Assembly: GCA_030651375.1 (NCBI GenBank)
Contig: JAUSFM010000009.1
Span: forward strand, 65,345 to 129,344
Length of the DNA: 64,000 nucleotides
Source of the DNA: Candidatus Woesearchaeota archaeon
GTDB taxonomy: Archaea > Nanobdellota > Nanobdellia > Woesearchaeales > UBA12501
Direction of reading: 5' to 3'
Part shown: positions 1-64,000 of the stretch, piece by piece
Position numbering within the stretch: position 1 is the first letter of the stretch
How the letters are laid out: every line of letters starts with the position of its first letter
Notes under the pieces: generated by a model
The model's input: only the letters and a program-made list of their open reading frames with translations
Databases searched by the model: none
Told to the model about the DNA's origin: nothing
Position numbers and translations under genes: made by a program

Positions 1-143
1 TGACTTAGAAGATCAACCAAATCATTCTGGCCTGCGAGACCTTGTAGTCAAATACACCAACCGAGCACGAGAAACAGGAGAAACCATTTTTGAATTCTGA
101 ACTTCTTAAACAAACAAAAAAGATAAAAAATAAAATAAAAAAT

Positions 144-557
144 TTAGAAAATTTCTTTCTTCAGCAGCGCCTTTTCAAGCGACCATTTGCCGTTGCCGTG
201 CAGCATCAGCGCAAGGAACAGGCAGAGATACAGAATCGCCATCTCGCCTTTGTTCACGAGCGGATTCCAGCCGCCGCCAGCGTGCACCATAAAGTATGCA
301 ACCAGCATTTGGACAGCACTCACCACTGCGGCAAGCCGCGTGAACAAGCCGACCAAAATCGCAAGGCCTGCTGCAAGTTCAACAATGCCGGCAACGCCCA
401 TGAGCGAAGCAAGGGACGGAACCTGTTGGCCGCCAAACCAGCCCAATAATTTCTGCGCGCCGTGGGAGAAAAACAGAAAACCAGCGAGCAGCCGAATCAC
501 GAAAAAGAACGAATCGTGATGCTTTTGCACATATTTTGCAATACACATAGAGTACAC
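144..557 (-). CDS. DoxX-family integral membrane protein
   Basis: 137 aa with 4 hydrophobic helices and a DoxX-like SHGAQKLLGWFGG motif. Divergently oriented from the ALDH gene across an AT-rich promoter region. Confidence 0.55.
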   Translation of the reverse strand: MYSMCIAKYVQKHHDSFFFVIRLLAGFLFFSHGAQKLLGWFGGQQVPSLASLMGVAGIVELAAGLAILVGLFTRLAAVVSAVQMLVAYFMVHAGGGWNPLVNKGEMAILYLCLFLALMLHGNGKWSLEKALLKKEIF

Positions 558-559
558 CT

Positions 560-700
560 CTTAATGGTTTTTTTATATTTTTATATACACTGGCTGGGGA
601 GTTTATAAAATTAGCGGAACAAAGGGTTTATTTAACCAATCATCACAAACAATATAAATCATGAACCACCTGCTGAAAATTACAAATCAAACGGTGATAC
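560..700. promoter_or_regulatory. AT-rich divergent promoter region with TATA-like boxes (tttatata, tttataaaa)
   Basis: Intergenic AT-rich stretch between divergent genes. TATA-like octamers sit about 25-35 bp from each start. Confidence 0.35.
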
Positions 701-701
701 G

Positions 702-2066
702 ATGATGCAGTCCCTCAATCCGGCAACTGGCGAGCTTCTCAAAGAATTTCAAGCACTTTCATTTGAACAAGCAGCCGTGGAAGTAAAAAAAACGAGGAGT
801 GTATGGCAGAAATGGAAAACATCGAAACTTTCGTATCGCCTTGAAATCATCAAGCATGTCGGCGAGAACCTCAAAAAAAACAGCAAAGACTATGGCCGGC
901 TCATGGCGCTTGAAATGGGCAAGCCAATCAAACAGGGCATTGCAGAAGCTGAAAAATGCGCGTCAGTCTGTGATTATTACTGCGCCAACGCGAAAAAATT
1001 TCTCAAGGATAAAAAAGTAAAAACAGATGCGGCAAAAAGTTATGTTTCATTCGAGCCCATGGGCGTGATTCTTGCCATCATGCCGTGGAACTTTCCCTTT
1101 TGGCAGGCCATGCGCTGCGCCATTCCGGCGCTGGCCGCGGGCAACGTTGTCGTCTTAAAACACGCGAGCAATGTTCCTCAATGCGCGCTTGCGCTTGAAG
1201 AACTCTTTCGCCAATCCTGCTTGCCAGAGCACTGCTTCAAAACACTCCTTATCGACGGTGCAACGGCAACAAAACTGATTGATGCAGACCTTGTCGATGC
1301 GGTTTCATTAACCGGCAGCAATGCCGCAGGGCAAAAAGTGGGTGAGGCAGCAGGGCGAAACATCAAAAAAGTGGTGCTTGAACTGGGCGGCTCTGACCCC
1401 TTCATTGTTTTGGAAGATGCCGATGTTGCGGCGGCGGCAAAAATCGGCGCATATGCACGCATGATAAACACTGGCCAGAGCTGTATCGCAGCAAAGCGAT
1501 TTATCGTCATCAAAAAAGTCGCTGAAGAATTCCAACGCTTATTTGTCGAAGAATTCAAAAAACTCAAAATGGGCGATCCGCTCGATGAAACCGTAACGGT
1601 CGGGCCGCTGGCGCGGGAAGACCTTGCCAATGAGATTGATGCGCTGGTCAACGACGCAGTTTCACAGGGCGCAACCGTGCTCATCGGCGGCAAGCGTGCT
1701 GACAGAAAGGGTGCGTACTACGAGCCAACTATTATTACGAACGTGAAACCAACCATGCGCATCAGCAGCGAGGAAACATTCGGCCCGGTTGCGGTGCTCA
1801 TAATTGTTGATACTGAAAAACAGGCGATTCAAGAAGCCAACAACACAGAATTCGGCCTCGGCGCAAGCCTGTGGACAAAAAATACAGCAAAAGCAAAAAA
1901 GCTTGCGCACCAGATAGACGCTGGCCTCGTGTTCATCAATGACTTTGTGAAGTCAGACCCGCGCCTGCCGTTCGGCGGGGTAAAAAAATCAGGCATCGGC
2001 AGAGAACTTTCTGAATACGGCATCAAAGAATTTATGAACGCCAAAAGTGTTGTGGTGAAACAATGA
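702..2066 (+). CDS. NAD(P)-dependent aldehyde dehydrogenase (succinate-semialdehyde DH-like)
   Basis: 454 aa. ALDH glutamate motif VLELGGSDP and catalytic-cysteine motif GQSCIAAKR. Stop overlaps the next gene as ATGA. Confidence 0.85.
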   Translation: MMQSLNPATGELLKEFQALSFEQAAVEVKKTRSVWQKWKTSKLSYRLEIIKHVGENLKKNSKDYGRLMALEMGKPIKQGIAEAEKCASVCDYYCANAKKFLKDKKVKTDAAKSYVSFEPMGVILAIMPWNFPFWQAMRCAIPALAAGNVVVLKHASNVPQCALALEELFRQSCLPEHCFKTLLIDGATATKLIDADLVDAVSLTGSNAAGQKVGEAAGRNIKKVVLELGGSDPFIVLEDADVAAAAKIGAYARMINTGQSCIAAKRFIVIKKVAEEFQRLFVEEFKKLKMGDPLDETVTVGPLAREDLANEIDALVNDAVSQGATVLIGGKRADRKGAYYEPTIITNVKPTMRISSEETFGPVAVLIIVDTEKQAIQEANNTEFGLGASLWTKNTAKAKKLAHQIDAGLVFINDFVKSDPRLPFGGVKKSGIGRELSEYGIKEFMNAKSVVVKQ

Positions 2067-3760
2067 AAACATCAATGAAAAAAGAACTGCCGGAAATAAA
2101 AGCATCCGATCTTCTCGTCCAATGCCTTGAAGCCGAAGGTGTCAAATATATTTTCGGCCTGCCCGGCGAGGAAAACGAGGATCTTCTTTTTTCACTCGAC
2201 AAATCATCCATCAAATTCATTTCAACGCGCCACGAGCAGGGCGCGGCGTTCATGGCTGATGTCTATGGAAGGCTGACGGGGAAAGCAGGAGTATGCCTCG
2301 CGACCTTAGGTCCGGGCGCAACGAATCTTATTACGGGTGTTGCTGACGCGCATCTCGATAAGGCACCGCTGGTCGCCATCACCGGACAAGGAAGTTCACG
2401 CCGGCTTCACAAAGAAAGCCACCAGATTGTTGACATTGTCAATTTGTTCAAGCCGATTGTAAAATGGAATACGTCGATAAACCATCCGGACATTATTCCT
2501 GAAATTGTGCGCAAGGCATTCAAGCTGGCTGAAATTGAAAAGCCAGGAGCGACACATTTCGAATTGCCAGAAGATATCGCAAAACTGAAGGTTGCCGGAA
2601 AAGAGCCAATTGTTCCGCAGCGGGTTCGCCGGTCTGCGCCGGATTACAAAGCATTGCAGGCAACCGTTGACCTTTTGAAGCAGTCAAAAAAACCGCTCAT
2701 CATTGCTGGCAATGGCGCGATTCGCAAGCTCGCCTCAAAACATCTCATTGAATTTGTTGAAACAACACATATTCCCGTGGTCTCAACTTTTATGGGCAAA
2801 GGCGCGATTGGCGACAAAAATCCGCATTCTCTTTTTGCCGTCGGCCTTCGCGGACGTGATTATGTCATGTGTGCGATTGAACAAGCTGACCTTATCATCA
2901 CCATTGGCTACGATATTGGAGAATACGATCCGCAGGCATGGAACCCCGACAAGAAAAAGAAAATTGTGCATATTGACTTTTTGCCTGCTGAAGTCTATGA
3001 ATATTATCAGCCGGACATTGAAGTGGTGTGCGACATCTCCGGCATGCTCTGGGAACTCAACGCGCTCCTCAAAAAAGAAAAAATTTCTTTTGCACAGAAC
3101 TGGTTTGCCCCTATTCGCAACGCCATACAAAAAGACATTGAATCATACGACTTGAAAGAAGGGCAGGCATTGACCGTGCCCGGCGCCCTAAATATCATCC
3201 GCAGCATCATGCGCGATGACGACATCCTCATTTCTGACGTCGGCGCGCACAAGATGTGGATTGCGCGTAATTATCCTGTTTATTCACCAAACACCTGCAT
3301 TATTTCCAACGGCTTATCCAGCATGGGTATTGCGGTACCCGGTGGCGTTGCGGCAAAATTGGCGCATCCGGGCAAGCATGTTGTTGCAGCAACCGGCGAC
3401 GGTGGCTTCATGATGAATTCTCATGAAATTGAGACAGCAAAACGTATCGGTGTTGGCTACACGATTGTTGTCTTTAACGACTTTGATTATGGCCTGATTT
3501 CGTGGAAACAAGAAGACCACCATGGCCGCTCCGTCGGCACAAAGTTGGGAAATCCTGACTTCAAAAAATACGCTGAAAGTTTTGGCATTCGCGGGTATTG
3601 TCCGAAAACAGTTAGCGAATTAAAATCAAACTTGAAAGAGGCAATCGAAAGCGGCGCGTTGTGCCTTGTTGAAGTACAGATTGACGCAGGGGAAAACAAG
3701 CGGCTTGGCAAAAAATTGCAGAGTGATTTATGCAGTGTGTTTTATGGGAAGAAAAAATGA
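2063..3760 (+). CDS. Thiamine-pyrophosphate enzyme, acetolactate-synthase large-subunit-like
   Basis: 565 aa. N-terminal TPP pyrimidine-binding domain and C-terminal TPP-binding motif GDGGFMMN...N. Translationally coupled to the ALDH gene. Confidence 0.8.
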   Translation: MKTSMKKELPEIKASDLLVQCLEAEGVKYIFGLPGEENEDLLFSLDKSSIKFISTRHEQGAAFMADVYGRLTGKAGVCLATLGPGATNLITGVADAHLDKAPLVAITGQGSSRRLHKESHQIVDIVNLFKPIVKWNTSINHPDIIPEIVRKAFKLAEIEKPGATHFELPEDIAKLKVAGKEPIVPQRVRRSAPDYKALQATVDLLKQSKKPLIIAGNGAIRKLASKHLIEFVETTHIPVVSTFMGKGAIGDKNPHSLFAVGLRGRDYVMCAIEQADLIITIGYDIGEYDPQAWNPDKKKKIVHIDFLPAEVYEYYQPDIEVVCDISGMLWELNALLKKEKISFAQNWFAPIRNAIQKDIESYDLKEGQALTVPGALNIIRSIMRDDDILISDVGAHKMWIARNYPVYSPNTCIISNGLSSMGIAVPGGVAAKLAHPGKHVVAATGDGGFMMNSHEIETAKRIGVGYTIVVFNDFDYGLISWKQEDHHGRSVGTKLGNPDFKKYAESFGIRGYCPKTVSELKSNLKEAIESGALCLVEVQIDAGENKRLGKKLQSDLCSVFYGKKK

Positions 3761-4161
3761 AACAAGGAACACTTGCTGGCGCAGTTATCATTCAGAACAA
3801 GCGGCTTCTCCTAATTCATAACATCAAACATGGCAGGCGCATCGAAGTGCCCGGCGGAAAAGTACATTCCGGAGAAACGCATGAGCAAGCGCTGGTTCGC
3901 GAGTGTCTCGAAGAAATTGGTGTGACTGTTTCTGTCGGCACAAAAATCGGTGTGTATCATACACCCTCCCCTGAAGGCGTGTTCAACTGCCATCTGTATC
4001 ACTGCACTATTCTTCACGGCGAGCCAACCATTTGCGAGCCGCACAAGTGCGACAAAATCGGATGGTATACCTACAACAAGCTCGAACAGCTGAAAAAAGA
4101 CGGTCTGCTCGTGCCGAATGTGGTGGGTGCGATGGAGCATTTGAAGGGGATGATGAAGTAA
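3757..4161 (+). CDS. NUDIX hydrolase
   Basis: Nudix box GGKVHSGETHEQALVRECLEEIGV. Start moved to the MKQGT Met to reduce overlap with the upstream gene. Confidence 0.8.
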   Translation: MKQGTLAGAVIIQNKRLLLIHNIKHGRRIEVPGGKVHSGETHEQALVRECLEEIGVTVSVGTKIGVYHTPSPEGVFNCHLYHCTILHGEPTICEPHKCDKIGWYTYNKLEQLKKDGLLVPNVVGAMEHLKGMMK

Positions 4162-4197
4162 TAAAACATTTAAACAACCTTTTCTGTTCCCTGTTTT

Positions 4198-5655
4198 ATG
4201 AATCTTTCAAGGACCATGTCCACCCAGCACCCCGACAACGTGGCGCTGCCCTTTTTTGGCACCAACGGTGTCATTGGTGACAGTGACGAGGTTCGCGAGG
4301 CGTTCTACGCCTTCGTTGAATTGGGCATTCGCGAGCAGTTGTGGGACTTTGAAGGCAAGGACGTTGACAACAGCGTCGTGCGCAAGTTGTTGCTGGACTA
4401 TCCTGACTTTTTCAAAAAGAAACAGCTCGGCAAGGATGTTTTTCTGACCTATCGCGTGCCAAATCCTGACGTTGAAAAAAATGAAGGAAAAATACTTCTT
4501 GAAACGCTGGAAAGCATCCCCCTCAGTTTCGATACAGCAAAATCATTTTACCAGAATGACATTCCTCCGATTTTCGAGCTCGCAGTGCCGATGGTTTCGT
4601 CGTCAGCCTCCATTATCCGCATCGCTGAATATTATAAACACTATATTGTCGGCAGGCAAACCAGCACCATCCATGACACCACCATCGGAAAATGGCTCGG
4701 CACATTTTCTCCTGACACCGTGCGGATCATGCCACTGTTTGAAGACAAGGACTCAATGCTCAATGCCCACACCATGAGCAAGGAATTTATCGCCAGCCAA
4801 AAAATAAAGGATTATCTCCGCGTCTGGCTTGCGCGAAGCGATCCGGCGCTGAATTACGGTTCAGTCGCCACCGTGCTGATTGAGAAAATCGCGCTCCAGC
4901 GATTGGACGTGTTGTCTGAAAAACTCTCCATTGACATTCATCCGACGCTTGGCTGCGGCTCGGCGCCCTTTCGGGGAAATCTCAAGCCGACAAACGTTGA
5001 GCGAATCATTACGGCGTACCCATCGGTGCAAACATTTACCATCCAGTCAGCATTCAAATACGATTATCCCGAACAAAAAGTCAAGGACGCCGTTGCAGCG
5101 ATTGAGGCGACAAAACCAAAAAAGCCGTTCGCGGTTGATGAAAAAGCTCTGTTTCCCATTATTGAAAAACTTGAGGCGGCGTATCAGAAACAAATAAAAC
5201 TGCTTGCACCAATAATTAACGAATTTTCTGTATTTGTGCCGCGCCGAAGAAAACGAAAACAGCACATCGGCTTGTTTGGATATTCCCGCAGTACAACCGG
5301 CGTGCATCTTCCCCGTGCAATTCCCTTTTGCTGTTCTCTTTATTCACTCGGCTTGCCGCCTGAATTACTGGGCATGCACGCGCTGACCGAGAAAGATGTT
5401 GATACATTGCATCATGCCTATCCATCCTTTGAATACGATATTCGCGACGCTGCACAATTTTTGAACAAGGACACGCTTGATTTTTTTCCCAAAGAAATCC
5501 AGAAAACAGTTTCTGAAGCAGTGCAGCGTTTTGGCGCACCGGTTCACGAGGGCCATAAAAAAATCACGAGTGAGATTGTCAAAGAATTCAAGGCGAAACG
5601 CGTGTCGGCCGACAAGATTGAGGCGGCCGGGAAGATACGGGGATTTTTGGGATAA
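4198..5655 (+). CDS. ppcA: Archaeal-type phosphoenolpyruvate carboxylase
   Basis: 485 aa. Family motifs MSTQHPDN, ARSDPALNYG, PTLGCGSAPFRG, FTIQSAFKYD and LGLPPELLGM match archaeal-type PEPC (PepcA). Confidence 0.88.
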   Translation: MNLSRTMSTQHPDNVALPFFGTNGVIGDSDEVREAFYAFVELGIREQLWDFEGKDVDNSVVRKLLLDYPDFFKKKQLGKDVFLTYRVPNPDVEKNEGKILLETLESIPLSFDTAKSFYQNDIPPIFELAVPMVSSSASIIRIAEYYKHYIVGRQTSTIHDTTIGKWLGTFSPDTVRIMPLFEDKDSMLNAHTMSKEFIASQKIKDYLRVWLARSDPALNYGSVATVLIEKIALQRLDVLSEKLSIDIHPTLGCGSAPFRGNLKPTNVERIITAYPSVQTFTIQSAFKYDYPEQKVKDAVAAIEATKPKKPFAVDEKALFPIIEKLEAAYQKQIKLLAPIINEFSVFVPRRRKRKQHIGLFGYSRSTTGVHLPRAIPFCCSLYSLGLPPELLGMHALTEKDVDTLHHAYPSFEYDIRDAAQFLNKDTLDFFPKEIQKTVSEAVQRFGAPVHEGHKKITSEIVKEFKAKRVSADKIEAAGKIRGFLG

Positions 5656-5677
5656 GAAAAAAAGATAAATAAAAAAT

Positions 5678-5902
5678 TTATTTCAATCCCAGCTTTTCAT
5701 GCAGCCAGCAGTAGCCCCAGAAACTTTCAACCAAGGCAATCCAGCCGATGACGAGCACAGCCCAATTCAGCCACTCGTTGGCAAATTGCAATTTCCACGG
5801 TCCGAGCCACCAGAACGCCAGCGCGAACCGCAGAACGCGGTCGGTTGCATTAAGATTTTGTTTGCTCATAAGAGCACCTCCTTTTTGAACAATATACGCC
5901 AA
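5678..5902 (-). CDS. Small two-helix membrane protein (DUF2892/YgaP-like)
   Basis: 74 aa, Trp-rich, two predicted TM helices. Confidence 0.4.
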   Translation of the reverse strand: MAYIVQKGGALMSKQNLNATDRVLRFALAFWWLGPWKLQFANEWLNWAVLVIGWIALVESFWGYCWLHEKLGLK

Positions 5903-5956
5903 CGGGGTATAAAAAGGTTATTAGCGAATCACTCCTTCGCCTGCTTCCAGGAGCCA

Positions 5957-6364
5957 TCAAAGAGTACAAATAACATACGACGCGACTTTCGAATAGCGCT
6001 GAAAAGATTCTTCCAACGCTTCATGTACAAATTCTCTCGCTTGGTCTGGTTCGAAAAATGAGGTTTGGTATGTTGCTGAAACTGTTTTGTTGTGGCGTAT
6101 TTGTTCACTATATGTGCGGACTCGTTTAGCAAGCATTTGTAGGTACAGGGCGCCGTGTTCTGTGGTGAGATTAAGGCGCACTTCCTGCGTTGCGGTTTTA
6201 GTCCGCGCAAATGCAAGTTTATTCCTGAATCCCACTTTAAAGCGTTGCGACTCGTTGAGCGGCCGTTGAAATTCAGCAAAGATAGTTTCTCGGTTCTCAT
6301 GATTCAATACGCCTACTTCGCGCAAGGCATTTTCAGCTTCAGTCACAAACGTATCAAGATCCAT
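5957..6364 (-). CDS. Hypothetical protein
   Basis: 135-aa ORF with coding-like composition. No recognised motif. Confidence 0.35.
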   Translation of the reverse strand: MDLDTFVTEAENALREVGVLNHENRETIFAEFQRPLNESQRFKVGFRNKLAFARTKTATQEVRLNLTTEHGALYLQMLAKRVRTYSEQIRHNKTVSATYQTSFFEPDQAREFVHEALEESFQRYSKVASYVICTL

Positions 6365-6409
6365 GTAGTATCAGACTAAAAGAACTGTTCGTTCTATTTA
6401 TCCATTTCA

Positions 6410-6423
6410 CCAGATATATCTGG
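6410..6423. promoter_or_regulatory. Perfect 14-bp palindrome CCAGATATATCTGG
   Basis: Lies between the stop of the HTH_10 gene (6429) and the start of the 5957..6364 gene. Candidate operator or terminator hairpin. Confidence 0.3.
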
Positions 6424-6428
6424 TATGC

Positions 6429-7064
6429 TTAAATCTGCTGTGCGGCACGATTAATCAGTTTATTTTCTGCCTTGAGAAGATGCTCGCCGACTGTTGCCGG
6501 CGATAATTTCAAGCCGCGTGCAAGTTGCATAATTGTTGTTTTGCGTGGCAGGTGATAATATCCTTGTTCATGCGCATATTGAAAAATCTTTTTCTGCTGC
6601 GGCGAAAGAAGGGTGTGGGAAAAATCAACTTTGCCAATTGAAAGCACCGTCACTGCGCCTGCTTTTTTCAGTTCGGCAAGCATCAGCTTGATAGCATCAC
6701 GGTCAACAACGCCGACGTGCCAGTATTCAAAGCCGCCGTGCACCGTGTGCAGGTCAATAAAAAAGCCGTTATATTTCTGGATAATATTCTGGACAAATCC
6801 TTTTTGGCGAAGAACAACGATGAGCAACAGCGTGTCTTTTGACCGCTCCACTTCTTTTATGGTCTTGTATGCCCCTGTTTTTTGGAGGAAGCCAATAATC
6901 CCCTCAAACTGTTTTTCATCACCGTTGATGTAATAGAAATATTGTTTCTCCTTTGGATTTCGGGACTGGATATCAACGACCGTGATGTGGTGCTTGGGAA
7001 ATCGTTTGCTCAACTCGGTCTCAAAACAGCCGCGATGGTGTATTTTGAAGCTGAATTTGAACAT
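6429..7064 (-). CDS. HTH_10 (Bat-type) transcriptional regulator
   Basis: C-terminal KTTIMQLARGLKLSPATVGEHLLKAENKLI is the HTH_10 fold typical of archaeal regulators. An N-terminal sensor-like domain precedes it. Confidence 0.7.
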   Translation of the reverse strand: MFKFSFKIHHRGCFETELSKRFPKHHITVVDIQSRNPKEKQYFYYINGDEKQFEGIIGFLQKTGAYKTIKEVERSKDTLLLIVVLRQKGFVQNIIQKYNGFFIDLHTVHGGFEYWHVGVVDRDAIKLMLAELKKAGAVTVLSIGKVDFSHTLLSPQQKKIFQYAHEQGYYHLPRKTTIMQLARGLKLSPATVGEHLLKAENKLINRAAQQI

Positions 7065-7066
7065 AG

Positions 7067-8779
7067 TTATCTCTCCAATACTTTCTCAATCTGCGCTAGC
7101 GTCCTCGTATTCAGCACGTGCCGTTTTTCTAGCCATCCTCTGCGTGCAGTGATGACGCCGTATTTCACATACTCAAGCTGCTCTTTCGCGTGCGCGTCAG
7201 AACTGACCACAAACGAACAGCCAATTTCGCGTGCTGCATGAACGTGCACATCATTCAAATCCATTCGTGCGGGCTGTCCGTTGATTTCCAGAAATACGCC
7301 GTTATCTTTCGCCGTCTGAAACACTTTGTCAGCGTCAAATTCAACACTATTTCGTTGATTAATCAGCCGTCCGGTCGGATGGCCAAATACATTGACTGGA
7401 TACTTTTCCATTGCAGTACAAATCCGTTTCGTCATCTCTGAAGAAGGCATTCGAAACGCCGAGTGAATGGACATCAGCACGACGTCCAGTTTCTTGCACG
7501 CTGTCTTTGACAACGCAAGCTCGCCGTTTTTTGTTATGTCTATTTCCGCGCCCTTGAAAATGCGGATTCCAATTTTTTTCTCTGCTTTGTCAATTTCCGC
7601 GGCCTGTTTCGTCAGCCGTTTTTCATTTAGCGGGTTGACAATCCCCATGCCGCCGACGTGGTCAGTAATCGTGACAAATTTCCAGCCAAGCTGCTGGGCT
7701 TTTTTTGCCATCTCCTCAATGCTGTGTGCACCATCGCTCCAGTTGGTCTGTGTTTGAAAATCGCCACTGATGTCAGGCAACTCAACCAGTTTTGGAATCT
7801 TGTGCTTCAGCGCCAGTTCAATTTCGCCGCGGTTCTCGCGCATTTCCGGTGGCATCCATTGCATGCCGAGTTTTTTATAAATCTCCTCTTCTGTTTTGCC
7901 GGCAACACGTTTCTTGCCTTTCACGGTGAAAAGGCCGTACTCGCTTAAGGTCAGCCCTTTTTTGAGCGCCAGTTTTCGCAGGGCAACTGAATGTTCTTTG
8001 CTTCCTGTAAAGTATTGCAGTGCCGAGCCGTACTGGTTTTTGTTGACCACGCGTGCGTCCACTTGCAGTCCATTCGATAAACGGATACTGCTTTTGCTTT
8101 CGCCGTGCGCCAGCACTTTTGCCACGTCGTTCATTGACACAAAGACATCCATTATTTTTTTATTGTTTTGCCCAACGATAAGAACATCAACATCGCCCAC
8201 AGTTTCCTTGCCGCGTAGGTATGAGCCGGCAGGCATCGCCTTCTCCACGCCTTGCATTTTTTTCAGATACGAAATAATATCTTCCACCATCAGCGATGCT
8301 TCGCCCAACAAGAACCGGTGAGGTGCCCATGTTTGCAGGCGTCCGATGCTTTCCAGAATCTGCTGCTGTTTTTTTTCGCCCATTCCTTCCAATTTGCTTA
8401 TTTTTCCCTGCTGTGCTGCCTTTTTGAGGTCGGGGAGGGTTTTTATTTTTAGTTTTTGGTACAACAACTTGATTGTTTTCGGGCCAATACCTTCGAGATG
8501 GAAGAGTTCTTCTGCAACCGGCATTTCTTTTTTGAGCTTTTCAAAATAAAAGCTTTTTCCGGTGGTGAGATACTCCTCTATTTTTTGCGCAATATGTTCG
8601 CCAACGCTGGGAACGTCTTTCAGTTTCCTTTCTTTTGCAACATCAGCAATATCTTCTGGGTAACTTTCTACACTCTGCGCGGCTTTTCGATATGCTTGCG
8701 GCTTCCATTGCACGTTTTGAATATCGAGAAGATCGGCAATTTGGTACAGAATCTTGGCAACCTCGCTGTTCTTGCGCAT
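7067..8779 (-). CDS. polX: Family X DNA polymerase with C-terminal PHP domain
   Basis: Pol beta-like N-terminus with HhH (EGIGPKTIKLL) and nucleotidyltransferase motif GSYLRGKETVGDVDVLIV. PHP phosphoesterase His/Asp motifs at the C-terminus. Start set at the MRKNSEVAKI Met; the track ORF extends to 8851. Confidence 0.85.
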   Translation of the reverse strand: MRKNSEVAKILYQIADLLDIQNVQWKPQAYRKAAQSVESYPEDIADVAKERKLKDVPSVGEHIAQKIEEYLTTGKSFYFEKLKKEMPVAEELFHLEGIGPKTIKLLYQKLKIKTLPDLKKAAQQGKISKLEGMGEKKQQQILESIGRLQTWAPHRFLLGEASLMVEDIISYLKKMQGVEKAMPAGSYLRGKETVGDVDVLIVGQNNKKIMDVFVSMNDVAKVLAHGESKSSIRLSNGLQVDARVVNKNQYGSALQYFTGSKEHSVALRKLALKKGLTLSEYGLFTVKGKKRVAGKTEEEIYKKLGMQWMPPEMRENRGEIELALKHKIPKLVELPDISGDFQTQTNWSDGAHSIEEMAKKAQQLGWKFVTITDHVGGMGIVNPLNEKRLTKQAAEIDKAEKKIGIRIFKGAEIDITKNGELALSKTACKKLDVVLMSIHSAFRMPSSEMTKRICTAMEKYPVNVFGHPTGRLINQRNSVEFDADKVFQTAKDNGVFLEINGQPARMDLNDVHVHAAREIGCSFVVSSDAHAKEQLEYVKYGVITARRGWLEKRHVLNTRTLAQIEKVLER

Positions 8780-8856
8780 ATCTCTGTTCTGGGAAATGTA
8801 TTTTAAATAGTTTATTATCGAAACGCTTATAAACCTCCTCTTTTCTGTCACAGTTT

Positions 8857-9519
8857 ATGAATCCACGCGTACTTGTCATGGCAGGAAAAGACAGTGATGC
8901 TGACCGTATTTTTGAGTACATCATTCGTGCTGGCCGGCAACATGGCCTGTTCTCACGAGCTTCAAGTGCCGTGCTCCAGGCGCGTACTCTTGACGAAGCG
9001 ATTGCAGCATTACCAACCGCCCCGGAATTAATTTTCTCCAGCGTTGCTCCTGCAAAGATTGGTGTTTCAGAGCCGCTTTCTACCGCGTCGATTGCGTATC
9101 TTGCTGCAGTCAAAACCTATCGAGATGCGCAGAGCAGGTATGTGCCTTTGGTGTTGTCCGGAAACTATATCTCAGGCATTCATGACTCCCGAACAGGTTA
9201 TCATCCTCTTGAGCATGGGGCGGTACTCGCACAGCCTGATGTTTGTATTGTTGAGCAGCGCTATAGCGATCCACGATTTTTATCAATCGTCAATAATTTG
9301 GCTCGCTTATTTTCAGAACCAGAACTCTATCGCTCTGCTTCCCGGTTGGTGACCTCGGTTGGCGAGAAGATTTTTCACCAGACACACCTCGAACAGTCTG
9401 TGCCCCAGCATTTCAGTTTTGGAGTTCATGGAAAACGGCAGACGGCTATGGTTTTGCTTCCTGCCTATTTCTTAGAAACTACTCCTCTTTCTGCCGAATC
9501 TATACAAAACCGTCAGTAA
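8857..9519 (+). CDS. Hypothetical protein (atypical codon usage)
   Basis: 220-aa ORF. Codon flavour (tct, cgt, ctt rich) differs from the GC3-rich neighbours. Confidence 0.4.
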   Translation: MNPRVLVMAGKDSDADRIFEYIIRAGRQHGLFSRASSAVLQARTLDEAIAALPTAPELIFSSVAPAKIGVSEPLSTASIAYLAAVKTYRDAQSRYVPLVLSGNYISGIHDSRTGYHPLEHGAVLAQPDVCIVEQRYSDPRFLSIVNNLARLFSEPELYRSASRLVTSVGEKIFHQTHLEQSVPQHFSFGVHGKRQTAMVLLPAYFLETTPLSAESIQNRQ

Positions 9520-10501
9520 ACAATTCTTCCCACTTATTTTTTCCCAGAACAACGAGCGCCTCTTTGAAGGTAATAATCGGTTTCTTGTAGCGCTCAAAAT
9601 CATCAACGGCGATTCTTGGGCAGGCCAGTTCGACAAATCCATCGACGGTGTAAAAATTATATATCTTGTCCGGCGTCATTTCTCTCATCGTAATCAACAA
9701 CACATTTTTCCCTTGCTTTTCAAAACCCTCTTTCAATAGTTGGTACGCGCCGAATTTTTGGCCGACCTTGAGGCCGATGATGATGCCGACGGTTTTTGCC
9801 TCTTTCATTTTTTCTATTGATGCGGCGCGCTGCGTAATTATCTCGCGGCGTTTTTCATCCATGAGCACAACGTCCTCGTTGTAGGTGTCCAGCAAAATAA
9901 CGGGTGTTTCCGGCAGCGCGAGTGCCGCGCCGAGCGCGTGGAACTGGTTGCCGAGCACGACGACTGCTTCAATATTGTTTTCTTTTTTGCTTTTTTTCAA
10001 GCCGCCATATTCGCAGCCGACCACATGGCCGTTGACGTGCGCATAGCCCTGCTTATTTGGAATGAATACTTTTTTTCCGTGCTGTTCGTAGAACTGTTTT
10101 ATTTTTTCAATGAGGTGAATGTGCTGAATTGAACTTACAAGGCCAATGGTTGTGTACTGTTCAAGAAACTTTTTTGATTTTTCAGCCAGCGGCATCAAAT
10201 CTTTGGTGTCTTCTACATACACATACAGAATCGGAAAATCGATTTTCACAAACGGCGCATGGCCAAAGTGCACAATCAGTTCTGCACCAACTGCTTTTGC
10301 CTCGTCCAAATCAATGTCACACCCGCCCCAACAGTGTTCTCCCGAAATAATAAATCGGGTGGCGGGAACTGCTGTTTGCAGCGGCGCCATAATATCCAAT
10401 ACGTCCATCTTGATGCCGAGCGGCAGCTGGACAAGCACAGTTTTTGGCTTTCGCTCTACCAGCTCTTGAATTGTTTTGTCTAACTGAAAATTGAAGCGCA
10501 T
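9500..10501 (-). CDS. dph2: Diphthamide biosynthesis enzyme Dph2 (2-(3-amino-3-carboxypropyl)histidine synthase)
   Basis: 333 aa. Matches archaeal Dph2 in length and in cysteine motifs (GEHCWGGCD; ELACPRIAVDD). An archaeal/eukaryotic marker. Confidence 0.85.
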   Translation of the reverse strand: MRFNFQLDKTIQELVERKPKTVLVQLPLGIKMDVLDIMAPLQTAVPATRFIISGEHCWGGCDIDLDEAKAVGAELIVHFGHAPFVKIDFPILYVYVEDTKDLMPLAEKSKKFLEQYTTIGLVSSIQHIHLIEKIKQFYEQHGKKVFIPNKQGYAHVNGHVVGCEYGGLKKSKKENNIEAVVVLGNQFHALGAALALPETPVILLDTYNEDVVLMDEKRREIITQRAASIEKMKEAKTVGIIIGLKVGQKFGAYQLLKEGFEKQGKNVLLITMREMTPDKIYNFYTVDGFVELACPRIAVDDFERYKKPIITFKEALVVLGKNKWEELFTDGFV

Positions 10502-10552
10502 GAAACCGTCGGCAGAAGGGGAGTATTTAAACGTTTCTCTTTCTTATGTATA

Positions 10553-11254
10553 TTATGTATACCTCTCAATCTTAACATTCTCCGGCGAGACATTCCGGCT
10601 TTTCAGAAGCTGCTGGGTTTCCAGCACCATGTCTTTAAACCCGCAAAGATAAAACATCTTGTTATTCAACTCAGCTGGCACGTGGTGCTGCACACGCCCC
10701 TGAAGCCCGCTCCATTTCTCTTGCGACAACGTGACCAGATAGGTGAAGTTGGAGTACTGCTGCGCCAGTTTTTTCAGCTCGCTATACATCAAAATGTCAC
10801 CTCGAGTCCGACAGCCAAAGAGCAGGGTAAACGGGAATGCCGGATTATTTTTAACGTGCTCCGTCAGCATTGAATAGAACGGCGCGATACCGGCGCCGGT
10901 GCAGATAAGCCAATTTTTCATTCCATCCTTTGCTGCTTTTTTTTCGTCAAACACAAAAAAGCCAAACGGCCCCTGCATCTCAAACACCTCACCTTTTCGC
11001 GCGTTTTTGAGAATGTCAGAGGCAAAGCCGCCCGGAATAATTTTCACGCACAGCTCAATTTTTCCTTTTTCTGACGGCGGATTTAAAATAGAGTATGATT
11101 TTGTTTTTGTCTGGCCATTGTTTGTTATTTTTATGAGTACAAATTGTCCAGCCGTGAAGGTAAACTGGGCGGGCACATCGAATGAAAAGTACGCGATGTC
11201 ATTCGTGAGATACCTTATTTCCGTAAGCGTTGCTTTGAAGATTTCTTTGGGCAT
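10553..11254 (-). CDS. Ferredoxin-NADP-reductase-like FAD/NAD(P)-binding oxidoreductase
   Basis: FAD-binding_6-like N-terminus and NAD-binding GTGIAPF motif. Start moved to the internal Met (MPKEIFKA) because the track ORF start overlaps the sodA start codon. Confidence 0.65.
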
Positions 11255-11330
11255 GCCATCTGGGAAAAGGGAAACCTTTTTATACTTTCCGCAAATGTCT
11301 GTTTTATACTCACATTGGGGGTTGATTCTC
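11255..11330. promoter_or_regulatory. Divergent promoter with two ttttatact TATA-like boxes
   Basis: One box lies about 25 bp upstream of sodA; the other is oriented toward the oxidoreductase gene. Confidence 0.35.
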
Positions 11331-11936
11331 ATGGCACATACCTTACCAAAACTTGATTATGACTACAGCGCGCTTGAGCCGACCATTGACGCAAAAACAA
11401 TGGAGATTCATCACACAAAACACCATCAGGCCTACATTGACAAGCTCAACGCCGCGATTAAAGGGACTGCATTTGAATCAATGGACGTTGTTGAACTGAT
11501 AAAAAAATTAAACGAAGTTCCTGAAAACATCCGAACCGCTGTTCGCAATCATGGCGGCGGCCATCTGAATCATTCGTTCTTCTGGAAAATAATGGCGCCG
11601 AAAGCCGGCGGCGAACCAACCGGAAAAATTGGCGACGCCATCACGAAAACATTTGGCAGCTTTGAAAAATTCAAGGAAGAATTTTCAAACGCAGGGCTGA
11701 ATCGCTTTGGTTCGGGTTGGGCATGGCTCGTTGCAGATCATGGAAAACTTGCAGTAGTCAGCACGCCGAATCAGGACAACCCGCTCACGGACGGAAAAAT
11801 TCCCTTGCTCGGATGCGACGTCTGGGAACACGCCTATTATTTACGCTACCAAAACAAGCGCGCTGATTATCTTGCCGCGTTCTGGAACGTGGTGAACTGG
11901 AAGGAAGTTGAGAAACAGTTTAAGGCATTGAAATAA
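11331..11936 (+). CDS. sodA: Fe/Mn superoxide dismutase
   Basis: [17 protein letters not shown] and the [18 protein letters not shown] motifs of the Fe/Mn SOD family. The track ORF 10899..11936 is an N-terminally over-extended artefact. Confidence 0.9.
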
Positions 11937-11962
11937 AAAGGCTTAAATATGCCCGCTCTATA

Positions 11963-12613
11963 GTGACTCTTATGGCAGAAACAACAACCCAAACAACCCA
12001 AACAACCCAATCAACCACAAAACAATTCATCACCCGCGAAACAACCATCGGTGACATTGTTGCGCAGTATCCGTATCCTGAAATAGTTGAGACCTTGATG
12101 GGCTTCGGCGTGCACTGCGTTGGCTGCGGCGCGAGTGCGTATGAGTCGCTGGAAGACGGCTTTGCCGGCCACGGCATGGGCGACACTGATATTGATGAGG
12201 CGGTTCGCCAGCTGAATGAAGTTATTGGCAAAATCGAAGAGGAGCGCAGCGTGGCGCCTGCACCTGTTGAAACAGAATCAAAACAAGACTATAACCTCAC
12301 GCTCACTGAATCCGCTGCTGCAAAAATCAGGGAACTGCGCAGCAGAGAAAAGAAAGATGACCATGCGTTACGCATCAGAATCATTCCCGGCGGCTGTTCT
12401 GGCTTCCAGTACCGCTTTATTTTTGACAACAAGACAACTGCTGACGATACTATTCTTGAAAAGCACGGCGTAAACCTGTGTGTTGACAAAGAAAGTCTGG
12501 CTATGCTCAACAATGCGAAAATAGATTTTGTCGATACGCTGCAGGGCAGCGGATTTAAGATAGACAATCCCAATTCAACTGATAACTGCCATTGTGGGAA
12601 GAGCTTTAAGTAA
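11963..12613 (+). CDS. Fusion protein: DUF1858-like CxxC domain + IscA/HesB Fe-S assembly domain
   Basis: N-terminal (TTQ)n low-complexity stretch, then a DUF1858-like segment with VHCVGCGAS. C-terminal HesB/IscA domain ends with the cluster-ligand motif CHCGKSF. Confidence 0.65.
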   Translation: MTLMAETTTQTTQTTQSTTKQFITRETTIGDIVAQYPYPEIVETLMGFGVHCVGCGASAYESLEDGFAGHGMGDTDIDEAVRQLNEVIGKIEEERSVAPAPVETESKQDYNLTLTESAAAKIRELRSREKKDDHALRIRIIPGGCSGFQYRFIFDNKTTADDTILEKHGVNLCVDKESLAMLNNAKIDFVDTLQGSGFKIDNPNSTDNCHCGKSFK

Positions 12614-12617
12614 CCAT

Positions 12618-13028
12618 TCAGGATTCTCTTCGTTCGATATCACTAACTTTGTCAAACCCTCCATCAAAAGAATAAATTATCGGCACATTTAGTTCACGTG
12701 CAGCGACGATAAGTGAGCAGTCAGTAAGTGTTAATGTTTTGTATTGTGCCATCAATCTTCCGATTTCGTAGTGCATCACTTTATCAACGTACATGACCTG
12801 AATCCGCTCAACATCAGTTAAGGAAACGTAGGCTTTGAGAAGATCTTCAAAGCGTACCTTCTTCATAAGAAAATTAATTACTTCGACAATGACATAATTC
12901 GTGACAATCATCTTTCCTATTTTCTTATCGAGCAACTGATTCATGATATCGATGCTCTTTTGTCGATGCTGATCTCCTTTGTACCAAAGACCGATGAATA
13001 TGTTTGAATCAACAATTACCGTGTTCAT
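12618..13028 (-). CDS. vapC: PIN-domain ribonuclease toxin (VapC-like)
   Basis: 136-aa PIN fold with N-terminal VDSNIF acidic motif. AT-rich relative to surroundings. Translationally coupled to the upstream small ORF. Confidence 0.65.
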   Translation of the reverse strand: MNTVIVDSNIFIGLWYKGDQHRQKSIDIMNQLLDKKIGKMIVTNYVIVEVINFLMKKVRFEDLLKAYVSLTDVERIQVMYVDKVMHYEIGRLMAQYKTLTLTDCSLIVAARELNVPIIYSFDGGFDKVSDIERRES

Positions 13029-13324
13029 AGTGTTGTGTCTATCTCCTCAAGCCAGTTTTTTCCTAAGTCAATCGGTTTGATGCTCTTCAGTAATTGGGTA
13101 ATCCTTTCCCGTGTATTGTCTTGTTTTTTTCCAAGTCGGCTTGCCAGCTCTTCTTGGTGTTCTGCCGCAATTTCAATGCTTTTTTCGATAAGTGTTTTTT
13201 GCGCAACGGAAATACCACGGTGCTTGAGATGAATCTGAAGCTCATCAAGAAGCAGAACGCTTTCCCTTGCTATCCTGCGTGTTGTGTCTGGTTCCATAGT
13301 GACCACTTGACTACTTGTAGTCAA
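13025..13324 (-). CDS. Putative antitoxin partner of VapC
   Basis: 99-aa charged ORF overlapping the PIN gene start by 4 nt. Typical toxin-antitoxin arrangement. Confidence 0.4.
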   Translation of the reverse strand: MTTSSQVVTMEPDTTRRIARESVLLLDELQIHLKHRGISVAQKTLIEKSIEIAAEHQEELASRLGKKQDNTRERITQLLKSIKPIDLGKNWLEEIDTTL

Positions 13325-13353
13325 AACTACTATTTAAAGCTTGTGATATCAGA

Positions 13354-13953
13354 ATGTTTATAAATAACCTCATTTTTCCTTGTTCTATGGCTGACTTCCT
13401 CGACTTTCCTGACTTCGACCCCCCCCTGAAGCAGGTTGAACCTGACGACGCGCTGATTGTTCTTGCAGCGCTCCGCGCCGAGGAACAGGCGCGGCCAGAA
13501 TTGGTTGCTGTTTTCAAACCATTTCCCACACTGACAAGCGATTATCTCTATCTTCCACTGCGGCGCCGTGTTCGTCTTGGAATATTTAATCGCTCCAATA
13601 GTGGTTATCTTCACGGGCAGGGTACCGGCGACTGCATACGTGCATTGGACGGACGCAAAGGGCTGCAAGAACTTGCGCGCACGTGCCGCTGGACCTATCA
13701 AGTCCTCGCATTTTTTGATGCCTACACACAAGAACAACAAGAAGGAACCACACGACCGTTTACCAGCGGCACACTTCGCCAAACGAGCGACGGGAGAACC
13801 GTGCTCAAAAATATCCGCCACAACAGTTCTTCATTAGACACTGTTGTTCGCATTGCTGCCGAAGCCCAGCCAGACATTCTCAACCATTACTGGTCGCGCC
13901 AACGCGCAGAAGAGCAACGAGAAGTCTTAGTTCGCTCACCGTACGTTCATTAA
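13354..13953 (+). CDS. Hypothetical protein
   Basis: 199-aa ORF, no recognised motif. Confidence 0.35.
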   Translation: MFINNLIFPCSMADFLDFPDFDPPLKQVEPDDALIVLAALRAEEQARPELVAVFKPFPTLTSDYLYLPLRRRVRLGIFNRSNSGYLHGQGTGDCIRALDGRKGLQELARTCRWTYQVLAFFDAYTQEQQEGTTRPFTSGTLRQTSDGRTVLKNIRHNSSSLDTVVRIAAEAQPDILNHYWSRQRAEEQREVLVRSPYVH

Positions 13954-13982
13954 TTTTCTCTATTCCTTTCATCACACAAACC

Positions 13983-14011
13983 TTTATATACAAGTTCGCA
14001 TATACGAACTT
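13983..14011 (+). promoter_or_regulatory. TATA box (tttatata) followed by inverted repeat AAGTTCG-N6-CGAACTT: candidate DtxR operator
   Basis: 7-bp perfect inverted-repeat arms at 13992..14011 around a catata core, between the TATA box and the dtxR start codon (14016). Confidence 0.45.
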
Positions 14012-14015
14012 TTCT

Positions 14016-14417
14016 ATGATCACCGCGACCAAAGAGGATTATCTTCGGGCGATCTATCGCTTGGAGGAAAAACAGGGGCGGGCCGTCAAAGCCGTCGAGC
14101 TTGCCAAAGAATTGCACCTCGCTAAATCAACCGTCTCTGAACGGCTTCGGGAACTGTCGCGTGCAAAACTTGTCAAGCCGCAGTACTCAACGCTTTCCCT
14201 GACTGCCCGCGGTTGCGCTCTGGGGCGTACGCTGACCTACAAGCACCGCATCATTGAAGTGTTTCTCCATGACATGCTCAACTTCGACAAAAAGAAAATC
14301 CACGCCGAGGCACATAAATTGGAACACGCATTCAGCGATGAGGCAATCAAAAAGTTAAGCCGACTGTTGGGGAATCCGCGCACGGATCCGCACGGCTCAG
14401 CGATACCAGCGGTGTAA
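14016..14417 (+). CDS. DtxR/MntR-family metal-dependent transcriptional repressor
   Basis: 133 aa. N-terminal wHTH (KEDYLRAIYRLEEKQGRAVKAVELAKELHLAKSTVSERL) and metal-site His/Glu residues of the DtxR/IdeR/MntR family. Confidence 0.85.
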   Translation: MITATKEDYLRAIYRLEEKQGRAVKAVELAKELHLAKSTVSERLRELSRAKLVKPQYSTLSLTARGCALGRTLTYKHRIIEVFLHDMLNFDKKKIHAEAHKLEHAFSDEAIKKLSRLLGNPRTDPHGSAIPAV

Positions 14418-14419
14418 TC

Positions 14420-15706
14420 ATGTCAAAAAGTTCTTTCTTTCTCGGCGTCCTGCTTTTCGTAGCTGGCATTGTATTTCTTTTTCTTCCTCACGATGTACAC
14501 CTTAAAGTAACCTTTGGCATAAACCTTCCTCACGTCATTCACTCGCTCATTGGCGCCGGTGTTGGACTTATCGGGCTTATCAGTATCTTTAATTCACGCT
14601 TTGAGCGTTCGTTGCCTTTTTTTGCTGTGCATCGCCGTGTGCTGAAAAAAATTGTTGTTATGCTGTTCTTTCTTGTTGTCACTGCCAGCGTTTTTTTTCA
14701 GGCATCAGAAGGAAGCCACGAGCCGGGCAAGGCGAGCATCGAAACTGATGGTCAGCACGTGCCTGATGATTATGCCGATCTACACACGGTTGCACAAGCG
14801 CAAATGGGCGCTGTCGGTGAGGTAAGCGAATTTCCCGGTATTGATCCGACTGTGTATCTAACGGCGTGGAACTTCGACAATCTCCCCCCTGAAGAGCGCG
14901 CCAAATTCTACAAAGAAACTCCTCGCGCCGATGATACCATGCTGCGCGAATACTGGTTTTATGCTGAAGAAACAGAAATTGAAATCGCTCCCGGTGTTTT
15001 TTTTCCGGCATGGGCATATAATGGGCAAGTTCCTGGCCCCACGATTCGCGCAACTGAAGGAGATACGGTCCGCATTTATTTCACCAACAAGGCAGAAAAA
15101 CCCCACACCATGCACTTCCACGGCTTCCACCCGGCAGAGATGGACGGTTCCATGCCGCACCAGCTGGTGCTGCCCGGTGAAACCTTTACGTATGAATTCA
15201 CTGCCGAGCCGTTTGGCACCCACCTGTACCACTGCCATTCAGTTCCCCTTGCCCAGCACATCACCAAGGGATTATACGGCGTCTTTATTGTTGACCCAAA
15301 AACTGACCCGCGGCCGAAGCCAAACACAGAACTTGTCATGCTGATGAATGGCTTTGATCCGAACTTTGACGGCGAAAATGAAGTCTATGCTGTCAACACG
15401 GTTGCGTTTTATTACATGAAACATCCTATCAAAGTAAAAAAAGGCGAGCTGGTTCGCATTCACTTGAGCAACATGCTCGAGATTGATCAGATTAATTCAT
15501 TCCATCTTCACGGAAACTTTTTTGACAAATACAACACAGGCACCACCCTGACGCCGAGTGATTATACTGATATTTTGATCCTTGGCCAGGCCGAACGTGC
15601 AATCCTTGATGTGCGTTTCAAGTATCCCGGCCAGTACATGTTCCACTCCCACAAAACCGAGTTTGCCGACAAGGGATGGATGGGTATGTTTGAGGTGGAA
15701 GAATGA
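14420..15706 (+). CDS. Membrane-anchored two-domain multicopper oxidase
   Basis: N-terminal TM region, then copper-ligand motifs HTMHFHGFH, HCHSV...H and FHSHKTEF (T1 Cys, T2/T3 His pairs). Confidence 0.8.
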   Translation: MSKSSFFLGVLLFVAGIVFLFLPHDVHLKVTFGINLPHVIHSLIGAGVGLIGLISIFNSRFERSLPFFAVHRRVLKKIVVMLFFLVVTASVFFQASEGSHEPGKASIETDGQHVPDDYADLHTVAQAQMGAVGEVSEFPGIDPTVYLTAWNFDNLPPEERAKFYKETPRADDTMLREYWFYAEETEIEIAPGVFFPAWAYNGQVPGPTIRATEGDTVRIYFTNKAEKPHTMHFHGFHPAEMDGSMPHQLVLPGETFTYEFTAEPFGTHLYHCHSVPLAQHITKGLYGVFIVDPKTDPRPKPNTELVMLMNGFDPNFDGENEVYAVNTVAFYYMKHPIKVKKGELVRIHLSNMLEIDQINSFHLHGNFFDKYNTGTTLTPSDYTDILILGQAERAILDVRFKYPGQYMFHSHKTEFADKGWMGMFEVEE

Positions 15707-16890
15707 GCCGCCGCGCGAACCTCTGGGTTCGGGGGCTTTTGCCGCTCTTGTTACTTGCGGTTCTTCTCTTCAGCTTTGTTAACTTCGGTCCGCTTGGTGT
15801 TTTTAAGGCATCCTTTCCGCCGATTGAAGAAGTCTTCATTGACCGCGTCGTGTTCGCGCCAGAGCAGGTTACGCTCGATGTGCTCAATGACGGCCCGCAA
15901 CCAGTCACCGTCTCACAGGTGCTTGTAAACGATGTGTATTGGAATTTTAAAATGGAACCAAGCTCGACGCTTTCGCCGCTGCAGCGCGGAAAAATTGATC
16001 TGGTGTATCCCTGGGTTGAAGGCGAACCGATTGGATTCACGCTGATTGCCAGCGATGGCGTGACGTTTGATAAAGAAGTCGAGATTGCTTTTTTGACGCC
16101 AACCTTCAATTGGCTGTACTTCAAAACATTTGTCATGCTTGGCTTATATGTCGGTGTGATTCCCGTCCTTATTGGCTTGTTGTGGTTTCCGTTTCTTAAA
16201 CAACTGCACCGCAAATGGTACAGTTTCCTGCTCGCCTTCACCATCGGCCTGCTCATCTTTTTAGGATTCGATGCACTCAAAGAAGCATTCGACTTAGTTG
16301 GGTCAGTTGCAGAAACTCTGAACGGTGTTGGCATCTTTGTCATTGGCTTCCTGCTCTCGATTCTTGTTCTTTCTGCAGTCAGCTACCGGACTGAATTTGT
16401 TAAGCAAAAAAGCGCGCATGTCAAGGCACTTGTCTGGGGCTATCTCATTGCGCTGGGCATAGGGTTGCACAACTTGGGCGAGGGACTCGCCATTGGAAGC
16501 GCCTATGCGTTTGGTGAAATTGCGCTCGGCGCCACGCTGGTCATCGGATTCATGGTGCACAATGTTACCGAAGGCGTTGCGATTGTCACGCCGCTCACTC
16601 GCAGCGGTGAACGGTTTCGCAGCATACTTCCACATCTTGTCGGCATGGGCATTCTCGCAGGAATACCAACTATTCTTGGCACGCTCATTGGCGGTTTTTC
16701 ATACGGTCCGGCGTTGGGCGTATTTTTCTTTGCCATCGGCGCCGGCGCGATTTTTGATGTTGCGTTTGACATCGCACGCCATCTTGCCGAAGAAAAAGGA
16801 AAATGGATTTCCATCTTTACCCTGCCGAATGTTATTGGATTTTTCATTGGCTTATTGGTCATGTACCTGACTGGATTTTTAGTAGTGTGA
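15703..16890 (+). CDS. ZIP-family divalent metal permease with extra N-terminal extracytoplasmic domain
   Basis: C-terminal ZIP signatures GLHNLGEGLAIG and HNVTEGVAIV (ZupT-like). About 150 aa of non-ZIP domain sits between the first TM and the ZIP core. 4-nt overlap with the MCO gene. Confidence 0.8.
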   Translation: MSRRANLWVRGLLPLLLLAVLLFSFVNFGPLGVFKASFPPIEEVFIDRVVFAPEQVTLDVLNDGPQPVTVSQVLVNDVYWNFKMEPSSTLSPLQRGKIDLVYPWVEGEPIGFTLIASDGVTFDKEVEIAFLTPTFNWLYFKTFVMLGLYVGVIPVLIGLLWFPFLKQLHRKWYSFLLAFTIGLLIFLGFDALKEAFDLVGSVAETLNGVGIFVIGFLLSILVLSAVSYRTEFVKQKSAHVKALVWGYLIALGIGLHNLGEGLAIGSAYAFGEIALGATLVIGFMVHNVTEGVAIVTPLTRSGERFRSILPHLVGMGILAGIPTILGTLIGGFSYGPALGVFFFAIGAGAIFDVAFDIARHLAEEKGKWISIFTLPNVIGFFIGLLVMYLTGFLVV

Positions 16891-16899
16891 GGAATAAAA

Positions 16900-17268
16900 A
16901 TGGCTAAGCTTTTTCTGCTGCTTTTTTTCTGTATCATGGTTCTGTTGGCAGGGTGCAGTACGCTGCCAGAATCAAACACCGTGCCTACCGGCGCGGTGAA
17001 AGAATTTACCATAACAGCGCAAAACTGGGAATTTTCACCTGCAACTATTCGCGTCAATGAAGGCGACACCGTCGTTATTCATGCACGCACGATTGAAGGA
17101 ATTCACGGCCTACTGTTTCCTGATTTCAATATCAATAAACGGCTTGATCCGGGAGAAGAAGTAACCATTGAATTTGTTGCCGATAAAAAAGGCATCTTTC
17201 CTTTTGCCTGCTCGGTGTATTGTGGGAATGGGCATACTGCAATGAATGGAATTTTGATTGTGGAGTAA
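16900..17268 (+). CDS. Cupredoxin-fold lipoprotein with CuA-like motif
   Basis: Lipobox LLAGCS. CSVYCGNGHTAM resembles the CuA C-x3-C-x3-H-x2-M ligand set of COX2/N2OR cupredoxins. Confidence 0.6.
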   Translation: MAKLFLLLFFCIMVLLAGCSTLPESNTVPTGAVKEFTITAQNWEFSPATIRVNEGDTVVIHARTIEGIHGLLFPDFNINKRLDPGEEVTIEFVADKKGIFPFACSVYCGNGHTAMNGILIVE

Positions 17269-18538
17269 TACCATGCTCTCCTTTCTCAAATCATTCCGCT
17301 GTCTAAAAGACAGAAACTTCTGGACTTTTTTTGGTTCAGGGCTGCTCGTCAGCGTTGCCTACATGGACCCCGGCAACTGGGGCACCGACATCAGCGGCGG
17401 AGCATCGTTTAATTATGATCTTCTCTGGGTGATTTGGCTTGCTTCGGGCATGGGTATGCTTTTTCAATATCTTTCAGGCAAGCTCGGCATTGCCGGCTAT
17501 TCCCTGCCGGAACTCGTCAAGGAACGCTTCAAAAATAAATGGGCAGTGCTCTCATATTGGCTCCTTGCAGAAGTTGCGATTCTTGCGACTGACCTTGCTG
17601 AATTTTTGGGAATTGTCGTCGCGCTGAACTTATTGTTTGGCATTCCGCTCATTTATGGAACGTATCTTGCCATTGCCGATGTGCTCGTCATTATATTCCT
17701 CACTCAAAAACGGTTTCGCTTGCTTGAACAGGTGTTTGTTGTCTTTGTCTCCATCATCGGGCTTGCGTATGTGTACGAATTGTTCATCACCAAGCCAGAT
17801 ATTTCTGCAATCCTCATTCATTCCATCACGCCGAAACTGACGGCGGCGAGCGCGCTCATTGCCGTTGGCATCATTGGAGCGACGGTCATGCCGCATGCGC
17901 TCTTTGTGCATTCATGGCTGCTGAAAAATAAAATAATCAGCAGCAACGGCAAACTGGGCAACAAAAAAACAATCCTGAAATATCACCTTATTGATAATGT
18001 TGTTTCCCTCACGATTGCCGGTGGAATCAACGCGGCAATTCTGATTATGTCAGCTGCTGCGTTTTACCATATCGGCGCGCCGGTAGCAACACTGGAGGAA
18101 GCGTACAAAACGCTGATACCCTTGTTTGGCACGTTTGCGGCGGTCGTCTTTGCCGTTGCGCTGTTATCCGCAGGCATCTCATCGTCGGTGACCGGCACGC
18201 TTGCCGGACAGTCAATCATGGACGGGCTTACCAATTTTAAAATTCCGCTCTGGGTGCGCCGTGTCATCACCCGCGGCATCAACGTGATTCCCGTAACCAT
18301 CGCGATTGTGCTCGGCATTGACCCGCTGAAGATATTAGTTCTGAGTCAAGTTGCGTTGAGTCTTCTGATACCTCTTCCGCTGATTCCGCTCCTAGTGTTT
18401 ACCTCAAACAAAAAAATTATGAAATCTTTGGTCAATAAAAAAATAACCACCGTCTTCGCAGTCCTTTTTGCGGCAATCATTCTCTGCTTTAACGCGTACC
18501 TATTATATTCAGTCTTTACCGGCGGCGTTCAGTTTTGA
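17258..18538 (+). CDS. mntH: NRAMP-family Mn2+/Fe2+ transporter
   Basis: DPGNWGTDI metal-binding motif, 11-12 TM helices, 426 aa. Confidence 0.85.
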   Translation: MWSNTMLSFLKSFRCLKDRNFWTFFGSGLLVSVAYMDPGNWGTDISGGASFNYDLLWVIWLASGMGMLFQYLSGKLGIAGYSLPELVKERFKNKWAVLSYWLLAEVAILATDLAEFLGIVVALNLLFGIPLIYGTYLAIADVLVIIFLTQKRFRLLEQVFVVFVSIIGLAYVYELFITKPDISAILIHSITPKLTAASALIAVGIIGATVMPHALFVHSWLLKNKIISSNGKLGNKKTILKYHLIDNVVSLTIAGGINAAILIMSAAAFYHIGAPVATLEEAYKTLIPLFGTFAAVVFAVALLSAGISSSVTGTLAGQSIMDGLTNFKIPLWVRRVITRGINVIPVTIAIVLGIDPLKILVLSQVALSLLIPLPLIPLLVFTSNKKIMKSLVNKKITTVFAVLFAAIILCFNAYLLYSVFTGGVQF

Positions 18539-18554
18539 GAAATAGGCCTGCCAT

Positions 18555-19211
18555 TTACCGCTGTGTCACCACACCAACTTGCTTGCAGTATTTTCGTATT
18601 GGGCACCGGCTGCAGTGCGGGCTGATGGGCGTGCAGGTGTGCTGGCCGAAGGCGACGAGCATTGAGTTAATTTTCTCCCAGTACTCTTTTGGCAGTTTTT
18701 TCCGCAGCGCCATTTCAGTTTCATACGGCGTTTTTGTTTTGACATACCCCAACCGGTTGCTGATGCGGTGGACATGGGTATCAACGCACATGCCGGGCTT
18801 TTGAAAGCCGACAGCCACGACGAGGTTTGCGGTTTTTCGCCCGACACCGGGCAGTTCGATAAGCTCTTCGACGGTCTGCGGAATTGTTCCTCCAAATTTT
18901 TCCTGTAGTACCAGCGGAAGCTGTTTCAAATGGCGCGCTTTTGTTTTGTAAAAGCCGACCGGATAAATAAGCTGTTCGATTTCTTTTTCTGAAAGCGTTC
19001 CGAGGTCTGCGACATGGTGGATGCGGGAAAATAATTTTCTGCAGGCTGCTGCGGTTGTCTGGTCCTTTGTGCGGGCAGAAAGAATCGTAGCAATGAGCAC
19101 CTTTTCAGGATCGTTTGTTTGTATTTTGATTAAATCAACAATCGGGACCTTGTAGTTCTTGACTTCTTTTTCAAGAATCTGGTACACCGTATCAATGCTG
19201 GCGCTGTTCAT
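18555..19211 (-). CDS. nth: Endonuclease III (DNA glycosylase/AP lyase)
   Basis: HhH-GPD motif LPGVGRKTANLV, catalytic Lys/Asp, and 4Fe-4S loop C-x6-C-x2-C-x5-C (CTPISPHCSRCPIRKYC). Confidence 0.9.
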   Translation of the reverse strand: MNSASIDTVYQILEKEVKNYKVPIVDLIKIQTNDPEKVLIATILSARTKDQTTAAACRKLFSRIHHVADLGTLSEKEIEQLIYPVGFYKTKARHLKQLPLVLQEKFGGTIPQTVEELIELPGVGRKTANLVVAVGFQKPGMCVDTHVHRISNRLGYVKTKTPYETEMALRKKLPKEYWEKINSMLVAFGQHTCTPISPHCSRCPIRKYCKQVGVVTQR

Positions 19212-19451
19212 GGCAAAAAAAGAGAAAAAGAAGCATTTAAAGCTTTAGTTTTTTCTTGATGCTCTTCAAAAACTTGTTCCCGTCAGTCCCTTTTATTTTT
19301 CTTAACAAGCGGACATTTTGGCCGAGAGGGCCATCAAATAGAACACTGTCTTCTTTCTTTTTTACATTGCGTATCTTTCGTCCGCGCGGATCAGATTCAA
19401 GTGGCATGTGATTCACCTCACTATTTGGTGGAGATTTCCGCGTATAAAAAG

Positions 19452-19694
19452 TTAGTGCTTTTGGCTGCGTTGTGCTCCGCCGGTTTTGTAGGGCGTGTGC
19501 TCTGCTTTTACCTTTTGGGACGTACTCTCTTCAGGAACGATGTCGTAAATAGTGCGTTCATCGTAGCCGCAGTCCTTGCAGACCATGCACATGATGTCCT
19601 GATATTCAGCGACGGTAATTTTTTTTGAATTGCATTTGGGACAGGTATGGATGATACTTTTGAGAAGGTCTTCGCGGTTTTTGGAGGATTCCAA
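19452..19694 (-). CDS. Small Zn-ribbon protein
   Basis: 80 aa with CPKC...CKDC paired CxxC motifs. Confidence 0.45.
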   Translation of the reverse strand: MESSKNREDLLKSIIHTCPKCNSKKITVAEYQDIMCMVCKDCGYDERTIYDIVPEESTSQKVKAEHTPYKTGGAQRSQKH

Positions 19695-19705
19695 TTTCTA
19701 CCACC

Positions 19706-19807
19706 TAATACTTAATCTCAACCAACCTTTTTTGCAAGCAAAAAAGCTTGACCAAAATGGGGGCATCCTCGCTTCGCTCGGAGCCCCGCGCGTTAATACT
19801 TAATCTC
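19706..19807. repeat. 14-bp direct repeat TAATACTTAATCTC x2 flanking two hairpin-forming segments
   Basis: Copies at 19706..19719 and 19794..19807. Between them lie palindrome CTTTTTTGCAAGCAAAAAAG and GC-rich hairpin GGGGC...GCCCC. Confidence 0.5.
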
Positions 19808-20047
19808 CACATCCCCTTCTTTTATCTTGCACTGGCAGCACAAGCGGTGCTTTTCATCAATCCCCATTTGCGCCTCTGCTTCGGTGCGTTCCGATAGGTG
19901 TTCCATGCCGCTGATTATTTCAACGTAGCACGTGCCGCACAAGCCGTTTTCGCAGCCGAACGGTATTCCCAACTCTTTGCAGGCATCCTTGATGGGCTCG
20001 CCTTCTTTGACGTCGCGCGATTCACCGCTGGAAATGATGGCTGGCAT
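19793..20047 (-). CDS. 2Fe-2S ferredoxin
   Basis: 84 aa. Cluster-ligand pattern GCENGLCGTCYV ... CCQC typical of the Fer2 family. Confidence 0.7.
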   Translation of the reverse strand: MPAIISSGESRDVKEGEPIKDACKELGIPFGCENGLCGTCYVEIISGMEHLSERTEAEAQMGIDEKHRLCCQCKIKEGDVEIKY

Positions 20048-20177
20048 GAAACGAAAAACCGTGCTGGTGGTTTATATAGGTTGCGGAAATTGATTATTTT
20101 ACTTCAACTATTTCCCTGTTTAGTTCACCCAATCTTTGATAGAAATCCATTTATAGGGGTATCACTTTTTGTTTTTT

Positions 20178-21449
20178 ATGATTAAAAAATCTATTATCTC
20201 AACCATCTTAATACTGCACTTTATACTTTTTAGTTATCCTGTTTTAGGATTAGAGTGTCAATATACTTCAAATCTTGAATATTCAACGGAAGAAGAAGGT
20301 TGGTACTTAAATAATGAGTTATTAGATGGTTCTCCTACTCAGGAAATAATAGGGTCGAATGATAACTTTGAATCTCACAAAGTATACAACCCCTTCGAAT
20401 TTCCCATAACAGTTGAAATTAGTTATGCTACTTTTTCGACATGGTACGGGGGGAGTAATGGTGGAATTACTGGCGTTGTACCTCCTAAACAGTATGTTAC
20501 TCTAATAAGTCATCATACAGCTGATGGGCAGATTCGAGATTTAAAGTTCAAAATTATTGAACCATCCGGAATTATTAACAAACTTGAATTAGTTAAAAAA
20601 AATAAACTTGTCTGTAAAGAATGTGGTGGAAAAGTGTGCATGGATGATGGCTTAACCTGTGAAATAAATTCCGAATGTGGCAGCGGAAAGTGTATAGAAA
20701 AAATATGCTCTCCTAACAATTACTGCTATAATAATAACTGCGAATGCTCCTTTTTTGAAGTTCAATCAAAAGATAACACCAAATGTGAGAATAATAATAT
20801 CTTTTTCGGATTAACATTTATGGCGATGTTACTTATTATCGGCGCACTCATCTTCATCAAAATAATGAGGGAAAAAAGAAAAACAACACAAGCAAAAAAA
20901 GAAGCAGATGTAAAAGTTGAAAAAGAAAAACAGATAACTGCGGAGAAAGAAAGAGAAAAATACGATAAAGAACTTAGTGTTTTAAAAGAACGCCAAGATG
21001 CAATATTAAGAAAAGAAGAGGAATTGGAGGAATTAAAGAGACTTTCTAGTCTAACAAAACAAGAGAAGGAAAATATCCAAAAATTATCAGAAGAAATAAC
21101 TAAAGAAACACTTGAAATGGAGAAAAATGTAAAAAAAAGATTTGCGGTTTCTATGGAACCATATCCAAGTAAATATGCAAGCCATAGGCGTGTTTTTAAA
21201 AATCCCTATCTGGGTGGCTACGAATGTTTTTATGAAGAAAGACTTGACCCCAAAAAATATTCTTTGTCAAAGCTGGTTCATAGGTGGGTTTGGAAAAAAG
21301 CAAATGGGAGGGAACCAAAACAAGGTTATCATATCCATCACATTGATGGAGATAAATACCATAATGATGCAAAAAACCTTGAAGAAATTAAAGGAGACGA
21401 ACATTATGGACTGCATAGAAATGAAAGACAAATTCCCCCTCAATCTTGA
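20178..21449 (+). CDS. Signal/TM-anchored Cys-rich, coiled-coil protein with C-terminal HNH endonuclease domain
   Basis: N-terminal hydrophobic helix, Cys-rich module (CKECGGKVC...CGSGKC...NNCEC), TM helix and K/E-rich coiled coil. C-terminal HNH motif HIHHIDGDKYHNDAKNLEEIKGDEHYGLH. Strongly AT-rich. The track start 20169 is TTG; the ATG at 20178 is preferred. Confidence 0.6.
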   Translation: MIKKSIISTILILHFILFSYPVLGLECQYTSNLEYSTEEEGWYLNNELLDGSPTQEIIGSNDNFESHKVYNPFEFPITVEISYATFSTWYGGSNGGITGVVPPKQYVTLISHHTADGQIRDLKFKIIEPSGIINKLELVKKNKLVCKECGGKVCMDDGLTCEINSECGSGKCIEKICSPNNYCYNNNCECSFFEVQSKDNTKCENNNIFFGLTFMAMLLIIGALIFIKIMREKRKTTQAKKEADVKVEKEKQITAEKEREKYDKELSVLKERQDAILRKEEELEELKRLSSLTKQEKENIQKLSEEITKETLEMEKNVKKRFAVSMEPYPSKYASHRRVFKNPYLGGYECFYEERLDPKKYSLSKLVHRWVWKKANGREPKQGYHIHHIDGDKYHNDAKNLEEIKGDEHYGLHRNERQIPPQS

Positions 21450-21596
21450 TCTCATGCCTCTTTTTTCCATTTTTTTTATCGAGTAATCTCCCCGTTCATC
21501 CCACCCACTGGACATCCCCATTCTGCCTTAAAACCCCCGATCACAGGCCATAAGCCCCAAACTCCGTAGCACTGGACACTGGACAGATGCGCGTGA

Positions 21597-21613
21597 GGTT
21601 TATATAGTACCAC
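21597..21613 (+). promoter_or_regulatory. BRE/TATA-like promoter (gaggtttatatagtacc) for the Bro-N gene
   Basis: TATA-like octamer about 25 bp upstream of the ATG at 21629. Confidence 0.4.
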
Positions 21614-21628
21614 TCCCTCAACAAAGTA

Positions 21629-22474
21629 ATGGATCAAAAAACTGCTTTGGTCGTGTTTGAAGACAAGAAAATACGAAGAATCTGGCATAATGACGAATGG
21701 TATTTCTCTGTTGTTGATATAATCGGTGTACTCATTGATACTCCCGATGCTCGGAACTACTGGAAAGTTCTCAAACATCGTTTATTAAAGGAAGGAAGTG
21801 AAGTGGTTACAAAATGTAACCAGTTGAAATTACCCGCCCCGGATGGTAAACTAAGGGAAACCGACTGTGCGAACACCAAAAACATGTTCAGAATCATCCA
21901 AACAATACCTTCTCCCCGTGCAGAAACGTTTAAGATGTGGCTCTCTCAAGTCGGCTACGAGCGCGTCCAAGAAATCGAAAATCCGGAATTAGGCCAAGAC
22001 CGCATTAAAAAATATTATGAGCTGAAAGGCTATCCCCAAGACTGGATTGACAAGCGCCTTCGGGGAATTGCTATTCGCCAAGAACTCACCGATGAATGGA
22101 AAAACAGAGGCGTTGGTGAACAGCGTGAGTACGCCATCCTCACCAATGAGATTTCACAGGCAACATTTGGCGTTCCCATCAAAACGCACAAGGAAATCAA
22201 AGGCCTTGACCCGAAATTCAAGAACCAAAACCTGCGCGACCACATGTCTGACCTCGAACTTATTTTTTCAATGCTGGGCGAACGGCTGACCACTGAAGCA
22301 GCGCGCAAGAAAGACGTTCACGGTTTTACCGAGAATCTTGAAACAGCACAAGAAGGCGGCGCGGTTGCCGGCCGCGCGCGTACCGACGCTGAAAAGACTT
22401 TAGGCATTGCTGTTGTTTCTCCAGAAAATGCACTTGATATTGTTCACCAAAAGAAGCGCATAGAAAAAAAGTGA
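21629..22474 (+). CDS. Bro-N domain protein (DinD/antirepressor-like)
   Basis: N-terminus LVVFEDKKIRRIWHNDEWYFSVVDIIGVL fits the Bro-N/KilA-N pattern. C-terminal charged domain. Confidence 0.6.
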   Translation: MDQKTALVVFEDKKIRRIWHNDEWYFSVVDIIGVLIDTPDARNYWKVLKHRLLKEGSEVVTKCNQLKLPAPDGKLRETDCANTKNMFRIIQTIPSPRAETFKMWLSQVGYERVQEIENPELGQDRIKKYYELKGYPQDWIDKRLRGIAIRQELTDEWKNRGVGEQREYAILTNEISQATFGVPIKTHKEIKGLDPKFKNQNLRDHMSDLELIFSMLGERLTTEAARKKDVHGFTENLETAQEGGAVAGRARTDAEKTLGIAVVSPENALDIVHQKKRIEKK

Positions 22475-22499
22475 TTACCCAATTGCTCGTCGCACATCG

Positions 22500-22787
22500 C
22501 TATTTTCTCACATATGTTGCGAGTGTTCTTTCAACTTGATTTCCAGGATGTCTTAAATCGAGAGGGTGACCAATCTGGCGCAGGCGTCCAACCAGTTGGC
22601 GTTTGGTATAATAACCCTCGATCGTGCCACCTTTTTGATCCCTGAACCAAATTTCGAAACCGCGCGGTTCATGATTAAGAAATGGTGGAACATATGCGAC
22701 TGAAAGTTTTGTTCTGCCCTCTTCCGTTCGTAAATACCAGCTTGTATCTGTATTTTGTCTCCAGTACGCTTGTTCCATAAGGTTCAC
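22500..22787 (-). CDS. Hypothetical protein
   Basis: 95-aa ORF, 4-nt overlap with the aEF-1beta stop. Confidence 0.3.
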   Translation of the reverse strand: MNLMEQAYWRQNTDTSWYLRTEEGRTKLSVAYVPPFLNHEPRGFEIWFRDQKGGTIEGYYTKRQLVGRLRQIGHPLDLRHPGNQVERTLATYVRK

Positions 22788-23059
22788 CCAATCGTCCGTC
22801 TGACATCAATCACATCAACCGAGCCAACGCCGGGTATTGTCTGGATTTCTTTTTCAAGCTCGTCGGTTGAGCCGCGGCTTTCATCCAGTAGGAAAACCGT
22901 CTTGAGGCACTTCAGCCCGAACGCGACTTCCTCGACGTCGGTCTTGCCGTATTCTGCCCCGAATTCAGTGATCTTTTTTTCTAATTCTTTTTGCACAAGA
23001 GAAAGGTCATTCTCAGCAGATTCCGGCATAATTCGCAGGGTAATAACAACTGTTGCCAT
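22784..23059 (-). CDS. ef1b: Archaeal translation elongation factor 1-beta
   Basis: 91 aa. MATVVITLRIMPESAENDL...VAFGLKCLKTVFLLDESRGSTDELEKEIQTIPGVGSVDVIDVRRT matches aEF-1beta. The track ORF (22784..23332) is an N-terminal over-extension. Confidence 0.85.
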   Translation of the reverse strand: MATVVITLRIMPESAENDLSLVQKELEKKITEFGAEYGKTDVEEVAFGLKCLKTVFLLDESRGSTDELEKEIQTIPGVGSVDVIDVRRTIG

Positions 23060-23063
23060 GGTG

Positions 23064-23243
23064 CTAATTCGGCCCGAGAAAGCCGCAGGTGCACTGGTAT
23101 TGCGCCACAATGCGGCGGCACTTGCCACAGCGGATGATTTCCTTGCCGCACTTTGGGCAGGGGAATCGGGTGACGTCTTTGGCGCCGGCGACATTGGTCT
23201 TGCACGACATGCACTGTATAGTGTGTTCGTTTGTTGAGGACAT
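23064..23243 (-). CDS. Zn-ribbon RNA-binding protein (COG2888 family), conserved partner of aEF-1beta
   Basis: Hand-translated 59-aa ORF MSSTNEHTIQCMSCKTNVAGAKDVTRFPCPKCGKEIIRCGKCRRIVAQYQCTCGFLGPN with four CxxC pairs. Absent from the ORF track because it is under 60 aa. Confidence 0.75.
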   Translation of the reverse strand: MSSTNEHTIQCMSCKTNVAGAKDVTRFPCPKCGKEIIRCGKCRRIVAQYQCTCGFLGPN

Positions 23244-23291
23244 ACGACTGCAAGGAAAGGCGGGGGTTTATAAAGCTTTTGGGTTCCACGC

Positions 23292-23777
23292 TTATTTAGA
23301 AAACACACCTTCTGTTGCCTTGATTTTTTCAAAGACTTTTTTCATATCCTCTGTTTTGACTTTAACTGAATGAGTTCGGAGGCCGATATTAAAGGCGCTG
23401 TCTTGATTATCATACACTCCCGTGTCTACCATCACCGGCACGGTTTCTTTGTGGCCGAACGGCGGCACTGCGCCGATCTCACAGCCGGTTTTTCGCATCA
23501 CTTCTTCCGGAGTTGCCATTCGTATTTTATTTTTTGACCAGCCAACCTGTTCTGCTACCCGTTTCACATCCACTTTTTTATCTGCGGGAATATTCACCAC
23601 CACCCACGCATTGGCATCATTCGTAAACAGAAGTGCTTTGATTCCTTGGTGTAATGCGAATCCTCTGGTCTTAGCCGCGTCTTCGCTGGTAATCACTGCT
23701 TCATGCTCAAGATAGGTTGGCTTGATATCTAACTCGGAAAAAAATGCGCGTATCCGTTCAACTTCTTCGTAGCCCAT
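23292..23777 (-). CDS. YbaK/ProX-type aminoacyl-tRNA deacylase domain protein
   Basis: 161 aa with the YbaK-like fold signature (HQGIKALLF...GAVPPFGH). Confidence 0.75.
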   Translation of the reverse strand: MGYEEVERIRAFFSELDIKPTYLEHEAVITSEDAAKTRGFALHQGIKALLFTNDANAWVVVNIPADKKVDVKRVAEQVGWSKNKIRMATPEEVMRKTGCEIGAVPPFGHKETVPVMVDTGVYDNQDSAFNIGLRTHSVKVKTEDMKKVFEKIKATEGVFSK

Positions 23778-23860
23778 ATCCCCACAGACTTTTGGATTCT
23801 TTATATACTTTTCTAACCATCACAACAATCATTATAAACCAAACACTTTTTCTTTTTTGT

Positions 23861-24640
23861 ATGGTTGTCGCTGGTGCTGATGAGGGGGATGACATCCCCA
23901 TTGAAATTGATATGGCTGAATTTGATGCTGCATCCTCGGTGCAGGCTCCACCAATACCAAATGCATCTTTTGCATCTTTTTCTGTTACCCATTTTTTCCG
24001 GCTTGCCGTGCTTTATGGGTACCCGTCTGACGCGGAAAAACTGGGGCGCCTGAAAGACTCCGAACCTGCTGCGCGGGATTATTTCCTGAACAACGCGCCG
24101 GGCGCTGCGTATTTTCAGGGTAAGATATTTGACCTTCCTGAATTTGTCGAGCGGGGGCGTTCGGCATTTACGCATCCTCCCGATCGAACCACTATCAATG
24201 GTGCACGTGGTGCAGGTGCTCGTTCATGGCTGATGACCGCATATTGGCTTGCCGAGTACGCAGGCGATGATGAACTTCGGCAGCAGATTGGCAGTCCAGC
24301 GCTTGAGCGTGTGCCGTACCTTGCGTATAAAATCGGGCGCCAGACACGCAACGAATCCTTGGCCAATACCGCGCGCGGGCATATTACCGACACTGATCCA
24401 CTTTTCGGCATTATTCTCGGCATGATTGAGGACGATGATGGCCTGCTGCGTGCCTGCGCTGGAAATTATATCCCCCCTAATGCGCGGTTTGTTTCTGACG
24501 TGGCAAAACGAAGAGGATATCACGAACTAACCGAGCGAGTTAACGACTATCTCTTTACCGCAGTGGAACAAGGCCTCCCATTGGGCGACAAAAAAACCAT
24601 CCAGACTGTTGATTATCTCGTTGAACTCTTTAACGCATAA
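23861..24640 (+). CDS. Hypothetical protein
   Basis: Long ORF with coding-like composition and no recognised motif. Start uncertain: the track gives 23744, with an ATG at 23861. Confidence 0.4.
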   Translation: MVVAGADEGDDIPIEIDMAEFDAASSVQAPPIPNASFASFSVTHFFRLAVLYGYPSDAEKLGRLKDSEPAARDYFLNNAPGAAYFQGKIFDLPEFVERGRSAFTHPPDRTTINGARGAGARSWLMTAYWLAEYAGDDELRQQIGSPALERVPYLAYKIGRQTRNESLANTARGHITDTDPLFGIILGMIEDDDGLLRACAGNYIPPNARFVSDVAKRRGYHELTERVNDYLFTAVEQGLPLGDKKTIQTVDYLVELFNA

Positions 24641-24747
24641 CTTCCCTTTCAACATAAAAAATATAAAAAATTCATAAAAATTCATTCTTGAGTACTAACA
24701 AACCTTTTTATATCAATCTGCCTGTGTACTACTCACAAGGGGGTTGA

Positions 24748-26832
24748 TTGATGGCGAATAAGCATTTTCAGCGCATGGACAAAGTTCTTGGCCTCCCGCC
24801 TGCGCCGCATGGTGCACCTGCCAAAGAAAAAAATGCCAGCCATCACCATCCCGAACATACCTCTCCTGCTTCACCTACTGCAACGCATAGGCATGGTTTT
24901 CTCGCGCGATTCAAAAAGCACCCATCGCATCCCTCTATTCAAAACGCTCCTGCCGGTGCTTATCCGAGTGACTTCGCACAACAGGAGCGCGCTGACGTTG
25001 ACGAGCTGAAAAAGCACCAGATTGAGCTCGATCACCTCGCACTTCAACAGCAGGCCAGAGAACAAGCTCGAGAAGAGCAAGAGCCTACCGGCGCGGAAAA
25101 ATATCTTCTCAAGGAAAAAGAAAAACTGCTCAAAGAGCGGTTCACGCTTGAAGGCGACATTGTTGCGCTCACGAAACGTCGCGCCCAGCTTGTTGGCCAG
25201 ATGCGAGTCGGCATCACTGAAGAAGAAAAAAAAGCCCGAACAAAAATTGAAAGCTCCCTGCGCGGCCTCGCGAACGAGCGCGAACGGCTCCTCACCGTGG
25301 TCAAAAATCTCAAGCCGCAGGCTGATGAGCTCCGCCGGCAGATGTCACCTAGTTTTTTCACCATCGAAAAGCATGAAAAAGAACTCGCAGCGCGCGAAGA
25401 AAAAATATCGCTTGCTGACGCACGATTGAAAAAAATCAGCGATGAGCTCCGCCACCATGAATTTGAGCTCGGAAAAAAACAGGCAGGCCTTGCCCATGAA
25501 GAGCGCGAGCTCACTGAACAGCAGCGCGCGCTCAAGGAACGGCTTGCACAGGAAAGCCAGCGCGTTGCGCTCATGCTCGCGGAAAAAGAAGCGCTGCTCA
25601 AAAACAAGTACAAAATATGGGAGCAACAGATTGACCGGCGCGAGCACGCAATCGCCGGTGCCGAGCGAAACTTCAACAAGGAAAAAGGAAAACTCTACCT
25701 TGAATTTGAAAAAGAGCACGAAAAACTCGGCCACAGCCTCGAAGAAGAGCGCACCAAGCTCTACGGCGACTTGCAGCAGCAGAAAGACCATCTCAGCCGG
25801 GATCTCGTCGATCTGGAAACCAAAAAGCGACAGCTTGAGCAGGCAGTGCTCGAGAAAAAAGAGACCATTCACGATATCGCTGAAACTGAACGCCTGCTCA
25901 ATGAAAAAGAAGAGCATCTGCTCAACAAAATCCGGATGCTTGAGACGGACGAGCATCGCCTCCACTCTCGCGAGAATGAGATTATCGGCAAAATCAAACA
26001 GCTCGAGAGCGACCAGCAGCTGCTCGATGACAAGGAAAACGAGCTCATTGACGTGCTGAAAAAACTGGATATGCGTGAAGGCGAGCTGCGTAATCATGAG
26101 CGTATGCTGAATGTCAAGGGCAACGAACTCACGGCTCGGGAGCATGACATCCAGAAAAAAATGGACGAGGCACAAGAAAAGCTTGACGCCATCAAAACGA
26201 ATAATTCACTCAAGCTGAACACCGCCGAGCTCGAAAAGGCCGCCACTAAAATCGTCGGTGAAATTGAATCTCTCGCACACAAAAAAGAATCTCTCATCAA
26301 ACAGCAAACACTCCAGCACGACATTGAGGCGCTGCAAAAATCAAAAAAACTCATTGCAGCCGAACTTGAAAAAGAGCGGGGCGCGCTCGAGCAGGAGATC
26401 AACAAGCTCGTTGCCAAAGTTGCTGACATGGAACAGGTCTTTGTCGCTGACGACCGGCTCAAGCAGCGCCAGGACTTCATGGAACGGAAAGAAGATGCGC
26501 TTGAGCAGGAGCATGCCCACATTCAGGAGCAGCTCAACCAGCTTGAAACCAACAGCATAAACGCGGTTGCAGCATTGTCATCAGTTCAGCAGCAGAAAAA
26601 TACTGCAAAAGAGATTTTCGAGGCCGACTCGCGCGAAAAAGTTGAGATCTACGCAATGATTGAGCAGGCGCGCGACGCCATTGTCGCCGGCACCTTCGAT
26701 CTTGCCAAGCAAATCTACGCGGCGATTCAGGAAGCGTACAAAACATTCAACCTTGCTGAAGCAGACCGCCGGAAAATTTACTTTGATGTGGTTGAGCTCA
26801 AGACGGACATTGAGCTCGGCGCGCTCTGCTGA
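24748..26832 (+). CDS. Large coiled-coil protein (SMC/cytoskeletal-like), His-rich N-terminus
   Basis: 694 aa. E/K/L/Q-rich heptad-like sequence throughout and a His/Pro-rich first 70 aa. Lies directly upstream of parA. Confidence 0.6.
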   Translation: MMANKHFQRMDKVLGLPPAPHGAPAKEKNASHHHPEHTSPASPTATHRHGFLARFKKHPSHPSIQNAPAGAYPSDFAQQERADVDELKKHQIELDHLALQQQAREQAREEQEPTGAEKYLLKEKEKLLKERFTLEGDIVALTKRRAQLVGQMRVGITEEEKKARTKIESSLRGLANERERLLTVVKNLKPQADELRRQMSPSFFTIEKHEKELAAREEKISLADARLKKISDELRHHEFELGKKQAGLAHEERELTEQQRALKERLAQESQRVALMLAEKEALLKNKYKIWEQQIDRREHAIAGAERNFNKEKGKLYLEFEKEHEKLGHSLEEERTKLYGDLQQQKDHLSRDLVDLETKKRQLEQAVLEKKETIHDIAETERLLNEKEEHLLNKIRMLETDEHRLHSRENEIIGKIKQLESDQQLLDDKENELIDVLKKLDMREGELRNHERMLNVKGNELTAREHDIQKKMDEAQEKLDAIKTNNSLKLNTAELEKAATKIVGEIESLAHKKESLIKQQTLQHDIEALQKSKKLIAAELEKERGALEQEINKLVAKVADMEQVFVADDRLKQRQDFMERKEDALEQEHAHIQEQLNQLETNSINAVAALSSVQQQKNTAKEIFEADSREKVEIYAMIEQARDAIVAGTFDLAKQIYAAIQEAYKTFNLAEADRRKIYFDVVELKTDIELGALC

Positions 26833-26896
26833 TTTTTGTGTTTTTTTGTGCTCATTTTTCTTGTTGTACGCTCTATTGTCTCGATGTACATTCATC

Positions 26897-26952
26897 ATTT
26901 TGTTTTCTCGTTTTGTTTCTCGTTTTGTTTCTTGTTTTGTTTCTTGTTTTCT
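26897..26952. repeat. Tandem repeat, about 12-bp unit TTTTGTTTCT(C/T)G x4-5
   Basis: Direct tandem copies seen in the sequence, intergenic between the coiled-coil gene and parA. Confidence 0.7.
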
Positions 26953-27052
26953 ACAATCAAAATATTTATAAACCAGTGGCGAGTGTGATGTGTTGAAACC
27001 TGTATACACTTAAAAGAGAAAAAGAAAAAATCAGCCAAAAAGAGGGGATAGC

Positions 27053-27862
27053 ATGAGAAAAATCTGCATTATTAACCAAAAAGGCGGCGTGGCAAAAACA
27101 ACCACCGCTGTAAACCTCGGCGTTGGTCTTGCCAAGGAAGGAAAAAAAGTTCTCATTATCGACCTTGATGCGCAAGGAAACGTCGGCACCTGCCTGCCAG
27201 CAGAGTCAAAAAAAGACCTGTACGACTTTCTGGTTGAAAACGCCGACATCCGCGAGTGCATCTCCGGCGTCACCGAAAATCTCGACCTTATCAAAAGCAG
27301 GGAAACACTGGCAAAAGCCGAGCTCATTCTCGTGGGCGAAAGCTCCCGTGAAATGACACTTCGGAGAAAACTGCAAAACCTTGCAGGCTATGATTACGTG
27401 CTGCTTGACTGCCCGCCGAGCCTCGGCCTGCTGAACCAGAACGCCATGCTGTTTGCAACCGAAGCGCTTATTCCGGCATCCACCGACATTCTCGGGATTG
27501 ATGCGCTGCGAAAAATGCGCTTTATTGTTGACAAAATCAATGACGTGTTCGGCCACAGCCTGACCATCAGCAAGGTGGTTCCCACGCTCTACGATGTACG
27601 CAATAAAGTGTGCAATACCGTGCTGAAACAAATGCAGAGCGAGTTCTACGAGCTGGTCTCTGACCCGATTCGTGTCAATGCAACGCTCAAAGAGGCGCCG
27701 GCAGAGAAGAAGTCAATCTTCGACTACGCCCCAAACTCGCGCGGTGCTGAAGACTACCGCAAGCTCGTCAAGCAAGTATTGCGCGACGAGGAGAAATACG
27801 TCAAACTTGCGCGCTCTCCCGCGTCAATGCGGATGCAAGTGAAAGAAGCGGTTATTGGATAA
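27053..27862 (+). CDS. parA: ParA/MinD-family partition ATPase
   Basis: Deviant Walker A KGGVAKTTTAVNLG and ParA motifs (IIDLDAQGN; DCPPSLG). Confidence 0.9.
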   Translation: MRKICIINQKGGVAKTTTAVNLGVGLAKEGKKVLIIDLDAQGNVGTCLPAESKKDLYDFLVENADIRECISGVTENLDLIKSRETLAKAELILVGESSREMTLRRKLQNLAGYDYVLLDCPPSLGLLNQNAMLFATEALIPASTDILGIDALRKMRFIVDKINDVFGHSLTISKVVPTLYDVRNKVCNTVLKQMQSEFYELVSDPIRVNATLKEAPAEKKSIFDYAPNSRGAEDYRKLVKQVLRDEEKYVKLARSPASMRMQVKEAVIG

Positions 27863-27951
27863 ATATGTTTTTTTATCTTTTTTTCTCTACTTCTTTTGTC
27901 TTTTAATTTTTTAGATATATTTTTATGCTTTTAGAATTAATTTTTTTTCAC

Positions 27952-28407
27952 TTATTGATCCGGCCCATAGTATCGCCGATTGCCCGGAAGCACCATGCTA
28001 TTGAGTCGGTGTTCGCCAACAGAGGTATATTCTTTTGTTGGGGTGGGTATCTTTTCCGGCTCGTCTCCCACGGTAAAACAGCCGCCATAGAAGCATTGGC
28101 AGGTGTCTGCGTAGGAGCAGGTGCAGCGCTGGTAGCAGCCGTACTTGGTTCTGAATCGATATTGTGACGGTGTTTCATCCATCAGCCGCTTGACTGCAAG
28201 CGGTGGCTGTTCGCTGACGAGATTTCCCGTCAGGCTCTGGCTTCCTCCTGCAGGAAGCTCGTTCGTGTATTCCACCAGCACATAGTTTGTTTGTGGTGTT
28301 TCATTGATTGACTGCGAGTATTGGTAGATGCCGCCCAGCGCAACTGCTGCGGTGATTAAGACTAACAGAAGGTCACGGTGGTCACTCATTCCTCTTTTTA
28401 TACTCAT
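27952..28407 (-). CDS. Small secreted Cys-rich protein
   Basis: N-terminal TM/signal, C-terminal CxC-rich segment (CYQRCTCSYADTCQCFYGGC). Last gene of the minus-strand sigma-like operon. Confidence 0.4.
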   Translation of the reverse strand: MSIKRGMSDHRDLLLVLITAAVALGGIYQYSQSINETPQTNYVLVEYTNELPAGGSQSLTGNLVSEQPPLAVKRLMDETPSQYRFRTKYGCYQRCTCSYADTCQCFYGGCFTVGDEPEKIPTPTKEYTSVGEHRLNSMVLPGNRRYYGPDQ

Positions 28408-28473
28408 AATGTGTGTTGGTGGCTTTTTTATTTAAATAGTTTGTGGATTGGTCATTCGAAATCTACTCATTCT

Positions 28474-29826
28474 CTATTTCTGGTACAAATCAGGATATTC
28501 TTTAACAAGCGCTTGGCGCATTTTTTCCTTGGCGCGGTTTTCGAGCTGCCTCGTTCGCTCACGGGTGATGCCCAACTGGTCTCCAATTGCCTCGAGTGTC
28601 ATTGGCTCTTCGCGGAGCAGGTGGCAGTCAACAATATATTTTTCGCGTTCGTCCAGTACATGAAGTACCCCGCGAATTGCCTGATTGGCAAATGGGGCGT
28701 TGGGAGTAATCATCTCTTCCGGGGTTGGAGCATTTGACGCAACCCTTGAATATAAATTCTTGTCGTCAGCTGTTAGGCTGTCAAGAGACGCATCACCATC
28801 TGCCAAGCGCTGCTGCATGCCTCTTACTGACTTTGGCGAAACGTTAAAGTGTGCAGCAATCTCTTCAGGTGTTGCTTCATGGTCTTCATATAATAATTCA
28901 GGCATACGGCTTGTTCCTACTTTTGGCAGCAGATAATATAATTTTCTTTGCACTTGGCTTGTTCCTATCTTCACCATTCTTCTGTTCGCTATGTTGTCAG
29001 CATAGATTTGTGCTTTTATCCAATGCACGGCATAGGTGATAAAATTCTTGCCTTTTTTAGGGTCATATTTCCGCGCGGCGCTCATGGCGCCCAAATAGCC
29101 ACTGCTCACTGATTCATCCCATGCTTGTTTGTTCGTACGAGGGTGTATGCCCATCTGATGTACGACCTGATAGACAAAGTGTACTGATGACTCAACCAGG
29201 CGCTTAACCGCTTCTTTTCCCTCTTCACTGTCCGGGCCGTACGCTTGTACCGTGTGGCCCCATTCATACTGTTGCTCTTTTAATGCCTGTCTATCTTCCA
29301 AAGGTAGTTTTTGTGCACGTTGAGGCATTGGTTTTTTCAATTTCTTAACCGGAAGCCGGACAATCTCTGCTTCCGGCGGCGTTTCATAAGGTGTCCTGTC
29401 AAATGCGGTCGTGATGAAACGTTCGAGAATAAAATCAAGTGAACTGACAGACACATGCTCATTTCGTACCTCAATCTCCCCTTTTTCTTTCAGATAGTGG
29501 AGTCTCTCTCTCACATTTGTCTCTTCGAGCTTCACGCCACCAATTTTTTGGAGTACGAGATCATCAAGCGGAATTTCAGTTGCAAAGTGTTCTGCTTTTG
29601 ATGGGTCTTCTGCAATCATCTGTGCGACAATTGAGCCGACAAAATAATAGGGCTCTTGAGAAAAAGAATACAGGGGAAATGCTCGGTCTGCATAGCGTTG
29701 GAGGCCAAGAGCAATAACTGTTTCTGTTGACATGGTATCAAGAAGTGGAAGTGCTTGCAGCTCTTTACGTAGATGAGGGGGAAGTTCGCTTGAACCCTGC
29801 TTTAAAAAAGGGAGCACCGTTGCCAT
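28474..29826 (-). CDS. Sigma-70-family-like protein with new conserved N-terminal domain (paralog 1)
   Basis: C-terminal half has a sigma region-2-like segment (FITYAVHWIKAQIYADNIANRR) and a region-4.2-like HTH (MTLEAIGDQLGITRERTRQLENRAKEKMRQ). The N-terminal ~150 aa (RAFPLYSFSQEPYYFVGSIVAQ...) is shared with the two downstream paralogs. Confidence 0.75.
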   Translation of the reverse strand: MATVLPFLKQGSSELPPHLRKELQALPLLDTMSTETVIALGLQRYADRAFPLYSFSQEPYYFVGSIVAQMIAEDPSKAEHFATEIPLDDLVLQKIGGVKLEETNVRERLHYLKEKGEIEVRNEHVSVSSLDFILERFITTAFDRTPYETPPEAEIVRLPVKKLKKPMPQRAQKLPLEDRQALKEQQYEWGHTVQAYGPDSEEGKEAVKRLVESSVHFVYQVVHQMGIHPRTNKQAWDESVSSGYLGAMSAARKYDPKKGKNFITYAVHWIKAQIYADNIANRRMVKIGTSQVQRKLYYLLPKVGTSRMPELLYEDHEATPEEIAAHFNVSPKSVRGMQQRLADGDASLDSLTADDKNLYSRVASNAPTPEEMITPNAPFANQAIRGVLHVLDEREKYIVDCHLLREEPMTLEAIGDQLGITRERTRQLENRAKEKMRQALVKEYPDLYQK

Positions 29827-29894
29827 AAAGTTCTTGTGTGGTGTTTATTATTTTAAAAAGGTGTTGGTACTGATTGGCTAATCTCGTAATTTCA

Positions 29895-31193
29895 TTATTC
29901 AAAATCATCAGGATTCAAACAACGGCGAAGATTTACTAAGGCTGCCGAATGGAGTTGGCTGGCGCGAGATTCAGTGAAACCCAAAATGCGGCCGATCTCT
30001 TTTAAATTTAAATCTTCTTTGTAATACAATCTTAGAAAAATTCTCATATTTTGTTGTGTTTCCGGCCTACAGGGAACTCCTTCTGCAGTTGAAAAGGTAA
30101 TGCTATCCAACGCGCCCCACAGCATTGATTCTTCTTGGCGTAGCGCTGCCATCGTGTCAAGATAGACACTTTTTTCATCAGGTACTACTCGGGGAACATC
30201 AATATATTTTCCATTTTTATCTTTAGGCTTATCATCCAAACTCATAACCCTTGGTGCGCTCACTTGTGCTTCGTCATATTGTTCTTGTGTAATGCCGGCA
30301 CGCTCAAGAATCTGTTCGAGTGGAATATCCGTTGTTCCTGTTTCAAACAGCAATGCAGCGCGCGCATCTTCCACATCCTTGAGCCGTTCACGCACGCTGC
30401 GAGAAACCCCATCAAGGTGGCGTAAATAATCCAATATCGTGCCGCGGATGCGCATTTCTGCATACGGCCTGAAACCACCTTGTTTTGCATCAAATTTTTT
30501 TTTGGCGTCCAAAAGGCCGAGGTATCCTTCACTGATTAAATCATCAACCTCAACGCTGCGCGGCAAGCGTTGAGCAATGCGATATGCTAAACGTTTTACC
30601 AGCGGCATATACTCCGTCGCAAACGCTTCTTCTTCGCCATCGCGTATCTCTCTCCTTTTTTTCTCTTTTGTTTCTCTTGTTTCTTTCTTCGGCATTCCCA
30701 CTACTTTTTTTTCATATTCAACCGGCAGCCCATACGTTGCATACAGCACATCCCACAAGACAGCATTAACCAACTGCAGGGGAACATTCCCTTCCGGAAG
30801 AATGCCGGCTTCTGTCAGATACGCAAGCCGTTCGTCGACGGTGTTTTTGTTTAGTCCAACTCCTCCCAACTGGGTGACGGTAAATTCGCTGTGCGGTATG
30901 CCTGCGAGTGTATCGCCAGCTTGTTTTCGTAGCTCCGGATATTCCTGCAGTGCCGCAGCAATGACTGACGCGACAAAATACGTTGGCTCGCCGGAAAAAG
31001 AATACAGCGGAAAGCTTTTGTCGACTATTCTTTCCGGCGTGCCGCGCTGGAGCAATTCGGCTCTGGAATATGCCCTGAACATTCCTCCGACAGCGAGCTG
31101 ATACGCCGTTGCTGTCATAAATGTTTCTGCGAGCTGCTCCAGACTTCTATCTTGCTGCGGTGCAGGAAAGGGGAGAACGGTTGCGGCGGACAT
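29895..31193 (-). CDS. Sigma-70-family-like protein, FliA/WhiG-like (paralog 2)
   Basis: Region 2 YMPLVKRLAYRIAQRLPRSVEVDDLISEGYLGLLDAKKKFDAKQGGFRPYAEMRIRGTILDYLR. Region 4 DLNLKEIGRILGFTESRASQLHSAALVNLRR. The N-terminal domain carries the shared FPLYSFSGEPTYFVASVIAA motif. Confidence 0.8.
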   Translation of the reverse strand: MSAATVLPFPAPQQDRSLEQLAETFMTATAYQLAVGGMFRAYSRAELLQRGTPERIVDKSFPLYSFSGEPTYFVASVIAAALQEYPELRKQAGDTLAGIPHSEFTVTQLGGVGLNKNTVDERLAYLTEAGILPEGNVPLQLVNAVLWDVLYATYGLPVEYEKKVVGMPKKETRETKEKKRREIRDGEEEAFATEYMPLVKRLAYRIAQRLPRSVEVDDLISEGYLGLLDAKKKFDAKQGGFRPYAEMRIRGTILDYLRHLDGVSRSVRERLKDVEDARAALLFETGTTDIPLEQILERAGITQEQYDEAQVSAPRVMSLDDKPKDKNGKYIDVPRVVPDEKSVYLDTMAALRQEESMLWGALDSITFSTAEGVPCRPETQQNMRIFLRLYYKEDLNLKEIGRILGFTESRASQLHSAALVNLRRCLNPDDFE

Positions 31194-31205
31194 GGCATCA
31201 CTCGT

Positions 31206-33026
31206 TTATTTTTCTAACTCAAAGAGCACTTCTTTCGGTGCAACCAGTTCTTTATCAGGTACGATTTCTCGGTCAAATGTAGAGTCTAACGCTTCTGATA
31301 CGGAATGTAATGGTGCAAAGCCTCCCGGCGATTGTTCTTCTTCCTTCTCGTCATCGCCCAAGAAGTCAATGTCCTCAATGGATCCATACGTTTTGTCTGT
31401 TTCAGAAACTATTTCTGGCCTACGCCCTGTTCTTTCTTTTGGCCTATACTGCTCATCACGTTCCCGATAGAATCTTCCAATGGGAGTTTCAGTATCCGCG
31501 CACTGCATTTCCTCAACGTGATACCCATGTTTCAGCATTGCAATGACTCCTGCTTCCAAATCCTCCCGCGTTATCAGCTCACCACTTTTTTTCGGTTGTA
31601 GGTATGCTGGTTTTTTTCCGGTGACTGCACCCAATCTATCAGTAATATCCTGCTCCGGCACGAGCGTGTACTTGGGCAACCGGTCAACCAACTCGCGCGA
31701 AACATACGGCATTCTTCTGACACCATACGATTCTTCATATTCCCGCACGAGATTCAATGCCAGTGCCGCCGGCAAAATTCTCATTTCATCAAGGTCAGGA
31801 AGGGGAATCTCACACACTTCCTGTACTCGCCGAGGATCAAAATATTCAACGCCATTAAATTCTATCGGCCTGCACCCGATATACAGCTCTGACAGCATTT
31901 TTCCGATATTTCTGCCGTGCATATCAAAGCGAGATTTTGCCGCACGATACATAAGATAGCTTGCCACTTCCTGCCCCGTTATCGGATAAAATGTTTCAAG
32001 TACTTGTCGGTATGCCTCAATAAAGTCTTTCTTTTTCAGTGTTCCGGCACTGCCTCCCATGGTTCGTAACCCACCATATCTTTTCAACAATTTCTGCATG
32101 CCATAGTTAGGAAAGCCGGGGTCAATGGAGTATTTTAATGCCGTCATGACCTCAAGGGTTTGGGTGTACGTTAATTGTTTCGGTGCCTCAGCAAGTATCT
32201 GTTTTGATGTTTTTCCTCCTTCGTCCAATTCTTTTTCAAACTCCTCTAACTCTTCAGGTGTCATCTCTGCAAGTTCGTGTTCAAATTCCCTGACAAGATT
32301 TACGCCATAACTTTTATGTTTTAATGTGTTGGGTGAACTCGTTGCTCCTATGTGATGATTTGTCGCTGGTTTTTTACGCTTGTACAGAGATTTATCAGGA
32401 ATGTCTTGTTTTAATTTTTTAAGCGCGCGTTCCAAGCTTCGTGACGGCGTGCCAAAGTCACGCGTGCGCAAAGTGACTTTTCTTTGTATGATAAAGGCAT
32501 CGTCACTATTCCCTGTTTCTTCTTCTCCTTCTGGTTTTCGGTATGCTTCAATGGGCATAATATCCGCAGCCGGATGCTCGCTTTCATAGGCTGGTGGATT
32601 TCCAAATGTCATTGCAATGAAATCTCGGAGTACAAAATCTATGGTGCTTATCGAGACATTTTGGTTAGGAAGCATTGCAATCACACCATTTTCTCTCAAA
32701 TAGTCAAGCCTCTCTCTCTCATTTGCCTCTTCCAGCCGCACACCGCCAATATTCTGCAGCACGAGACGTTCCAGTGGAATTTCAGTTGAAAATAAGGGTG
32801 CCTGTGCAGGATCGTCCACCAGTATCTGCGCAACAATGGAGCCGACAAAATATTCTGGCTCTTGAGAAAAAGAATGCAGTGGAAATGCGCGCTCTGCATA
32901 GCGTTGCAGCCCAAGACTTTGCACTGTTTCTTGTGACAGCCGGTCAAGGAGACTAAATTCTTGCAGCTCTCGTAGAGTGCGCGGAGAAATTTCTTCAGGT
33001 TTGCTGAATTGAAGAACATCGGCCAT
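31206..33026 (-). CDS. Paralog 3 of the shared N-terminal domain; diverged C-terminus without obvious sigma motifs
   Basis: First ~150 aa are about 60% identical to paralog 1 (RAFPLHSFSQEPEYFVGSIVAQ...). The 609-aa remainder is acidic/charged with no clear sigma region 2 or 4. Start set at the ATG (MADVLQF); the track start 33035 is GTG. Confidence 0.55.
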   Translation of the reverse strand: MADVLQFSKPEEISPRTLRELQEFSLLDRLSQETVQSLGLQRYAERAFPLHSFSQEPEYFVGSIVAQILVDDPAQAPLFSTEIPLERLVLQNIGGVRLEEANERERLDYLRENGVIAMLPNQNVSISTIDFVLRDFIAMTFGNPPAYESEHPAADIMPIEAYRKPEGEEETGNSDDAFIIQRKVTLRTRDFGTPSRSLERALKKLKQDIPDKSLYKRKKPATNHHIGATSSPNTLKHKSYGVNLVREFEHELAEMTPEELEEFEKELDEGGKTSKQILAEAPKQLTYTQTLEVMTALKYSIDPGFPNYGMQKLLKRYGGLRTMGGSAGTLKKKDFIEAYRQVLETFYPITGQEVASYLMYRAAKSRFDMHGRNIGKMLSELYIGCRPIEFNGVEYFDPRRVQEVCEIPLPDLDEMRILPAALALNLVREYEESYGVRRMPYVSRELVDRLPKYTLVPEQDITDRLGAVTGKKPAYLQPKKSGELITREDLEAGVIAMLKHGYHVEEMQCADTETPIGRFYRERDEQYRPKERTGRRPEIVSETDKTYGSIEDIDFLGDDEKEEEQSPGGFAPLHSVSEALDSTFDREIVPDKELVAPKEVLFELEK

Positions 33027-33059
33027 GCCTTTCACCGTTATTTTCTTCTTTTAAAAATA

Positions 33060-36000
33060 TTACTCAAGCAATCTCGGCGCCATGGCTTCAACATCGTTGA
33101 CATGCGCCAATCCGAAAAGCGTTTTTCCTGCCTTTCGCAGTTGAGTTTCAAGTGCATGATATCCTGCATCAGCAGGGACACCGTGTTGTGTCAGCACCTT
33201 CATGGTTTGGTTCTCATCAAGGAATCCAACCTGTTTCATCAATTCTGCCCGCGAATCATCGTAATGCATTGCCTGCGCCCATCCTGCTGCCAGCTTCCAA
33301 TATGCTTTTGAAAATACGTCATACCCTATGAGTTGTTGATCGCCCAACTTTTCCGTTGCCATATACTCCCGGATGTATTTTTCCAACTGTAGGTCTGGTT
33401 TTTCTCCATCAAGCAACAGCGCAGGCATGATGCGGTTCACAGGAATTTTTGTTCCATCCGATTTTTTCCATGAAAACGGCTCATACAAAATCGCCGCTGC
33501 AACAAAAGGAGAAACATGATACCCTTCTCCAGTCACTGCTTTTCGCATAGTGTCAGGGAATTGGCGTATGGCCGCGTTGATGCGCCCGGGTGTTACTTGC
33601 GGAGGCATCAATTCAGCAAGATCAGAGGTGAGCACAATATCTTCAACGCCGTAGGCGTGCTCTGCGTCATTGCCTTTCAGGACAATCTGGTCGGCTGCAA
33701 ATCTGCCTGATCTTCTCATGTACTCAAAGAGCCGCCGTGAAAATTCCGGCTGATATGCGGCCACAAGCAACGCGACGGCTTCTTCTTCATTCTTCGGTGC
33801 AGTGCTCAGGCGATACTGGTACACACCATCTTCGGCGCGCGGTGTTATTCGTGCGCCGAGAGAGCCGGATCTTCGTTCTGGCTGTACTAACACCGGTGTT
33901 TCTTCTCTTTTTGAAGGTGTTGTTCCTGCGGGAGCTGGTGCAGTATATCCTGTTGTTTCTGCCGCCGATGCTGGTGCAAGTGGTGCCTGTTCTCCTGCAG
34001 GCGATGCAACCTTTTCTTCCAGCGAGGGTATCACCACTTTTGTTCCCTTGGGAAGCCCGACAACATCTTCAACCGTTGTGCGTCCCGTCAATGATTCCAA
34101 TGCATAATCAAACGCTTTGAAATAGACTTCACGTTGGCGCGCCTTGATGTCTGATGCCGTTGGAGTGCCTGATTCAGGCGTAAAAAGATTTGTTTTTGAA
34201 TACACCTGTAGAAGTTCTGGGCCAAGAATAGCGTACAGTGCCGCATGGTTTGGCGGTGCTAATGGCTCTGGCTTAAGGTCAACTTCTGCCCATAATTTAA
34301 TTTTCAATGCCGTGCTTGCGGCGATGCCTAATCCTGATGCTTTTAATCTATGGGTATTGACAAACTCGTGCAGTTTTCCAACAGCTTTTTTCGTGACTTG
34401 AGCTGCAACAACATATTCCACAACCATGTTTGGCACATACAAATGTTGGTCATCAAATCGTATCCGGCGCTGTGCTGTATTATAGTATCCTTTCTCCAGA
34501 ATTTTATGCCGTAACGCCGTTGCGAGGTACGCCATTGCGTATGTGTCGTCGAATGGATGGGTTGATGATGAAGTGGCAGGAGCGGGAACTTCTGGGCGTG
34601 CTGAAGCTGGTGAAGCAGGAGCAGGAACCGAAACAAGTACGTCATCAATTGATGCAGCTATTGGTGTTGGCGCAGGAGCTGGCGATGGTGCCGGAGGAGG
34701 AACTGGTATTGGTGAGAGAGCTGGAGATGGCGCAGGGGCAGGTCGAGTGGCTGGAGAATCTACATTCGCGGATTCTGCCGCAACATAGTCACCCAACAAT
34801 GTGCCGCCTGCTTTCATCGTGTCGAAGGCGAGGTTGAATGATTCACGGAATCGCTGGCGGACAGGCGTGGCTGGTTTAGCGAATTTTTCAACAGCGGCAA
34901 AGTATTTTTGTCCTTGTAATCTTTGGATGGCTTCAAATGGCACACCAAAAAATCCAGCTATTTCTACATCCAAATATTTCTTTACATCTGTAAGATCACT
35001 CAGATGGATGGCAAGAATATCCTCCATCATTACTCCTGCAGGTGCATCATGATGATGGCGCAGCAATGGATGCTCTTTTCCTTTCCATTGTTGAAACGCC
35101 CCATCGGTTATTCTGGTTTTTAATAGTTCACGAACTTTGTAATACCGGGGAACATCCCCACTTTTAATCGGCTTGTGGCCGGGAAGCGTAATCATATCTG
35201 TCGTCGGATCATACAGCTTTTGATAGCGTATTCCCCTTTCTATTCCCTGCGCAAGATAGCGGAGTGGGTCGGTGAGAAGTAAATCATCGGACAGAACGAA
35301 TTTTCTTCCGGCAGATGCTGCTGAAGCGGCAGGATGTGGTGGTGCGGGCGCATCCGGTGCATCCGGTTCAACCACCGTATCAATCGTTGCGGCACGAGCT
35401 GCTATTCTCTGCTCTTCTGCTTCTGATGGTGCTTCACCAGCCACTGCGCCGCCGGTAAGCTCTTGATACCATACTGACTGGTGCTCCCGCACAATCGGAA
35501 ACAGTTGAGGAAGGAGATTATTGATGCTTGGCCAGTCAAGGTCAACGGTCTTTGCTTTTTTCAGTAAACCATCTTCCACTGCGCGATGTGCAAGGGCAGA
35601 ATCAATGCCGAGAGATGCTTCCAAATCAGCGTAGGTTCTGATGCGAACATCGCCCGCTGATTTGTAAAGCCCAAAGAATTTGACATCAAGGGGAGAGAAT
35701 TTTTGATGGAGGGAAAAGGGAACATGGCCAAAAGCGTCTGCATAGACTTCGTTAACATAGCGTTGGTATGACGTATAGCGAGCGTTATATCCATCGCTTC
35801 CTTCTCGTGCTTGGTGTGGGGTTACTGCAAGCAAAGGAATATCGGCAGGGGATGATGGGGTCAGTGTTTGGCTGTGCGCAACAAGTTGTTGGTGCTCGGC
35901 ATCGTAGCCAAGCATAATTCCTTCAGCAGTGTACTGGCCGGTTTGCACGAGGTGGCTAAACACAGCCTGCGCAAGTTCTTCGAGCAGGGGACGTGAAGGA

Positions 36001-37169
36001 ACAGAACGGGGAGAGGGAGGTGGAGCAGGAGTTACAGGAGCTGGTTCAACCGCTGGTACAGATTCAGGCACGCGTGGCGCTGGTTCAGCCACGCGTGGTG
36101 GCACTTGTTCTGGTGTTTCACTTTCATATTCTTTTACCGCCTTTTCCAATGCTGTGTCAAACACTTCAAAAAATACTTTTTCCTGCGCGGTTTTAAACCG
36201 GCTTGCATCTCTTGGCTTGTATTCGTGTTTCGGATTAAATACACCTGAATTATGTGCGTTGATTATTTCATCTTCAGAAGCACCAAATAAATCTGCAAGT
36301 TCATCGAGTGATAACGATTGTGTTGGTGTTTTACCAGGAGCACTTTCGCGCCATAATTTTACTTTGAGCACGTTTCGAGCTTCTGCACCGTCGTCTTTTC
36401 GTAATCCTTTACTATCCATATACTTGTGTGCTGTTCCACCTGTTGTAAATCCTGCTAAACTTTTTGCAATGCCATATCCAACAATATGGTCCGAATCATA
36501 TCTTATTCCTTCTGCAAATTTTATTTGTTTTCGTTCACCGTCATAATAGTCTTTGCGTATTCGTTCGTATAACCGTTCGACAAGAATGTCCTGCATATCT
36601 TCAGCTGTTGTATCTTTTGGCGGCGTCGGTTCTTTGTGAAGGGGTGCCGGTGCAATTGGTTCAGGTTCACGTTCACGAATAGGCGCTGGCACCGGTACAA
36701 CTATCTCGGGTGGTGCTGCCCTAGCCGGAGCTGCTGAAGCTGCTGCACGCTCCTCTCGTTCCGCCAAACGATTTCGTGTGCGTTCTGCCAGAGAATCCGT
36801 GCTCAATTCAATAACTTCAATCTGGCGATCGGATTGTTGAACATACGTGAGAAACAACGGTTGAGAAGAATCGCGCGCTTCAACATAGTGTGCTGCCTCT
36901 GAAAAAACACCGAGCGGAATGCCATTTGCTGCAACACCGACATCTTTTCCAACTGATTTTACTTCAATGGCAGTTCGTGAGATGAAACCATCAAGGCCGA
37001 CGATGCCGGTCGATCCGTGGTATGTTTTGTCAGGTGTTCCGTGCAGTTGAATTTCGAGTGGCCTGCCAAGTAAGGCAGCAGTAACTTCGTCAATGGTTGT
37101 TGTGGCACTCGTTGCAGAATCAAGCGGTATAATGCCTGCCCTTCCTACCTTAAACCAGTGTTCAGCCAT
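33060..37169 (-). CDS. Giant modular protein: PD-(D/E)xK-like N-terminal domain, internal ~150-aa repeats, Pro/Ala-rich linkers
   Basis: 1369 aa. The N-terminus has a restriction-endonuclease-like motif GIVGLDGFIS...AIEVKSVG (D...EVK). Two related modules (ERLYERIRKDYYDGERKQIKF...VFFEVFDTALE versus LEKGYYNTAQRRIRF...VYFKAFDYALE) are separated by PAPxP-rich linkers. First gene of the operon. Confidence 0.6.
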   Translation of the reverse strand: MAEHWFKVGRAGIIPLDSATSATTTIDEVTAALLGRPLEIQLHGTPDKTYHGSTGIVGLDGFISRTAIEVKSVGKDVGVAANGIPLGVFSEAAHYVEARDSSQPLFLTYVQQSDRQIEVIELSTDSLAERTRNRLAEREERAAASAAPARAAPPEIVVPVPAPIREREPEPIAPAPLHKEPTPPKDTTAEDMQDILVERLYERIRKDYYDGERKQIKFAEGIRYDSDHIVGYGIAKSLAGFTTGGTAHKYMDSKGLRKDDGAEARNVLKVKLWRESAPGKTPTQSLSLDELADLFGASEDEIINAHNSGVFNPKHEYKPRDASRFKTAQEKVFFEVFDTALEKAVKEYESETPEQVPPRVAEPAPRVPESVPAVEPAPVTPAPPPSPRSVPSRPLLEELAQAVFSHLVQTGQYTAEGIMLGYDAEHQQLVAHSQTLTPSSPADIPLLAVTPHQAREGSDGYNARYTSYQRYVNEVYADAFGHVPFSLHQKFSPLDVKFFGLYKSAGDVRIRTYADLEASLGIDSALAHRAVEDGLLKKAKTVDLDWPSINNLLPQLFPIVREHQSVWYQELTGGAVAGEAPSEAEEQRIAARAATIDTVVEPDAPDAPAPPHPAASAASAGRKFVLSDDLLLTDPLRYLAQGIERGIRYQKLYDPTTDMITLPGHKPIKSGDVPRYYKVRELLKTRITDGAFQQWKGKEHPLLRHHHDAPAGVMMEDILAIHLSDLTDVKKYLDVEIAGFFGVPFEAIQRLQGQKYFAAVEKFAKPATPVRQRFRESFNLAFDTMKAGGTLLGDYVAAESANVDSPATRPAPAPSPALSPIPVPPPAPSPAPAPTPIAASIDDVLVSVPAPASPASARPEVPAPATSSSTHPFDDTYAMAYLATALRHKILEKGYYNTAQRRIRFDDQHLYVPNMVVEYVVAAQVTKKAVGKLHEFVNTHRLKASGLGIAASTALKIKLWAEVDLKPEPLAPPNHAALYAILGPELLQVYSKTNLFTPESGTPTASDIKARQREVYFKAFDYALESLTGRTTVEDVVGLPKGTKVVIPSLEEKVASPAGEQAPLAPASAAETTGYTAPAPAGTTPSKREETPVLVQPERRSGSLGARITPRAEDGVYQYRLSTAPKNEEEAVALLVAAYQPEFSRRLFEYMRRSGRFAADQIVLKGNDAEHAYGVEDIVLTSDLAELMPPQVTPGRINAAIRQFPDTMRKAVTGEGYHVSPFVAAAILYEPFSWKKSDGTKIPVNRIMPALLLDGEKPDLQLEKYIREYMATEKLGDQQLIGYDVFSKAYWKLAAGWAQAMHYDDSRAELMKQVGFLDENQTMKVLTQHGVPADAGYHALETQLRKAGKTLFGLAHVNDVEAMAPRLLE

Positions 37170-37251
37170 AAGTCCCCAGCAAGCATGTGGAGAAGAAGTG
37201 TTTAATAAGGCTTTATATGGTGGAGAATATATGAATAACCATCCTTAAAAA

Positions 37252-38304
37252 TCAGGCATGAATCGTTTTTCCCTCAATCTCTATTTTCTTCCCCATCATC
37301 TGCTCCACCACAAATACATTCGTCTTGGTGTGGTTCGTTATCTCGCTCGTTTTTATTTCCCCGCCAAGCAATCCAAGAAGCGGAATCAAATTGTCAGCAA
37401 GGTGCTGGTCAACCGCAGCGCCGCTCTGAATTTCAGCAAGCAGTTTCTGCGCGCAGTCACTTCCCACTTCCTCTGCCCGTTTTCCTTTTTCACCCAGCAC
37501 GTCAGCGCCCAGCCGAATCGGATTTTTGGCATCAATATCATTTTTGTCTTTGGAGAAAATCGCCCAGAGCGTGATGCCGCAGCCGTCGCTTGGCGTATTC
37601 ACATATTCTGCTGTTATATTTATCGGGCATGACACTTTCTGACCCAGCGCGACTTTTGCACCCCGTGCCATGCGCTCGGAAACCTGCGCGTCTTGCAAGG
37701 TTGCTGAAGCGTGCGCAATTCCTTTGATGTGGATGAGGTGGTGTTGTTCTGTAAGCGCAAACGGCACACTTTTTTTCCCCTCGTCAAGCGTGGTGTGCGA
37801 ATCAATCTTTATATCAACTCTGCCGGCGCCTTTTGGATAATAGCCGCGCTGCTCAAGCTTGCACATGATGTCTGCATATCTCCGAAATTGCGGCACAATA
37901 ATTTCGCAGAAATAATCCCAGCTCGGGCTCCATGCAACATCAGTGCCGCCGGTTATTTTGAGGCGGAATTTTTCGCCGGAAAAGGCCAGCGGCAGAAGAA
38001 GGGATTGCATCAGCAAGGTAATTGAGCCGGCCGTGCCGATGTCCAATGACAGCGTGCGGCCTTTTAGCTTTCCCGGAACGTAGTTAATCGTGGTTGAGCC
38101 GAGTACGGCGTCATCACCATATGCATTGCACAGTTGTTCCATGGCTTTGATTGCCGTGAGGTGCTGCGCCTTCAAGCCGGGTTCGGCACGGCCCGCACGA
38201 ATTTTATCAACGGTAACTGCTTTGCCCATGAGCGTTGAAATGCCGATTGCGGTTCGCACGATTTGCCCACCGCCTTCAAGATACGAGCCATCGATGGTGT
38301 TCAT
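37252..38304 (-). CDS. rtcA: RNA 3'-terminal phosphate cyclase
   Basis: MNTIDGSYLEGGGQIVRTAIGIS N-terminus and overall length fit RtcA. The track ORF is extended 5 codons upstream. Confidence 0.85.
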   Translation of the reverse strand: MNTIDGSYLEGGGQIVRTAIGISTLMGKAVTVDKIRAGRAEPGLKAQHLTAIKAMEQLCNAYGDDAVLGSTTINYVPGKLKGRTLSLDIGTAGSITLLMQSLLLPLAFSGEKFRLKITGGTDVAWSPSWDYFCEIIVPQFRRYADIMCKLEQRGYYPKGAGRVDIKIDSHTTLDEGKKSVPFALTEQHHLIHIKGIAHASATLQDAQVSERMARGAKVALGQKVSCPINITAEYVNTPSDGCGITLWAIFSKDKNDIDAKNPIRLGADVLGEKGKRAEEVGSDCAQKLLAEIQSGAAVDQHLADNLIPLLGLLGGEIKTSEITNHTKTNVFVVEQMMGKKIEIEGKTIHA

Positions 38305-38354
38305 ACCATTCGCTAACAAGGATGTTTTTATAAATTTTAGGAAAAACTATTTAT

Positions 38355-38789
38355 ATGCCACAATGTATTGTTTGTGCTATGGCATCAAAAAGAGGGAAAA
38401 GAAGGGGAACAAAGAAGCCGGCGAAACGAACAACACGGCACGCGGCAAAGAAGGCGACAAAACGAACGCAAAAACGCGTCGTTAAAAAACCCGCGAAAAA
38501 ATCAAAATCATCTCCAAAAAAATCAAAATCAACACAAACGACACCAAAGCAAAAAATTGTTGGCCTTGTCACTCATTTCTATCCGCACATCAGCGTCGGG
38601 ATTGTTGAAGTCAAAGCGCCGCTCAAGATTGGTGATTCTATAACCATATCCGGCCACGGCAAGAGCTTCAAGCAAAAAATAACATCGATGCAGATTGAGC
38701 ACGAATCAATCAAAACCGCGCGGAAAGGCGATTTTATTGGGATTAAAACGCTCCGGCCGGTAAAGGAGAAGGATGTTGTGATGAAATAA
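38355..38789 (+). CDS. Protein with K/R-rich histone-H1-like N-terminal tail and small beta-barrel C-terminal domain
   Basis: The first ~70 aa are mostly K/R/A/T/P (KRGKRRGTKKPAKRTTRHAAKKATKRTQKR...), followed by a ~75-aa globular domain. Confidence 0.45.
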   Translation: MPQCIVCAMASKRGKRRGTKKPAKRTTRHAAKKATKRTQKRVVKKPAKKSKSSPKKSKSTQTTPKQKIVGLVTHFYPHISVGIVEVKAPLKIGDSITISGHGKSFKQKITSMQIEHESIKTARKGDFIGIKTLRPVKEKDVVMK

Positions 38790-38794
38790 TCTTT

Positions 38795-39715
38795 TTATTC
38801 TTGCTTCTTAAACCATTCCACCGTCTTTTTCAGCCCATCTTTGAATGGGATTTCCGCGTGCCAGTCAAGCACCTTCTTCGCTTTTTCACTATTCAAAAAG
38901 CTGTGCCGAATATCACCCGGTCGTTCTTGGCTATGTGCCGTTGTTCCTTTTCCCACAATTTCCTTCAACATTGTTGCCAAGTGATTTACGCTTGTCTGCG
39001 CGCCGGTGCCAATGTTAAACACATCATTCTCCCCTTTGGTCAATGCAAGCACATTCGCCGCTACAATATCATCAACAAAAATATAGTCACGCGTCTGTTC
39101 GCCATCCCCGAAAATGGTGCACGGCTTTCCTGCCAACATAGCGCGAATAAAGAGCGGCACCACACCAGCTTCGCCGCCATCTTGGTGCGGCCCGTACACG
39201 TTCGCATACCGCAGAATCACAAAGGGGATTTTGTACAAATTCTGGTAACAGCGCAGGTACAATTCACTCGTCATCTTGCTGGCGCCGTACGGTGAGAGTT
39301 GGAGGAGCGCATCTTGTTCATTCAGCCCGTTTTTTCCCGGCTCTTTGTCACCGTACACCGCTGCTGATGAGGAAAAAATAATTCTTTTAACACCATTTTT
39401 TCTGGAACATTCAAGCACGTTAATGAGCCCGAGCACATTTATTTCATAATCTTTCACTGGGTCGCGCACTGAAGCCTCGGCGCTTGCCTGCGCGGCGTGA
39501 TGGTTCACCACATCTGGCTTTTCTTTTTCAAAAATGCCAGTAAGTTGGGCGGCATTGCGGATGTCCGCGTGATAGAAGCGCATTCCCGTGGGCACGCGTT
39601 GTTTTTTTCCGGTGCTCAAGTCATCAACTATAGCAACATCGTGCCCTGCTGCTGCGTAGGCCTGCGCGATATGGCTGCCAATAAATCCAGCGCCTCCGGT
39701 AATAAGAATTTTCAT
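38795..39715 (-). CDS. NAD-dependent nucleoside-diphosphate-sugar epimerase/dehydratase (GalE-like)
   Basis: Rossmann motif MKILITGGAGFIGSH and catalytic YxxxK (YGASK). Confidence 0.85.
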   Translation of the reverse strand: MKILITGGAGFIGSHIAQAYAAAGHDVAIVDDLSTGKKQRVPTGMRFYHADIRNAAQLTGIFEKEKPDVVNHHAAQASAEASVRDPVKDYEINVLGLINVLECSRKNGVKRIIFSSSAAVYGDKEPGKNGLNEQDALLQLSPYGASKMTSELYLRCYQNLYKIPFVILRYANVYGPHQDGGEAGVVPLFIRAMLAGKPCTIFGDGEQTRDYIFVDDIVAANVLALTKGENDVFNIGTGAQTSVNHLATMLKEIVGKGTTAHSQERPGDIRHSFLNSEKAKKVLDWHAEIPFKDGLKKTVEWFKKQE

Positions 39716-39748
39716 AATGAAACCTTACGATGGTGAAGTTTTCGGTGG

Positions 39749-39973
39749 TTAGCGCCGCTTTTTCCGCTGTAGTCCGGTAATCTGTGCAAGTTTGGTAAAT
39801 AATTTTGATGCATGTGACGCCTCGCCCATAAATGCTTTGTTCTGCTGTTCGAGCTGTTTTTTTGTCGGGAGTTCCGCATCTTCCTGCTCAAGTTCCTGCA
39901 ATTCTTTTTTTGCAAGGGAAGGAATCTTCATTGCTGAATGCCGTTCAAGACTGCTTTTTCGCCTGTTTTTCAT
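39749..39973 (-). CDS. Hypothetical small basic protein
   Basis: 74-aa ORF, charged, no motif. Confidence 0.3.
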   Translation of the reverse strand: MKNRRKSSLERHSAMKIPSLAKKELQELEQEDAELPTKKQLEQQNKAFMGEASHASKLFTKLAQITGLQRKKRR

Positions 39974-40844
39974 GTCTGCCCTCTTTTTCTTTTTCCTCTT
40001 TGGTATCTTTAGTGTTTAGAATGATGATATTACCCCTGCCTTTTTTAATTTTTCTTATTTTTCCTGCGGTTTCAAGCTCGGTGAGGACGAGGCTGATTTT
40101 TCCCTCTGAAAGTGGCACCTGCTTGCGGAGCTCTTTTTGCGTGGTACGGCCGTCTTGTTCCTTGATAAATTCCATGACTTGCTGTGCCACTGCGTCTTCT
40201 TCTTTTTTTATTTCATTGTCTTCATCGTTTTCGGTGCTTGTTTCTTCTGTTTCATTTTCATTATTTCCCTCATTTTCACTACTTACTTTTTTCTTTTTCC
40301 GTTCCGGACTGTTCATAAACTTATAAAAAACATAAATAACTACAAGCACAATGATTCCCGCAACACCAAAAAGGGCGTACGTGGTAAACCGCTTCTCTTC
40401 GATAAAGATGTTGTCCACATCAAGCGCGCTTTCAGCGAGAATATCATCTTCTGCGGCGAAGCTCGGAAGGAGGAACAGGTCAAACACATACGATCCGTCT
40501 TCCTTGACCACGACACGCTCTTCTGTTGTCAGGAGGGATGCATTTTCTTTGTACTGCGCGCGGATAATATACTCACCCTTGTCAACAGTAAACGCGTAGG
40601 TGCCATCGGTTGAAACCATGCGCTGCTTGGGGCTGGTGCTTATCTCGGCAACGGCTTTTTCAAGTTTTTTGAGGTCAAGATTGTAAATTGTGCCGTGGAT
40701 AAGTGCCGCAGCGCTTACCATCTGAAGCGATATAAGCATAGCAAGAAGCACAAAAATTCCTATGGCGGTTATTCGCTTGGCTACCATTTTTACCCAAGGG
40801 GCTGGTCGAAGAGGGGGTATAAAAGCATTATGGTTTTCGAGCAA
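39945..40844 (-). CDS. Membrane-tethered winged-helix transcriptional regulator
   Basis: N-terminal TM helix, carboxypeptidase-regulatory-like beta domain, second TM helix and acidic linker. C-terminal wHTH (VMEFIKEQDGRTTQKELRKQVPLSEGKISLVLTELETAGKIRK). Confidence 0.5.
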   Translation of the reverse strand: MLENHNAFIPPLRPAPWVKMVAKRITAIGIFVLLAMLISLQMVSAAALIHGTIYNLDLKKLEKAVAEISTSPKQRMVSTDGTYAFTVDKGEYIIRAQYKENASLLTTEERVVVKEDGSYVFDLFLLPSFAAEDDILAESALDVDNIFIEEKRFTTYALFGVAGIIVLVVIYVFYKFMNSPERKKKKVSSENEGNNENETEETSTENDEDNEIKKEEDAVAQQVMEFIKEQDGRTTQKELRKQVPLSEGKISLVLTELETAGKIRKIKKGRGNIIILNTKDTKEEKEKEGRHEKQAKKQS

Positions 40845-41106
40845 AATACGTCGATAATGTGGGCTTTAATCGGGTACACATAGTCAAAAAAAGCCGTAAA
40901 ACAGCGTATTTTCAATTTTAAAGCTTCAGTAAAGTTTTATTCGTTTCATGCACGTTGAATAAAGTTTTATCATGAAGCTTTTGGCAAGTATCTTTATAAG
41001 CACTTTCGCCTCATATTTCCTTGGTGGTTGTTGCAGGGGCGCAATGGCCGTTGCATCACCGACCAAAAACATTCAAAAACTATTCAACCAAAACTGGAGG
41101 GATACC

Positions 41107-42753
41107 ATGAAACAAATTAAAAGATATGGATCATTGATTGCCCTTTTTTTGATGGCCATTCTGGCCATGGCAGTGCCTATTGCTGCACGAGAACACCAAG
41201 GCCTCGGGCTTGGAATTGGCGTGCGAGCATCCGCAGCTGCACAGGCAGATACTGATGCGGCTACTACTGATATAGGTGTACCTGCTGACACTGCTGTTTC
41301 GGCAGACGTCTCCGGCATGCCTCGAATTGGCGCCCGACGTCCCTTTGCTATGCCCATTGGCATAAAAAACGCACAATGTGTGCACGCATGTATTGAATCA
41401 ACTGCCCGGGCATCTTCGAGCGGCACCGTCTCCGATGACCAGCGCAGGCAATGCATGGAAAAATGCAACGCTGAAAAAAAAGCTGAAAAGGAACAGCGCA
41501 AAGAACAGCGTGACGAAAAAAAGGCATGGCACGGAAATTTTTCAGGAGCAGTGCGCGCCATTACTGGACAGCAAAAAATAATCCGCGAGGACTTCAAAGA
41601 CTTCAGAAAATCAATGAAGAATGAAACATCGAATGAAACGTCCGATGAAAAACCAAGCATGACCGACGAAGAAAAGGCAAAGCTTCAGGAAGCAAAGAAA
41701 GCAATGCTCGATCAAATTGATAATCTGCGCGAGAAAAAGCAGGAACTCTTCGAATCAATTCCCGCAGCGTTCAAAACCCCTCGGCTTATTGCCCGTGGTG
41801 AAATGATGCAGCTCAACCATGCACTTGGCCGCACCCAACAGGATTATGCGGACGCGAAAAAGCTGCACGTTGAGTCACGCGCGAGAATTGAAGCACAGAA
41901 AAAGGCGTATCACGTCTGCATGCAGAACACCAAATCCGCAGTTAATGATGCTGATGCAACGCGATCCGCAGAAGCGCAGGTTGATTTCAGCCACTGCAAA
42001 GAAATAAAAAAGGAATTTTCAGGCGATGTGAAAACATTTCTCCTGAAAACAGCTGACATGGTTGTTGAATCCCTCAACAAGCTCAAATATCAAGTGAAGC
42101 TTTCCGAGGACATCACCGACGAGGCATCAGTAACACTGGTTGCGGAAATTGAACAGCGGATTATCGATGTTAAAAACGCCCGCGTTACCGTTGAAGAGCT
42201 AAAAGATGAGGCTGATAGCGTGCAGCTTAAGGCTGCGGCAAAAACAATTCGCGACGCATGGCAGGAGACCAGAGTCCTTTTCAAAAAGGACGTTGGCGTA
42301 CTCATGCAGGCAAAGCTGGGCAACATTATCAACCGCATGGACCAACTCAAAGAAAAATTCAGCAAGGCACGTGACCTGCTGAAAGGCAAGGGCGCTGATG
42401 TGTCGTCTCTCGACGACATGCTCGGTTCCTTTGACGCGAAATTGAGCACAGCACGAGCAGACTATGAACAGGCCGTGACGCTTTTTGCACAGGCGCAGTC
42501 AGCAAAAAATGCAGACAGCGTGGTGAAACAGGCGCATGAGCTGGTTAAGCAGGCGCGGACTGACCTCAAATCTGCACAGGAAGAGCTTCGTAAGCTCACT
42601 GCAGAACTGAAGGTGCAGCTCCGGGCAACCGCAGAAACAGAAGCAGCTGCATCTGCACAACCTGCATCTTCAGAGGCACGCGAAAGCACTGTCTCTGCTG
42701 ATGTAAATGCGCAGGCCGAGGCATCTGCTGAAGTATCTGCATCGAGCGACTAA
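41107..42753 (+). CDS. Secreted alpha-helical/coiled-coil protein
   Basis: Signal peptide MKQIKRYGSLIALFLMAILAMAVPIAA, then a K/E/A/Q-rich helical sequence. The track ORF starts upstream at 40972. Confidence 0.5.
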   Translation: MKQIKRYGSLIALFLMAILAMAVPIAAREHQGLGLGIGVRASAAAQADTDAATTDIGVPADTAVSADVSGMPRIGARRPFAMPIGIKNAQCVHACIESTARASSSGTVSDDQRRQCMEKCNAEKKAEKEQRKEQRDEKKAWHGNFSGAVRAITGQQKIIREDFKDFRKSMKNETSNETSDEKPSMTDEEKAKLQEAKKAMLDQIDNLREKKQELFESIPAAFKTPRLIARGEMMQLNHALGRTQQDYADAKKLHVESRARIEAQKKAYHVCMQNTKSAVNDADATRSAEAQVDFSHCKEIKKEFSGDVKTFLLKTADMVVESLNKLKYQVKLSEDITDEASVTLVAEIEQRIIDVKNARVTVEELKDEADSVQLKAAAKTIRDAWQETRVLFKKDVGVLMQAKLGNIINRMDQLKEKFSKARDLLKGKGADVSSLDDMLGSFDAKLSTARADYEQAVTLFAQAQSAKNADSVVKQAHELVKQARTDLKSAQEELRKLTAELKVQLRATAETEAAASAQPASSEARESTVSADVNAQAEASAEVSASSD

Positions 42754-42781
42754 TACCAAGAATAATAAGAAATACCACCTT

Positions 42782-42843
42782 CCCGCGCTGTCGGTTATCC
42801 AATCCCAAACCCGGCTATGACAGCGCGGTTTTTTATTTTTTTT
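42782..42843 (+). terminator. Stem-loop (10-bp stem CCGCGCTGTC/GACAGCGCGG) followed by a T-tract of about 15 nt
   Basis: Directly downstream of the stop at 42753. The inverted repeat plus oligo-T is visible in the sequence. Confidence 0.55.
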
Positions 42844-42926
42844 AGGTGGGACGTGAGTGGTTTGCTGTAGAAATAAACTAAAAAACTCAAATAGAGCAAT
42901 AACAAAAAAAATGGCGGGGTGTCCTC

Positions 42927-43184
42927 ATGAAAAAAATCCTACATATCATCGTATTAATTGCCGTTGTCTTTGCATTGTCCGGATGCGTGTTTGGGCCAAA
43001 GAAAAGCAAATTGGTGCCGGACGGGCCTGCGCAACCTCTTGGTTCAGGAGCATCTGCCCTTTCCAATTCAGCAAATACAGTCATCACTGACCATGACGAA
43101 CAAGAACTGGCAGACTTGTCAAGGGAACTTGATGAGGACATCAATTTCGATGACATTGAAGAATTGACCAAATTAGATATCTGA
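42927..43184 (+). CDS. Small acidic lipoprotein
   Basis: Lipobox-like LSGC after a hydrophobic signal; acidic C-terminus. Confidence 0.4.
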   Translation: MKKILHIIVLIAVVFALSGCVFGPKKSKLVPDGPAQPLGSGASALSNSANTVITDHDEQELADLSRELDEDINFDDIEELTKLDI

Positions 43185-43319
43185 TTTTGTTTTATTTATT
43201 TTTGGTTTCATGTGCGCATAGCCACTAGGCTCTGCCGTATTTTTTTTTGAATTCGTGCAGCGGGCACGCTATCATCATCGTATAAAAAACAAAAAAATAA
43301 CTACAACGAGGTGTAACTG

Positions 43320-44312
43320 ATGGTACAAGCAAGAACGCAAGCAAGAACATTTGATGAATACGAAGAAGTTAGTGCAGTATATGAGCGCGACTATGTGGAG
43401 TGGGAATCAGAGCTGCTTCCGCTTGAAGTGCTGGCAGCAGAAGAAGGAGTGGCATTAGACCCGTGTCATCATCCGGGAAGCGATGCCCAGCCCATTCTGT
43501 TGACCAAGCGGAAAGAGCGGGAAAAAACATTCCAACCTGATGAGCTCGATGCGTTGCTCGACTCCATCGTCGCCACCAGCACGCCGATCACTGGCAAGCC
43601 AGCACCACCTGAATCATCTCACCAGCCCTACAAAGATGTTGCAACGCTGCTTTCTGAATTTCAGGCTGCGCATGACGAGCTTCGATCCTATGCATTGAGC
43701 GACTTGGCTGATGGCGCCAACCGGCAGGAGTACCAACGTGCACTCGGAACAGCGGTCGGCGTTCTTGACGGGCTCAAGCACCATTATGTCGGCCTTGCTG
43801 ACACGCTAGCGGCGCTCGAAGAAGAACAGTATCGGCGAATGGAACAAAAAACCGGACATCTTGCTGAAGAACAAAAGCAGCTTGGACTGGATCGCGATAT
43901 GTACGACTTGATTCGGCACGATGAAACTGCTGGAGTTGCCTGCACCAGCGGCACAGTGTTGTTTCGGGCAGAAAGCAAACTCGCTGCACAGATTGGGCAA
44001 CGAACTCGCCGGATAACCACACTTGAAAAATCGTTTGCTGCAGACCGGAGCGTTAACTATGTGCTCAACAATTCCTTGGGGAGAGCGTGGACTGCCGTCG
44101 AAAGAATTGAAGATATGCAAGGCAGCATGGCCAACGGCTTTGCGCTGTATGCAGCGTTGCGCATGGCGCCCCATGAGCATGCGCTTGACCATCTTCAGCA
44201 AACGCTTGCTACGGTGCAGGCAGAAACCTATCGGGACTCACTGTCTGCTGCGCTGAGTATAATGCATGGACAAACCGTGCCGCAGCAGGCGTATCTTGGA
44301 GCAGTGCAGTAA
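43320..44312 (+). CDS. Hypothetical protein
   Basis: 330-aa ORF, coding-like, no recognised motif. Confidence 0.4.
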   Translation: MVQARTQARTFDEYEEVSAVYERDYVEWESELLPLEVLAAEEGVALDPCHHPGSDAQPILLTKRKEREKTFQPDELDALLDSIVATSTPITGKPAPPESSHQPYKDVATLLSEFQAAHDELRSYALSDLADGANRQEYQRALGTAVGVLDGLKHHYVGLADTLAALEEEQYRRMEQKTGHLAEEQKQLGLDRDMYDLIRHDETAGVACTSGTVLFRAESKLAAQIGQRTRRITTLEKSFAADRSVNYVLNNSLGRAWTAVERIEDMQGSMANGFALYAALRMAPHEHALDHLQQTLATVQAETYRDSLSAALSIMHGQTVPQQAYLGAVQ

Positions 44313-44363
44313 ACGCAGTAACAATGCAAGCTGAGAAACTTTTTATTTTTGTTTTATTCTTCT

Positions 44364-46088
44364 TTATTTTTCTATCTGGTACACATGTACTTTTTTCCCT
44401 TGAACATCAGAATACGCAAGCAACCCGCCTCTGCTGATGGCCATGGTGCGAACTGTTTCTGCATTTCCCTGATAGTTTTCGGGGTAGAAATGGCTCAAGA
44501 AAGTTCCAGGCTCTCCCCGTTCTGTTGGAAGGCGGTACGCTTTAATGCTGCCCACTTCTTCGTCGGGCATTTTCGTGAGGGCGTACAAGACACCATTATG
44601 GATCGAATGGTTCATGGGAAGGCACCTGCGCTCAATCTCTTTCGGATCGATAAGGGGGAATGGTTTTTGGCTCTCTGTTAATTGCCCTAATCTCCGATCA
44701 ACCGCCATGATATTGGCTGCTTTGAAATATAACCTCTTTCCATCAATCACAATACGTGAACCATCACTCCACTCACTTGTTTTTATGCCACCTGACCAGG
44801 GGTGGTATCTGATGGGCGTTCCAATAATTTGCTGTCCATTTGATGCAGCAATAATATTATTGTGGCTCCGTTCTATCGCATTGTTTGGGCTGAGATTAAA
44901 ATAGAAAACTCCATCTTGTTCAGTAACCTGGCTAATCTCTCGTGGATATTGAAGTATATCTTCTGCTTTGAGCAGTTGTATTGCGCGGTTAAATTTGTCC
45001 TCTGTTTCCGTTATCTCCTGAAGATTAGGAGTGTATCGCTTGACCATCTTATTCTGTCGCGCATTAGCGCCAACAACATACAATGTGCCATCGCTTCCAA
45101 TGCTGAGGCTGCCTTCGAAACTGGTCGTACCTACAGCACCATCAAAGAGTGCTTTCATCCCGGTCTCTATTGTGCGTCCTGAATACGTTGGAAGGGTATC
45201 CGTTCTGATGAGGTAGAGCACCATATCTGCATATTCATGCTGTCGGATGTCATCTTCACTATCTTCTGGCTTTACCAGTACTGCAAGTCTTTGGTCAGAT
45301 AAAAATGCAAGCGCTAATGGTGTAAATTCTGACAAAGTAAAGTCAATGGTCTTATCAGAAAGCAACTTTGGTGGCGACGTGAGGTTGCGTGTGCGTAATT
45401 GTGCATCGAAAGCTTCATGGCGTTTCAATCTTTTCCCTTGTCCTTCTTTTGCTCGATGATATTCGTCTCTCACGCCATCAATGCCCTCTCCGCGGCCGGT
45501 AACACCACCGTCGTCTCGCGTCATAAAACCGAACTCTGATTCAAACATCCCTCTGAAATATCCGACACCGGAATCGCGTGCGAGCAGTTTTTCACGAACC
45601 TCTTGTACTGGCAGCTCGTGCCCGCGTGCTTTGACCAACCCAAAGAGAATCGTACTATCGAGCCACGCGTTTAAATCACTCTCTCCGCCCTCATTCTCCA
45701 ATCCCCTTTCAGCAGTCAGAACGCCGTACTCACGCGGAGATAGGGTCATCATCTTTAGTGCAGCTTCTTCGAGTTGAGAAACATCAACATGGCGAACATC
45801 TATATCAACTAAGTGTGCAACTCGGTCTAATGCAGCTTCTTCTTTTCTAATATGATAATCTAACACATGGGCTAAATCTCGATCTAATATCCCCCTCCTC
45901 GTGAGGTCATCAAAATTTTGGTACATAAGGGCAGGCAGTTCCTGCGCAGTGACTGGGCGTTCCATTGCTGCACTAAGTGCAGGGAGCAGGTCATCAAGTC
46001 TTTTTTTGCGGAGTTCTGTATCCTTAAACTGGTTTCCATACTCAACGATTGCTTTTCGCATTCGAGTGATATCTTCATACGTAACCAT
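44364..46088 (-). CDS. Hypothetical protein with C-terminal beta-propeller-like repeats
   Basis: 574 aa. The C-terminal half has repeated G-S/T-hydrophobic beta-strand patterns (SIGSDGTLYVVG, IIAASNGQQIIG, VLYALT). Confidence 0.4.
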   Translation of the reverse strand: MVTYEDITRMRKAIVEYGNQFKDTELRKKRLDDLLPALSAAMERPVTAQELPALMYQNFDDLTRRGILDRDLAHVLDYHIRKEEAALDRVAHLVDIDVRHVDVSQLEEAALKMMTLSPREYGVLTAERGLENEGGESDLNAWLDSTILFGLVKARGHELPVQEVREKLLARDSGVGYFRGMFESEFGFMTRDDGGVTGRGEGIDGVRDEYHRAKEGQGKRLKRHEAFDAQLRTRNLTSPPKLLSDKTIDFTLSEFTPLALAFLSDQRLAVLVKPEDSEDDIRQHEYADMVLYLIRTDTLPTYSGRTIETGMKALFDGAVGTTSFEGSLSIGSDGTLYVVGANARQNKMVKRYTPNLQEITETEDKFNRAIQLLKAEDILQYPREISQVTEQDGVFYFNLSPNNAIERSHNNIIAASNGQQIIGTPIRYHPWSGGIKTSEWSDGSRIVIDGKRLYFKAANIMAVDRRLGQLTESQKPFPLIDPKEIERRCLPMNHSIHNGVLYALTKMPDEEVGSIKAYRLPTERGEPGTFLSHFYPENYQGNAETVRTMAISRGGLLAYSDVQGKKVHVYQIEK

Positions 46089-46190
46089 GTCTCTAAGAAT
46101 CCTGCTCTTTTATTTAAAGATATATGGTTTCTATTTGATATATGCTCACTCTTTATCACCGACTACCTACCGCACACCACCGACAGCCGA

Positions 46191-47195
46191 TTACACAACC
46201 CACATCTTTCCTTTGTGGTGCACCACATTGACTTTTTTCCCGATGGGGAGCGGGCCGAGGCGAACATTTGAGATGCGCATGGGCTGGTAGGTTTCAGGGT
46301 CCATCACTTCGCCGAAGGGCTTGTTCTTAATCACCGTCGCGAGCAAGGGCTCGACTTTTTCTGCCTTCATCAGTGTGCCTGATTTGGTGCTGGTGCTGGT
46401 ATTTTTTTCAAAATCAAAATACACAATCTGCTTGCCGCGCCGCAGGAGTTTCATAAGCACGCCATCCAGCAAAAACGCGTCGCCTTCTTTCAGCGGCATT
46501 GGTTCAAAATAGATGTTCAGCCGGTACACATCTTTGCTGGTGAATTTGTCCAGCGTAAAGATTCGCACGCTGCTTTTCAGCACGCCGCCGAATTTCTTGT
46601 GCAGCAGCACCCCAATTTTTTTGAGAAACGCCTGTTTGGTAATGTAAAAATCCATGCCGTTCTGCACGCGCAGTTCAGTAGTCGCCTGCGCTCCTTTTCC
46701 TTTTTCAAGGTCGAGTTTTTTCCGGATGTACGCGTACACATCTTCCGGCGCTTTTCGTATCTGCAAAATTCCTTCAAAGTATTGCGTGCCGCTCTTGCCG
46801 CAGTGGTTGCAGATGGTTAAAAAAATCGCGAGCGGTGTAAGGTGGGGCATTTCTTCGCCTTTACGCTGTATCCCCACTTGTATTTCTATTTCAAGTCCGG
46901 GTTTGGGGCTTGCATATGCTTCCTTGAGCCGCTCGAGTTCATGTTCAGGAATAATCACTTTGCCGGTCTCCTGTTTCTTCTGCTTTGCCATCCCTTTTCC
47001 AACTGCTTCGCGTATGATTTCACGGAAACCCTTAAAGGCGAGCCAGGTGTTTTTGCGTTTGTACCTGCGGCAGTGCACGCAAATATCAAGCCGTGTTTCT
47101 AATGGCTCGAGCGGGTTTTCTCGGTGTGCGCACGCAGCGCAGAGCTCGCCTTCAATGTCCTTTTTTCCGCAGCGCGGGCAGAAGTGGGGTCTCAT
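46191..47195 (-). CDS. nmd3: NMD3-family (ribosomal large-subunit export adaptor homolog)
   Basis: N-terminal double Zn-ribbon CPRCGKK...CAAC...CVHCRRY followed by the NMD3 domain. Start moved to MRPHFCPRCG; the track ORF is over-extended to 47360. Confidence 0.75.
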   Translation of the reverse strand: MRPHFCPRCGKKDIEGELCAACAHRENPLEPLETRLDICVHCRRYKRKNTWLAFKGFREIIREAVGKGMAKQKKQETGKVIIPEHELERLKEAYASPKPGLEIEIQVGIQRKGEEMPHLTPLAIFLTICNHCGKSGTQYFEGILQIRKAPEDVYAYIRKKLDLEKGKGAQATTELRVQNGMDFYITKQAFLKKIGVLLHKKFGGVLKSSVRIFTLDKFTSKDVYRLNIYFEPMPLKEGDAFLLDGVLMKLLRRGKQIVYFDFEKNTSTSTKSGTLMKAEKVEPLLATVIKNKPFGEVMDPETYQPMRISNVRLGPLPIGKKVNVVHHKGKMWVV

Positions 47196-47247
47196 TCTTC
47201 TGCGCAGGAAGCAAACCTTTTTAAATCTTTGTTTATAAGCCAATCCC

Positions 47248-47844
47248 ATGAACCGCGCACAACTGGGCACATTTCTCAAAAGGGCATGGCGCTTTCTCTG
47301 GCACGACGAATCGGTCTGGAGCTGGGTTGCCAATGTGGTCATCGCCTTTGTGCTTATCAAATTCGTTGTCTATCCTGGCCTTGGCTGGCTTCTCGGCACG
47401 CCGTTTCCTATCGTCGCTGTCGTGTCCGGCAGCATGGAACATCGCGGCGGATTTGACACCTGGTGGGCAGACCATGAAAAATTTTATGAACAGCATGGCA
47501 TTGCCAACGATGTTTTCAAAACATTCCCCTTTTCCAATGGCTTCAACAAAGGCGACATTATGATACTGCGCGGGCTGAAAAAAGAAAATATTAAAAAAGG
47601 GACGGTGATTGTCTTTCACACATCACGGCTTTCTGAGCCGGTGATTCACCGTATTGTGGAAGTCGGCGATACCGGCTCCACAGTTACCACCAAAGGTGAC
47701 TTCAACAGCCAAAGCCACTCATTTGAGCAGGACATTCCTCTCAACCAAATCATTGGCGAGGCAGTTGTCAAAATTCCTTATCTCGGATACATCAAAATTT
47801 GGTTTGTGCAATTGCTCAACGCCATCGGCGTTGGCTCTTCATAA
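47248..47844 (+). CDS. Signal peptidase I, archaeal/eukaryal Sec11 type
   Basis: N-terminal TM and the catalytic SGSMEH motif of S26B peptidases. Confidence 0.8.
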   Translation: MNRAQLGTFLKRAWRFLWHDESVWSWVANVVIAFVLIKFVVYPGLGWLLGTPFPIVAVVSGSMEHRGGFDTWWADHEKFYEQHGIANDVFKTFPFSNGFNKGDIMILRGLKKENIKKGTVIVFHTSRLSEPVIHRIVEVGDTGSTVTTKGDFNSQSHSFEQDIPLNQIIGEAVVKIPYLGYIKIWFVQLLNAIGVGSS

Positions 47845-47889
47845 CCACCTACCCTAACCACCTAATCATCAAGCAACGGAGGCACTACT

Positions 47890-48210
47890 ATGTTTTGTCC
47901 AAAATGCGGCGGTATGCTGATGCCGAAAAAAGACGGTAATCGGCGCATTCTCGTCTGCAGCTGCGGCTTCAAGGACGTGAAAGCAGAAGAAACCCTCATC
48001 ACTGAAATTAAGCGCGAATCAAAAAGCGTTGAAATAGTTGACATTGACCAGTCAGAGACCCAGTCTCTGCCAGTTACCGACGCGAAGTGCCCACAATGCG
48101 GCCATGAAAAAGCGCACTACTGGATGGTTCAAACCCGCGCGTCTGACGAGCCGGAAACAAAATTCCACCGCTGCAAATCCTGCAAGCACGTCTGGCGGGA
48201 CTATAGTTAG
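47890..48210 (+). CDS. tfs: Transcription factor S / RNA polymerase subunit M (TFIIS-type Zn-ribbon)
   Basis: N-terminal Zn-ribbon CPKCGG...CSCG. C-terminal TFIIS ribbon CPQCG...TRASDEPETKFHRCKSCKHVW containing the acidic DE hairpin. Confidence 0.85.
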   Translation: MFCPKCGGMLMPKKDGNRRILVCSCGFKDVKAEETLITEIKRESKSVEIVDIDQSETQSLPVTDAKCPQCGHEKAHYWMVQTRASDEPETKFHRCKSCKHVWRDYS

Positions 48211-48272
48211 GCGTTGGGTGTTGGCTTTCGGTATTTTGGCGTTGGGTGTTTGGTATCTGGTCGGGGTGACTG

Positions 48273-48518
48273 ATGGATTTTTTTCCGTACCTTTCTGACA
48301 AAAAATCGGTTTCAATTATCGTCCGCCCACGGGCTCCAGAAACAAAAATAATGAAATGGGACACTGAAAAAAATGCGTTGCGCGTTGATGTTGCCGCACC
48401 GCCGGAAGACAACAAGGCGAACCGAGAGATTATCAAATTCTTTTCCAAGCTGACGAAGAAAAAAGTCACCATACTCACTGGTTTGACGAGTAAAAAGAAA
48501 GTACTTCGTATTGCATAA
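48273..48518 (+). CDS. DUF167 (YggU-like) family protein
   Basis: 81 aa. VDVAAPPEDNKANREIIKFFSK matches the APPVDGxAN core of DUF167. Confidence 0.7.
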   Translation: MDFFPYLSDKKSVSIIVRPRAPETKIMKWDTEKNALRVDVAAPPEDNKANREIIKFFSKLTKKKVTILTGLTSKKKVLRIA

Positions 48519-48591
48519 CGATTCTCCACAACCACAAACTTTTTTAATAGTTGTTTCTCTTGTTGGTCTATTCTTTTTTCGAGGTTTTGCA

Positions 48592-49302
48592 ATGGCTGAA
48601 GAACAGGTGATGGATCACGGAAAAGACTATTTTATTCTCGCACGTAAATTTGCAACGGTGTGCACACTCGCTGAACTGGTGAGTCGGCGAAAGAGAGATG
48701 GGGATGCGCGCGCTTCGTATTTCTGGCTTGCGAATTTTGTGGTGTACGACCCCGGCAGCGCCGAAGAAGACAGCCCATATCTCACCGTCTGTGGTGATGG
48801 CCATCTCAATCCGTTTAAAAAAATGACTCATCGGTCCGAGTTTGAAGAACATCTATCTGGTGGCGAATATCCACTCACTCCCGAGCTTGATCATACAGTC
48901 AAAGAAGCTCTTGTTCGCGGAACAGCGGTTCGCATTTCGTACGCAGGGCTGAGCAATTCTGGTGGGCCGCGCCTTGAGTTGCCGTCTAAAAACAATACCA
49001 CCTACCTCATCATTAATCCCCTCGAACTTGTTCGTTTCCAAGAACATCGGCCTTATTTCAATGAGTCCCAGCGTGCTCTGCTTACTGCCCTGTATGGTGC
49101 TCCTCAAGACCACGGCAGAATGTTGATGGATGCAGGCGGCCGGAACACTGCAATCATCATGCTCGCTGAACCATATGTGCGCGAACAGCCGCACCCCTTT
49201 GTGCGCGCGTGCTGGACCAACACGGTGGACGCGGGTTCGCTTGTTGAGCTCTGTGAGAACTTCAAAGAAAATGATGGTTTCATTCTTGGTGTGCTTCGTT
49301 AA
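48592..49302 (+). CDS. Hypothetical protein
   Basis: ORF with coding-like composition. The track start 48511 trimmed to the MAEEQ Met. Confidence 0.35.
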   Translation: MAEEQVMDHGKDYFILARKFATVCTLAELVSRRKRDGDARASYFWLANFVVYDPGSAEEDSPYLTVCGDGHLNPFKKMTHRSEFEEHLSGGEYPLTPELDHTVKEALVRGTAVRISYAGLSNSGGPRLELPSKNNTTYLIINPLELVRFQEHRPYFNESQRALLTALYGAPQDHGRMLMDAGGRNTAIIMLAEPYVREQPHPFVRACWTNTVDAGSLVELCENFKENDGFILGVLR

Positions 49303-49319
49303 ATACAACTACCGCATAC

Positions 49320-52300
49320 TTAAAATTCAAATTTTTTATCCTGCTCTCCTTGTGCTGCTTCTCCTTCTTCAAACAAATATTTTTTCTTGTGCGGCAATTT
49401 CTGTTTCAGTTTTTCAACAAGTGTCTTGCTTTTCTGGCGGACGAAACTCAATGCGTCACTCGCAATGCCCAAACTGCCGATGCTCGTTTTCAGGCGCGCT
49501 GCAGAGTCGCTGTCAAGATGCGTTATTTTCCGGTAGCTGAAACTCCCCAGCCCAAGTGCACCGAGCGTGAGAAGGGTGAGAATCGAGCCCAGTCCAAACA
49601 TGCTAAACTCTCCGTCCTCTTTGACAAATCCAAGCGCTTTTCCAACGCCGGCGATGCGGCCGGTTAGCAGATCGTTGGATACCGTTTCTGTTTGTTCTGC
49701 TGTTGCAGCGCCGGTCACACCATCTCCTCCTGCTGTTTCTGATTCAGTTGCTGACTCGAACGATGATTCTGATTCTTGCGCAGCAGCTTCACCATCTGAT
49801 GATGTTTCACTCGTCGTGCCGATACTGCTTATCGATGCAGGTGCTGATGCGGGCAGGGTGCTTGCCGGTCTGCTCTGCTGCTGACTCTGTGTTGGCCCGC
49901 CACCGCCTCCTCCGCCGCCACCGGCTGCTCCTCCTCCTGTGCTTCCTGTTCCAGTATTTCCCGTGCTACTTGTATTCGGGGCGCTCAGTGAGATATTAAG
50001 TATGCCTTCTTCTGAAAGCTTGGTGAAGAGCACACCATCGCAGGTTGCATTGTACCGATACAGCCCTTCTGCGGTAAAACTCTGCACACGTTCATAGCGA
50101 TTGCTTGCTGCATTGAACGCTGCAATACTCGTGTCGTTGTTGACCGTTAAGAAACAAACCGCATCAGTAATCACCTCATTTGACGTCGAATTGCGGTAAT
50201 TCAGCTGCATCGTCACCGTCTGATTTGGCTGTTTTGGCGAATCACTGCTCAACACAACCCCCGCATTTGGCTCAACGGTGAAGCTGCTGAAATGGTTGGC
50301 GGTAAAGCTGACAGCGTTGTCCGTGCATACCACATTAATGCAGGCCGTGCTGCTATTTTCGCTGCATACGAATCCTGCTGCGCGCACTTTGTCAGCGGCC
50401 GTGTACACTGCTTCTGCGGCGACAATCTTTGTTGGGCACGTCACATTTTTTATGGTCACGCGAGCTGTGTTGTTATATTCACTGCCAAGCATCGTTGTAT
50501 TAACGCTGACCAGCCGATCGCTCAATCGTATCGCATTGTCAAAATCCCTGCCGCGTGCGTCCTTGCCGCCGGTAAAATTGACCGAGCCGCGCTCTTTTTT
50601 CTCGATGAAAAGGTCTGAACCATTTGCGAGATTTGGCGCTGCGTTGAAGTTCGTAGTGTTGCCGTCAAATGTTGCAACGGAAGGAAGTTGGCTCAACACC
50701 ATAGTAAGCGCGGTGCTCATTGTTTGGCTGAGATTGATTATTTTGTTTTGTTTTGTATACGTTCCCGCCTCAACCGTGACGGTGTGCGGCGTCAGAATAT
50801 CATTCACTGCTCCGTATACTCCTTCGACGAGCAGGAAGTTCATTGCACTTACATTTTTTGTGGTGATGGTTGAGCCATTCTGAAGAGTTATAGTCATATT
50901 CGTCAGGAGCGGCTGGCTGTTGTTATTCGTTGTGTTCACGGAAAGGTACCAGTCCAGTTCAACGCTTGTCGTGGTGTTTGCCTCAATTGTTTTCGACGTG
51001 GTTGTTGTGTTAATCAGCTGGTTTCGCCCGCCAAACCCTTTCATGCCCAGCGCGCCGTTTGTTGCAGAATCATTCACCTGTGCATTCGCCGCGCCATCAA
51101 ACAATATGCCCGTCGAGAAATTCGTGAGCGTGCACGATTTCACGCGCGCGTTGTTGGTGGTCATCGCCATCCCTGTTCCCACATTCGTATTCTTGCTGAC
51201 GAATGAAAATCCGTCGCAATCAAGTGTGATGTTGTCTGCTGAAAGCGTCATACAGGTTCCATTTCCTCCATACTCAAGCGACGCATTCATCAGAATGTTT
51301 CGGTTTGGTTTGGTATACTGTTTGCACGCCGCCACAAACGGATATATCGTTATCGTATCCTGCGCAGCAGCAGGAGTTGTATCCGACGCACTGCATGACC
51401 CGTTCCAGTCAATGCTTTTTTCTGTCGTGAAAAACGTGGTGTACTCGTAATATGATGATGTTGCATTGTATACCATAGCATGAGACACATTTTCGATGGT
51501 AATCGTGCAGTTTGCGTTTCCCACAATAGGCGCGCCGGTCGTATTCGTATAATTTGCAAAGAAGGTTATGTCGTCATCAACCGTGCTGTTTTTGCTGCCG
51601 CGCTGCGCATCATTGTCGTCAAAAATAGTCAGCACCGCGCTTGCGCTTGTGGTGAAGTTTCCATAAGCGTCAAAGTTTGTGACGTTAAAGGTGGTATTGT
51701 CTCCTGATGAGCTCATAACCATACAACTGGCACATTTTTTTCCATCGTCAAAAATAAATCCATTAAGCACTGGCGGATTTTTCATCGTGACAACAGCCGT
51801 TGCATTAAGGCGCGGCTCGCGTGAGATGTTGATAATAATGTTTCCCGGCTTGATACTGATTGACTCGTTGAGATTCATTTTCACAAAATTAACCGCGCCG
51901 GGATAGGCAACCAGCCCATCGCCATTTCCAATTTGCGCGCCGGCCAGCATTTCAAGATTTTCCAGCGTTTGCGCAGCGAAGTTTGTTGTCGCTGAATTGT
52001 TGAACTGGCTGTATTTGATCGGCTCTTGAATTGTTTGAACCAGCTCAAGCGCGTCAATGCGCAGGAACGTGAGGCCGGTGCCTGCATCAGCTATTTTTTT
52101 CCCCGTGTTTCTCAACAGCACACGCAGTTCATCAACACGCAGAATACGATTCTGGAACTGCTGTGAGAATTGGTTTGCGAGCGCAACAAGTCCGGCAACA
52201 TGCGGTGTTGCCATGCTGGTGCCTGACAACGTGGTGTACCGATTGTTGTTGCATACTTGTCCGCTTCCGCCGGCAGGGCAGTTTTGCTGTGCCGTTGAAT

Positions 52301-53390
52301 TTATCGATGAGCCCGGCGCGAGAACATCAAGAAGGATATTTCGATTGGTGAATGCTGAAATTGCGTCTGCTTTTGTCGTCGAGCCAACCGCCGTGACATT
52401 GGAAAGGCATGCCGGAAGCGCAATGCCACCCGTGTTGGCGCTGTTGCCTGACGCCGCGAGCATCATAATGCCCTGTCCATACGCCGTGTTCGCCGCGTCA
52501 GTGAACGCAAGAGTTTGTCCATTTGCATCACAGCTTGCGGCGTCGCTGAAGATGCCCGTGCCCAAGCTCATGGTGATGACATCAATGCTGTAATTGTTTT
52601 TGTTTGCAATACAAAAATCAATCCCTTTGAGAATATTCGAGAGATCCGTGCTGCTGTCCTTGCCAAATACTTTGACCGCGACAATGCCTGCGTTTTTTGC
52701 CACACCCACCAGATTATTTCCTCCTGCTGTGGCCGGAGCGTTTGCCGCCACAATGCCGGCAACATGGGTGCCATGGCCGTTTTCATCGGTTGCGTTGCCA
52801 AACAGTTCGGTCTGATTATTTGGGCAGCACGCCGAGCCGTTGTTAGTACAATAACAGTATTGCGCAACAATATTGTTCTTCAGGTCAGGGTGAGTCGGGT
52901 CAATGCCCGTGTCAAGTACGCATACACCTCTCCCTGTCCCGGTGATGTTTGCCCCTCCCACCACTAATTGGTGCACCGTGGTTGCTTTGATAAGCGGTAC
53001 GCTTTGCTCAAGCAGCAGGTGCATTTTCGTGTCAGGAATGATTGCCGCAACGTTAGGATTGTTCTGCAATTCAGCCAGCGTGTCCTTTGGCACGGTCGCA
53101 GCAATCATATTAAGCATTTCAAATGTTTCAATATTTTTTACGCCCGGGGCATCGAGCGAGTCGCTGATGACGCTGTCTTGTTTTTCACGAACACCCTCTT
53201 GTACTGTTGCGAGTGACATTCCTGCTGTGGAAGCAGTCTCTTTGAGTACAATAATCACATCATTGGTTTGCTGGGGGACGAGGTTCACCGCAGTGTCTTC
53301 AGCGGTGCTTCCAGCGGTAAAAAGAGCCAGACTAATAAGTACAGTAAAAAGAACTACCATCCTCTTTTTTTGAATGTCCATCACCTTCAT
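49320..53390 (-). CDS. Giant secreted subtilisin-like serine protease (S8) with Ser/Thr/Gly-rich stalk and C-terminal TM anchor
   Basis: Catalytic triad motifs DTGIDPTHPDL, HGTHVAG and GTSMATPHVAG. More than 40 NxS/T sequons in the ~700-aa extension, poly-Gly (GGGAAGGGGGGGGG), and a TM helix FGLGSILTLLTLGALGLG near the C-terminus. Confidence 0.85.
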   Translation of the reverse strand: MKVMDIQKKRMVVLFTVLISLALFTAGSTAEDTAVNLVPQQTNDVIIVLKETASTAGMSLATVQEGVREKQDSVISDSLDAPGVKNIETFEMLNMIAATVPKDTLAELQNNPNVAAIIPDTKMHLLLEQSVPLIKATTVHQLVVGGANITGTGRGVCVLDTGIDPTHPDLKNNIVAQYCYCTNNGSACCPNNQTELFGNATDENGHGTHVAGIVAANAPATAGGNNLVGVAKNAGIVAVKVFGKDSSTDLSNILKGIDFCIANKNNYSIDVITMSLGTGIFSDAASCDANGQTLAFTDAANTAYGQGIMMLAASGNSANTGGIALPACLSNVTAVGSTTKADAISAFTNRNILLDVLAPGSSINSTAQQNCPAGGSGQVCNNNRYTTLSGTSMATPHVAGLVALANQFSQQFQNRILRVDELRVLLRNTGKKIADAGTGLTFLRIDALELVQTIQEPIKYSQFNNSATTNFAAQTLENLEMLAGAQIGNGDGLVAYPGAVNFVKMNLNESISIKPGNIIINISREPRLNATAVVTMKNPPVLNGFIFDDGKKCASCMVMSSSGDNTTFNVTNFDAYGNFTTSASAVLTIFDDNDAQRGSKNSTVDDDITFFANYTNTTGAPIVGNANCTITIENVSHAMVYNATSSYYEYTTFFTTEKSIDWNGSCSASDTTPAAAQDTITIYPFVAACKQYTKPNRNILMNASLEYGGNGTCMTLSADNITLDCDGFSFVSKNTNVGTGMAMTTNNARVKSCTLTNFSTGILFDGAANAQVNDSATNGALGMKGFGGRNQLINTTTTSKTIEANTTTSVELDWYLSVNTTNNNSQPLLTNMTITLQNGSTITTKNVSAMNFLLVEGVYGAVNDILTPHTVTVEAGTYTKQNKIINLSQTMSTALTMVLSQLPSVATFDGNTTNFNAAPNLANGSDLFIEKKERGSVNFTGGKDARGRDFDNAIRLSDRLVSVNTTMLGSEYNNTARVTIKNVTCPTKIVAAEAVYTAADKVRAAGFVCSENSSTACINVVCTDNAVSFTANHFSSFTVEPNAGVVLSSDSPKQPNQTVTMQLNYRNSTSNEVITDAVCFLTVNNDTSIAAFNAASNRYERVQSFTAEGLYRYNATCDGVLFTKLSEEGILNISLSAPNTSSTGNTGTGSTGGGAAGGGGGGGGGPTQSQQQSRPASTLPASAPASISSIGTTSETSSDGEAAAQESESSFESATESETAGGDGVTGAATAEQTETVSNDLLTGRIAGVGKALGFVKEDGEFSMFGLGSILTLLTLGALGLGSFSYRKITHLDSDSAARLKTSIGSLGIASDALSFVRQKSKTLVEKLKQKLPHKKKYLFEEGEAAQGEQDKKFEF

Positions 53391-53426
53391 TTACTGCCTC
53401 GTTCGGCAGGGAATATGTATCCTTTT

Positions 53427-53462
53427 TCTTTTATAAATCTTGTGAAGATAGGTTTATATATG
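53427..53462. promoter_or_regulatory. Divergent promoter region with TATA-like boxes (cttttataaatc; ggtttatatatgg)
   Basis: The second box lies about 22 bp upstream of the + strand gene at 53483. Confidence 0.35.
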
Positions 53463-53482
53463 GCCACCTGTCCCGCTCCACT

Positions 53483-53980
53483 ATGCGACCTGAACTTGAA
53501 ACAAAAACCCTCGTTAACCGGTTAAAAGATACTGACATTGGCAAGGCAGGAGTATCCCGCCCTGAATGTCAACGCATGATAGCAGATGTTGTGCGTGAAT
53601 ACGTTGAAACAGCGTATGCAGTGACTAGTACAGTCATTGCACGGGCGCTTGAGGAATTACGCAACAATGCTGATTACCGCGCTGAAGGAAGAACCCCATT
53701 CTGGACACGCTCCGCCACTGACTGGGACCTCTCTCGTTTTACCAGTGCACAACGAAATCCCTATCTCACCGTAGTGCCGCATAAAAAAATTGGCGATGCT
53801 GCACGCTATTTTATTCAGAAAAAAAATCCAGGTATCTCAGTTGATATCAGCTGGTCAAAAGACCATGCCAGCGCTTTTGCGCAACAGCTCATTTATTATC
53901 GGGATGATACTGCGTTAGAACTATACATCAACAAACATTTCAGGCCAAAACGCATAATCTACCAATTTCGCGAGAGTTAG
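53483..53980 (+). CDS. Hypothetical protein
   Basis: 165-aa ORF, no motif. Confidence 0.35.
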   Translation: MRPELETKTLVNRLKDTDIGKAGVSRPECQRMIADVVREYVETAYAVTSTVIARALEELRNNADYRAEGRTPFWTRSATDWDLSRFTSAQRNPYLTVVPHKKIGDAARYFIQKKNPGISVDISWSKDHASAFAQQLIYYRDDTALELYINKHFRPKRIIYQFRES

Positions 53981-53990
53981 TTAGCTGTCG

Positions 53991-55025
53991 TTACATTCTC
54001 GGCTGCTGCTGGCTCATGCAGTGAATCGTGCCAAAGCCGAACACGACGTGGTAGCAGTTGATGCCGACTACTTTTCGCTGCGGGAATTGTTCCTGAATAA
54101 TCCTCAGCGCTTTCTCATCATTCTTGTGCCCAAAAATAGGCACGAGCACAACCGTATTGCCGATGTAGAAATTCGCATAGCTTGCCGGCACCCTTCCTTT
54201 GTCATCGCCCACCACACCGGGCATGGGCAGTTTGATGACCGTAAGTTTTTTCCCATCCTGATCCGTTTCTTTGCATAGAATGTCATAATTTTCTTTCAGC
54301 ATCGGATAATTTTCATCGTTGGCATCATCTTCATACGCGCATAGCACTGTTGTGGGGTTTACAAACCGCGCAAGGTCATCAACGTGGCCATCGGTGTCAT
54401 CACCCACAATGCCTTCATTGAGCCAGATAATTTTTTTGACGCCCAAAAAATCCTTCAGATACTGCTCAATCTGCTGTTTTGAAAGCTGTGGATTCCTATT
54501 TTTGTTAAGCAGGCACTGTGCCGAGGTCAGCAGCGTTCCCTTACCGTTGACATCGATTGAGCCGCCTTCGAGCACAATGCCGGGCGCGAACCGCTCAATC
54601 TTCATTGTTTCGTTAATCCATTCGGGAATGTGAGAATCTTTGAGCAGTTCTTCGTACTTGTTGCCCCACGCGTTGAAAATCCAGTGCGTCATGGCGAGCT
54701 TTTTTTCTTTTTTATTCACCACAAAGATTGGGCCGTAGTCACGAAACCAGACATCGGCATACTCATGGACATGGAGCGTTATTTTTGAGAAATTGCATTT
54801 TTTCTTTTCAAGCGCCGCCATCACTTTTTTCTTCATCGCTTCATTTTTGACGAGTAAATTCACCTGTTCACTGGAATGAACTGCTGCAATAATCTCTGCC
54901 ATGGCCTTTTCTGCCTCCGGCATATTCGGAAACGTAAGTGGGTCATGCGGCCACGAGAGCCAGATAGCATCGTGCGGTTCCCATTCTGCGGGCATCTGAT
55001 AACCGAGCTGAGAAGGCGTTTTCAT
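53991..55025 (-). CDS. aguA: Agmatine deiminase
   Basis: MKTPSQLGYQMPAEWEPHDAIWLSWPHD N-terminus and C-terminal catalytic Cys region (GTIHCMSQQQP) of the agmatine/porphyranase-type deiminase family. Confidence 0.85.
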   Translation of the reverse strand: MKTPSQLGYQMPAEWEPHDAIWLSWPHDPLTFPNMPEAEKAMAEIIAAVHSSEQVNLLVKNEAMKKKVMAALEKKKCNFSKITLHVHEYADVWFRDYGPIFVVNKKEKKLAMTHWIFNAWGNKYEELLKDSHIPEWINETMKIERFAPGIVLEGGSIDVNGKGTLLTSAQCLLNKNRNPQLSKQQIEQYLKDFLGVKKIIWLNEGIVGDDTDGHVDDLARFVNPTTVLCAYEDDANDENYPMLKENYDILCKETDQDGKKLTVIKLPMPGVVGDDKGRVPASYANFYIGNTVVLVPIFGHKNDEKALRIIQEQFPQRKVVGINCYHVVFGFGTIHCMSQQQPRM

Positions 55026-55029
55026 TGTC

Positions 55030-55875
55030 TCACTTTTTACACAAACGTCCATACGTTTCCGGCCGGCGGTTGCGCATGAATCCCCATGCGTCGCGGATGT
55101 CCTTGTTTTTGCTGGTATCAACATCAACAATCAGAATTTCTTCCTTGTCGCCGGCGCGCTGAATCACATTGCCAAATGCGTCGCATACAAATGAGCCGCC
55201 CCAGAAATGCAGTTCATTTTCTTCGCCAACACGGTTGACCGCAGCGACAATGACACTGTTTGCAATGGCGTGGCTGCGCTGGATGGTTTCCCACGCATCG
55301 TGCCACTCACCCTCATGTGCTTCATGGTTTTTGATAGTGCCGATTGCCGTGGGGTAGAAAATAATTTCAGCGCCGTTGAGCGCGCATACCCGTGCCGCTT
55401 CAGGAAACCACTGGTCGTAACATATCAGGACAGAAAAGGTGGCATACTTTGTTTTGTAAACAATATACTCGTCGCTACTTTCCTTGAAATAGTCCTTTTC
55501 ATAAAACAGCGGGTCGTGGGGGATGTGGTGCTTGCGGTAGGTGTCGAGCTGTTTTCCGTCGGCGTCAAACACCAGCGCAGAATTGTACTCTGTTTTTCCT
55601 TTTTTTTCATAGAATGGCACAACAAGCACCACTTTTAATTCATCTGCAAGCGCAGAAAACCGTTCACTGAACTGGTTTGGAATGGATTCAGCCAGCGCCG
55701 AAAAATCTTTTTTTTGTTCGCGCGGAAAATAGCGCGTCGCGAACAGTTCCTGCAGGCAGATGATTTTGGCACCTTTCTTCGCTGCAGCCCTAATTTTTTC
55801 AATAGTTTTCTGTATGTTTTCGGGCTTGCTTTCACCGGCAGCACTTTGAATGAGGCCAATGGTTACGTTGGTCAT
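55030..55875 (-). CDS. aguB: N-carbamoylputrescine amidase (carbon-nitrogen hydrolase family)
   Basis: Nitrilase-superfamily E-K-C triad context (ICLQELF; ...LICYDQWFPE). Adjacent to aguA. Confidence 0.85.
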   Translation of the reverse strand: MTNVTIGLIQSAAGESKPENIQKTIEKIRAAAKKGAKIICLQELFATRYFPREQKKDFSALAESIPNQFSERFSALADELKVVLVVPFYEKKGKTEYNSALVFDADGKQLDTYRKHHIPHDPLFYEKDYFKESSDEYIVYKTKYATFSVLICYDQWFPEAARVCALNGAEIIFYPTAIGTIKNHEAHEGEWHDAWETIQRSHAIANSVIVAAVNRVGEENELHFWGGSFVCDAFGNVIQRAGDKEEILIVDVDTSKNKDIRDAWGFMRNRRPETYGRLCKK

Positions 55876-55927
55876 GGTTCATCTAATAAAAAAAGAAGAA
55901 GTATTTAAAGGTAGCTGCTCGTCACTG

Positions 55928-56599
55928 CTACTCAACCATCCCTTCACAGGTAAATTTGAGTTCAGTGTACAAACCAACCGTGTTTCCAGCGAGCTTGTTG
56001 ACCAGTTCTTTTTGCCAGTACGTCTTTCCCTTAAGGAGTTTTTCCTTGACCGTGCATGTTGCCTTCTGGCCAGGCTTGAGCACTTCAGTGCCACATTCTT
56101 TTTGTGGTTCAGTTACCCGGTTGCTGTTCAGTTGGATTCTCATAGCATCTTTTTCAGTGACCTCTTCAACGCCGATGCGGGTGAGCTGATATTCTTTTTT
56201 GCCCTTGTTTTCAATCGTAAACGTTACCATTGACTCTCCGTCGGGGAATAGTTTTCCGCAGACCACATTTGAGAACCATGATGTTTTCTCCTCTTTCTTT
56301 TGAACGTCAGCAGCGCTGCCGATAACTGTTTTTTCAGAAACAGTTACGCTGTTTGGTTGGGAGTATTCAGGAGCGAGTTGTGGTTTTTCTTGCTGTTCTT
56401 GTTTGTTTTCACCTGCTATTACTTCTGGCTGTTCAGCTGCTTGCGCTGCCGGTTCTTGAGCATCTGCCATTGCAGGCTCTTGATCTTCTGGGCTTTCCAG
56501 TTGTGCAGTCACTTCAGGAGCGGTTTGTTGTTGGGTGCGGGCGCAGCCGCTCAAGGCAATAACTCCAACAAGAATCAGGACAAAGAGCATTTGTTTCAT
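55928..56599 (-). CDS. Secreted lipoprotein with acidic Q/E/A/P-rich linker (paralog A)
   Basis: Lipobox LSGC; low-complexity acidic linker. C-terminal domain related to the adjacent paralog (EEKTSWF...). Confidence 0.5.
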   Translation of the reverse strand: MKQMLFVLILVGVIALSGCARTQQQTAPEVTAQLESPEDQEPAMADAQEPAAQAAEQPEVIAGENKQEQQEKPQLAPEYSQPNSVTVSEKTVIGSAADVQKKEEKTSWFSNVVCGKLFPDGESMVTFTIENKGKKEYQLTRIGVEEVTEKDAMRIQLNSNRVTEPQKECGTEVLKPGQKATCTVKEKLLKGKTYWQKELVNKLAGNTVGLYTELKFTCEGMVE

Positions 56600-56612
56600 A
56601 GGTACACCTTTT

Positions 56613-57377
56613 TTATGTTCGGCATTTAAAATCAGTTTGCGTTGAGACAAATCTCGAACGTGCTTCAACGCTGTTAATCATTTCTTGCTTTTCCTTGATA
56701 AATTTGTGTGTTTCAGGATAGCGTAGGCTTGCTGGGCAGCGGTTACATTCAAGCGTTTGGCCAGCCTTGACAATCATCGTGCCACAGCAGGCGTTAATCT
56801 GCTCATTCGTGAGCCGGTTGCCATTTATTGCTAATTTTATGGGCACATTGGTTGCTTCGTCGGCTCCAATTCGGGAGTATGCATTGGCCCACGTGAGATT
56901 GTATTCACGATTGTCATTATTGGTGAAACGGAAGGAAAGCGCATCTTCATGTTTCGTGCCGGTGCCAAACGTTCCCTGTTTTTCACCAGTGTACCGTTCA
57001 CATTGCAAGCCGGCAAACCAGCTTTTTTCCTCGGTTTTTCGGGTGTCGCGCGTTTCGCCGAGTACTGTTTCCTGTTTTGTTACTTCAACATTTGTTTCAA
57101 GCTGGGCAAGTGCAGATGCTGGTTTTGGGTCAAGCACAGAATTGCCCGTGAGGCCGGTGCCTGCTGCAGAATCAGCATTTTCTGGTGCAGTTTCAGATTC
57201 TGGCACTGCGGCTGGTGCTGCTTCTGCAGTTTCTTCAGGTGCAGTTGCATCTGGTTGTGATGGCTCTTGCTGTTCTGGCTTTATTTCCTGTTTTGAACAT
57301 CCTGCAAGACTCAACATCAATATACTTATAGCAAAAAGGACAGAGAATATGTGCATTGTTCTCATAGCGATTGCCAC
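56613..57377 (-). CDS. Secreted lipoprotein with acidic linker (paralog B)
   Basis: Lipobox LAGCS, acidic E/A/P linker, C-terminal domain with EEKSWFAGLQCE similar to paralog A. Confidence 0.5.
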   Translation of the reverse strand: MAIAMRTMHIFSVLFAISILMLSLAGCSKQEIKPEQQEPSQPDATAPEETAEAAPAAVPESETAPENADSAAGTGLTGNSVLDPKPASALAQLETNVEVTKQETVLGETRDTRKTEEKSWFAGLQCERYTGEKQGTFGTGTKHEDALSFRFTNNDNREYNLTWANAYSRIGADEATNVPIKLAINGNRLTNEQINACCGTMIVKAGQTLECNRCPASLRYPETHKFIKEKQEMINSVEARSRFVSTQTDFKCRT

Positions 57378-57486
57378 CTCACATGGGTATACATCAATTG
57401 ATGCGAAATAGTATATAAATATTGTGCATTTTGAAACAGCTTATTTGAGGGGAATACTCTCTGATTTTATCTGATTTCTCTCGCTC

Positions 57487-57990
57487 TCATCTGAAGAAAT
57501 ACGACCAAATAACGAGAATAGCCAGTGCAATCGTGCTAATCTTCCAGAGAATGTCACTCTTTATCTCGACAAACTCATCTTCTGCCGGTACTGTTGCCGT
57601 CGATGTGCTGTTTTTTGCTTCTTTTTGTTTCTTTTCTTCCGGTTCGTTGCGTTCTTGTATCTCTACTATTTTTGAAATCCGCGCTGGCTTTGGTGCAGGC
57701 TTTACTGCCGCTGCTTTTATTGTTTTTTTTGCCGGCGCTGCGCGCGTTTTTGCTTTTTGCTCTTTTTCTTTTTTCTGGCTTTGCTGCTTTTGTTCAGTTT
57801 TTTGCTTTTGTTTTTTGGGCGCCGGCGCAGGTTCGTGTACTGATGCTCTTGATTCGCCTGATTCTGATTCTCCCGCTACCTTTCTGACGCTTTCTGCAAT
57901 AGAATACATTGGGTCACTGGTGCCGGTGCCAGCGCTGGATGCGTATTCGCTTTGGTAGATACCCGTCTTATCAGCCATATTCATAAGCAT
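57487..57990 (-). CDS. Tail-anchored K/A/Q-rich protein
   Basis: 167 aa with a highly basic low-complexity middle and a single C-terminal TM helix. Confidence 0.4.
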   Translation of the reverse strand: MLMNMADKTGIYQSEYASSAGTGTSDPMYSIAESVRKVAGESESGESRASVHEPAPAPKKQKQKTEQKQQSQKKEKEQKAKTRAAPAKKTIKAAAVKPAPKPARISKIVEIQERNEPEEKKQKEAKNSTSTATVPAEDEFVEIKSDILWKISTIALAILVIWSYFFR

Positions 57991-58112
57991 TGGCCTGTTT
58001 TTTTATAAAGTTTGTTGTCCTCGAATATCCGTATCTATCTCCCCCTCTATTATTCCAAACAGAATAAACTGGGCAATAACCTTTTTAAAAACCTGCTTCA
58101 GTGAATCGAATC

Positions 58113-59327
58113 ATGGCACGAAAATACCTTTTCACCAGCGAAAGTGTCAGCGAAGGACACCCGGACAAACTCTGCGACCAGATTTCAGACGCGATTCTCG
58201 ACGCCATCCTCGCCAAGGATCCCAACGGCCGCGTCGCGGTTGAGTGCCTCGTCAAGACCGGCTTTGTCGTTGTCGCCGGCGAAGTGACCACGACCGCGTA
58301 TGTTGATATTCAAAGCATTGTGCGCAGCGTCATCTGCGAAGCAGGCTACGACCGCCATGATTTGGGATTTGAAGGCCAGACGTGCGGTGTTCTTGTCGCG
58401 CTTTCAGAACAATCACCTGACATCGCGCAGGGCGTTGATGAGCGTTCTGCAACGGGAAAAGAAACTGCCGAACAAGGCGCCGGCGACCAAGGATTAATGT
58501 TTGGCTATGCCACTAATGAAACCCCTGAATTCATGCCGCTGCCCATTAGCACCGCGCACAAGCTTCTCTTAAAACTGCGCGACCTTCGCAAAACACATGT
58601 GCTTCCGTACCTTCGGCCTGACGCAAAAAGCCAAGTCACGGTTGAGTATGACGGTGGAAAACCCGTGCGTATTCACACCGTTGTTTTGTCCGCTCACCAT
58701 TCGCCTGATGTTACGCACGCGCAGATAAAAAAAGACCTCATCGAACACGTCATCAAGCCGGTGTGCGGAAACTACCTCGACGATTCAACCATCTATCACG
58801 TTAATCCAACCGGAAAATTTGTGGTCGGCGGGCCGGTTGCCGACGCAGGCCTTACCGGCAGAAAAATAATTGTTGACACCTATGGCGGCCACGGTAGCCA
58901 CGGCGGCGGCGCATTTTCCGGAAAGGACCCCAGTAAAGTTGACCGGTCCGGGGCATACGCCGCGCGCTACATTGCAAAAAACATTGTCGCCGCGGGACTC
59001 GCCGACAAATGCGAAGTCCAGCTTGCGTACGCCATCGGCGTTGCCGCTCCTGTTTCCATTTTGGTCAACTGCTTTGGCACCAACAGGGTTTCGGAAGAGA
59101 AACTTTCTGAACTGGTGAGAACCCACTTTCCCATCAAGCCCGCTGACATTATTTCTCATTTGAAACTCCGCAGGCCCATTTTCAGAAAAACAGCAAGCTA
59201 CGGCCACTTTGGCAGGGACGACCCTGATTTCACGTGGGAAAAACTGGACAAGGTTGACGCGCTGAAACAGGACGCGGGGCCGCTGCATGCTCCTGAACAT
59301 ACAGGGAAAGATGTGGCGCTGGATTGA
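58113..59327 (+). CDS. metK: S-adenosylmethionine synthetase, bacterial/eukaryal MetK type
   Basis: [43 protein letters not shown] and [23 protein letters not shown] are hallmark MetK motifs. Confidence 0.9.
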
Positions 59328-59337
59328 ATTGGTTGAT

Positions 59338-60345
59338 ATGGCTGCTCTTCGTAATTCTAACAAGAATCTTAACTCAAACAAAGCTACGGGAAGGAAAATA
59401 GTCTGGTTCTTGGGGGCAGGAGCTTCTCGAGGTGCTGGTGCCGCACTGCGGGTCGGCGGGTCGGGAGGTACAATTAAAATTCCAATTCAAGCCGACTTTT
59501 GGGACGTTGTTCTAAGGTATGGATCTAAAAAGGATGCTGACAAAATACAATCTTTTTTATTTAGATATTTTGCAGGTTATGATAGGACACCTGCGCGTAG
59601 TAATCGAAAAGAACGAAGAGAAGTATTGAAAAATATTGATGTCGAAGAAGTTTTTACTTTTTTGAGTGAGAGAATCAAAACCAAGCAAATTCCTGACTCT
59701 TTAAAAACTTATTTTACGGAAATTCAGTCAAAACTAATACGCACGGTGACAAAAACCCTTCGTAAATTCGAACCAAATGCCCAAACTAAGAAAACCTATG
59801 CCACCTTCTCTAAAAATCTTCTGCGAACAAGAGACGCTGTTGTATCTTTTAATTACGATACTATCTTCGAATATTCTTTGCCAAAAAACAAACCCTTCTT
59901 TTATCAGGATGTTTCGAAAAAAACTAAATTTTATGCTGTTTTCAAGCCGCATGGTTCTATAAACTGGAAGATGGGGGAAAACAAAAAACTTGAAGTTGAC
60001 GATTATGTTGACGAACCCGAACTAATCCCTCCAACACATCTAAAATTTATCGGAGAACAAATTGACCCAATAAAACTGCTTTGGAAAAAAATGGAAATTC
60101 AAATGCAAGCAGCCAAAACTTTTGTTTTTATAGGTTATTCATTTCCTGATGCTGATTTCTACTTTTCTTCTGTTATGCGATCTGTTTTAACAAAAACTAA
60201 AAGAAATGTTAAAATAATCCTTGTTGACCCCGATGCTCAGCGATTGTCAGAAAAGTTTGGTAAACGTTTCTCAATAACTCAAAACAGGATTCTAAAATAT
60301 TTTGATTTATCACAACTTCTTCAAATTAAGCGTAAGACATTATAG
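59338..60345 (+). CDS. SIR2_2-family (defence-type SIR2-like) protein
   Basis: N-terminal IVWFLGAGASRGAG, then FNYDT and HGSINW motifs of the SIR2_2 fold. AT-rich gene immediately after metK. Confidence 0.65.
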   Translation: MAALRNSNKNLNSNKATGRKIVWFLGAGASRGAGAALRVGGSGGTIKIPIQADFWDVVLRYGSKKDADKIQSFLFRYFAGYDRTPARSNRKERREVLKNIDVEEVFTFLSERIKTKQIPDSLKTYFTEIQSKLIRTVTKTLRKFEPNAQTKKTYATFSKNLLRTRDAVVSFNYDTIFEYSLPKNKPFFYQDVSKKTKFYAVFKPHGSINWKMGENKKLEVDDYVDEPELIPPTHLKFIGEQIDPIKLLWKKMEIQMQAAKTFVFIGYSFPDADFYFSSVMRSVLTKTKRNVKIILVDPDAQRLSEKFGKRFSITQNRILKYFDLSQLLQIKRKTL

Positions 60346-60510
60346 TTCGGTCATTTCAGATAAGTCCGCTTTTGAATTTATTTTTCTGCCTTTTAATCCC
60401 GCCAAAACTATCTTTACCAATACGTTCCCTTCCTCTAACTGTATTCGTTTAGGTCTCATTTGATCTATCTCACCGAAAGCTTTATATATACATATACATT
60501 AATACTCTCT

Positions 60511-60723
60511 ATGTCGAAACTTATCAGCGTCTCGGATGATGTGTACACAACCCTTAAAGAGATGAAGGGTGAGGAAAGCTATTCTGTTGCCATAAGAAAA
60601 CTCTTTACCCCTAAGTCGAATAAAGAGAAGATACTCAGTTTTTACGGGAAAGGTGGGATTGACAAAGAAATGATAAAAGAGGTTCAAAAATCATGGAAAC
60701 AGTGGTCAGAAAAATATGTTTAG
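60511..60723 (+). CDS. Putative VapB-like antitoxin
   Basis: Small ORF (MSKLISVSDDVYTTLKEMKG...) overlapping the PIN gene start. Confidence 0.4.
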   Translation: MSKLISVSDDVYTTLKEMKGEESYSVAIRKLFTPKSNKEKILSFYGKGGIDKEMIKEVQKSWKQWSEKYV

Positions 60724-61076
60724 ATTCTGATGTTGTTATCTCTTTATTGAACAAAGATGAACCTACCTATGTTTCTCTTCAAAAACTTAATGCAACCTTT
60801 TGCATCACCGCAATAACCTCATTTGAAATATGGTGTGGAAAGAACAAACCAGAGACCGTCTTTGAAATCCTCGAGTCCTTTCACACGCTCGACTTTGATA
60901 CTCATGCAGGCCGCCTTGCGGGCGACATTTTTCGAAAACTCAAAGAACAAGGACGGCTTATCGAAATGCGGGATATTTTCATTGGCGCAATATGCATCAA
61001 AAATAATATGGAACTGTTCACCCTCAACAAAAAACATTTTGAGCGGCTAAAAGAATTTGGCTTAATTCTAGTATAA
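60693..61076 (+). CDS. vapC: PIN-domain toxin (VapC-like)
   Basis: 127 aa. N-terminal LDSDVVI acidic motif and PIN fold pattern. Confidence 0.65.
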   Translation: METVVRKICLDSDVVISLLNKDEPTYVSLQKLNATFCITAITSFEIWCGKNKPETVFEILESFHTLDFDTHAGRLAGDIFRKLKEQGRLIEMRDIFIGAICIKNNMELFTLNKKHFERLKEFGLILV

Positions 61077-61081
61077 GGCTA

Positions 61082-62359
61082 TTATCTCATTCCCATCACT
61101 CGCTCTGCTTGAGCAATCGCATAGTTTCTAAGATACCGTTCTGCTTGTTTCGATGCATTCGCAGGCAAGTTTCTTCCCCGCATGATATGCTCGTCAAGAG
61201 CTGCATAATCATGGCTGCGTACATAGAATTCAACTGCTTTTCTCACGGCACGGAGCCGGAGATTGTCAGGCAATACGTCTGCGCGCGCTATCCATAAAAA
61301 ATCAGATGCGTGGGGCTTCTGCGGCCACGTTTGTGAAAGCAGGTAGCTGATGCCGTATGCTTTCATTTCTGGGGAGAGATCATCGTGGTCCAAAATAGTA
61401 AGCCGTATATTGCTATATGAATCCCGATCTTTTTGAAACCGAATAAAATCACTCAATGCTTTTTTTCGCAGCGTTTCTGGAAGCGCAGTGTCTGCAATAA
61501 ACGCTACGACCTGATCTCTATACCTCAAATGTTCATTCTGTCTAATCCATGTTGATGCAACACTGGTGGCTTTTTCACGCGCTTTTTTTCGTACTTCTTT
61601 TGGAAGGAATCTTTCATTTGCCATACATTTGAGTGCAAGATACTCATTCTCTCGGGTATGTTCTTCTATTGCTTTTTCTGCAGCGGGGCCAAGAGCGGCT
61701 CGTATCTGTATGCGATGGGGAGCAGGGATTCTTTTGTTTGTTCTACTCTCTTCATACAAATGTTCATACGAGCCCTGTTCAACACAGTTGGTTATATACG
61801 CTGATAGCGCAGCATCCATCCCTGCTTCTGCTGCATGCCGTACTTCATCAGGAACTTTACGGTTGTGGGAAAGTGCCAGGACTTCAATATAATTTCCTTT
61901 TTCCACATCGAACTCAACAAGATTTTTTCCTGCAGCAACACGAGTTTCATCAGGAGCATATTTGTTTTGGACGAGATTGAGAAGACGATACTGTCCTCCG
62001 TCTCCTCCGCGCGCCACATACAATTCGATCAGCTTTTCCCCGGCGGCACGGCGAATGTCATCGGGAAGTGTTGTATCTAGTGCCAGAACTTCTAATTCAC
62101 CGGTATCTTTTTTTTGCAGTACTTTTCGCGCCGCAGCGGGAAGGTGTTTTTCTGCATCTTCTGGTATTCCTGCTGGAAGAGAATCTCTATTCTCCTCCAC
62201 AGTAAGAATGGAAAGAGCAGTGTACATTCCGCGTTGGACATAGGTTGATACTGCCAGTTTTCCTGCGGCAAGACGCTTTGCTTCATCCGGATGCCAGCGC
62301 ATGACGGCCAGCAGCGATTCCAGCGTATCGCGCGGTTCAAGATCAGGAGTTGGTCCCAT
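61082..62359 (-). CDS. Repeat-containing hypothetical protein (HEAT/PBS-lyase-like repeats)
   Basis: Recurrent ~30-aa units containing AAG(K/E)xL(V/I)E(F/L)YV..G.Y. Confidence 0.4.
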   Translation of the reverse strand: MGPTPDLEPRDTLESLLAVMRWHPDEAKRLAAGKLAVSTYVQRGMYTALSILTVEENRDSLPAGIPEDAEKHLPAAARKVLQKKDTGELEVLALDTTLPDDIRRAAGEKLIELYVARGGDGGQYRLLNLVQNKYAPDETRVAAGKNLVEFDVEKGNYIEVLALSHNRKVPDEVRHAAEAGMDAALSAYITNCVEQGSYEHLYEESRTNKRIPAPHRIQIRAALGPAAEKAIEEHTRENEYLALKCMANERFLPKEVRKKAREKATSVASTWIRQNEHLRYRDQVVAFIADTALPETLRKKALSDFIRFQKDRDSYSNIRLTILDHDDLSPEMKAYGISYLLSQTWPQKPHASDFLWIARADVLPDNLRLRAVRKAVEFYVRSHDYAALDEHIMRGRNLPANASKQAERYLRNYAIAQAERVMGMR

Positions 62360-62477
62360 ACAAAAGAACTAAGTATAGATGTTTATATAGTTTGTTGGGG
62401 TGGAGAATAAAACCCCCTGAACGTTTAAAAATCAACCACAACAATATTTATAAATATGCTCCCGTGCCACCGACGAT

Positions 62478-64000
62478 ATGACGTTTAGACACCGCACCAC
62501 GCCGGAACAGCGCCGGAGAAAGCTCAAGGAACTTCTTGCAGCAGGAAAACTCGTGCGCGTTATCGAGGCACACAACGGCTTGAGTGCGTTGGTAGCGACC
62601 GAAACAAAAGTGGAAGTTGGCGGAGAGTTAAAAGAATTCGACGCAGTCTGGGAAAGCAGCCTCACTGATTCCGCCTCAAAGGGCCAGCCGGACATTGAAG
62701 TCGTTAGCTATGATTCCCGCATCAACACCATCCAAGAAATTTCAAACGTCACCGACAAGCCGATTATTGTTGACGGTGACACCGGCGGCGATCCGAGCCA
62801 TTTTGAATATTTTGTCAAGCGGCTGGAGCACATCGGCGTCTCTGCGGTCATCATCGAAGACAAAGTGTTTCCGAAGCGTAACAGTTTGGATGCCGACGCG
62901 AAACAAGATCTTGAAGACCCGCATCTCTTTGCCACAAAAATCAAGCGCGGCAAGAGCATGCTGCTGACGGATGAATTTCTGATTTTTGCGCGCCTTGAAA
63001 GTTTGATTGCCGGCGCTAGTGTTGAAGATGCGCTGAAGCGCGCGCGCATCTACCTGCAGGCAGGCGTTGATGGCATCATGATTCATGACAAGGCAAAAGA
63101 CCCAGCGCAGGTGTTCCGGTTTGCTGAAGAATACAAAAAACTTTGCAGCGAGCTCGGCGTCAGCAAGCCCTTGGTCAGCGTGCCCACCACCTACAACACC
63201 GTGACTGAAGAAGAGTTGGCTGCACGCGGATTCAACATTGTCATCCACGCAAATCATTTATTGCGCTCTTCGTACAAGGCCATGCAGGCAGTGGCAAAAA
63301 CAATCCTCACCAACGGCCGCTCCTTTGAGGCGGACGCGCAGTGCGCTGCCGTCAAAGACATCTTTGAGATTGTCGGCTTTTCCGACGTCAAAAAGAAAGA
63401 TGAACAATACGCACCAAAATACACGGGCTTCCGCGCCATCATTCCGGCAGCAGGCGCCAGCAGTGTTTTTTCTCATCCAAAGGCATTGCTGGATATTAAC
63501 GGCAAAACCGTGCTTGAGCGCCAGCGGGACACGCTCCAGCGCGCCGGCATCCGCGAAGTGTCGGTCATCCGCGGCTTCAAAAAAGAACTGTTCACCGTGC
63601 CAAAAATAAAATACCACGACAACGACCAGTACCAGACTACCCACATTCTTGATTCGTTGTTCTGCGCCAAGGATGACATGGGCAATGGCTTTGTTCTTGC
63701 CTATGCGGACGTATTGTTCCACGAGTCACTTATCAAAAACCTGCTCGATGCGCATGGTGATATCGTCCTTGTCGTCGATAATACGTATCGCCACCACACG
63801 CATGAAGTGGACAAGGAACTCGACCTCGTTATTGCAACGAACGAGCCCTCGCTGCGCCACCTCAACCCCTCCCTGCACCGCCACGTTTCCCGCATCGGCA
63901 AAAAAATTCAGAAAGAAAACGCAACGCACGAATTTGTCGGGCTTGCAAAATTTACGCCTGCAGGAGCCGACGCATTGTTAAAACTGTATGATGAATGCCG
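62478..64000 (+). CDS. pepM: Phosphoenolpyruvate mutase fused to a C-terminal nucleotidyltransferase domain (3' partial; runs off window)
   Basis: Hand-translated open frame missing from the ORF track because no stop falls in the window. PepM-diagnostic EDKVFPKRNS (EDK-X5-NS) plus DGDTGGD metal site. From about residue 310 the motif AIIPAAGASSVF...GKTVLERQRDTLQRAG indicates a LicC/PntC-like sugar-nucleotidyl/cytidylyltransferase fold. Confidence 0.75.
   Translation, partial: MTFRHRTTPEQRRRKLKELLAAGKLVRVIEAHNGLSALVATETKVEVGGELKEFDAVWESSLTDSASKGQPDIEVVSYDSRINTIQEISNVTDKPIIVDGDTGGDPSHFEYFVKRLEHIGVSAVIIEDKVFPKRNSLDADAKQDLEDPHLFATKIKRGKSMLLTDEFLIFARLESLIAGASVEDALKRARIYLQAGVDGIMIHDKAKDPAQVFRFAEEYKKLCSELGVSKPLVSVPTTYNTVTEEELAARGFNIVIHANHLLRSSYKAMQAVAKTILTNGRSFEADAQCAAVKDIFEIVGFSDVKKKDEQYAPKYTGFRAIIPAAGASSVFSHPKALLDINGKTVLERQRDTLQRAGIREVSVIRGFKKELFTVPKIKYHDNDQYQTTHILDSLFCAKDDMGNGFVLAYADVLFHESLIKNLLDAHGDIVLVVDNTYRHHTHEVDKELDLVIATNEPSLRHLNPSLHRHVSRIGKKIQKENATHEFVGLAKFTPAGADALLKLYDEC

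Follow-up and report, generated by a model that had tools for sequence, protein, structure and literature searches.

A putative self-repressed metal-uptake operon uniting a multicopper oxidase and a CuA-type cupredoxin with ZIP and NRAMP importers in a Woesearchaeota archaeon

Introduction

Why should a copper oxidase share an operon with a small copper protein, two importers of divalent metals and a metalloregulator? The question is raised by a contig of a Candidatus Woesearchaeota archaeon, of which a 64-kb stretch (64,000 nucleotides, hereafter the window) was analysed. In the window five tightly packed ORFs of the + strand code for a DtxR-like regulator, a multicopper oxidase (MCO), a ZIP permease, a cupredoxin and an NRAMP importer. 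A preliminary description had proposed these five co-directional genes and their families; the ORFs lie where it placed them and every family assignment was confirmed. Uncharacterised versions of this oxidase–importer–copper-protein core are found in bacteria as well as archaea, in hundreds of species, as a rule next to a regulator of the same metal-sensing family.

Organization of the operon

The first gene (14016..14417, +) codes for a two-domain metalloregulator of the DtxR/MntR family, 133 aa long, comprising the Pfam domains PF01325 (Fe_dep_repress) and PF02742 (Fe_dep_repr_C), with no SH3/FeoA domain in its Pfam assignment. The junctions between the genes had been put at 4–11 nt; the tight coupling holds, but the distance between the regulator and MCO genes is in fact 2 nt. 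The MCO and ZIP genes share a 4-nt ATGA overlap, and spacers of 9 and 4 nt separate the ZIP gene from that of the cupredoxin and the latter from the NRAMP gene, respectively. A Shine-Dalgarno-like GGTG, GAGGTG or GAGGA is found at each internal gene start, while inspection of the dtxR start in the window revealed no such motif ahead of it, and dtxR is therefore regarded as leaderless. Genes for an Fe/Mn superoxide dismutase and endonuclease III lie near the operon both in the window and in a sister locus, L210.

The oxidase (14420..15706, +; 428 aa; Pfam Cu-oxidase_3 and Cu-oxidase_2) is a membrane-anchored type-C two-domain MCO with three predicted N-terminal transmembrane helices. Its T1 copper is bound by H229, C272 and H280, while L285 takes the axial position, and the trinuclear cluster is formed by eight histidines (232, 234, 271, 273, 362, 364, 409, 411), the domain 2 motif being HSH in place of HCH. 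The nearest solved structures, 3GDC (E 3e-101), which we take to come from Arthrobacter, and 7RAB (E 2e-95), can be aligned with it throughout the catalytic region, every copper ligand being conserved; 3GDC and 7RAB/7RAC are likewise type-C two-domain MCOs. A literature search found a published function for neither 3GDC nor 7RAB, and a 97%-identical relative of 7RAB is encoded in a DtxR-MCO-ZIP-ZnuA-ABC operon.

The ZupT-like ZIP permease (15703..16890, +; 395 aa; ZupT E 7e-13) contains the invariant motifs HNLGEG (256-261) and HNVTEG (286-291), and REXXE motifs of the Ftr1 type are absent from it. The match to BbZIP begins only at residue 143; ahead of it lie a transmembrane helix and a domain peculiar to MCO-linked ZIPs, an Ig-like beta-sandwich. 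In the AF2 model (pLDDT 75.7) the core resembles BbZIP, and residues 45-126 form the beta-sandwich, of FlaF/FlaG fold, in which no conserved metal ligands were seen. Ordinary ZupT proteins, such as the ZIP encoded behind feoAB in locus L097, have no such domain, and in both loci examined (2/2) a ZIP retrieved by the N-terminal domain alone adjoins an MCO.

The cupredoxin (16900..17268, +; 122 aa) is a lipoprotein of the CuA type, with the lipobox LLAGC (Cys19) and the exact CuA spacing H69-x34-C104-x3-C108-x3-H112-x2-M115, kept in 12 orthologues. Its best PDB matches are to the CuA domain of the Thermus ba3 oxidase; it also weakly matches the Cu chaperone CupA (E 1.4e-4), and is homologous to a type-1 cupredoxin encoded 3' of ZIP in 52 bacterial loci (hhalign 92.9%).

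The last gene (17273..18538, +) codes for an NRAMP/MntH divalent-metal importer of 421 aa (NCBIfam MntH NF001923, scoring 457.8 bits, above the cut-off of 430) with the DPGN and MPH motifs. Its start had been placed at TTG 17258, which is unlikely: ATG 17273 has GGAG 11 nt upstream, leaves the 4-nt spacer and gives the 421-aa product of the NCBI (MDO8642483.1) and Logan annotations, so that, judging by these signals, it is almost certainly the true start.

The promoter and its operator

The TATA box TTTATATA (13984..13991, +), directly preceded by AACC, would serve the leaderless dtxR transcript. Between it and the start codon lies a 20-bp palindrome, AAGTTCG-CATATA-CGAACTT (13992..14011), which abuts the TATA box on one side and ends 4 nt from the dtxR ATG on the other. 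The exact palindrome occurs once within the 64 kb, and copies with 2-3 mismatches, all within coding regions, are not enriched in the window (5 found, 4.1 expected).

All five genes are found again in the sister locus L210, together with a perfect 20-bp palindrome, AAGTTCGTATATACGAACTT; over TATA box, palindrome and ATG the two loci agree in 40 of 43 positions, whereas their upstream flanks cannot be aligned. Eleven DPANN genome loci have AAGTTAGG-N4-CCTAACTT at the identical promoter position, with AACCTTTAWATA located 1 nt ahead of the box in eleven DPANN loci and in L210. When metagenomes were scanned for TATA box plus box, at least 120 stretches matched; in at least 50 of them the box lies 2-5 nt upstream of a dtxR ATG, with MCO(-CUP)-ZIP(-NRAMP) following in at least 23 such cases. 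In 41 non-redundant promoters the box-to-ATG distance is 0-4 nt. Two CPR loci (L021, L024) have the box GTTCG-N6-CGAAC after a sigma-70 -10 element, and their regulators share the KSTVSERL helix with that of the window. The variable base of the box co-varies with the recognition helix of the regulator (Fisher p = 1.6e-6): K-P goes with GTTAGG boxes in 32/32 regulators, and K-S or K-A with a GTTCG or CGAAC half-site in seven of nine. Nor is the box confined to MCO operons, as among the matches listed the same family heads dtxR-feoB, feoAB, dtxR-FTR1, dtxR-NRAMP and dtxR-ZnuA/ABC operons in related archaea.

The autoregulatory operator proposed earlier is thus borne out by the conservation in L210, the recurrent position of the box and the co-variation of helix and box, and, as far as sequence comparison can tell, the palindrome is a real one. 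That it is instead the terminator hairpin of the upstream ORF (13354-13953), or a mere part of the core promoter, is very improbable: it lies 39 nt downstream of that ORF's stop codon and its RNA folds at -8.2 kcal/mol (z = -3.3), followed by UUUUCU, but the box sequence itself is kept, beyond pairing alone, while the spacer varies, it persists in locus L005, where the upstream gene is divergent and a terminator needless, it sits downstream of the sigma-70 -10 element in CPR bacteria, it is not flagged by a consensus terminator scan, and the co-variation speaks for a regulator binding site.

The metal sensed

The metal-ligand positions of the regulator are D8, H77, E81, H96, H100, E103 and H104. 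Asp at position 8 is not diagnostic, because the FeoB-linked paralogues share it. Its closest relatives in the PDB are the streptococcal Mn sensors SloR and ScaR, and Fe-type Met/Cys ligands occur in none of the regulators compared. No MCO-ZIP pair was found in one operon with feoB or FTR1 in the loci sampled and the metagenome matches listed. Moreover, acidobacterial dtxR/MCO intergenic regions contain TTTTGA-N4-TCAAAA, matching the SirR motif of Hfx. volcanii, TTTwGAnnnnTCwAAA, found at the Nramp and MtsABC promoters (PMC10783522). These four observations suggest a lean towards manganese. Iron is nearly as likely, because the DPANN box is similar to the TroR/DtxR box of the iron type (TTAGG..CCTAA; for TroR see PMC10783522) and the same DPANN box stands at feoAB and FTR1 in related archaea; manganese has about an even chance, and iron slightly less.

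Distribution of the module

In a survey of 80 genome loci with an MCO, drawn from many phyla, ZIP directly follows the MCO in all 80, so that the oxidase does have a conserved operon context. A dtxR gene adjoins the pair in about 66 of the 80 loci, and a small cupredoxin gene follows in more than 55. The operon includes a cupredoxin gene in the window and L210, in five DPANN genome loci (between MCO and ZIP) and in 52 bacterial loci. NRAMP accompanies MCO-ZIP in 10 genome loci, and in L089 the companions are ZnuA and an ABC-3 importer. The window operon represents one form of a module that occurs widely, in which the cupredoxin is a core part and NRAMP or an MntABC-type transporter an optional addition. 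In one locus, L212, the module is flanked by an OprB porin and a TonB-dependent receptor. Two apparent MCO-ZIP fusions turned out to be frameshift artefacts, and no genuine fusion was found.

Proposed function

Since related archaea place the same box before feoAB, FTR1, NRAMP and ABC importers, the operon is probably a self-repressed uptake unit for divalent metal, serving under Mn2+ or Fe2+ starvation. A metal-loaded dimer of the regulator would bind the palindrome, which fills the gap from the TATA box to the leaderless start, and would exclude RNA polymerase, shutting off its own gene and the four downstream ones. On metal shortage a single message, its genes tightly coupled in translation, would be made from the whole unit, and ZIP and NRAMP would bring divalent ions in; both repression by the metal-bound regulator and import by the two permeases are what we infer from knowledge of their families. 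Acquisition or detoxification had been left as alternatives in the preliminary description; acquisition is favoured, because an operator so placed implies that the regulator represses in its metal-loaded form. Uptake is also favoured by the box at importer operons, the NRAMP and ZnuA-ABC-3 partners and the porin and TonB-dependent receptor flanks in L212.

The membrane-anchored MCO, its catalytic domains presumably outside, and the cupredoxin lipoprotein beside it may form a copper redox pair of the outer face, functionally tied to ZIP, in which electrons would pass from the cupredoxin to the type-1 copper of the MCO and on to O2. The best guess is that a reduced competing ion, Fe2+ and perhaps Cu+, undergoes oxidation at the entrance of the importers, whose specificity is broad, and this would let Mn2+ in without an overload of Fe2+ or Cu+. 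An oxidase acting thus as a guard, or selectivity device, is a speculative idea that we put forward tentatively, and to our knowledge it is without precedent. We know of no established role for an oxidase where ZIP or NRAMP takes in Mn2+ or Fe2+; since the ions that ZIPs transport are divalent, the oxidation product would be no ZIP substrate, which counts against a link between oxidase and import.

With several copper atoms per MCO and cupredoxin, the system may concern copper instead, the MCO turning Cu+ to Cu2+, ZIP importing Cu2+ and the cupredoxin binding or relaying it. Copper uptake is the published hypothesis for the sole described two-domain MCO-ZIP pair, that of ammonia-oxidising archaea (AOA), whose MCO1 and adjacent permease are mildly induced in N. 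viennensis under Cu limitation (log2FC 0.81 and 1.33; PMC7785015). The axial Leu of the window MCO, as reported for MCO1, and the weak CupA match agree with it. Copper acquisition nevertheless seems unlikely: the adjoining regulator in the ~66 genomes belongs to the DtxR family, known for Fe/Mn sensing, and is no copper sensor; the partners are NRAMP and MntABC-type importers, with CopA, CopZ, CsoR and CopCD in none of the loci examined; and copper-hungry machinery for obtaining copper is a paradox, as noted by Reyes et al. (PMC7785015).

Equally doubtful is a channelling of the Fet3/Ftr1 kind, in which the MCO, together with the cupredoxin, oxidises Fe2+ or Mn2+ and passes the trivalent ion directly to ZIP, the extra N-terminal ZIP domain docking the oxidase. 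The obligate adjacency of MCO and ZIP (80/80), with overlapping genes here, the Ig-like domain missing in ordinary ZupT and a starvation-induction logic resembling that of yeast FET3/FTR1, induced by metal starvation, would suit it. Yet ZIP retains the canonical divalent-ion site HNxxEG twice and lacks REXXE, genuine FTR1 genes stand under the same box without any MCO among the matches listed, true fusions are wanting, and a trimeric MCO would make an awkward stoichiometry with a dimeric ZIP.

Still a little less probable is protection from oxidative stress or toxic metal, with MCO and cupredoxin scavenging O2 or oxidising toxic Cu+ or Fe2+ at the surface, imported Mn feeding Mn-dependent antioxidant defence and the link to ZIP being regulatory only. 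Stress genes do lie nearby, namely those of the window and L210 named above, DJ-1/PfpI, AhpC and Ogg in L005, OsmC and MsrA in L088 and AhpC in L212, and respiratory oxidases are missing from most CPR and DPANN organisms. However, ZIP after the MCO in every sampled genome, with overlapping frames, and the flanks of L212 are left unexplained, and a detoxifying oxidase is expected to be induced by metal excess, while an operator downstream of TATA argues for repression. Mn2+ or Fe2+ uptake under starvation is thus retained as the preferred reading.

Comparison with known systems

A. fulgidus MDR1, B. subtilis MntR-mntH and streptococcal SloR/ScaR represent autorepressed metal-uptake operons of the DtxR/MntR family. 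As in the window, the regulator is their first gene, divalent-metal importers including NRAMP are the cargo, and a palindromic operator (box 8-N4-8) lies just past TATA, over the transcription start. SirR and TroR of Hfx. volcanii are further archaeal regulators of metal uptake from this family (PMC10783522). The window differs in the pairing of the box variant GTTCG-N6-CGAAC with the KSTVSERL helix, and in having an oxidase and a cupredoxin in the cargo, neither of which was found in a described DtxR/MntR regulon in a literature search.

Eukaryotic Fet3p-Ftr1p and bacterial EfeUOB and FtrABCD are iron importers built of an oxidase or cupredoxin and a permease. What they have in common with the window is a copper oxidase or cupredoxin outside the cytoplasm whose gene is coupled to that of a permease, with induction, as proposed for the window, by metal starvation. 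The likeness to Fet3/Ftr1 noted earlier stands as an analogy of logic only, for the permease is outside the Ftr1/OFeT family, being a ZIP with divalent HNxxEG sites and no REXXE. The window MCO is of the trimeric two-domain type related to NirK, whereas Fet3 and CueO are three-domain enzymes.

In Nmar_1354, the AOA MCO4 enzyme (9CCK), which oxidises NH2OH, a fused cupredoxin lies 13.5 A from the T1 copper (PMC11761707); by analogy, it shows that a cupredoxin beside a T1 site can be a working arrangement. It is more distant from the window MCO (E 9e-53), its cupredoxin is fused and it has no ZIP linkage. A DPANN operon uniting cupredoxins and an MCO, as in the window, is the rusticyanin-MCO operon of Parvarchaeota, proposed to act in Fe2+ oxidation; its cupredoxins are type-1 rusticyanin-like, unlike the CuA-type one of the window, and the passages of the source dealing with this operon mention no ZIP, NRAMP or DtxR (PMC5864196).

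The MCO-ZIP pairing itself is already known from AOA, the only published precedent, with a putative function. The pair of MCO1 and ZIP, described as thaumarchaeal-specific (Kerou et al. 2016; Reyes et al. 2020, PMC7785015), has been read as serving copper uptake or hydroxylamine oxidation, and the thought of an oxidase and permease working together in the manner of Fet3 has been raised for it before. It shares with the window a two-domain MCO with T1/T2/T3 copper and axial Leu, and a directly adjoining ZIP. In N. viennensis, however, the neighbour is DUF309 and there is no DtxR regulator, whereas the window adds a DtxR repressor with its operator, a cupredoxin and NRAMP, and, in contrast to the thaumarchaeal-specific description, the MCO-ZIP module is carried by DPANN, CPR, Acidobacteriota, Deinococcota, Balneolaeota and Firmicutes.

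Operon Organization

The five genes form an operon, as the preliminary description had proposed, and run head to tail on the + strand; all the ORFs were found and their families confirmed with both Pfam and NCBIfam. The operon comprises a dtxR-like gene (14016–14417, 133 aa), a gene for a multicopper oxidase (MCO; 14420–15706, 428 aa), a ZIP permease gene (15703–16890, 395 aa), a cupredoxin gene (16900–17268, 122 aa), and an NRAMP gene, which ends at 18538 and starts at either 17258 (426 aa) or 17273 (421 aa). The former start, a TTG chosen in the preliminary description, is less favoured than ATG 17273, because the latter has GGAG 11 nt upstream and a product of 421 aa is given both by the Logan gene call and by NCBI (MDO8642483.1). 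With ATG 17273, the spacer between the cupredoxin and NRAMP genes is 4 nt, while those at the dtxR/MCO and ZIP/cupredoxin junctions are 2 and 9 nt, respectively, and MCO and ZIP overlap by 4 nt (ATGA). A Shine-Dalgarno-like motif precedes every internal start, and dtxR has none. The operon is ended, 16 nt past the NRAMP stop, by a convergent gene for endonuclease III (18555–19211), found in synteny in 10 or more DPANN loci. No tRNA genes and no Rfam RNA families were found in the window.

A diphthamide synthase gene near the operon fits an archaeal origin of the contig. The G+C content of the window is about 0.47, except for 0.365 at 20001–22000 and 0.398 at 60001–62000, two segments that may be foreign DNA. 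An ORF at 20169–21449 (426 aa) is Cys-rich and has a TM segment, a coiled coil, and a terminal HNH-like motif, HIHHIDGDKYHND...DEHYGLH.

The Promoter and Its Operator

The region upstream of dtxR reads AACC-TTTATATA-C-AAGTTCG-CATATA-CGAACTT-TTCT-ATG, with the TATA box at 13984–13991 and a 20-bp palindrome (the box) at 13992–14011; the start codon of dtxR is spaced from TATA as expected for a leaderless transcript. Taken alone, the window makes a modest case that the palindrome exceeds chance. Its only exact copy is that at the dtxR promoter, and looser copies with 2–3 mismatches (3542/3543, 12630/12632, 27147, and 54682) are no commoner in the window than chance would have it, those at ~3542–3543 and 27147 lying within coding regions. 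No second dtxR, feoB, or FTR1 was found within the 64 kb. The site GTTCGATATCACTAAC (12632–12647) joins one half-site of each box version, GTTCG and CTAAC; it is located at the 3′ end of a PIN-domain ORF (12618–13028, − strand), just past the stop of a convergent Fe-S biogenesis gene, has no promoter context around it, and probably arose by chance, the degenerate box core giving 2 matches with 0.19 expected.

Comparison with related sequences is decisive. In L210, a sister locus from a different sample whose ZIP is 85% identical, the same five genes follow in the same order a promoter, ACCTTTATATACAAGTTCGTATATACGAACTTTTCCATG, that holds a perfect 20-bp palindrome; over TATA, box, and ATG this promoter matches that of the window in 40 of 43 positions, and the 85 nt upstream are unalignable. 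Eleven loci from DPANN genomes share the arrangement AACCTTTAWATA-N-(A/T)AGTTAGG-N4-CCTAACT(T), followed after 2–5 nt by the ATG of dtxR. A metagenome scan for TATA plus box with the pattern TTTAWATANNAGTTMGNNNNNNCKAACT matched at least 120 stretches; among the 120 matches listed, 50 stand right before a dtxR homologue. Of these 50 dtxR promoters, no fewer than 23 run on into MCO(-cupredoxin)-ZIP(-NRAMP).

Relative to the DPANN consensus, the window box carries two symmetric substitutions, C for A6 and G for T15. The sequence GTTCG-N6-CGAAC is also present in two CPR bacteria, right after a sigma-70 −10 element, and the regulators of both loci have the recognition helix of the window regulator, KSTVSERL. 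Among 41 non-redundant regulator/box pairs, a Lys-Pro helix goes with GTTAGG/CCTAAC in 32/32, and with a Lys-Ser or Lys-Ala helix at least one GTTCG/CGAAC half-site is found in seven of nine (Fisher p = 1.6e-6, a value that overstates independence, the sequences being related). In DtxR–operator structures the corresponding residue, Pro39, packs against a thymine methyl group; a joint change of Pro to Ser and T to G is what would be expected at a true contact. The claim that the box is an autoregulatory operator thus gains a position kept among relatives and co-variation with the recognition helix, and the regulator is predicted to bind it. The two combinations, Lys-Pro with GTTAGG and Lys-Ser with GTTCG, provide, for the DtxR family, a clean natural example of a recognition code in two versions.

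The palindrome can be folded into a hairpin of −8.2 kcal/mol; its being a terminator of the upstream ORF was ruled out, since the box is kept where the upstream gene is divergent, the arm sequence is conserved while the spacer drifts, and a terminator scan raised no flag. That ORF (13354–13953, 199 aa, no Pfam family) is located directly upstream of the promoter, beside a PIN/antitoxin pair (12618–13324). It is absent from L210, where DUF1858 and the Fe-S biogenesis gene directly precede dtxR, and it looks like a small insertion.

The Regulator

The regulator belongs to the DtxR/MntR family, comprising a winged-helix DNA-binding domain (PF01325, 52 bits, cut-off 26) and a metal-binding dimerisation domain (PF02742, 83.9 bits, cut-off 27), with a palindromic operator in its own promoter. 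It has no SH3/FeoA domain. Its PDB matches are SloR, ScaR, IdeR, DtxR, and MntR, of which the Mn sensors SloR and ScaR are the best structural relatives. The conserved ligands of both metal sites, primary and ancillary, are present (D8, H77, E81, H96, H100, E103, and H104). At the two selectivity positions, Asp8 and His100 in the window regulator, 68 homologues have D or N (position 8) and E or H (position 100), and none of them carries there the Met/Cys of Fe-type DtxR/IdeR. Asp8 was considered as a manganese marker and dropped, because FeoB- and FTR1-linked paralogues have Asp as well.

The Oxidase

The MCO (PF07732 and PF07731) is a type-C two-domain oxidase with the T1 site in domain 1 only, where the ligands are H229, C272, and H280 and the axial position is Leu285; domain 2 has His-Ser-His (H409-S410-H411) and no Cys. 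The His residues of the trinuclear cluster (H232, H234, H271, H273, H362, H364, H409, and H411) do not vary among 16 sequences. Of the solved structures, 3GDC and 7RAB come closest, followed by Nmar_1354 (MCO4, 9CCK), which oxidises NH2OH and has a fused cupredoxin 13.5 Å from the T1 site (PMC11761707). The literature searched yielded no published function for 3GDC or 7RAB and no paper for 7RAB. Close identity to 3GDC, an entry with three chains, suggests that the MCO assembles as a homotrimer.

Three N-terminal TM helices are predicted, which would place the catalytic domains outside the cell. Residues 1–98 (14420–14713) contain a conserved His-rich motif, LPH[DE]xH...TFG..L.H..H, in the first two of these helices. 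The motif is common to a DPANN subset (proteins P0002, P0003, P0009, P0014, and P0019, and locus L008) and may form an intramembrane metal site; most MCO homologues have one TM helix or a TAT signal instead of three TM helices. Two apparent MCO-ZIP fusions, P0382 and P0427, are frameshifted gene calls with segments out of frame and not Rosetta-stone fusions.

The ZIP Permease

The permease scores below curated thresholds (Pfam Zip 29.8, gathering 35.1; NCBIfam ZupT 48.4, cut-off 252). It is nevertheless assigned to the ZIP family because of its motifs and fold: HNLGEG (256) and HNVTEG (286) in TM4/TM5 are invariant in 40 sequences, and the core of the AF2 model resembles BbZIP (Foldseek E 2.7e-5, prob 1.00), as does the sequence (phmmer E 3.7e-8). 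It represents a divergent ZIP subfamily with an extra N-terminal domain. This domain (residues 1–140) consists of a TM helix and an Ig-like beta-sandwich of FlaF/FlaG-like fold (AF2, pLDDT 75.7), with conserved NDGP and YPW motifs and no conserved metal ligands. The subfamily marked by it counts 543 representative clusters, and its full-length members are nearly all ZIPs of ~400 aa with the domain at residues ~30–150; the ordinary ZIP behind feoAB in L097, a metagenome locus, lacks the domain. The domain is a candidate docking surface for MCO or cupredoxin. A reading of it as a PCuAC copper chaperone was dropped, since the Foldseek match is weak (E about 0.03) and no His, Met, or Cys is conserved.

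The Cupredoxin and NRAMP

The cupredoxin of the window appears to be of the CuA type. Its ligand pattern H-x34-C-x3-C-x3-H-x2-M (H69, C104, C108, H112, and M115) has the exact CuA spacing, is conserved in 12 orthologues, and aligns with the ligands of the CuA domain of Thermus thermophilus ba3; the Pfam COX2 score is borderline (21.2, threshold 22), and the lipobox Cys is conserved. The bacterial cupredoxin encoded after ZIP is a membrane-anchored type-1 protein of ~131 aa with the ligands H...C-x2-H-x3-M; among 52 such proteins Pfam Cupredoxin_1 matches 46 and Copper-bind 45. The two forms are homologous (hhalign 92.9%, E 3.6e-7), the CuA form differing from the type-1 form by a five-residue loop insertion that bears the second Cys. 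Six Acidobacteriota loci (L050, at 1268–4056, and L033, L047, L052, L070, and L087) have, ~2.4 kb upstream of MCO-ZIP, a second gene set coding for a porin-like protein, a CuA-motif cupredoxin homologous to that of the window, and a di-haem DHOR-type cytochrome, so that cupredoxins of two types, CuA and type-1, are encoded in the vicinity of their MCO.

The NRAMP protein is of the NRAMP/MntH family (NF001923, 457.8, cut-off 430). Its DPGN (TM1, from residue 37) and MPH (TM6, from 211; numbering from the TTG start) motifs are those of transition-metal NRAMPs.

Distribution and Conserved Core

MCO relatives in DPANN archaea and CPR bacteria number in the thousands. With each species represented by one genome, a scan matched at least 600 stretches, at least 582 of which encode an MCO relative, and the best 80 of these loci were examined for neighbours. 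They span Nano-, Woese-, and Aenigmatarchaeota, several CPR phyla, Acidobacteriota, Latescibacterota, Anaerolineae, Woeseiaceae, and Acidimicrobiia; no thaumarchaeal locus is among these best 80 of at least 582, nor do thaumarchaeal names occur among the matches listed. Within this set ZIP is directly downstream of MCO in 80/80 loci (with the cupredoxin gene between them in five DPANN loci), and a DtxR-family gene lies alongside in about 66/80. The gene after ZIP codes for the type-1 cupredoxin in 52 bacterial loci and for NRAMP in 10. Two further loci were reached from the ZIP side, and MCO adjoins in both. From these counts the conserved core is [DtxR] MCO-ZIP-cupredoxin, an order kept in the window. 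In DPANN and CPR the DtxR gene shares the strand of the module; in Acidobacteriota and the remaining bacterial phyla of the sample it is transcribed divergently.

The module is spread over CPR, DPANN, Acidobacteriota, Deinococcota, Balneolaeota, and Firmicutes. A 97% identical relative of 7RAB is encoded in a DtxR-MCO-ZIP-ZnuA-ABC-3 cluster, and in L212 a DtxR gene on the − strand adjoins OprB porin-MCO-ZIP-cupredoxin-TonB-dependent receptor. Cultured carriers include Fodinibius saliphilus and Polycladomyces abyssicola and probably also Halomonas/Litchfieldella and Salinisphaera, so the function of the module is directly testable.

The surroundings of the module suggest oxidative stress. Upstream of the operon, both in the window (~11300–13000) and in L210, there are genes for an Fe/Mn-SOD, an FAD/NAD oxidoreductase, and DUF1858 with the Fe-S biogenesis gene. 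In relatives (L005, L088, and L212) DJ-1/PfpI, AhpC, Ogg, OsmC, and MsrA are encoded near the module. In L002 (GCA_016192995.1, labelled Woesearchaeota) a gene for a 639-aa sigma-70 factor (1674–3593) is 2.4 kb from MCO-ZIP on a 324-kb contig, indicating either a mislabelled bacterial (CPR) MAG or a notable transfer.

The Sensed Metal

An archaeal operator located between TATA and the start is one at which the bound regulator represses, as in the MDR1 precedent; the position of the box thus implies repression, and the unit is predicted to be induced when metal is short. The same cassette, TATA plus box, precedes in small archaea related to this one dtxR-feoB, dtxR-feoA-feoB, feoA-feoB-ZIP, dtxR-FTR1, FTR1 alone, dtxR-NRAMP, and dtxR-ZnuA/ABC, i.e., importer operons, and MCO-ZIP thus occupies an importer's slot. 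The small archaeal genomes of the metagenome loci L090–L209 follow a modular design, in which TATA and a GTTAGG-N4-CCTAAC box precede a leaderless dtxR joined by a single importer as cargo (FeoB, FeoAB, FTR1, NRAMP, ZnuA/ABC, or MCO-ZIP); hybrid boxes, GTTAGG...CCGAAC, pair there with regulators having Lys-Ser or Lys-Ala helices.

Manganese has about an even chance of being the metal sensed, and iron a somewhat smaller one. In favour of manganese, in L028–L087 (Acidobacteriota and others) ATTTTGA-N4-TCAAAAT is present in roughly 30 of 51 dtxR/MCO intergenic regions. It is identical to the motif TTTwGAnnnnTCwAAA, found at the Nramp and MtsABC promoters, of Haloferax volcanii SirR, an autoregulated Mn regulator (PMC10783522). 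The regulators of these bacteria have a C-terminal FeoA/SH3 domain, and the DPANN ones do not. The co-operonic partners of MCO-ZIP are NRAMP and MntABC-type systems, and neither feoB nor FTR1 was ever found in an MCO-ZIP operon in the loci sampled. In favour of iron, the box of DPANN loci is similar to that of iron-type TroR/DtxR (PMC10783522) and is common to feoAB and FTR1 promoters, and the FeoB-linked paralogues also have Asp8. The DtxR-family linkage and the NRAMP/MntABC partners point to a Mn/Fe rather than a copper context.

Proposed Mechanism

The metal-loaded repressor would sit on the box and block its own leaderless message, and metal shortage would lead to joint expression of the five genes. 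ZIP and NRAMP, judging by their families, would bring divalent ions in. The MCO and the lipid-anchored CuA cupredoxin would form a redox pair at the outer face, in which the cupredoxin may pass electrons to the T1 copper of the MCO, as pseudoazurin does to the related NirK (cf. also the fused "dangler" cupredoxin of MCO4), and the MCO would reduce O2. A possible, tentatively favoured role of the oxidase is that of a guard, oxidising Fe2+, and possibly Cu+, at the entrance to two importers of broad specificity, so that Mn2+ could be taken up at the oxic–anoxic interface with no iron or copper overload. This role is favoured because ZIPs carry divalent ions, and the oxidation product would thus be no ZIP substrate. 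The recurring stress genes near the module (SOD, AhpC, OsmC, MsrA, Ogg, and endonuclease III) fit it.

It is rather doubtful, yet worth considering, that MCO, ZIP, and cupredoxin constitute an obligate three-part O2-dependent importer, a ZIP-based counterpart of Fet3-Ftr1 under Mn/Fe-sensing DtxR-family control in at least several hundred species, the "MCO1+ZIP" pair of ammonia-oxidising archaea (AOA) included. True Fet3-like channelling is unlikely. It could draw on the oxidase–permease pairing, which is obligate by gene order only (80/80 in the best 80 of at least 582 loci and 2/2 from the ZIP side), but the permease is a ZIP and not an Ftr1/OFeT protein with REXXE motifs, just as the preliminary description had it in speaking of different transporter families, and at other loci the same box precedes true FTR1 genes, with RETLE motifs, and no MCO. 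Copper uptake, the published guess for the AOA pair, is equally unlikely, as copper fits poorly with a DtxR-family sensor and these partners. A role in stress only, for which the neighbouring stress genes might speak, is about as unlikely.

Comparison with Known Systems

The regulatory design of the operon is textbook autorepression of the DtxR/MntR type in an archaeal form, and it is this regulation that is well established for the module. The closest known arrangement is the MCO1+ZIP pair of AOA, in which, as in the window, a two-domain MCO adjoins a ZIP permease (PMC7785015, PMC5817080, PMC5767755). MCO-ZIP adjacency has therefore been noted already, but only in AOA; earlier reports called the pair thaumarchaeal-specific, and the function suggested for it there is hypothetical. 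In the literature searched, which leaves most subscription journals outside, no paper linking MntR, SirR, or DtxR to the MCO-ZIP pair was found, nor were the DtxR control, the obligatory cupredoxin, the NRAMP/ABC add-ons, the ZIP N-terminal domain, or the wide spread. A curiosity gene pair of AOA thus becomes a defined regulated module of repressor, operator, oxidase, ZIP, and cupredoxin. Should the oxidase be required for, or guard, a divalent-cation importer, this would amount to a novel principle by which prokaryotes select metals, mattering most for the tiny-genome DPANN and CPR organisms at oxic–anoxic interfaces. The Mn/Fe context challenges the current reading in the nitrifier literature, and, if the three-part importer proved true, the supposed roles of the AOA pair in copper uptake or nitrification would have to be re-read as Mn/Fe homeostasis.

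Follow-up and report, generated by a model that had tools for sequence, protein, structure and literature searches.

What might be the function of a lone AT-rich gene whose product appears to join an extracytoplasmic Cys-rich domain to an HNH nuclease across the membrane, and how did it come to lie where it does? In the 64-kb stretch of DNA that we analysed (the window), positions 20050-21475 form an AT-rich islet with a GC content of 0.328, the lowest of the window. A sequence-only reading of this DNA had reported a sharp drop in base composition, and the drop was borne out: GC is 0.31-0.35 between approximately 20000 and 21400 and 0.44-0.53 in both flanks, and the 1281-bp gene span has the lowest GC of the window (0.327, against a mean of 0.469 and a standard deviation of 0.031; z = -4.6). 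The decrease is located at synonymous sites, as the HNH gene has a GC3 of 0.25 when compared to 0.30-0.65 across the 28 other ORFs of the window and to a host value of about 0.5. (Note that other genes with a GC3 below 0.36 occur solely in a second AT-rich islet, at 59287-61076.)

The islet consists of a single gene that specifies a protein of 423 aa (Table 1). A mechanical ORF call begins nine nucleotides further upstream, at a TTG; translation most likely begins at the ATG at 20178, because an NCBI MAG protein matches the 423-aa form with 100% identity, because the orthologue at a related locus (L004) shares this start, and because a TATA-like box is positioned about 20 nt upstream of it. 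The position of this box suggests that the mRNA is leaderless or has a short leader, and the oligo-T tracts directly past the stop codon may serve as an archaeal-type terminator.

Table 1. Features of the islet and of its downstream neighbour, in window coordinates; residue numbers refer to the 423-aa form.
Feature	Position	Strand	Basis or remark
TATA-like box TTTATAGG	20151..20158	+	~20 nt 5' of the ATG; kept in L004 (alignment)
Mechanical ORF	20169..21449	+	TTG start at 20169, 426 aa
CDS, predicted membrane-anchored HNH protein	20178..21449	+	423 aa
Predicted signal peptide, aa 1-24	20178..20249	+	Hydrophobic N-terminus, V-L-G / LECQY cleavage-type site
Extracytoplasmic beta-sandwich, aa 25-146	20250..20615	+	C27, Y29 and C146 invariant
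Cys-rich module, aa 147-206, 10 Cys	20616..20795	+	Family consensus
TM helix, aa 207-229	20796..20864	+	Hydropathy; K/R cluster MREKRKTTQAKK after it
E/K-rich long helix, aa 230-325	20865..21152	+	21 E, 20 K and 7 R of 96
HNH (beta-beta-alpha-Me) nuclease module, aa 326-417	21153..21428	+	Pfam and family alignment
Codons H387-H388	21336..21341	+	H388 aligns with I-HmuI general base H75, H387 with metal ligand D74
Codon N400, central Asn of H-N-H	21375..21377	+	Aligns with I-HmuI N87; family-invariant
Codons H409 to H413	21402..21416	+	H409 aligns with I-HmuI metal ligand N96; both invariant
Oligo-T tracts directly past the stop codon	21461..21478	+	Read from the sequence
Bro-N + DinD-like gene	21629..22474	+	Full-length match to PADLOC candidate defence gene PDC-S13

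The proposal that the islet had been acquired horizontally is supported by the lowest GC3 of the window together with a low synonymous divergence: relative to a syntenic relative, dS is 0.15 for the HNH gene and 0.43-0.78 (3-5 times higher) for the flanking genes. The family gene also has the lowest local GC3 in 7 of the 7 loci whose flanks have a GC3 of at least 0.41, and no conserved synteny was found around family genes among the loci compared. The foreign GC3, the low dS and the lack of synteny mark this as an accessory gene that moves horizontally. In the same comparison with the syntenic relative, dN/dS is 0.41 for the HNH gene and 0.05-0.08 for the flanking genes; between the window and L004 it is 0.77 in the coil and 0.51 in the HNH module, high values that could stem from a loosening of constraint instead of an arms race.

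Direct repeats at 19706 and 19794 had been put forward as att-like sequences. The repeats are real, being two exact 14-mers, but the span that they enclose, upstream of the ferredoxin gene, is an indel of 74 bp; the islet is not bracketed by them, and we rejected them as its att sites. At L004 both 14-nt repeats are already adjacent. The 74-bp insert is unique within the window and all fetched loci, and its predicted fold is unremarkable (z = -1.7). No repeat pair of at least 14 nt and at least 85% identity was detected around the islet (exact pairs of 12-13 nt were found), and no tRNA gene or Rfam family that would mark an integration site was detected in the window.

The protein was originally described as a signal/TM segment, an extracytoplasmic Cys-rich module, a TM helix, a K/E-rich stretch and an HNH motif, and this order holds on alignment; the full order is signal peptide, beta-sandwich, Cys-rich module, TM helix, E/K-rich helix of about 95 aa and HNH_3 domain. 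At the end of the signal peptide the family consensus is V-x-A followed by L-(D/E)-C-Q-Y. The beta-sandwich is the most variable domain, with a mean pairwise identity of 24%, and the Cys-rich module has the consensus CxxCxGxxCLNDGxxCxxxxECGGxxCIxGxCSNxxxCxNNxCKC. The whole ectodomain contains 12 Cys, from residue 27 to residue 203, and all Cys of the protein except one are N-terminal of the TM helix. The K/R cluster after this helix, taken with the positive-inside rule, argues for a cytoplasmic C-terminus, and hydropathy, the same rule and the Cys distribution together predict an N-out/C-in topology in which the nuclease would face the cytoplasm. The product is best described as a predicted single-pass (type I) membrane protein; once the signal peptide is cleaved, its disulfide-rich ectodomain (beta-sandwich and Cys-rich knob) would lie outside the cell and its HNH module inside. 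The ectodomain had no significant match in PDB or BFVD.

The one part of the described architecture that could not be confirmed is the coiled coil. The long helix is 50% E/K/R and its heptad signal is weak, and in 92 members the distance between the TM helix and the catalytic His ranges from 66 to 333 aa with no period-7 signal (p = 0.42). These values do not demonstrate a coiled coil that signals through its register. The helix is probably a stalk or spacer, for which a single alpha-helix fits as well as a coiled coil.

Conservation within the family peaks in the HNH module, at a mean pairwise identity of 66% when compared to 0.24 for the ectodomain. Pfam HNH_3 (PF13392) matches aa 368-408 of the 426-aa ORF (365-405 in the 423-aa numbering) with E = 3.8e-11 and 42.9 bits, above the 24.8-bit cut-off, and nine PHROG HNH families also match (best 1.7e-9). 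In an alignment of 21 members, which are 31-47% identical overall save for one 88% orthologue, H387, H388, D390, N400, H409 and H413 are invariant. The HNH motif noted earlier is thus intact on alignment, with its His-Asn-His geometry conserved. A comparison of the family profile with I-HmuI (PDB 1U3E) gave a match that is weak (E = 0.01) and consistent with the motif; the two share a beta-beta-alpha-Me core in which H388, N400 and H409 correspond to H75, N87 and N96, respectively. The last metal ligand is Asn in I-HmuI and His, as in a true H-N-H, in the HNH protein, which furthermore lacks the NUMOD/helix-turn-helix extensions and the homing context of I-HmuI and has its core fused to a signal peptide, an ectodomain, a TM helix and a stalk. 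At the sequence level the catalytic site is complete, and nuclease activity is predicted.

An exhaustive phmmer search identified at least 137 protein clusters that share the ectodomain, and nearly all members with a named organism are from DPANN archaea. Among 155 ectodomain-sharing proteins, the C-terminal part is an HNH_3-like module in 116 and a classical PF01844 HNH in 2, and approximately 95% of complete members terminate in an HNH. Another 2 of the 155 (P0051 and P0063) end in PD-(D/E)xK-like tails, an assignment made from a motif reading and sub-threshold matches (SduA_C 0.017, Mrr_cat_2 0.12). That most ectodomain sharers end in an HNH suggests that the nuclease is the point of the scaffold. 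Some family variants carry a C-terminal J-domain, and one protein, P0025, is a fusion with a T2SSF fragment. The architecture had been called unusual, and it is: no model in Pfam, NCBIfam or PADLOC covers more than the HNH core, we found no paper describing the family in the literature, and the family is previously undescribed and absent from defence catalogues.

The HNH gene adjoins a divergent ferredoxin gene upstream. The Bro-N/DinD-like gene downstream has a host-like GC3 of 0.46 and is thus outside the islet; an EndoIII gene is also present nearby in the window. Across the family, a single neighbour is conserved, an RHH (CopG) gene of about 100 aa that lies upstream and overlaps the family gene, in a layout that resembles a toxin-antitoxin module. 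An RHH_1 gene directly precedes or overlaps the family gene in 6 of 17 genomic loci, and in a reverse search seeded with the RHH protein a family gene is directly downstream in 16 of 21 metagenomic RHH loci, with a 72-78-aa HNH_3-only gene in 2 more and a YdjM membrane hydrolase in 1. No RHH homologue was detected in a six-frame translation of the window at E <= 1. Other neighbours occur at single loci elsewhere: MazE/PIN and RelE-like pairs, a DUF4258/MazE-like pair, NERD, PDDEXK_1 with an SLFN-like helicase and ExoVII (at one locus), AddAB-like helicase-nucleases, an XPD-like helicase and a sub-threshold TrbC-like neighbour. Within 900 nt downstream of family genes (36 loci) there is no conserved ORF beyond pairs of near-identical contigs. 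Among 81 proteins within three genes of members on either side, no PADLOC family was matched twice, the matches being singletons and mostly generic; there is thus no strict defence-island signal. A comparison with defence catalogues had been proposed, and in PADLOC-DB v2 no model was significantly matched by the HNH protein, the matches being weak ones to LmuB (in the coiled-coil region, 2.7e-3) and HEase (4.2e-3). The suggestion that the protein is an effector of defence or abortive infection, or a toxin, is circumstantial; the RHH overlap in relatives and the single-locus toxin-antitoxin, NERD, PDDEXK and PDC-S13 neighbours speak for it, and the lack of a recurrent PADLOC family and of an RHH gene in the window speak against it.

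We infer, with a probability of roughly 0.4, that the HNH protein is a membrane-tethered conflict nuclease that works in the manner of SNIPE and is not homologous to it. In E. coli, SNIPE (PD-lambda-1) is a nuclease bound to the membrane that cuts phage DNA as it is injected, and experiments with it have shown that tethering to the membrane can limit a nuclease to injected phage DNA (PMC13190303). The HNH protein would be a conflict-system nuclease "on a stick", in which the anchor and a rigid charged helix hold the nuclease at the cell periphery, off the chromosome, and the HNH domain would cut DNA that enters through the envelope (from a virus or another mobile element), in the way described for SNIPE of E. 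coli. Specificity or localisation would come from the variable ectodomain. Where the system is fuller, the RHH protein encoded by the overlapping gene upstream may repress the operon, neutralise the nuclease or both, and the window copy, which would have lost this partner, would rely on tethering or auto-inhibition.

SNIPE has a single-pass anchor, an N-out/C-in orientation, an elongated cytoplasmic middle and a C-terminal nuclease, and the same arrangement is predicted for the HNH protein; both are specified by single, horizontally distributed accessory genes. Conservation among SNIPE homologues is highest in the nuclease and lowest in the N-terminal region (PMC13190303), the same pattern as the conserved HNH module and variable ectodomain of the present family, which we count in favour of a conflict nuclease. 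The two are nonetheless built from unrelated parts: SNIPE combines DUF4041 with GIY-YIG, whereas the HNH protein combines an E/K-rich helix with HNH, contains no DUF4041 (Pfam, E <= 0.1) and has an HNH_3 rather than a GIY-YIG (T5orf172-type) domain at its C-terminus. SNIPE is bacterial and the HNH family is found in DPANN archaea; an RHH partner accompanies many relatives of the HNH protein and none has been described for SNIPE; and the function of SNIPE was shown experimentally, whereas that of the HNH protein is inferred. SNIPE is also almost without an extracytoplasmic part, and the large conserved ectodomain of the HNH protein (180 aa, disulfide-rich), which has no SNIPE counterpart, counts against a SNIPE-like mode of action. 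Moreover, DPANN cells are tiny, so sequestration from the nucleoid at the periphery is less convincing than in E. coli. The absence of an RHH gene beside the window copy and of any Pfam, NCBIfam or PADLOC match past the HNH core likewise counts against a conflict nuclease.

A rather doubtful variant gives the ectodomain a larger part. The protein could be a DPANN-specific receptor nuclease whose variable, disulfide-rich ectodomain senses a virus or the surface of a foreign cell and activates the cytoplasmic HNH domain, with the RHH protein as repressor or antitoxin; switching might occur via clustering or the helical stalk, as in an outside-in innate immune receptor. If true, the protein would represent a kind of nuclease immunity module, single-chain and type-I-receptor-like, for which no counterpart has been described in archaea or bacteria.

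It is also rather unlikely that the protein is a suicide nuclease of the abortive-infection or toxin-antitoxin type, an HNH toxin that is restrained by the RHH protein, by auto-inhibition or by both until an ectodomain signal or loss of the antitoxin frees it onto the cell's own DNA. In many relatives the RHH gene comes first and the putative toxin second, with a stop/start overlap, as in type II modules with CopG/Arc/MetJ-type RHH antitoxins; minimal pairs of RHH and small HNH-only genes exist; family genes adjoin other toxin-antitoxin pairs; and selection for weak expression of a toxic product could account for the low GC3. However, the window copy and several relatives have no adjacent RHH gene, the "toxin" is a 423-aa membrane protein, and a pure toxin has no need of a conserved ectodomain of this size, a TM helix or a long stalk. 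RHH proteins also function as plain repressors of transcription, and both the interaction between RHH and HNH and the neutralisation are putative. To our knowledge there is no established toxin-antitoxin family with an HNH toxin.

We consider it unlikely that the protein is a nutritional or DNA-uptake nuclease, which would nick or degrade imported DNA at the cytoplasmic face for nucleotide salvage or recombination; here biosynthesis-reduced DPANN cells would import DNA at the contact site with a cell or host, and the ectodomain would localise the HNH domain to a contact or uptake apparatus. The near-restriction of named full-length relatives to DPANN archaea would fit such a role, as would the DNA-processing genes near some loci (EndoIII, PDDEXK_1 with ExoVII, AddAB-like, XPD-like) and the weak hints of a pilus or secretion link in the T2SSF fusion of P0025 and the TrbC-like neighbour. 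Those DNA-repair neighbours do not recur, however, and the foreign composition, recent coalescence, lack of synteny and RHH partner are unlike those of a housekeeping factor. The competence nucleases EndA and NucA, moreover, act on the outer side of the membrane.

That the HNH_3 fold solely binds DNA is very unlikely. A catalytically silent protein of this kind could hold the chromosome or an element at the membrane, or could regulate transcription from the membrane together with the RHH protein. HNH_3-type folds are known to have been co-opted for DNA binding, the family gene co-occurs with a DNA-binding RHH, and the J-domain variants suggest protein-interaction functions; yet every catalytic and metal-binding position is invariant in the family, other nuclease folds substitute for HNH in some members, and a mobile accessory distribution is ill-suited to a structural role.

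Still less probable is an exported polymorphic or colicin-like toxin that delivers its C-terminal HNH domain into neighbouring cells, with the stalk and ectodomain serving in receptor binding and translocation. Colicin E7/E9-type DNases and polymorphic toxins share with the family a His-rich site (H-H...N...H...H), a long helical region before the nuclease and the swapping of C-terminal nuclease modules. There is no sequence similarity to them beyond the HNH motif, however, and the 36 loci reveal no conserved downstream immunity gene. The signal peptide and the stop-transfer TM helix with its K/R flank predict a cytoplasmic nuclease, and all Cys bar one precede that helix.

Finally, a selfish homing endonuclease gene, like most phage HNH_3 proteins, is hardly credible: outside the family the HNH core is indeed closest to phage and prophage HNH_3 proteins (40-59% identity over ~50 aa) and PADLOC gives its weak HEase match, but the gene is free-standing and chromosomal between the ferredoxin and Bro-N genes with no insertion into a host gene, intron or intein, its product is predicted to be membrane-anchored with a secreted ectodomain and has no NUMOD or AP2-type DNA-binding module (Pfam), and the best 80 matches among IMG/VR viral contigs include no full-length relative, the core of ~50 aa alone being matched.

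How the tiny and mostly symbiotic DPANN archaea handle viruses and foreign DNA is very poorly understood. The family described here would link a domain outside the cell to a nuclease inside it, and, being compact, encoded by one gene and optionally accompanied by an RHH partner, it is directly testable. If it is a nuclease that scavenges DNA, it bears on the nucleotide supply of DPANN cells. If it serves in defence or conflict, the spatial discrimination of self from non-self seen with SNIPE would extend to archaea and to an unrelated nuclease fold, the added ectodomain could confer outside-in sensing, and the family would provide a handle on the interfaces between DPANN archaea and their viruses or between these symbionts and their hosts.

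The sequence-only reading had described a sharp fall in GC content at the AT-rich islet, and the GC profile of the window confirmed it. In particular, GC content between ~20000 and 21400 was 0.31–0.35, compared with 0.44–0.53 on either side, and the 1281-bp gene found there (GC 0.327) is the minimum for a stretch of its length in the window (mean 0.469, sd 0.031, z = -4.6). The anomaly sits in synonymous sites, since the GC3 of the islet gene was 0.25 whereas the flanking genes and most of the window's other ORFs ranged from 0.36 to 0.65. Besides the islet gene, low GC3 (0.30–0.43) occurred only in a second AT-rich islet (GC ~0.34), in which a SIR2_2-domain gene (Pfam, 1.4e-9; PADLOC SIR2/Aga_SIR2, ~1e-12) is followed by VapB antitoxin and PIN toxin genes; this islet is another block of foreign composition, with genes of defence or toxin-antitoxin type. 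A single ORF fills the first islet. Its start codon is likely the ATG at 20178, which is common to the islet gene and its 88%-identical orthologue in L004, the syntenic relative; an NCBI protein from a 'Candidatus Woesearchaeota archaeon' MAG matches the resulting 423-aa form with 100% identity. About 20 nt 5' of this ATG is a conserved TATA-like box, and oligo-T tracts lie 3' of the stop codon. (Note that no tRNA genes or Rfam families were found within the window.)

The order of domains read from the sequence, from signal peptide to C-terminal HNH module, proved essentially right. The positive-inside rule and the distribution of Cys residues suggest that the ectodomain lies outside and the HNH module in the cytoplasm, and the islet protein is thus predicted to be a type I membrane protein. 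Comparison of the ectodomain with the PDB and with viral models returned weak, generic beta-sandwich matches alone. The HNH module exceeded the Pfam HNH_3 cut-off (E = 3.8e-11), and nine HNH families of PHROG matched the islet protein. Moreover, H387, H388, D390, K393, N400, L401, H409 and H413 were invariant across 21 aligned members; of these, 19 share only 31–47% identity with the window protein. A profile of the C-terminal module also matched I-HmuI (1U3E; E = 0.01), aligning H388 with the general base H75, N400 with N87 and H409 with the metal ligand N96. Because the H-N-H geometry is kept in both alignments rather than lost, the catalytic site looks complete. The proposed coiled coil is less certain: the helix is long, half of its residues are charged, its heptad power is weak, and the spacing from the TM helix to the catalytic His (66–333 residues in 92 members) shows no period-7 preference. 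A spacer formed by a single charged alpha-helix is equally likely.

Coordinates of features in the window, the islet protein (residues of the 423-aa form) and the loci of relatives
Feature	Position	Remarks
Islet ORF	20169..21449 (+)	
Signal peptide	aa 1-24	family consensus ends V-x-A, then invariant L-(D/E)-C-Q-Y
Beta-sandwich	aa 25-146	pLDDT 85-97 in a model of the ectodomain alone
Cys-rich module	aa 147-206	12 Cys over the entire ectodomain
TM helix	aa 207-229	followed by MREKRKTTQAKK
Long helix	aa 230-325	21 E, 20 K and 7 R among 96 residues
HNH module	aa 326-417	
Direct repeats	19706, 19794	exact, 14 nt, TAATACTTAATCTC
Repeats with insert	19706-19807	74-bp insert between the copies
PDC-S13 candidate	21629-22474	Bro-N + DinD-like; directly 3' of the islet
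Second AT-rich islet	59287-61076	SIR2_2, VapB, PIN
L005 cluster (also in L006)	8001-14295	PDDEXK_1, then ExoVII large and small subunits, SLFN-g3-type helicase
RHH with other partners	L148 49-568; L150 1219-1769; L143 598-1798	HNH_3-only proteins (72-78 aa), once a YdjM-family hydrolase

A word-indexed search for relatives gave 29 clusters, mostly full-length, and exhaustive searching by phmmer, for which only the ectodomain served as query, gave at least 137 clusters (50% identity). We classified the tails of all 155 family proteins gathered. An HNH_3-like module was present in 116, three of which (P0036, P0040 and P0054) carry an extra DnaJ-type J-domain C-terminal to it, confirmed by Pfam in P0036 and P0040. 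Two tails are classical zinc-finger HNH (P0105, which alone reaches the PF01844 cut-off, and P0068, sub-threshold against AI2M-like_HNH), two have PD-(D/E)xK-type motifs (P0051 and P0063, with sub-threshold SduA_C and Mrr_cat_2 matches), and P0109 appears to have on the cytoplasmic side, in place of a nuclease, a J-domain alone, at a sub-threshold score; 32 proteins are fragmentary or end in short tails. (The tail of P0048 resembles that of P0109, as judged by eye.) The census indicates that the scaffold nearly always carries a nuclease. One ectodomain–TM–helix scaffold bears HNH_3, zinc-finger HNH or tails with PD-(D/E)xK-type motifs, which suggests that nucleases are swapped while the scaffold stays constant. 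Mean pairwise identity fell from 0.66 in the HNH to 0.46 in the Cys-rich module, 0.37 in the helix and 0.24 in the beta-sandwich; judged from sequence, the scaffold carries the nuclease as its conserved cargo.

Full-length relatives were found in 12 MAGs among species-representative genomes (using two short peptide patterns, which cannot establish absence elsewhere). Their labels, used as given, were Woesearchaeota, Nanoarchaeota, Nanohalarchaeota, Iainarchaeum, Aenigmatarchaeota or 'archaeon', and four automated-pipeline MAGs with full-length relatives were labelled Methanosarcinales. Matches in bacterial genomes were confined to the ~50-aa HNH core, as were those among the best 80 from IMG/VR viral contigs. 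Outside the HNH, no model in Pfam, NCBIfam or PADLOC covers the protein, and a literature search found no publication on the family. (P0025, a 261-aa protein on a 1.8-kb contig, has a fragment of T2SSF, a pilus/secretion platform, in frame with the family helix and HNH; either an assembly chimera or a genuine fusion could explain it.)

Horizontal acquisition, also proposed from the sequence alone, was supported by base composition, by synonymous divergence and by the lack of conserved synteny. At none of 17 loci did the GC content of the family gene exceed that of its flanks. It had the lowest local GC3 (0.21–0.36, compared with medians of 0.41–0.60) at all seven loci with a flank GC3 of at least 0.41 (L003, L009, L011, L012, L013, L020 and the window); in low-GC hosts its composition was unremarkable. 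The recurrent low GC3 reflects either repeated transfers from low-GC donors or family-wide selection for AT-rich codons. L004 shares with the window the EndoIII, small ORF, Zn-ribbon and ferredoxin genes, and conserved synteny was found at none of the other family loci. Between the window and L004, dS was 0.15 for the membrane HNH gene (dN/dS 0.41), compared with 0.78 for ferredoxin (0.05), 0.43 for the Zn-ribbon (0.07) and 0.65 for the partial EndoIII (0.08). Thus, barring unusual synonymous constraint, the HNH gene coalesces several-fold later than its neighbourhood. We favour a recent introduction or exchange after the two lineages split; the alternative is that synonymous sites are unusually constrained, for example by rare-codon selection in a toxic gene. 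The high dN/dS between the window and L004 in the helix (0.77) and in the HNH module (0.51) could reflect relaxed constraint in this lineage, which lacks the RHH gene. These findings indicate that the membrane HNH gene is an accessory, horizontally moving gene.

The direct repeats suggested as att-like sites do not bracket the islet. Both lie 5' of the ferredoxin gene; they are adjacent in L004 and separated in the window by an insert absent from L004, and no long repeat pair bracketing the islet was found. The insert, located between the Zn-ribbon and ferredoxin genes, contains two hairpins, one of 13 bp and A/T-rich, the other GC-rich. No second copy of the insert occurs in the window or in any fetched locus, and its fold z-score is only -1.7.

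Many relatives have a dedicated RHH gene in an operon with the family gene. At 6 of 17 genomic loci the gene directly 5' of the family gene codes for a ~100-aa protein and mostly overlaps the family start codon; these proteins are 53–58% identical to the first of them, and one exceeds the RHH_1 cut-off (23.3 bits, E = 6e-5) while others give sub-threshold CopG-antitoxin matches. A reverse search of metagenomes with the RHH protein yielded 21 loci. Directly 3' of the RHH gene was a full family gene on the same strand at 16, an HNH_3-only gene of 72 or 78 aa that overlaps the RHH stop codon at two, and a gene for a polytopic YdjM-family membrane hydrolase at one; none of these was detected at two loci, where 23 and 463 nt of contig remained. 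The HNH_3-only and YdjM pairings argue that RHH is a cassette paired with alternative effectors. When all ORFs lying up to 900 nt from 36 family genes were clustered, RHH (24 loci) was the sole recurrent neighbour, with no recurrent ORF downstream. The window contains no RHH homologue, and there and in L004 the family gene is on its own and oriented divergently to the ferredoxin gene.

In a comparison with defence catalogues, a PADLOC scan of 81 neighbour proteins matched no family more than once, and neighbourhood evidence besides RHH is anecdotal. The gene next to the islet is a full-length match to PDC-S13, which PADLOC lists as a candidate single-gene system (E = 2e-116), and also matches phrog_15286 (1.8e-87); its composition is host-like, and it adjoined the family gene at no other locus examined. 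Other neighbours, likewise specific to single loci, are MazE/PIN and DUF2683/RelE-like pairs (L003), a DUF4258/MazE-like pair (L002) and NERD (P0003 contigs). The gene for the divergent member P0029 (L005, L006) overlaps the downstream PDDEXK_1 nuclease gene by 4 nt, and this cluster may represent a more extensive operon for DNA processing or defence.

An experimental precedent for the tethering principle is SNIPE, a TM protein of E. coli with DUF4041 and a GIY-YIG nuclease, which cleaves phage DNA while it is being injected and turns toxic without its TM segment; conservation is highest in its nuclease, and its N-terminus varies most (PMC13190303). The islet protein has neither DUF4041 nor GIY-YIG and is not homologous, and, unlike SNIPE, it has a large ectodomain. 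More generally, the family has analogues in membrane-tethered defence nucleases and in nuclease modules of toxin-antitoxin-like kind, with homology in the HNH core only. The islet protein may be a conflict-system nuclease held at the periphery, a reading to which we give a probability of about 0.4. Anchored in the membrane and carried on a rigid charged helix, the HNH nuclease would stay at the cell periphery, where it could act on DNA coming in through the envelope; the variable ectodomain would set localisation or specificity, and in the two-gene form RHH would serve as repressor and/or antitoxin.

The earlier guess of a defence, abortive-infection or toxin function is a plausible hypothesis. 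The closest rival, a suicide nuclease of abortive-infection or toxin-antitoxin type, differs from the conflict reading mainly in whose DNA is cut, and we consider it unlikely. A role in DNA uptake or nucleotide scavenging would suit the biology of DPANN archaea and some of the DNA-repair neighbours; it is hard to square with mobility and RHH and is somewhat less probable still. That the protein is a silent DNA tether or regulator is improbable given its invariant catalytic site, and an exported colicin-like toxin is very improbable, as an immunity gene is absent and the predicted topology is contrary. Membrane architecture and genomic context leave a homing endonuclease barely credible. The islet gene belongs to an uncharacterised family of membrane-anchored HNH nucleases, found almost only in DPANN archaea, for which the RHH partner is optional.

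Follow-up and report, generated by a model that had tools for sequence, protein, structure and literature searches.

General features of the locus

The window analysed here is a 64 kb stretch of DNA from a Woesearchaeota (DPANN archaeal) genome. It contains a module of four operon genes, all on the minus strand: the first gene encodes a giant modular protein, and the other three encode paralogs (par3, par2 and par1) which share an N-terminal domain (Table 1). A small Cys-rich ORF adjoins par1 with a gap of 66 nt. All ORFs described in an earlier note on this DNA were found again at the same positions. The archaeal flanks which that note reported were borne out for Dph2, NMD3, TFS and HTH_10, and an archaeal-type PEPC and a DUF7343 protein were further archaeal markers in the window.

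Table 1. Features of the module and archaeal marker genes in the window.
Feature	Position	Strand	Remarks
Small Cys-rich ORF	27952..28407	-	151 aa, N-terminal hydrophobic segment; ORF only
par1	28474..29826	-	450 aa; N-domain and RpoH-like sigma
par1 N-domain	29332-29826	-	shared by the three paralogs
par1 sigma2; sigma4	~29002-29199; ~28513-28668	-	HMM matches and alignment to solved RpoH
Putative archaeal TATA-like element TTTTTAAAATA	29849..29859	-	~28 nt upstream of par1 ATG, in par2-par1 spacer; read from sequence
par2	29895..31193	-	432 aa; N-domain and FliA-like sigma
par2 N-domain	30669-31193	-	shared by the three paralogs
par2 sigma2; sigma4	~30417-30617; ~29925-30044	-	HMM matches and alignment to solved FliA
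par3	31206..33026 from ATG, or 33035 from upstream GTG	-	N-domain and non-sigma C-domain
par3 N-domain	~32526-33035	-	HMM E=5.7e-53
par3 C-terminal domain	~31446-32138	-
Giant modular protein	33060..37169	-	1369 aa; first gene of module
gCterm	33063..33872	-	aa 1100-1369; most widely conserved part of giant family
modA copy 3	34074..34529	-	aa 881-1032; copy modelled in 3D
modA copy 2	34803..35258	-	aa 638-789; HMM E=7.4e-43
modC (unique module)	35460..35972	-	aa 400-570; HTH-looking motif LEASLGIDSALAHRAVEDGLL, judged by eye
modA copy 1	36120..36587	-	aa 195-350; HMM E=3.6e-55
gNterm	36780..37127	-	aa 15-130; kept in L003, L004, L005 and L009 homologs, E 1e-10 to 1e-47
Putative TATA-like element ATATAAA	37212..37218	-	~45 nt upstream of giant gene ATG; read from sequence
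Archaeal-type PEPC	4198-5655		archaeal marker
HTH_10	6429-7064		archaeal marker
Dph2	9500-10501		archaeal marker
DUF7343	39945-40844		archaeal marker
NMD3	46191-47360		archaeal marker
TFS	47890-48210		archaeal marker

The giant gene and the small Cys-rich ORF had both been assigned to one operon with the paralogs. The giant gene does form a conserved gene pair with N-domain genes. The small Cys-rich ORF matched no Pfam, NCBIfam, PADLOC or PHROG family, and in loci L002-L005 and L009 nothing like it follows the N-domain gene. With neither homologs nor a conserved linkage detected, it has no support as a member of the module and we regard its membership as doubtful.

Two putative TATA-like elements precede par1 and the giant gene, and from their sequence we infer a promoter function for both. 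The par2-par1 spacer, together with its element, is kept in a ~89%-identical locus (L010).

Sigma-70 paralogs

The earlier note had recognized sigma-70 regions 2 and 4 in par1 and par2 by motif, and profile searches agreed. In Pfam, par1 matched Sigma70_r4 (1.4e-14; 53.7 bits, cut-off 24.1) and Sigma70_r2 (1.2e-7; 31.9 bits, cut-off 24), and par2 matched Sigma70_r2 (3.8e-15; 55.9 bits, cut-off 24) and Sigma70_r4 (2.7e-9; 36.9 bits, cut-off 24.1), all above the curated thresholds. Both proteins also exceeded the 42.9-bit cut-off of the sigma-70 superfamily model TIGR02937 (par1 73.0, par2 83.8 bits). The top NCBIfam match of par1 was RpoH (1.7e-42), below the equivalog cut-off of TIGR02392 (145.9 vs 323.1 bits). 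For par2 it was FliA_WhiG (2.9e-49), which is matched with the FliA/WhiG-like character proposed before, though the score was under the subfamily cut-off of TIGR02479 (167.8 vs 189.6 bits).

Alignment with solved structures covered nearly the whole sigma part. Residues 205-440 of par1 aligned with residues 48-282 of 284 in E. coli RpoH 8hkc (E=1.9e-24), including YAVHWIKAQI, and par2 residues 187-425 aligned with residues 23-245 of 254 in a solved FliA chain (E=2e-32). At the position of the RpoH box QRKLFFNLR, par1 has QRKLYYLLPK, a partial match. In region 2.2, which is involved in core binding, par1 is substituted at the equivalents of D403, Q406, E407 and N409, with the loss of two acidic core-binding residues. 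By residue inspection, the core-contact residues of par2 are as conserved as those of bacterial FliA. By sequence, par1 and par2 are thus intact sigma-70 proteins derived from bacteria, RpoH-like and FliA-like respectively. For the binding of bacterial RNAP core and promoter-specific initiation, which are typical of the family, the analysis covered residue conservation, as given above for each protein.

The nearest bacterial sigma had only 44-47% identity. The closest stand-alone FliA-like relatives were on contigs with 68-71% GC, which look bacterial by composition alone. Par2 is identical to a deposited protein from a 195 kb contig, annotated as sigma-70 family RNA polymerase sigma factor of Candidatus Woesearchaeota archaeon. 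Both paralogs matched the generic phage sigma family phrog_351. The anti-phage MZA system was considered as a candidate and rejected: PADLOC gave a match of 2e-9 to MzaA over profile positions 456-657 only, which is its generic sigma part (71.8 bits vs a cut-off of 800), and the partners MzaB-E had no matches.

Bacterial flagellar genes were absent from the 64 kb window, and the ORFs scanned included no heat-shock (chaperone) gene. The FliA promoter consensus had 23 matches in the window vs 16.8±4.6 expected, which is no enrichment, and RpoH- and sigma-70-type consensus sequences were likewise not enriched there. When the sigma half of par2 was compared with its L010 ortholog, omega was ~0.68, based on few substitutions in a single close comparison in which purifying selection is not demonstrable.

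It had been assumed that sigma factors are not expected in archaea. This premise is outdated: Rinke et al. 2013 already reported sigma factors in DPANN (as cited in PMC6126073), and sigma-70 homologs (fam00359) are prevalent in Woesearchaeota according to Castelle et al. 2021 (PMC8204110). The presence of sigma-70 in this archaeon is therefore not itself new. The shared N-domain, its fusions with sigmas and with an enhancer-binding protein, and the linked giant protein had no description in the literature searched.

Shared N-terminal domain

All three paralogs begin with an N-domain of ~165 aa and carry the motif FPL(Y/H)SFS.EP.YFV.S, so that the common domain claimed before was recovered in three of three. 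Par1 and par3 were 56% identical over 169 aa (E=5e-51), close to the earlier estimate of about 60%; par1 and par2 shared 26% identity over 410 aa (E=1e-22). The family is very rare, with 24 cluster representatives among 1.84 billion proteins. All named members belong to Woesearchaeota or Nanoarchaeia and, judged from these sequences, the domain is specific to this lineage. Its omega between par2 and the L010 ortholog was 0.125, a value which indicates that it is under strong purifying selection.

An AF2 model of the N-domain (pLDDT 87) found no convincing neighbour in the PDB and no neighbour among viral models in BFVD, and its fold did not resemble that of TFB, TFE or other RNAP-binding domains. 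At the extreme N-terminus there is a conserved short motif [VL][LI]xF[Px], which looks like a docking peptide.

The N-domain is fused to FliA-like, RpoH-like, ECF and RpoD-like (with region 1.2) sigmas, which represent groups 1, 3 and 4. It is also fused to a Sigma54_activat+HTH_8 protein, a sigma-54-type enhancer-binding ATPase (EBP), and to the non-sigma domain of par3. In one polypeptide (P0143), seen once, it is joined to a modA module of the giant protein (modA E=8e-25), and in two family members it stands at the C-terminus. The RpoD-like fusion P0139 has near-canonical regions 2 and 4.2; 51 of 73 residues in region 2 are identical to E. coli sigma-70, and D403, Q406, E407, N409 and M413 are all kept. 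The GAFTGA loop is intact in the EBP fusions of L004 and L008. Such varied fusions argue that the domain serves as a general adaptor, whatever its cargo.

In par3 no sigma domain was detected by Pfam, NCBIfam or profile comparison. Its ATG start at 33026 is also the start of the deposited protein P0123. The C-domain is common to P0132 and P0141 (31-37% identity), and hhalign comparison with sigma, gCterm and modA gave probabilities of at most 0.34.

Giant modular protein and gene linkage

The giant protein, whose domains were delimited by local iterative HMMs, consists of gNterm, three predicted winged-helix modules (modA), a further module seen only once (modC) and gCterm, with Pro/Ala/Ser-rich linkers between them. 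The whole protein matched nothing in Pfam, NCBIfam, PADLOC or PHROG and had a single database homolog, P0122. No copy of modC occurred elsewhere in the searched sequences. Copy 2 of modA was closest to residues 181-352 of the giant protein of L003 (37% identity). The model of copy 3 (pLDDT 91.6) matched mostly DNA-bound winged helices of MerR/Xis type, and the modA sequence contains an HTH_17-like motif 'ELAxLFGxSxxxI'. Judged from this model, the giant protein probably binds DNA through modA. The gCterm domain had no PDB or Pfam relative and was present in seven of seven partner genes.

A gene of the gCterm family lies beside the N-domain gene, on the same strand and with a gap of 24-93 nt, in seven of the eight loci with sequence (the window, L001/L003, L002, L004, L005/L006, L008 and L009). 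The exception is L007, a 4.2 kb contig on which the N-domain gene P0131 lacks a neighbour of the giant family. Between the linked loci the proteins share just 20-40% identity, and the gene neighbourhood is different at every one. In L003 the module and the archaeal rpoH-rpoB-rpoA operon (split rpoB/rpoA'/A'') are 1.6 kb apart. The module stands beside ribosomal P0/P1/L1 in L004, with L15e/NurA/RtcB in L005/L006, with TrmB/FtsZ in L008 and with Topo VI/eIF-1A in L009. Members of the giant family have conserved N-terminal and C-terminal domains, Pro/Ala-rich linkers and 0-4 modA modules; the ratio of modA copies to N-domain proteins is 3:3 in the window, 4:1 in L003, 2:1 in L005 and 0:1 in L004.

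Nucleotide composition

Bulk GC was uniform (0.46-0.49) and the tetranucleotide profile of the module fits the window. The statement of the earlier note that there is no GC discontinuity therefore holds for bulk GC, but not at synonymous sites: GC3 of the four operon genes was 0.37-0.43 vs 0.50-0.60 in 12 flanking genes. The correlation of RSCU was 0.45-0.63 in the four module genes, compared with leave-one-out values of 0.73-0.83 in 11 of 12 host genes and 0.49 in one. RtcA and ParA, the immediate neighbours of the module, had host-like codon usage. This island of GC3 and codon usage hints at mobility.

Proposed function of the module

We tentatively propose that the genes form a handle-and-scaffold regulatory module, possibly the partner or control system of archaeal sigma factors. 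The N-domain would be the handle, a docking domain which binds the giant protein, and the giant protein would be the scaffold, which would probably sit on DNA through its predicted winged-helix modules and would hold, position or release the handle-tagged factors. The sigma moieties would act as sequence-specific DNA-binding regulators in the archaeal cell, and archaeal promoters of the TATA type would drive their expression. The proposal further includes a probable mobility of the module between DPANN genomes. For the sigmas of DPANN, Castelle et al. 2021 (PMC8204110) saw no anti-sigma factors and regarded the mode of control as unclear; the scaffold could fill this missing partner or anti-sigma-like role. 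Of the options given by the earlier note, the evidence speaks most for an undescribed system, since N-domain and giant protein are a conserved pair of genes; exapted regulators or a virus/plasmid module have less support. We infer the contact of handle and scaffold from indirect evidence, namely adjacency and the one fusion protein P0143. Against the proposal stand the unlinked P0131 (L007), modA copy numbers which do not track the number of handle proteins, the absence of FliA-, RpoH- or sigma-70-type promoter enrichment in the window, and the omega of ~0.68 for the sigma half of par2. A role as mere DNA binders would also leave the core-binding residues of P0139 and the GAFTGA loop unexplained.

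That a DPANN mobile element (an integrated plasmid, a virus or an island) carries the module as cargo, and uses sigma-like regulators and a multi-HTH protein of its own for maintenance or expression, we consider unlikely; such an origin would be compatible with the handle-and-scaffold explanation. The sharp codon-usage island of four genes against 12 host genes is in favour of it, as are the chromosomal neighbourhoods, which differ per genome and often lie near toxin-antitoxin pairs, and a nearby ParA gene and low-GC island with HNH and Bro-N genes. In addition, dS is uneven along par2 (0.41 vs 0.10, Fisher p=7e-5), a possible sign of recombination. However, the 18-40 kb region contained no integrase, replication or capsid gene and no flanking direct repeats, no relatives were found on IMG/VR viral contigs, and PHROG and PADLOC gave no match apart from generic sigma; ParA and a coiled-coil gene have host-like codon usage, and low expression alone could cause low GC3. 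Assembly or binning error, in which a bacterial fragment was joined to an archaeal contig, might be suspected from the bacterial origin of the sigma moieties and the high-GC contigs of their FliA-like relatives. Yet chimerism is effectively excluded, because the same module is found in archaeal contexts of five further independent assemblies (at least six in all). The sigma halves also share a reading frame with a domain that is restricted to Woesearchaeota/Nanoarchaeia, and identity with the nearest bacterial sigma is low. The module agrees with the window in bulk GC and tetranucleotide profile, it has archaeal TATA-like elements, and mis-binning was ruled out for the DPANN sigma-70 family by Castelle et al. 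2021 (PMC8204110).

Two further readings concern the polymerase. The handle, alone or via the scaffold, might bind the archaeal Pol II-like RNAP, TBP, TFB or TFE and plug sigma DNA recognition into archaeal initiation as specificity or activator subunits. Its attachment only to transcription-initiation factors or domains without known function, the lineage-specific and strongly conserved nature of the handle, its docking-peptide-like N-terminus and the neighbouring RNAP operon of L003 are consistent with this. We think it quite unlikely, since RNAP adjacency occurs at one locus only, the handle fold is unlike TFB, TFE and other RNAP-binding domains, and the linkage with the giant protein, the P0143 fusion and the same tag on a GAFTGA-containing AAA+ enhancer-binding protein are left unexplained. 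Alternatively, the tagged sigmas and EBP might be delivered into a bacterial host or prey, where they would bind the bacterial RNAP core or the sigma-54 holoenzyme and reprogram transcription like phage sigmas; the handle would then serve in export or chaperone binding, with the giant protein as its chaperone or translocation partner. In effector-chaperone gene pairs an N-terminal tag goes with an adjacent partner gene, and the handle with its neighbouring gene resembles such pairs by analogy. The determinants of bacterial RNAP contact are kept in P0139, in the GAFTGA loops of L004 and L008 and in par2, in cells presumed to have no bacterial RNAP; if this reading were true, they would be retained because they are used on a bacterial polymerase. 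Castelle et al. 2021 (PMC8204110) left open bacterial hosts for some DPANN and described murein-degrading surface proteins in Woesearchaeota. But by-eye inspection of par1-3 and the giant protein revealed neither a signal peptide nor a hydrophobic segment, no secretion-system genes were found in the window, the partner has the look of a DNA binder, two family members have the handle at the C-terminus, par1 has lost the two acidic core-binding residues, and no bacterial host is known for the lineage. Delivery into bacteria therefore seems improbable to us.

At least one set of DPANN sigmas is part of a conserved system and not an isolated leftover of HGT. Archaea transcribe with TBP/TFB and a Pol II-like polymerase, and the role of bacterial sigmas in such cells has been a standing question since the first DPANN sightings. 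What is newly described here is the handle architecture, grafted repeatedly onto sigmas and a sigma-54 activator and tied to a modular partner, and with it three new protein domains: the handle, gCterm and the par3-type C-domain. It proposes testable interactions of handle with scaffold, of scaffold with DNA, and of sigma with archaeal or bacterial polymerase, and it bears on whether DPANN symbionts interact with bacteria. If the sigmas act on the polymerase of a bacterial host or of the archaeon, this would be a new cross-domain mode of transcription control; if the handle plugs them into archaeal RNAP, it would be a hybrid mode of initiation.

Comparison with known systems

Like par1 and par2, the published DPANN sigma-70 homologs are bacterial-type sigma-70 proteins of Woesearchaeota and are not mis-binned. 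The bacterial group 3 factors FliA/sigma-28 and RpoH/sigma-32 have the same full sigma2-sigma3-sigma4 architecture as par2 and par1, respectively. Unlike them, par1 and par2 carry an N-terminal extension of ~180 aa, and a Pol II-like RNAP is the only one expected in their host. With phage-encoded sigma factors and phage sigma appropriation (T4 AsiA/MotA), foreign or accessory factors and DNA-binding adaptors redirect transcription, which is alike by analogy only; unlike phage systems, the module has no viral hallmark genes, no relatives on viral contigs and no BFVD neighbour for the handle.

Bacterial sigma/anti-sigma pairs (ECF with a co-transcribed anti-sigma, FliA-FlgM) are also linked in the same orientation, and in both cases the linkage is kept while sequences diverge and the partner is non-enzymatic. 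The giant protein had no similarity to anti-sigma domains in Pfam, NCBIfam, PADLOC or PDB sequences. Unlike anti-sigma partners it is very large, modular and DNA-binding-looking, and contact in the module would be made through an appended handle, also present on non-sigma cargo, rather than through sigma2/sigma4. The best structural neighbours of the modA model are winged-helix proteins of the MerR/excisionase type (Xis, TorI, BldC, RacA), several of which were solved with DNA.

Genes of the module and their sigma domains

The ORFs described in the earlier note were all present, and they follow each other on the minus strand with spacers of 24 nt (giant gene to par3), 12 nt (par3 to par2), 68 nt (par2 to par1) and 66 nt (par1 to the small ORF). 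The three tandem paralogs par1, par2 and par3 do have in common an N-terminal domain of about 165 aa, called here the handle, with the motif FPL(Y/H)SFS.EP.YF in 3/3; par1 was 56% identical with par3 over 169 aa (E=5e-51) and 26% identical with par2 over 410 aa (E=1e-22). Pfam profile search confirmed sigma-70 regions 2 and 4 in par1 (Sigma70_r4 1.4e-14, Sigma70_r2 1.2e-7) and par2 (Sigma70_r2 3.8e-15, Sigma70_r4 2.7e-9). The nearest NCBIfam model was RpoH for par1 (1.7e-42) and FliA/WhiG for par2 (2.9e-49), the latter as the earlier note had read it, and both proteins were above the threshold of the sigma-70 superfamily model and under the curated subfamily cut-offs. Par2 was aligned with solved FliA chains over residues 23-245 of 254, and par1 with the E. 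coli RpoH structure over residues 48-282 of 284, including YAVHWIKAQI and the RpoH-box-like QRKLYYLL. The deposited protein [quoted passage not shown], from a contig of 195 kb, has the same sequence as par2, and the giant protein is deposited from the same MAG as “hypothetical protein Q7R76_02810”.

No sigma domain was found in par3 by Pfam or by hhalign against sigma. Par3 as a degenerate sigma, or as a protein made of giant-protein domains, was rejected with hhalign probabilities of 0.13-0.34, and an apparent par3 match at E=1e-49 was an artefact of an alignment (A1) containing par3 itself. The handle region of par2 gave a weak summed phmmer match to concatenated RecA chains in PDB (whole-chain E=5.7e-8); no single stretch was above threshold, and this spurious match probably arises from the six-fold repetition within the target.

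Features of the window
Feature	Position	Strand	Size or content
Archaeal-type PEP carboxylase	4198-5655		
HTH_10 regulator	6429-7064		
Dph2	9500-10501		
Metal-homeostasis cluster	14016-18538		DtxR-type repressor, multicopper oxidase, ZIP transporter, Nramp transporter
Low-GC island	19000-22500		GC 0.37-0.40 vs ~0.47
HNH endonuclease	20169-21449	+	
Bro-N protein	21629-22474	+	
Coiled-coil protein	24748-26832	+	694 aa
ParA/Soj-type ATPase	27053-27862	+	AAA_31 2.5e-46
Small ORF	27952-28407	-	151 aa
par1	28474-29826	-	450 aa
TATA-like element, par1	29849-29859		TTTTTAAAATA
par2	29895-31193	-	432 aa
RecA-matching part of par2	30867-31106		aa 30-109
par3	31206-33026 (ATG) or 33035 (GTG)	-	606 or 609 aa
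Giant gene	33060-37169	-	1369 aa
Giant N-terminal domain (gNterm)	aa 15-130		
Giant modA repeats, three	aa 195-350, 638-789, 881-1032		~150 aa each
Giant unique module	aa 400-570		
Giant C-terminal domain (gCterm)	aa 1100-1369		270 aa
TATA-like element, giant gene	37212-37218		ATATAAA
DUF7343	39945-40844		
NMD3	46191-47360		
TFS	47890-48210		
S8 subtilase	49320-53390	-	1356 aa, I9 propeptide
S-adenosylmethionine synthetase	58101-59327	+	S-AdoMet_synt N, M, C domains
Second low-GC patch	59-61 kb		GC ~0.39
SIR2_2-domain protein	59287-60345	+	

Distribution, fusions and selection of the handle

A handle profile search against 1.84 billion cluster representatives gave only 24 proteins at E<=1e-3, 22 of them at E<=1e-10, and all family members with a source name were Woesearchaeota or Nanoarchaeia. 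A pattern scan with a tight N-domain alignment (A8) gave no matches in GTDB representative genomes or viral contigs. The handle is fused to a FliA-like sigma (P0124), a group-3 sigma (P0125), ECF-type sigmas (P0127, P0130, P0134-P0137), RpoD-like sigmas with region 1.2 (P0131, P0133, P0139) and longer sigmas (P0128, P0129). It stands at the C-terminus of another sigma (P0140) and of a sigma-54-type enhancer-binding AAA+ protein (EBP) with a HTH_8 domain (P0138), and is also joined to a conserved non-sigma “par3-type” domain (par3 itself, P0123; P0132; P0141) and to a modA module of the giant protein (P0143, modA E=8e-25). The sigma groups separated long ago in bacteria, and every fusion looks like the bacterial group it belongs to, so the handle must have been added repeatedly to factors of independent acquisition, a pattern characteristic of a generic adaptor. 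On this reading the handle is a rare, lineage-specific adaptor domain. Handle and modA as divergent copies of one domain were rejected (hhalign probability 0.15).

The nearest stand-alone relatives of the par2 sigma half were only 44-47% identical, which points to an old acquisition; they lie on contigs of 68-71% GC, which look bacterial from composition alone. In the comparison with its ~89%-identical ortholog at L010, a locus of a sister lineage, the handle had an omega of 0.125, and substitutions in sigma2 and sigma4 of the sigma half were too few for an informative dN/dS.

The giant protein and its linkage with the handle

The giant protein had no family match in Pfam, NCBIfam, PADLOC or PHROG, and only one homolog in an index of 5.8 billion proteins. 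Local iterative profiles gave its domain layout, in which the parts, including the winged-helix repeat modA, are joined by five Pro/Ala/Ser-rich linkers; no relative of gCterm was detected in PDB or Pfam. A large-scale protein search with the full-length giant-family alignment (A4) returned the query alone, probably because low-complexity words of the linkers filled the candidate list, and the spread of the family is under-sampled.

A handle gene lies beside a giant-family gene in 7/8 loci including the window, always on the same strand and with gaps of 24-93 nt, while the genes around the linked pairs are otherwise unrelated between loci. The number of modA copies did not match the number of handle genes.

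Loci of relatives in other assemblies, comprising every locus with sequence
Locus	Archaeal context	Arrangement
L003/L001	rpoH / split rpoB / rpoA'A'' operon 1.6 kb off	Stand-alone sigma, then 1569-aa giant homolog (4 modA), then handle-FliA-like sigma
L002	None identified, 3.4 kb contig	Giant C-terminus, then handle-sigma; DUF3368/UPF0175 toxin-antitoxin pair downstream
L004	Ribosomal P0/P1/L1, TrmB	Handle-tagged EBP, then 736-aa giant homolog
L005/L006	L15e, NurA, RtcB	693-aa giant homolog (2 modA), then handle-RpoD-like sigma
L009	Topo VI, eIF-1A, RIO1	643-aa giant homolog (1 modA), then handle-sigma
L008	TrmB, FtsZ	843-aa GHKL-like protein with gCterm at its end, then par3-type handle protein
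L007	Bud32-like kinase	Giant-family neighbour absent on 4.2 kb contig
L010	None, 2 kb contig	par3, par2, par1 in the triplet order; sister lineage, ~89% identity

Some loci carried further features. In L003, and in no other locus, the sigma/giant module is followed 1.6 kb downstream by the archaeal operon for RNA polymerase (rpoH, split rpoB, rpoA', rpoA''; 13413-20463), with a MNT/HEPN-like toxin-antitoxin pair between them. The handle-FliA-like sigma gene of L003 (10520-11832) is frameshifted into ORFs of 75 aa and 358 aa; it is intact in L001 from another sample (379-1692, 437 aa, P0003), and the frameshift reflects either faulty assembly or variation in the population. L008 encodes a second archaeal sigma-54-type EBP (3326-5632, 768 aa) without the handle, 4 kb from the par3-type handle gene, with GAFTGA intact and a C-terminal extension of ~400 aa holding repeated excisionase-like, HTH-looking segments.

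Archaeal context and possible mobility of the module

The archaeal flanks were verified in the window by Dph2, NMD3, TFS, HTH_10, the archaeal-type PEP carboxylase and DUF7343. An assembly chimera, which the earlier note had raised against its own reading, is effectively excluded, because a domain specific to an archaeal lineage shares one reading frame with the bacterial-type halves, independent archaeal assemblies carry the module as well, and the nearest bacterial sigma is only ~45% identical.

The absence of a GC discontinuity held for bulk GC, as the module has 0.46-0.49 in line with the window, and its tetranucleotide usage also fits (r=0.905; 5-kb windows range 0.84-0.96). At synonymous sites it did not hold: GC3 of the four module genes was 0.37-0.43 against 0.50-0.60 in 12 flanking genes, and the RSCU correlation to host genes was 0.45-0.63 against 0.73-0.83 (one at 0.49). 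The edges of this 9.2 kb island are sharp, since RtcA and ParA directly next to it have host-like codon usage. Between par2 and its counterpart at L010 110-1396, dS was 0.41 in the handle and 0.10 in the sigma half (Fisher p=7e-5), a contrast that suggests mosaic recombination. Together with the non-syntenic contexts of the module between genomes and the toxin-antitoxin genes common as neighbours, the GC3 island and the uneven dS suggest movement or recombination of the module among DPANN genomes. In the same pair, the amino-acid differences are concentrated in the region 3.2 linker (par2 residues 310-338).

Integrase, att repeats and viral relatives of the module were not found, and att-like direct repeats flanking it were chance-level matches only. 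A viral origin was unsupported: PHROGs gave generic sigma families only, and the BFVD fold search and IMG/VR scans were empty. A defence system was rejected, the PADLOC match being to the generic sigma part of MzaA only.

Other features of the window

The low-GC island at the HNH endonuclease and Bro-N genes was probably inserted separately, as a mobile or defence element; the Bro-N protein matched phrog_15286 (2e-87) and, among the candidate defence families of PADLOC, PDC-S13 (2e-116), and its codon usage is unrelated to host (RSCU r = -0.05). In the second low-GC patch the SIR2_2-domain protein is possibly a defence gene. The coiled-coil gene, without family match, and the ParA/Soj-type gene that follows it are convergent with the module; their host-like codon usage makes them probably chromosomal and outside the island. 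The subtilase had a weak Nup98-type autopeptidase match at aa 920-1038 (E=1.6e-4). Most archaea use a distinct archaeal-type S-adenosylmethionine synthetase, and the bacterial/eukaryal-type enzyme here adds to the bacterial-type genes of this DPANN genome.

Proposed function

We tentatively propose, as a model that falls somewhat short of an even chance, that the handle would dock its cargo onto the giant protein as scaffold, and that the scaffold would bind DNA via its wHTH modules and control or position the factors; docking, DNA binding and control are all inferred. Its basis is the intact sigma architecture, the selected lineage-specific handle and its repeated fusion to initiation factors, the conserved operonic linkage with a modular wHTH-like partner, and one natural handle+modA fusion. 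TATA-like elements upstream of the giant gene and ~28 nt from the par1 ATG, the latter kept in L010, suggest native archaeal expression as far as sequence can indicate. Sigma-70-type, FliA-type and RpoH-type promoter consensus sequences in the window were not above shuffled expectation.

Bacterial polymerase contacts are retained in the family. In P0139, the RpoD-like fusion, 51/73 residues match E. coli sigma-70 region 2, with none of the five classical core-binding positions changed, and its region 4.2 is near-identical to E. coli sigma-70. The GAFTGA loop, the contact site for sigma-54, is preserved in the EBP fusions. A 2025 survey of 380 archaeal proteomes found no sigma-54 EBPs (PMC12316311). 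Such contacts are expected if the targets are bacterial polymerases, and they keep alive the hypothesis that the tagged factors are effectors delivered to a bacterial host; Castelle et al. (PMC8204110) explicitly allow for bacterial hosts of some DPANN. However, par1-3 and the giant protein have no signal peptide or hydrophobic segment by eye inspection, secretion-system genes were not found in the window, the giant partner resembles a DNA binder, and the acidic region-2.2 residues are lost in par1. As a separate observation, where the -10 melting wedge has the tryptophan equivalent to W433, P0139 (L005/L006 10001-12001) carries Cys (YAICWIRQ vs YATWWIRQ).

Comparison with known archaeal sigma factors

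Sigma factors in an archaeon, the headline surprise of the earlier note, were already known for this lineage. According to PMC6126073, Rinke et al. (2013) gave the first report of archaeal sigma factors, from single-cell genomes of DPANN. Castelle et al. (2021, PMC8204110) described sigma-70 genes as “particularly prevalent in Woesearchaeota”, ruled out mis-binning and found no anti-sigma factors; in our model the scaffold would be the partner or anti-sigma-like control noted there as missing. Our literature search gave no description of the N-terminal handle domain or the giant partner. What is apparently undescribed is the handle domain, the way it has been fused promiscuously to initiation factors of bacterial type, and the conserved modular partner; with these, a puzzling finding becomes a system open to test.
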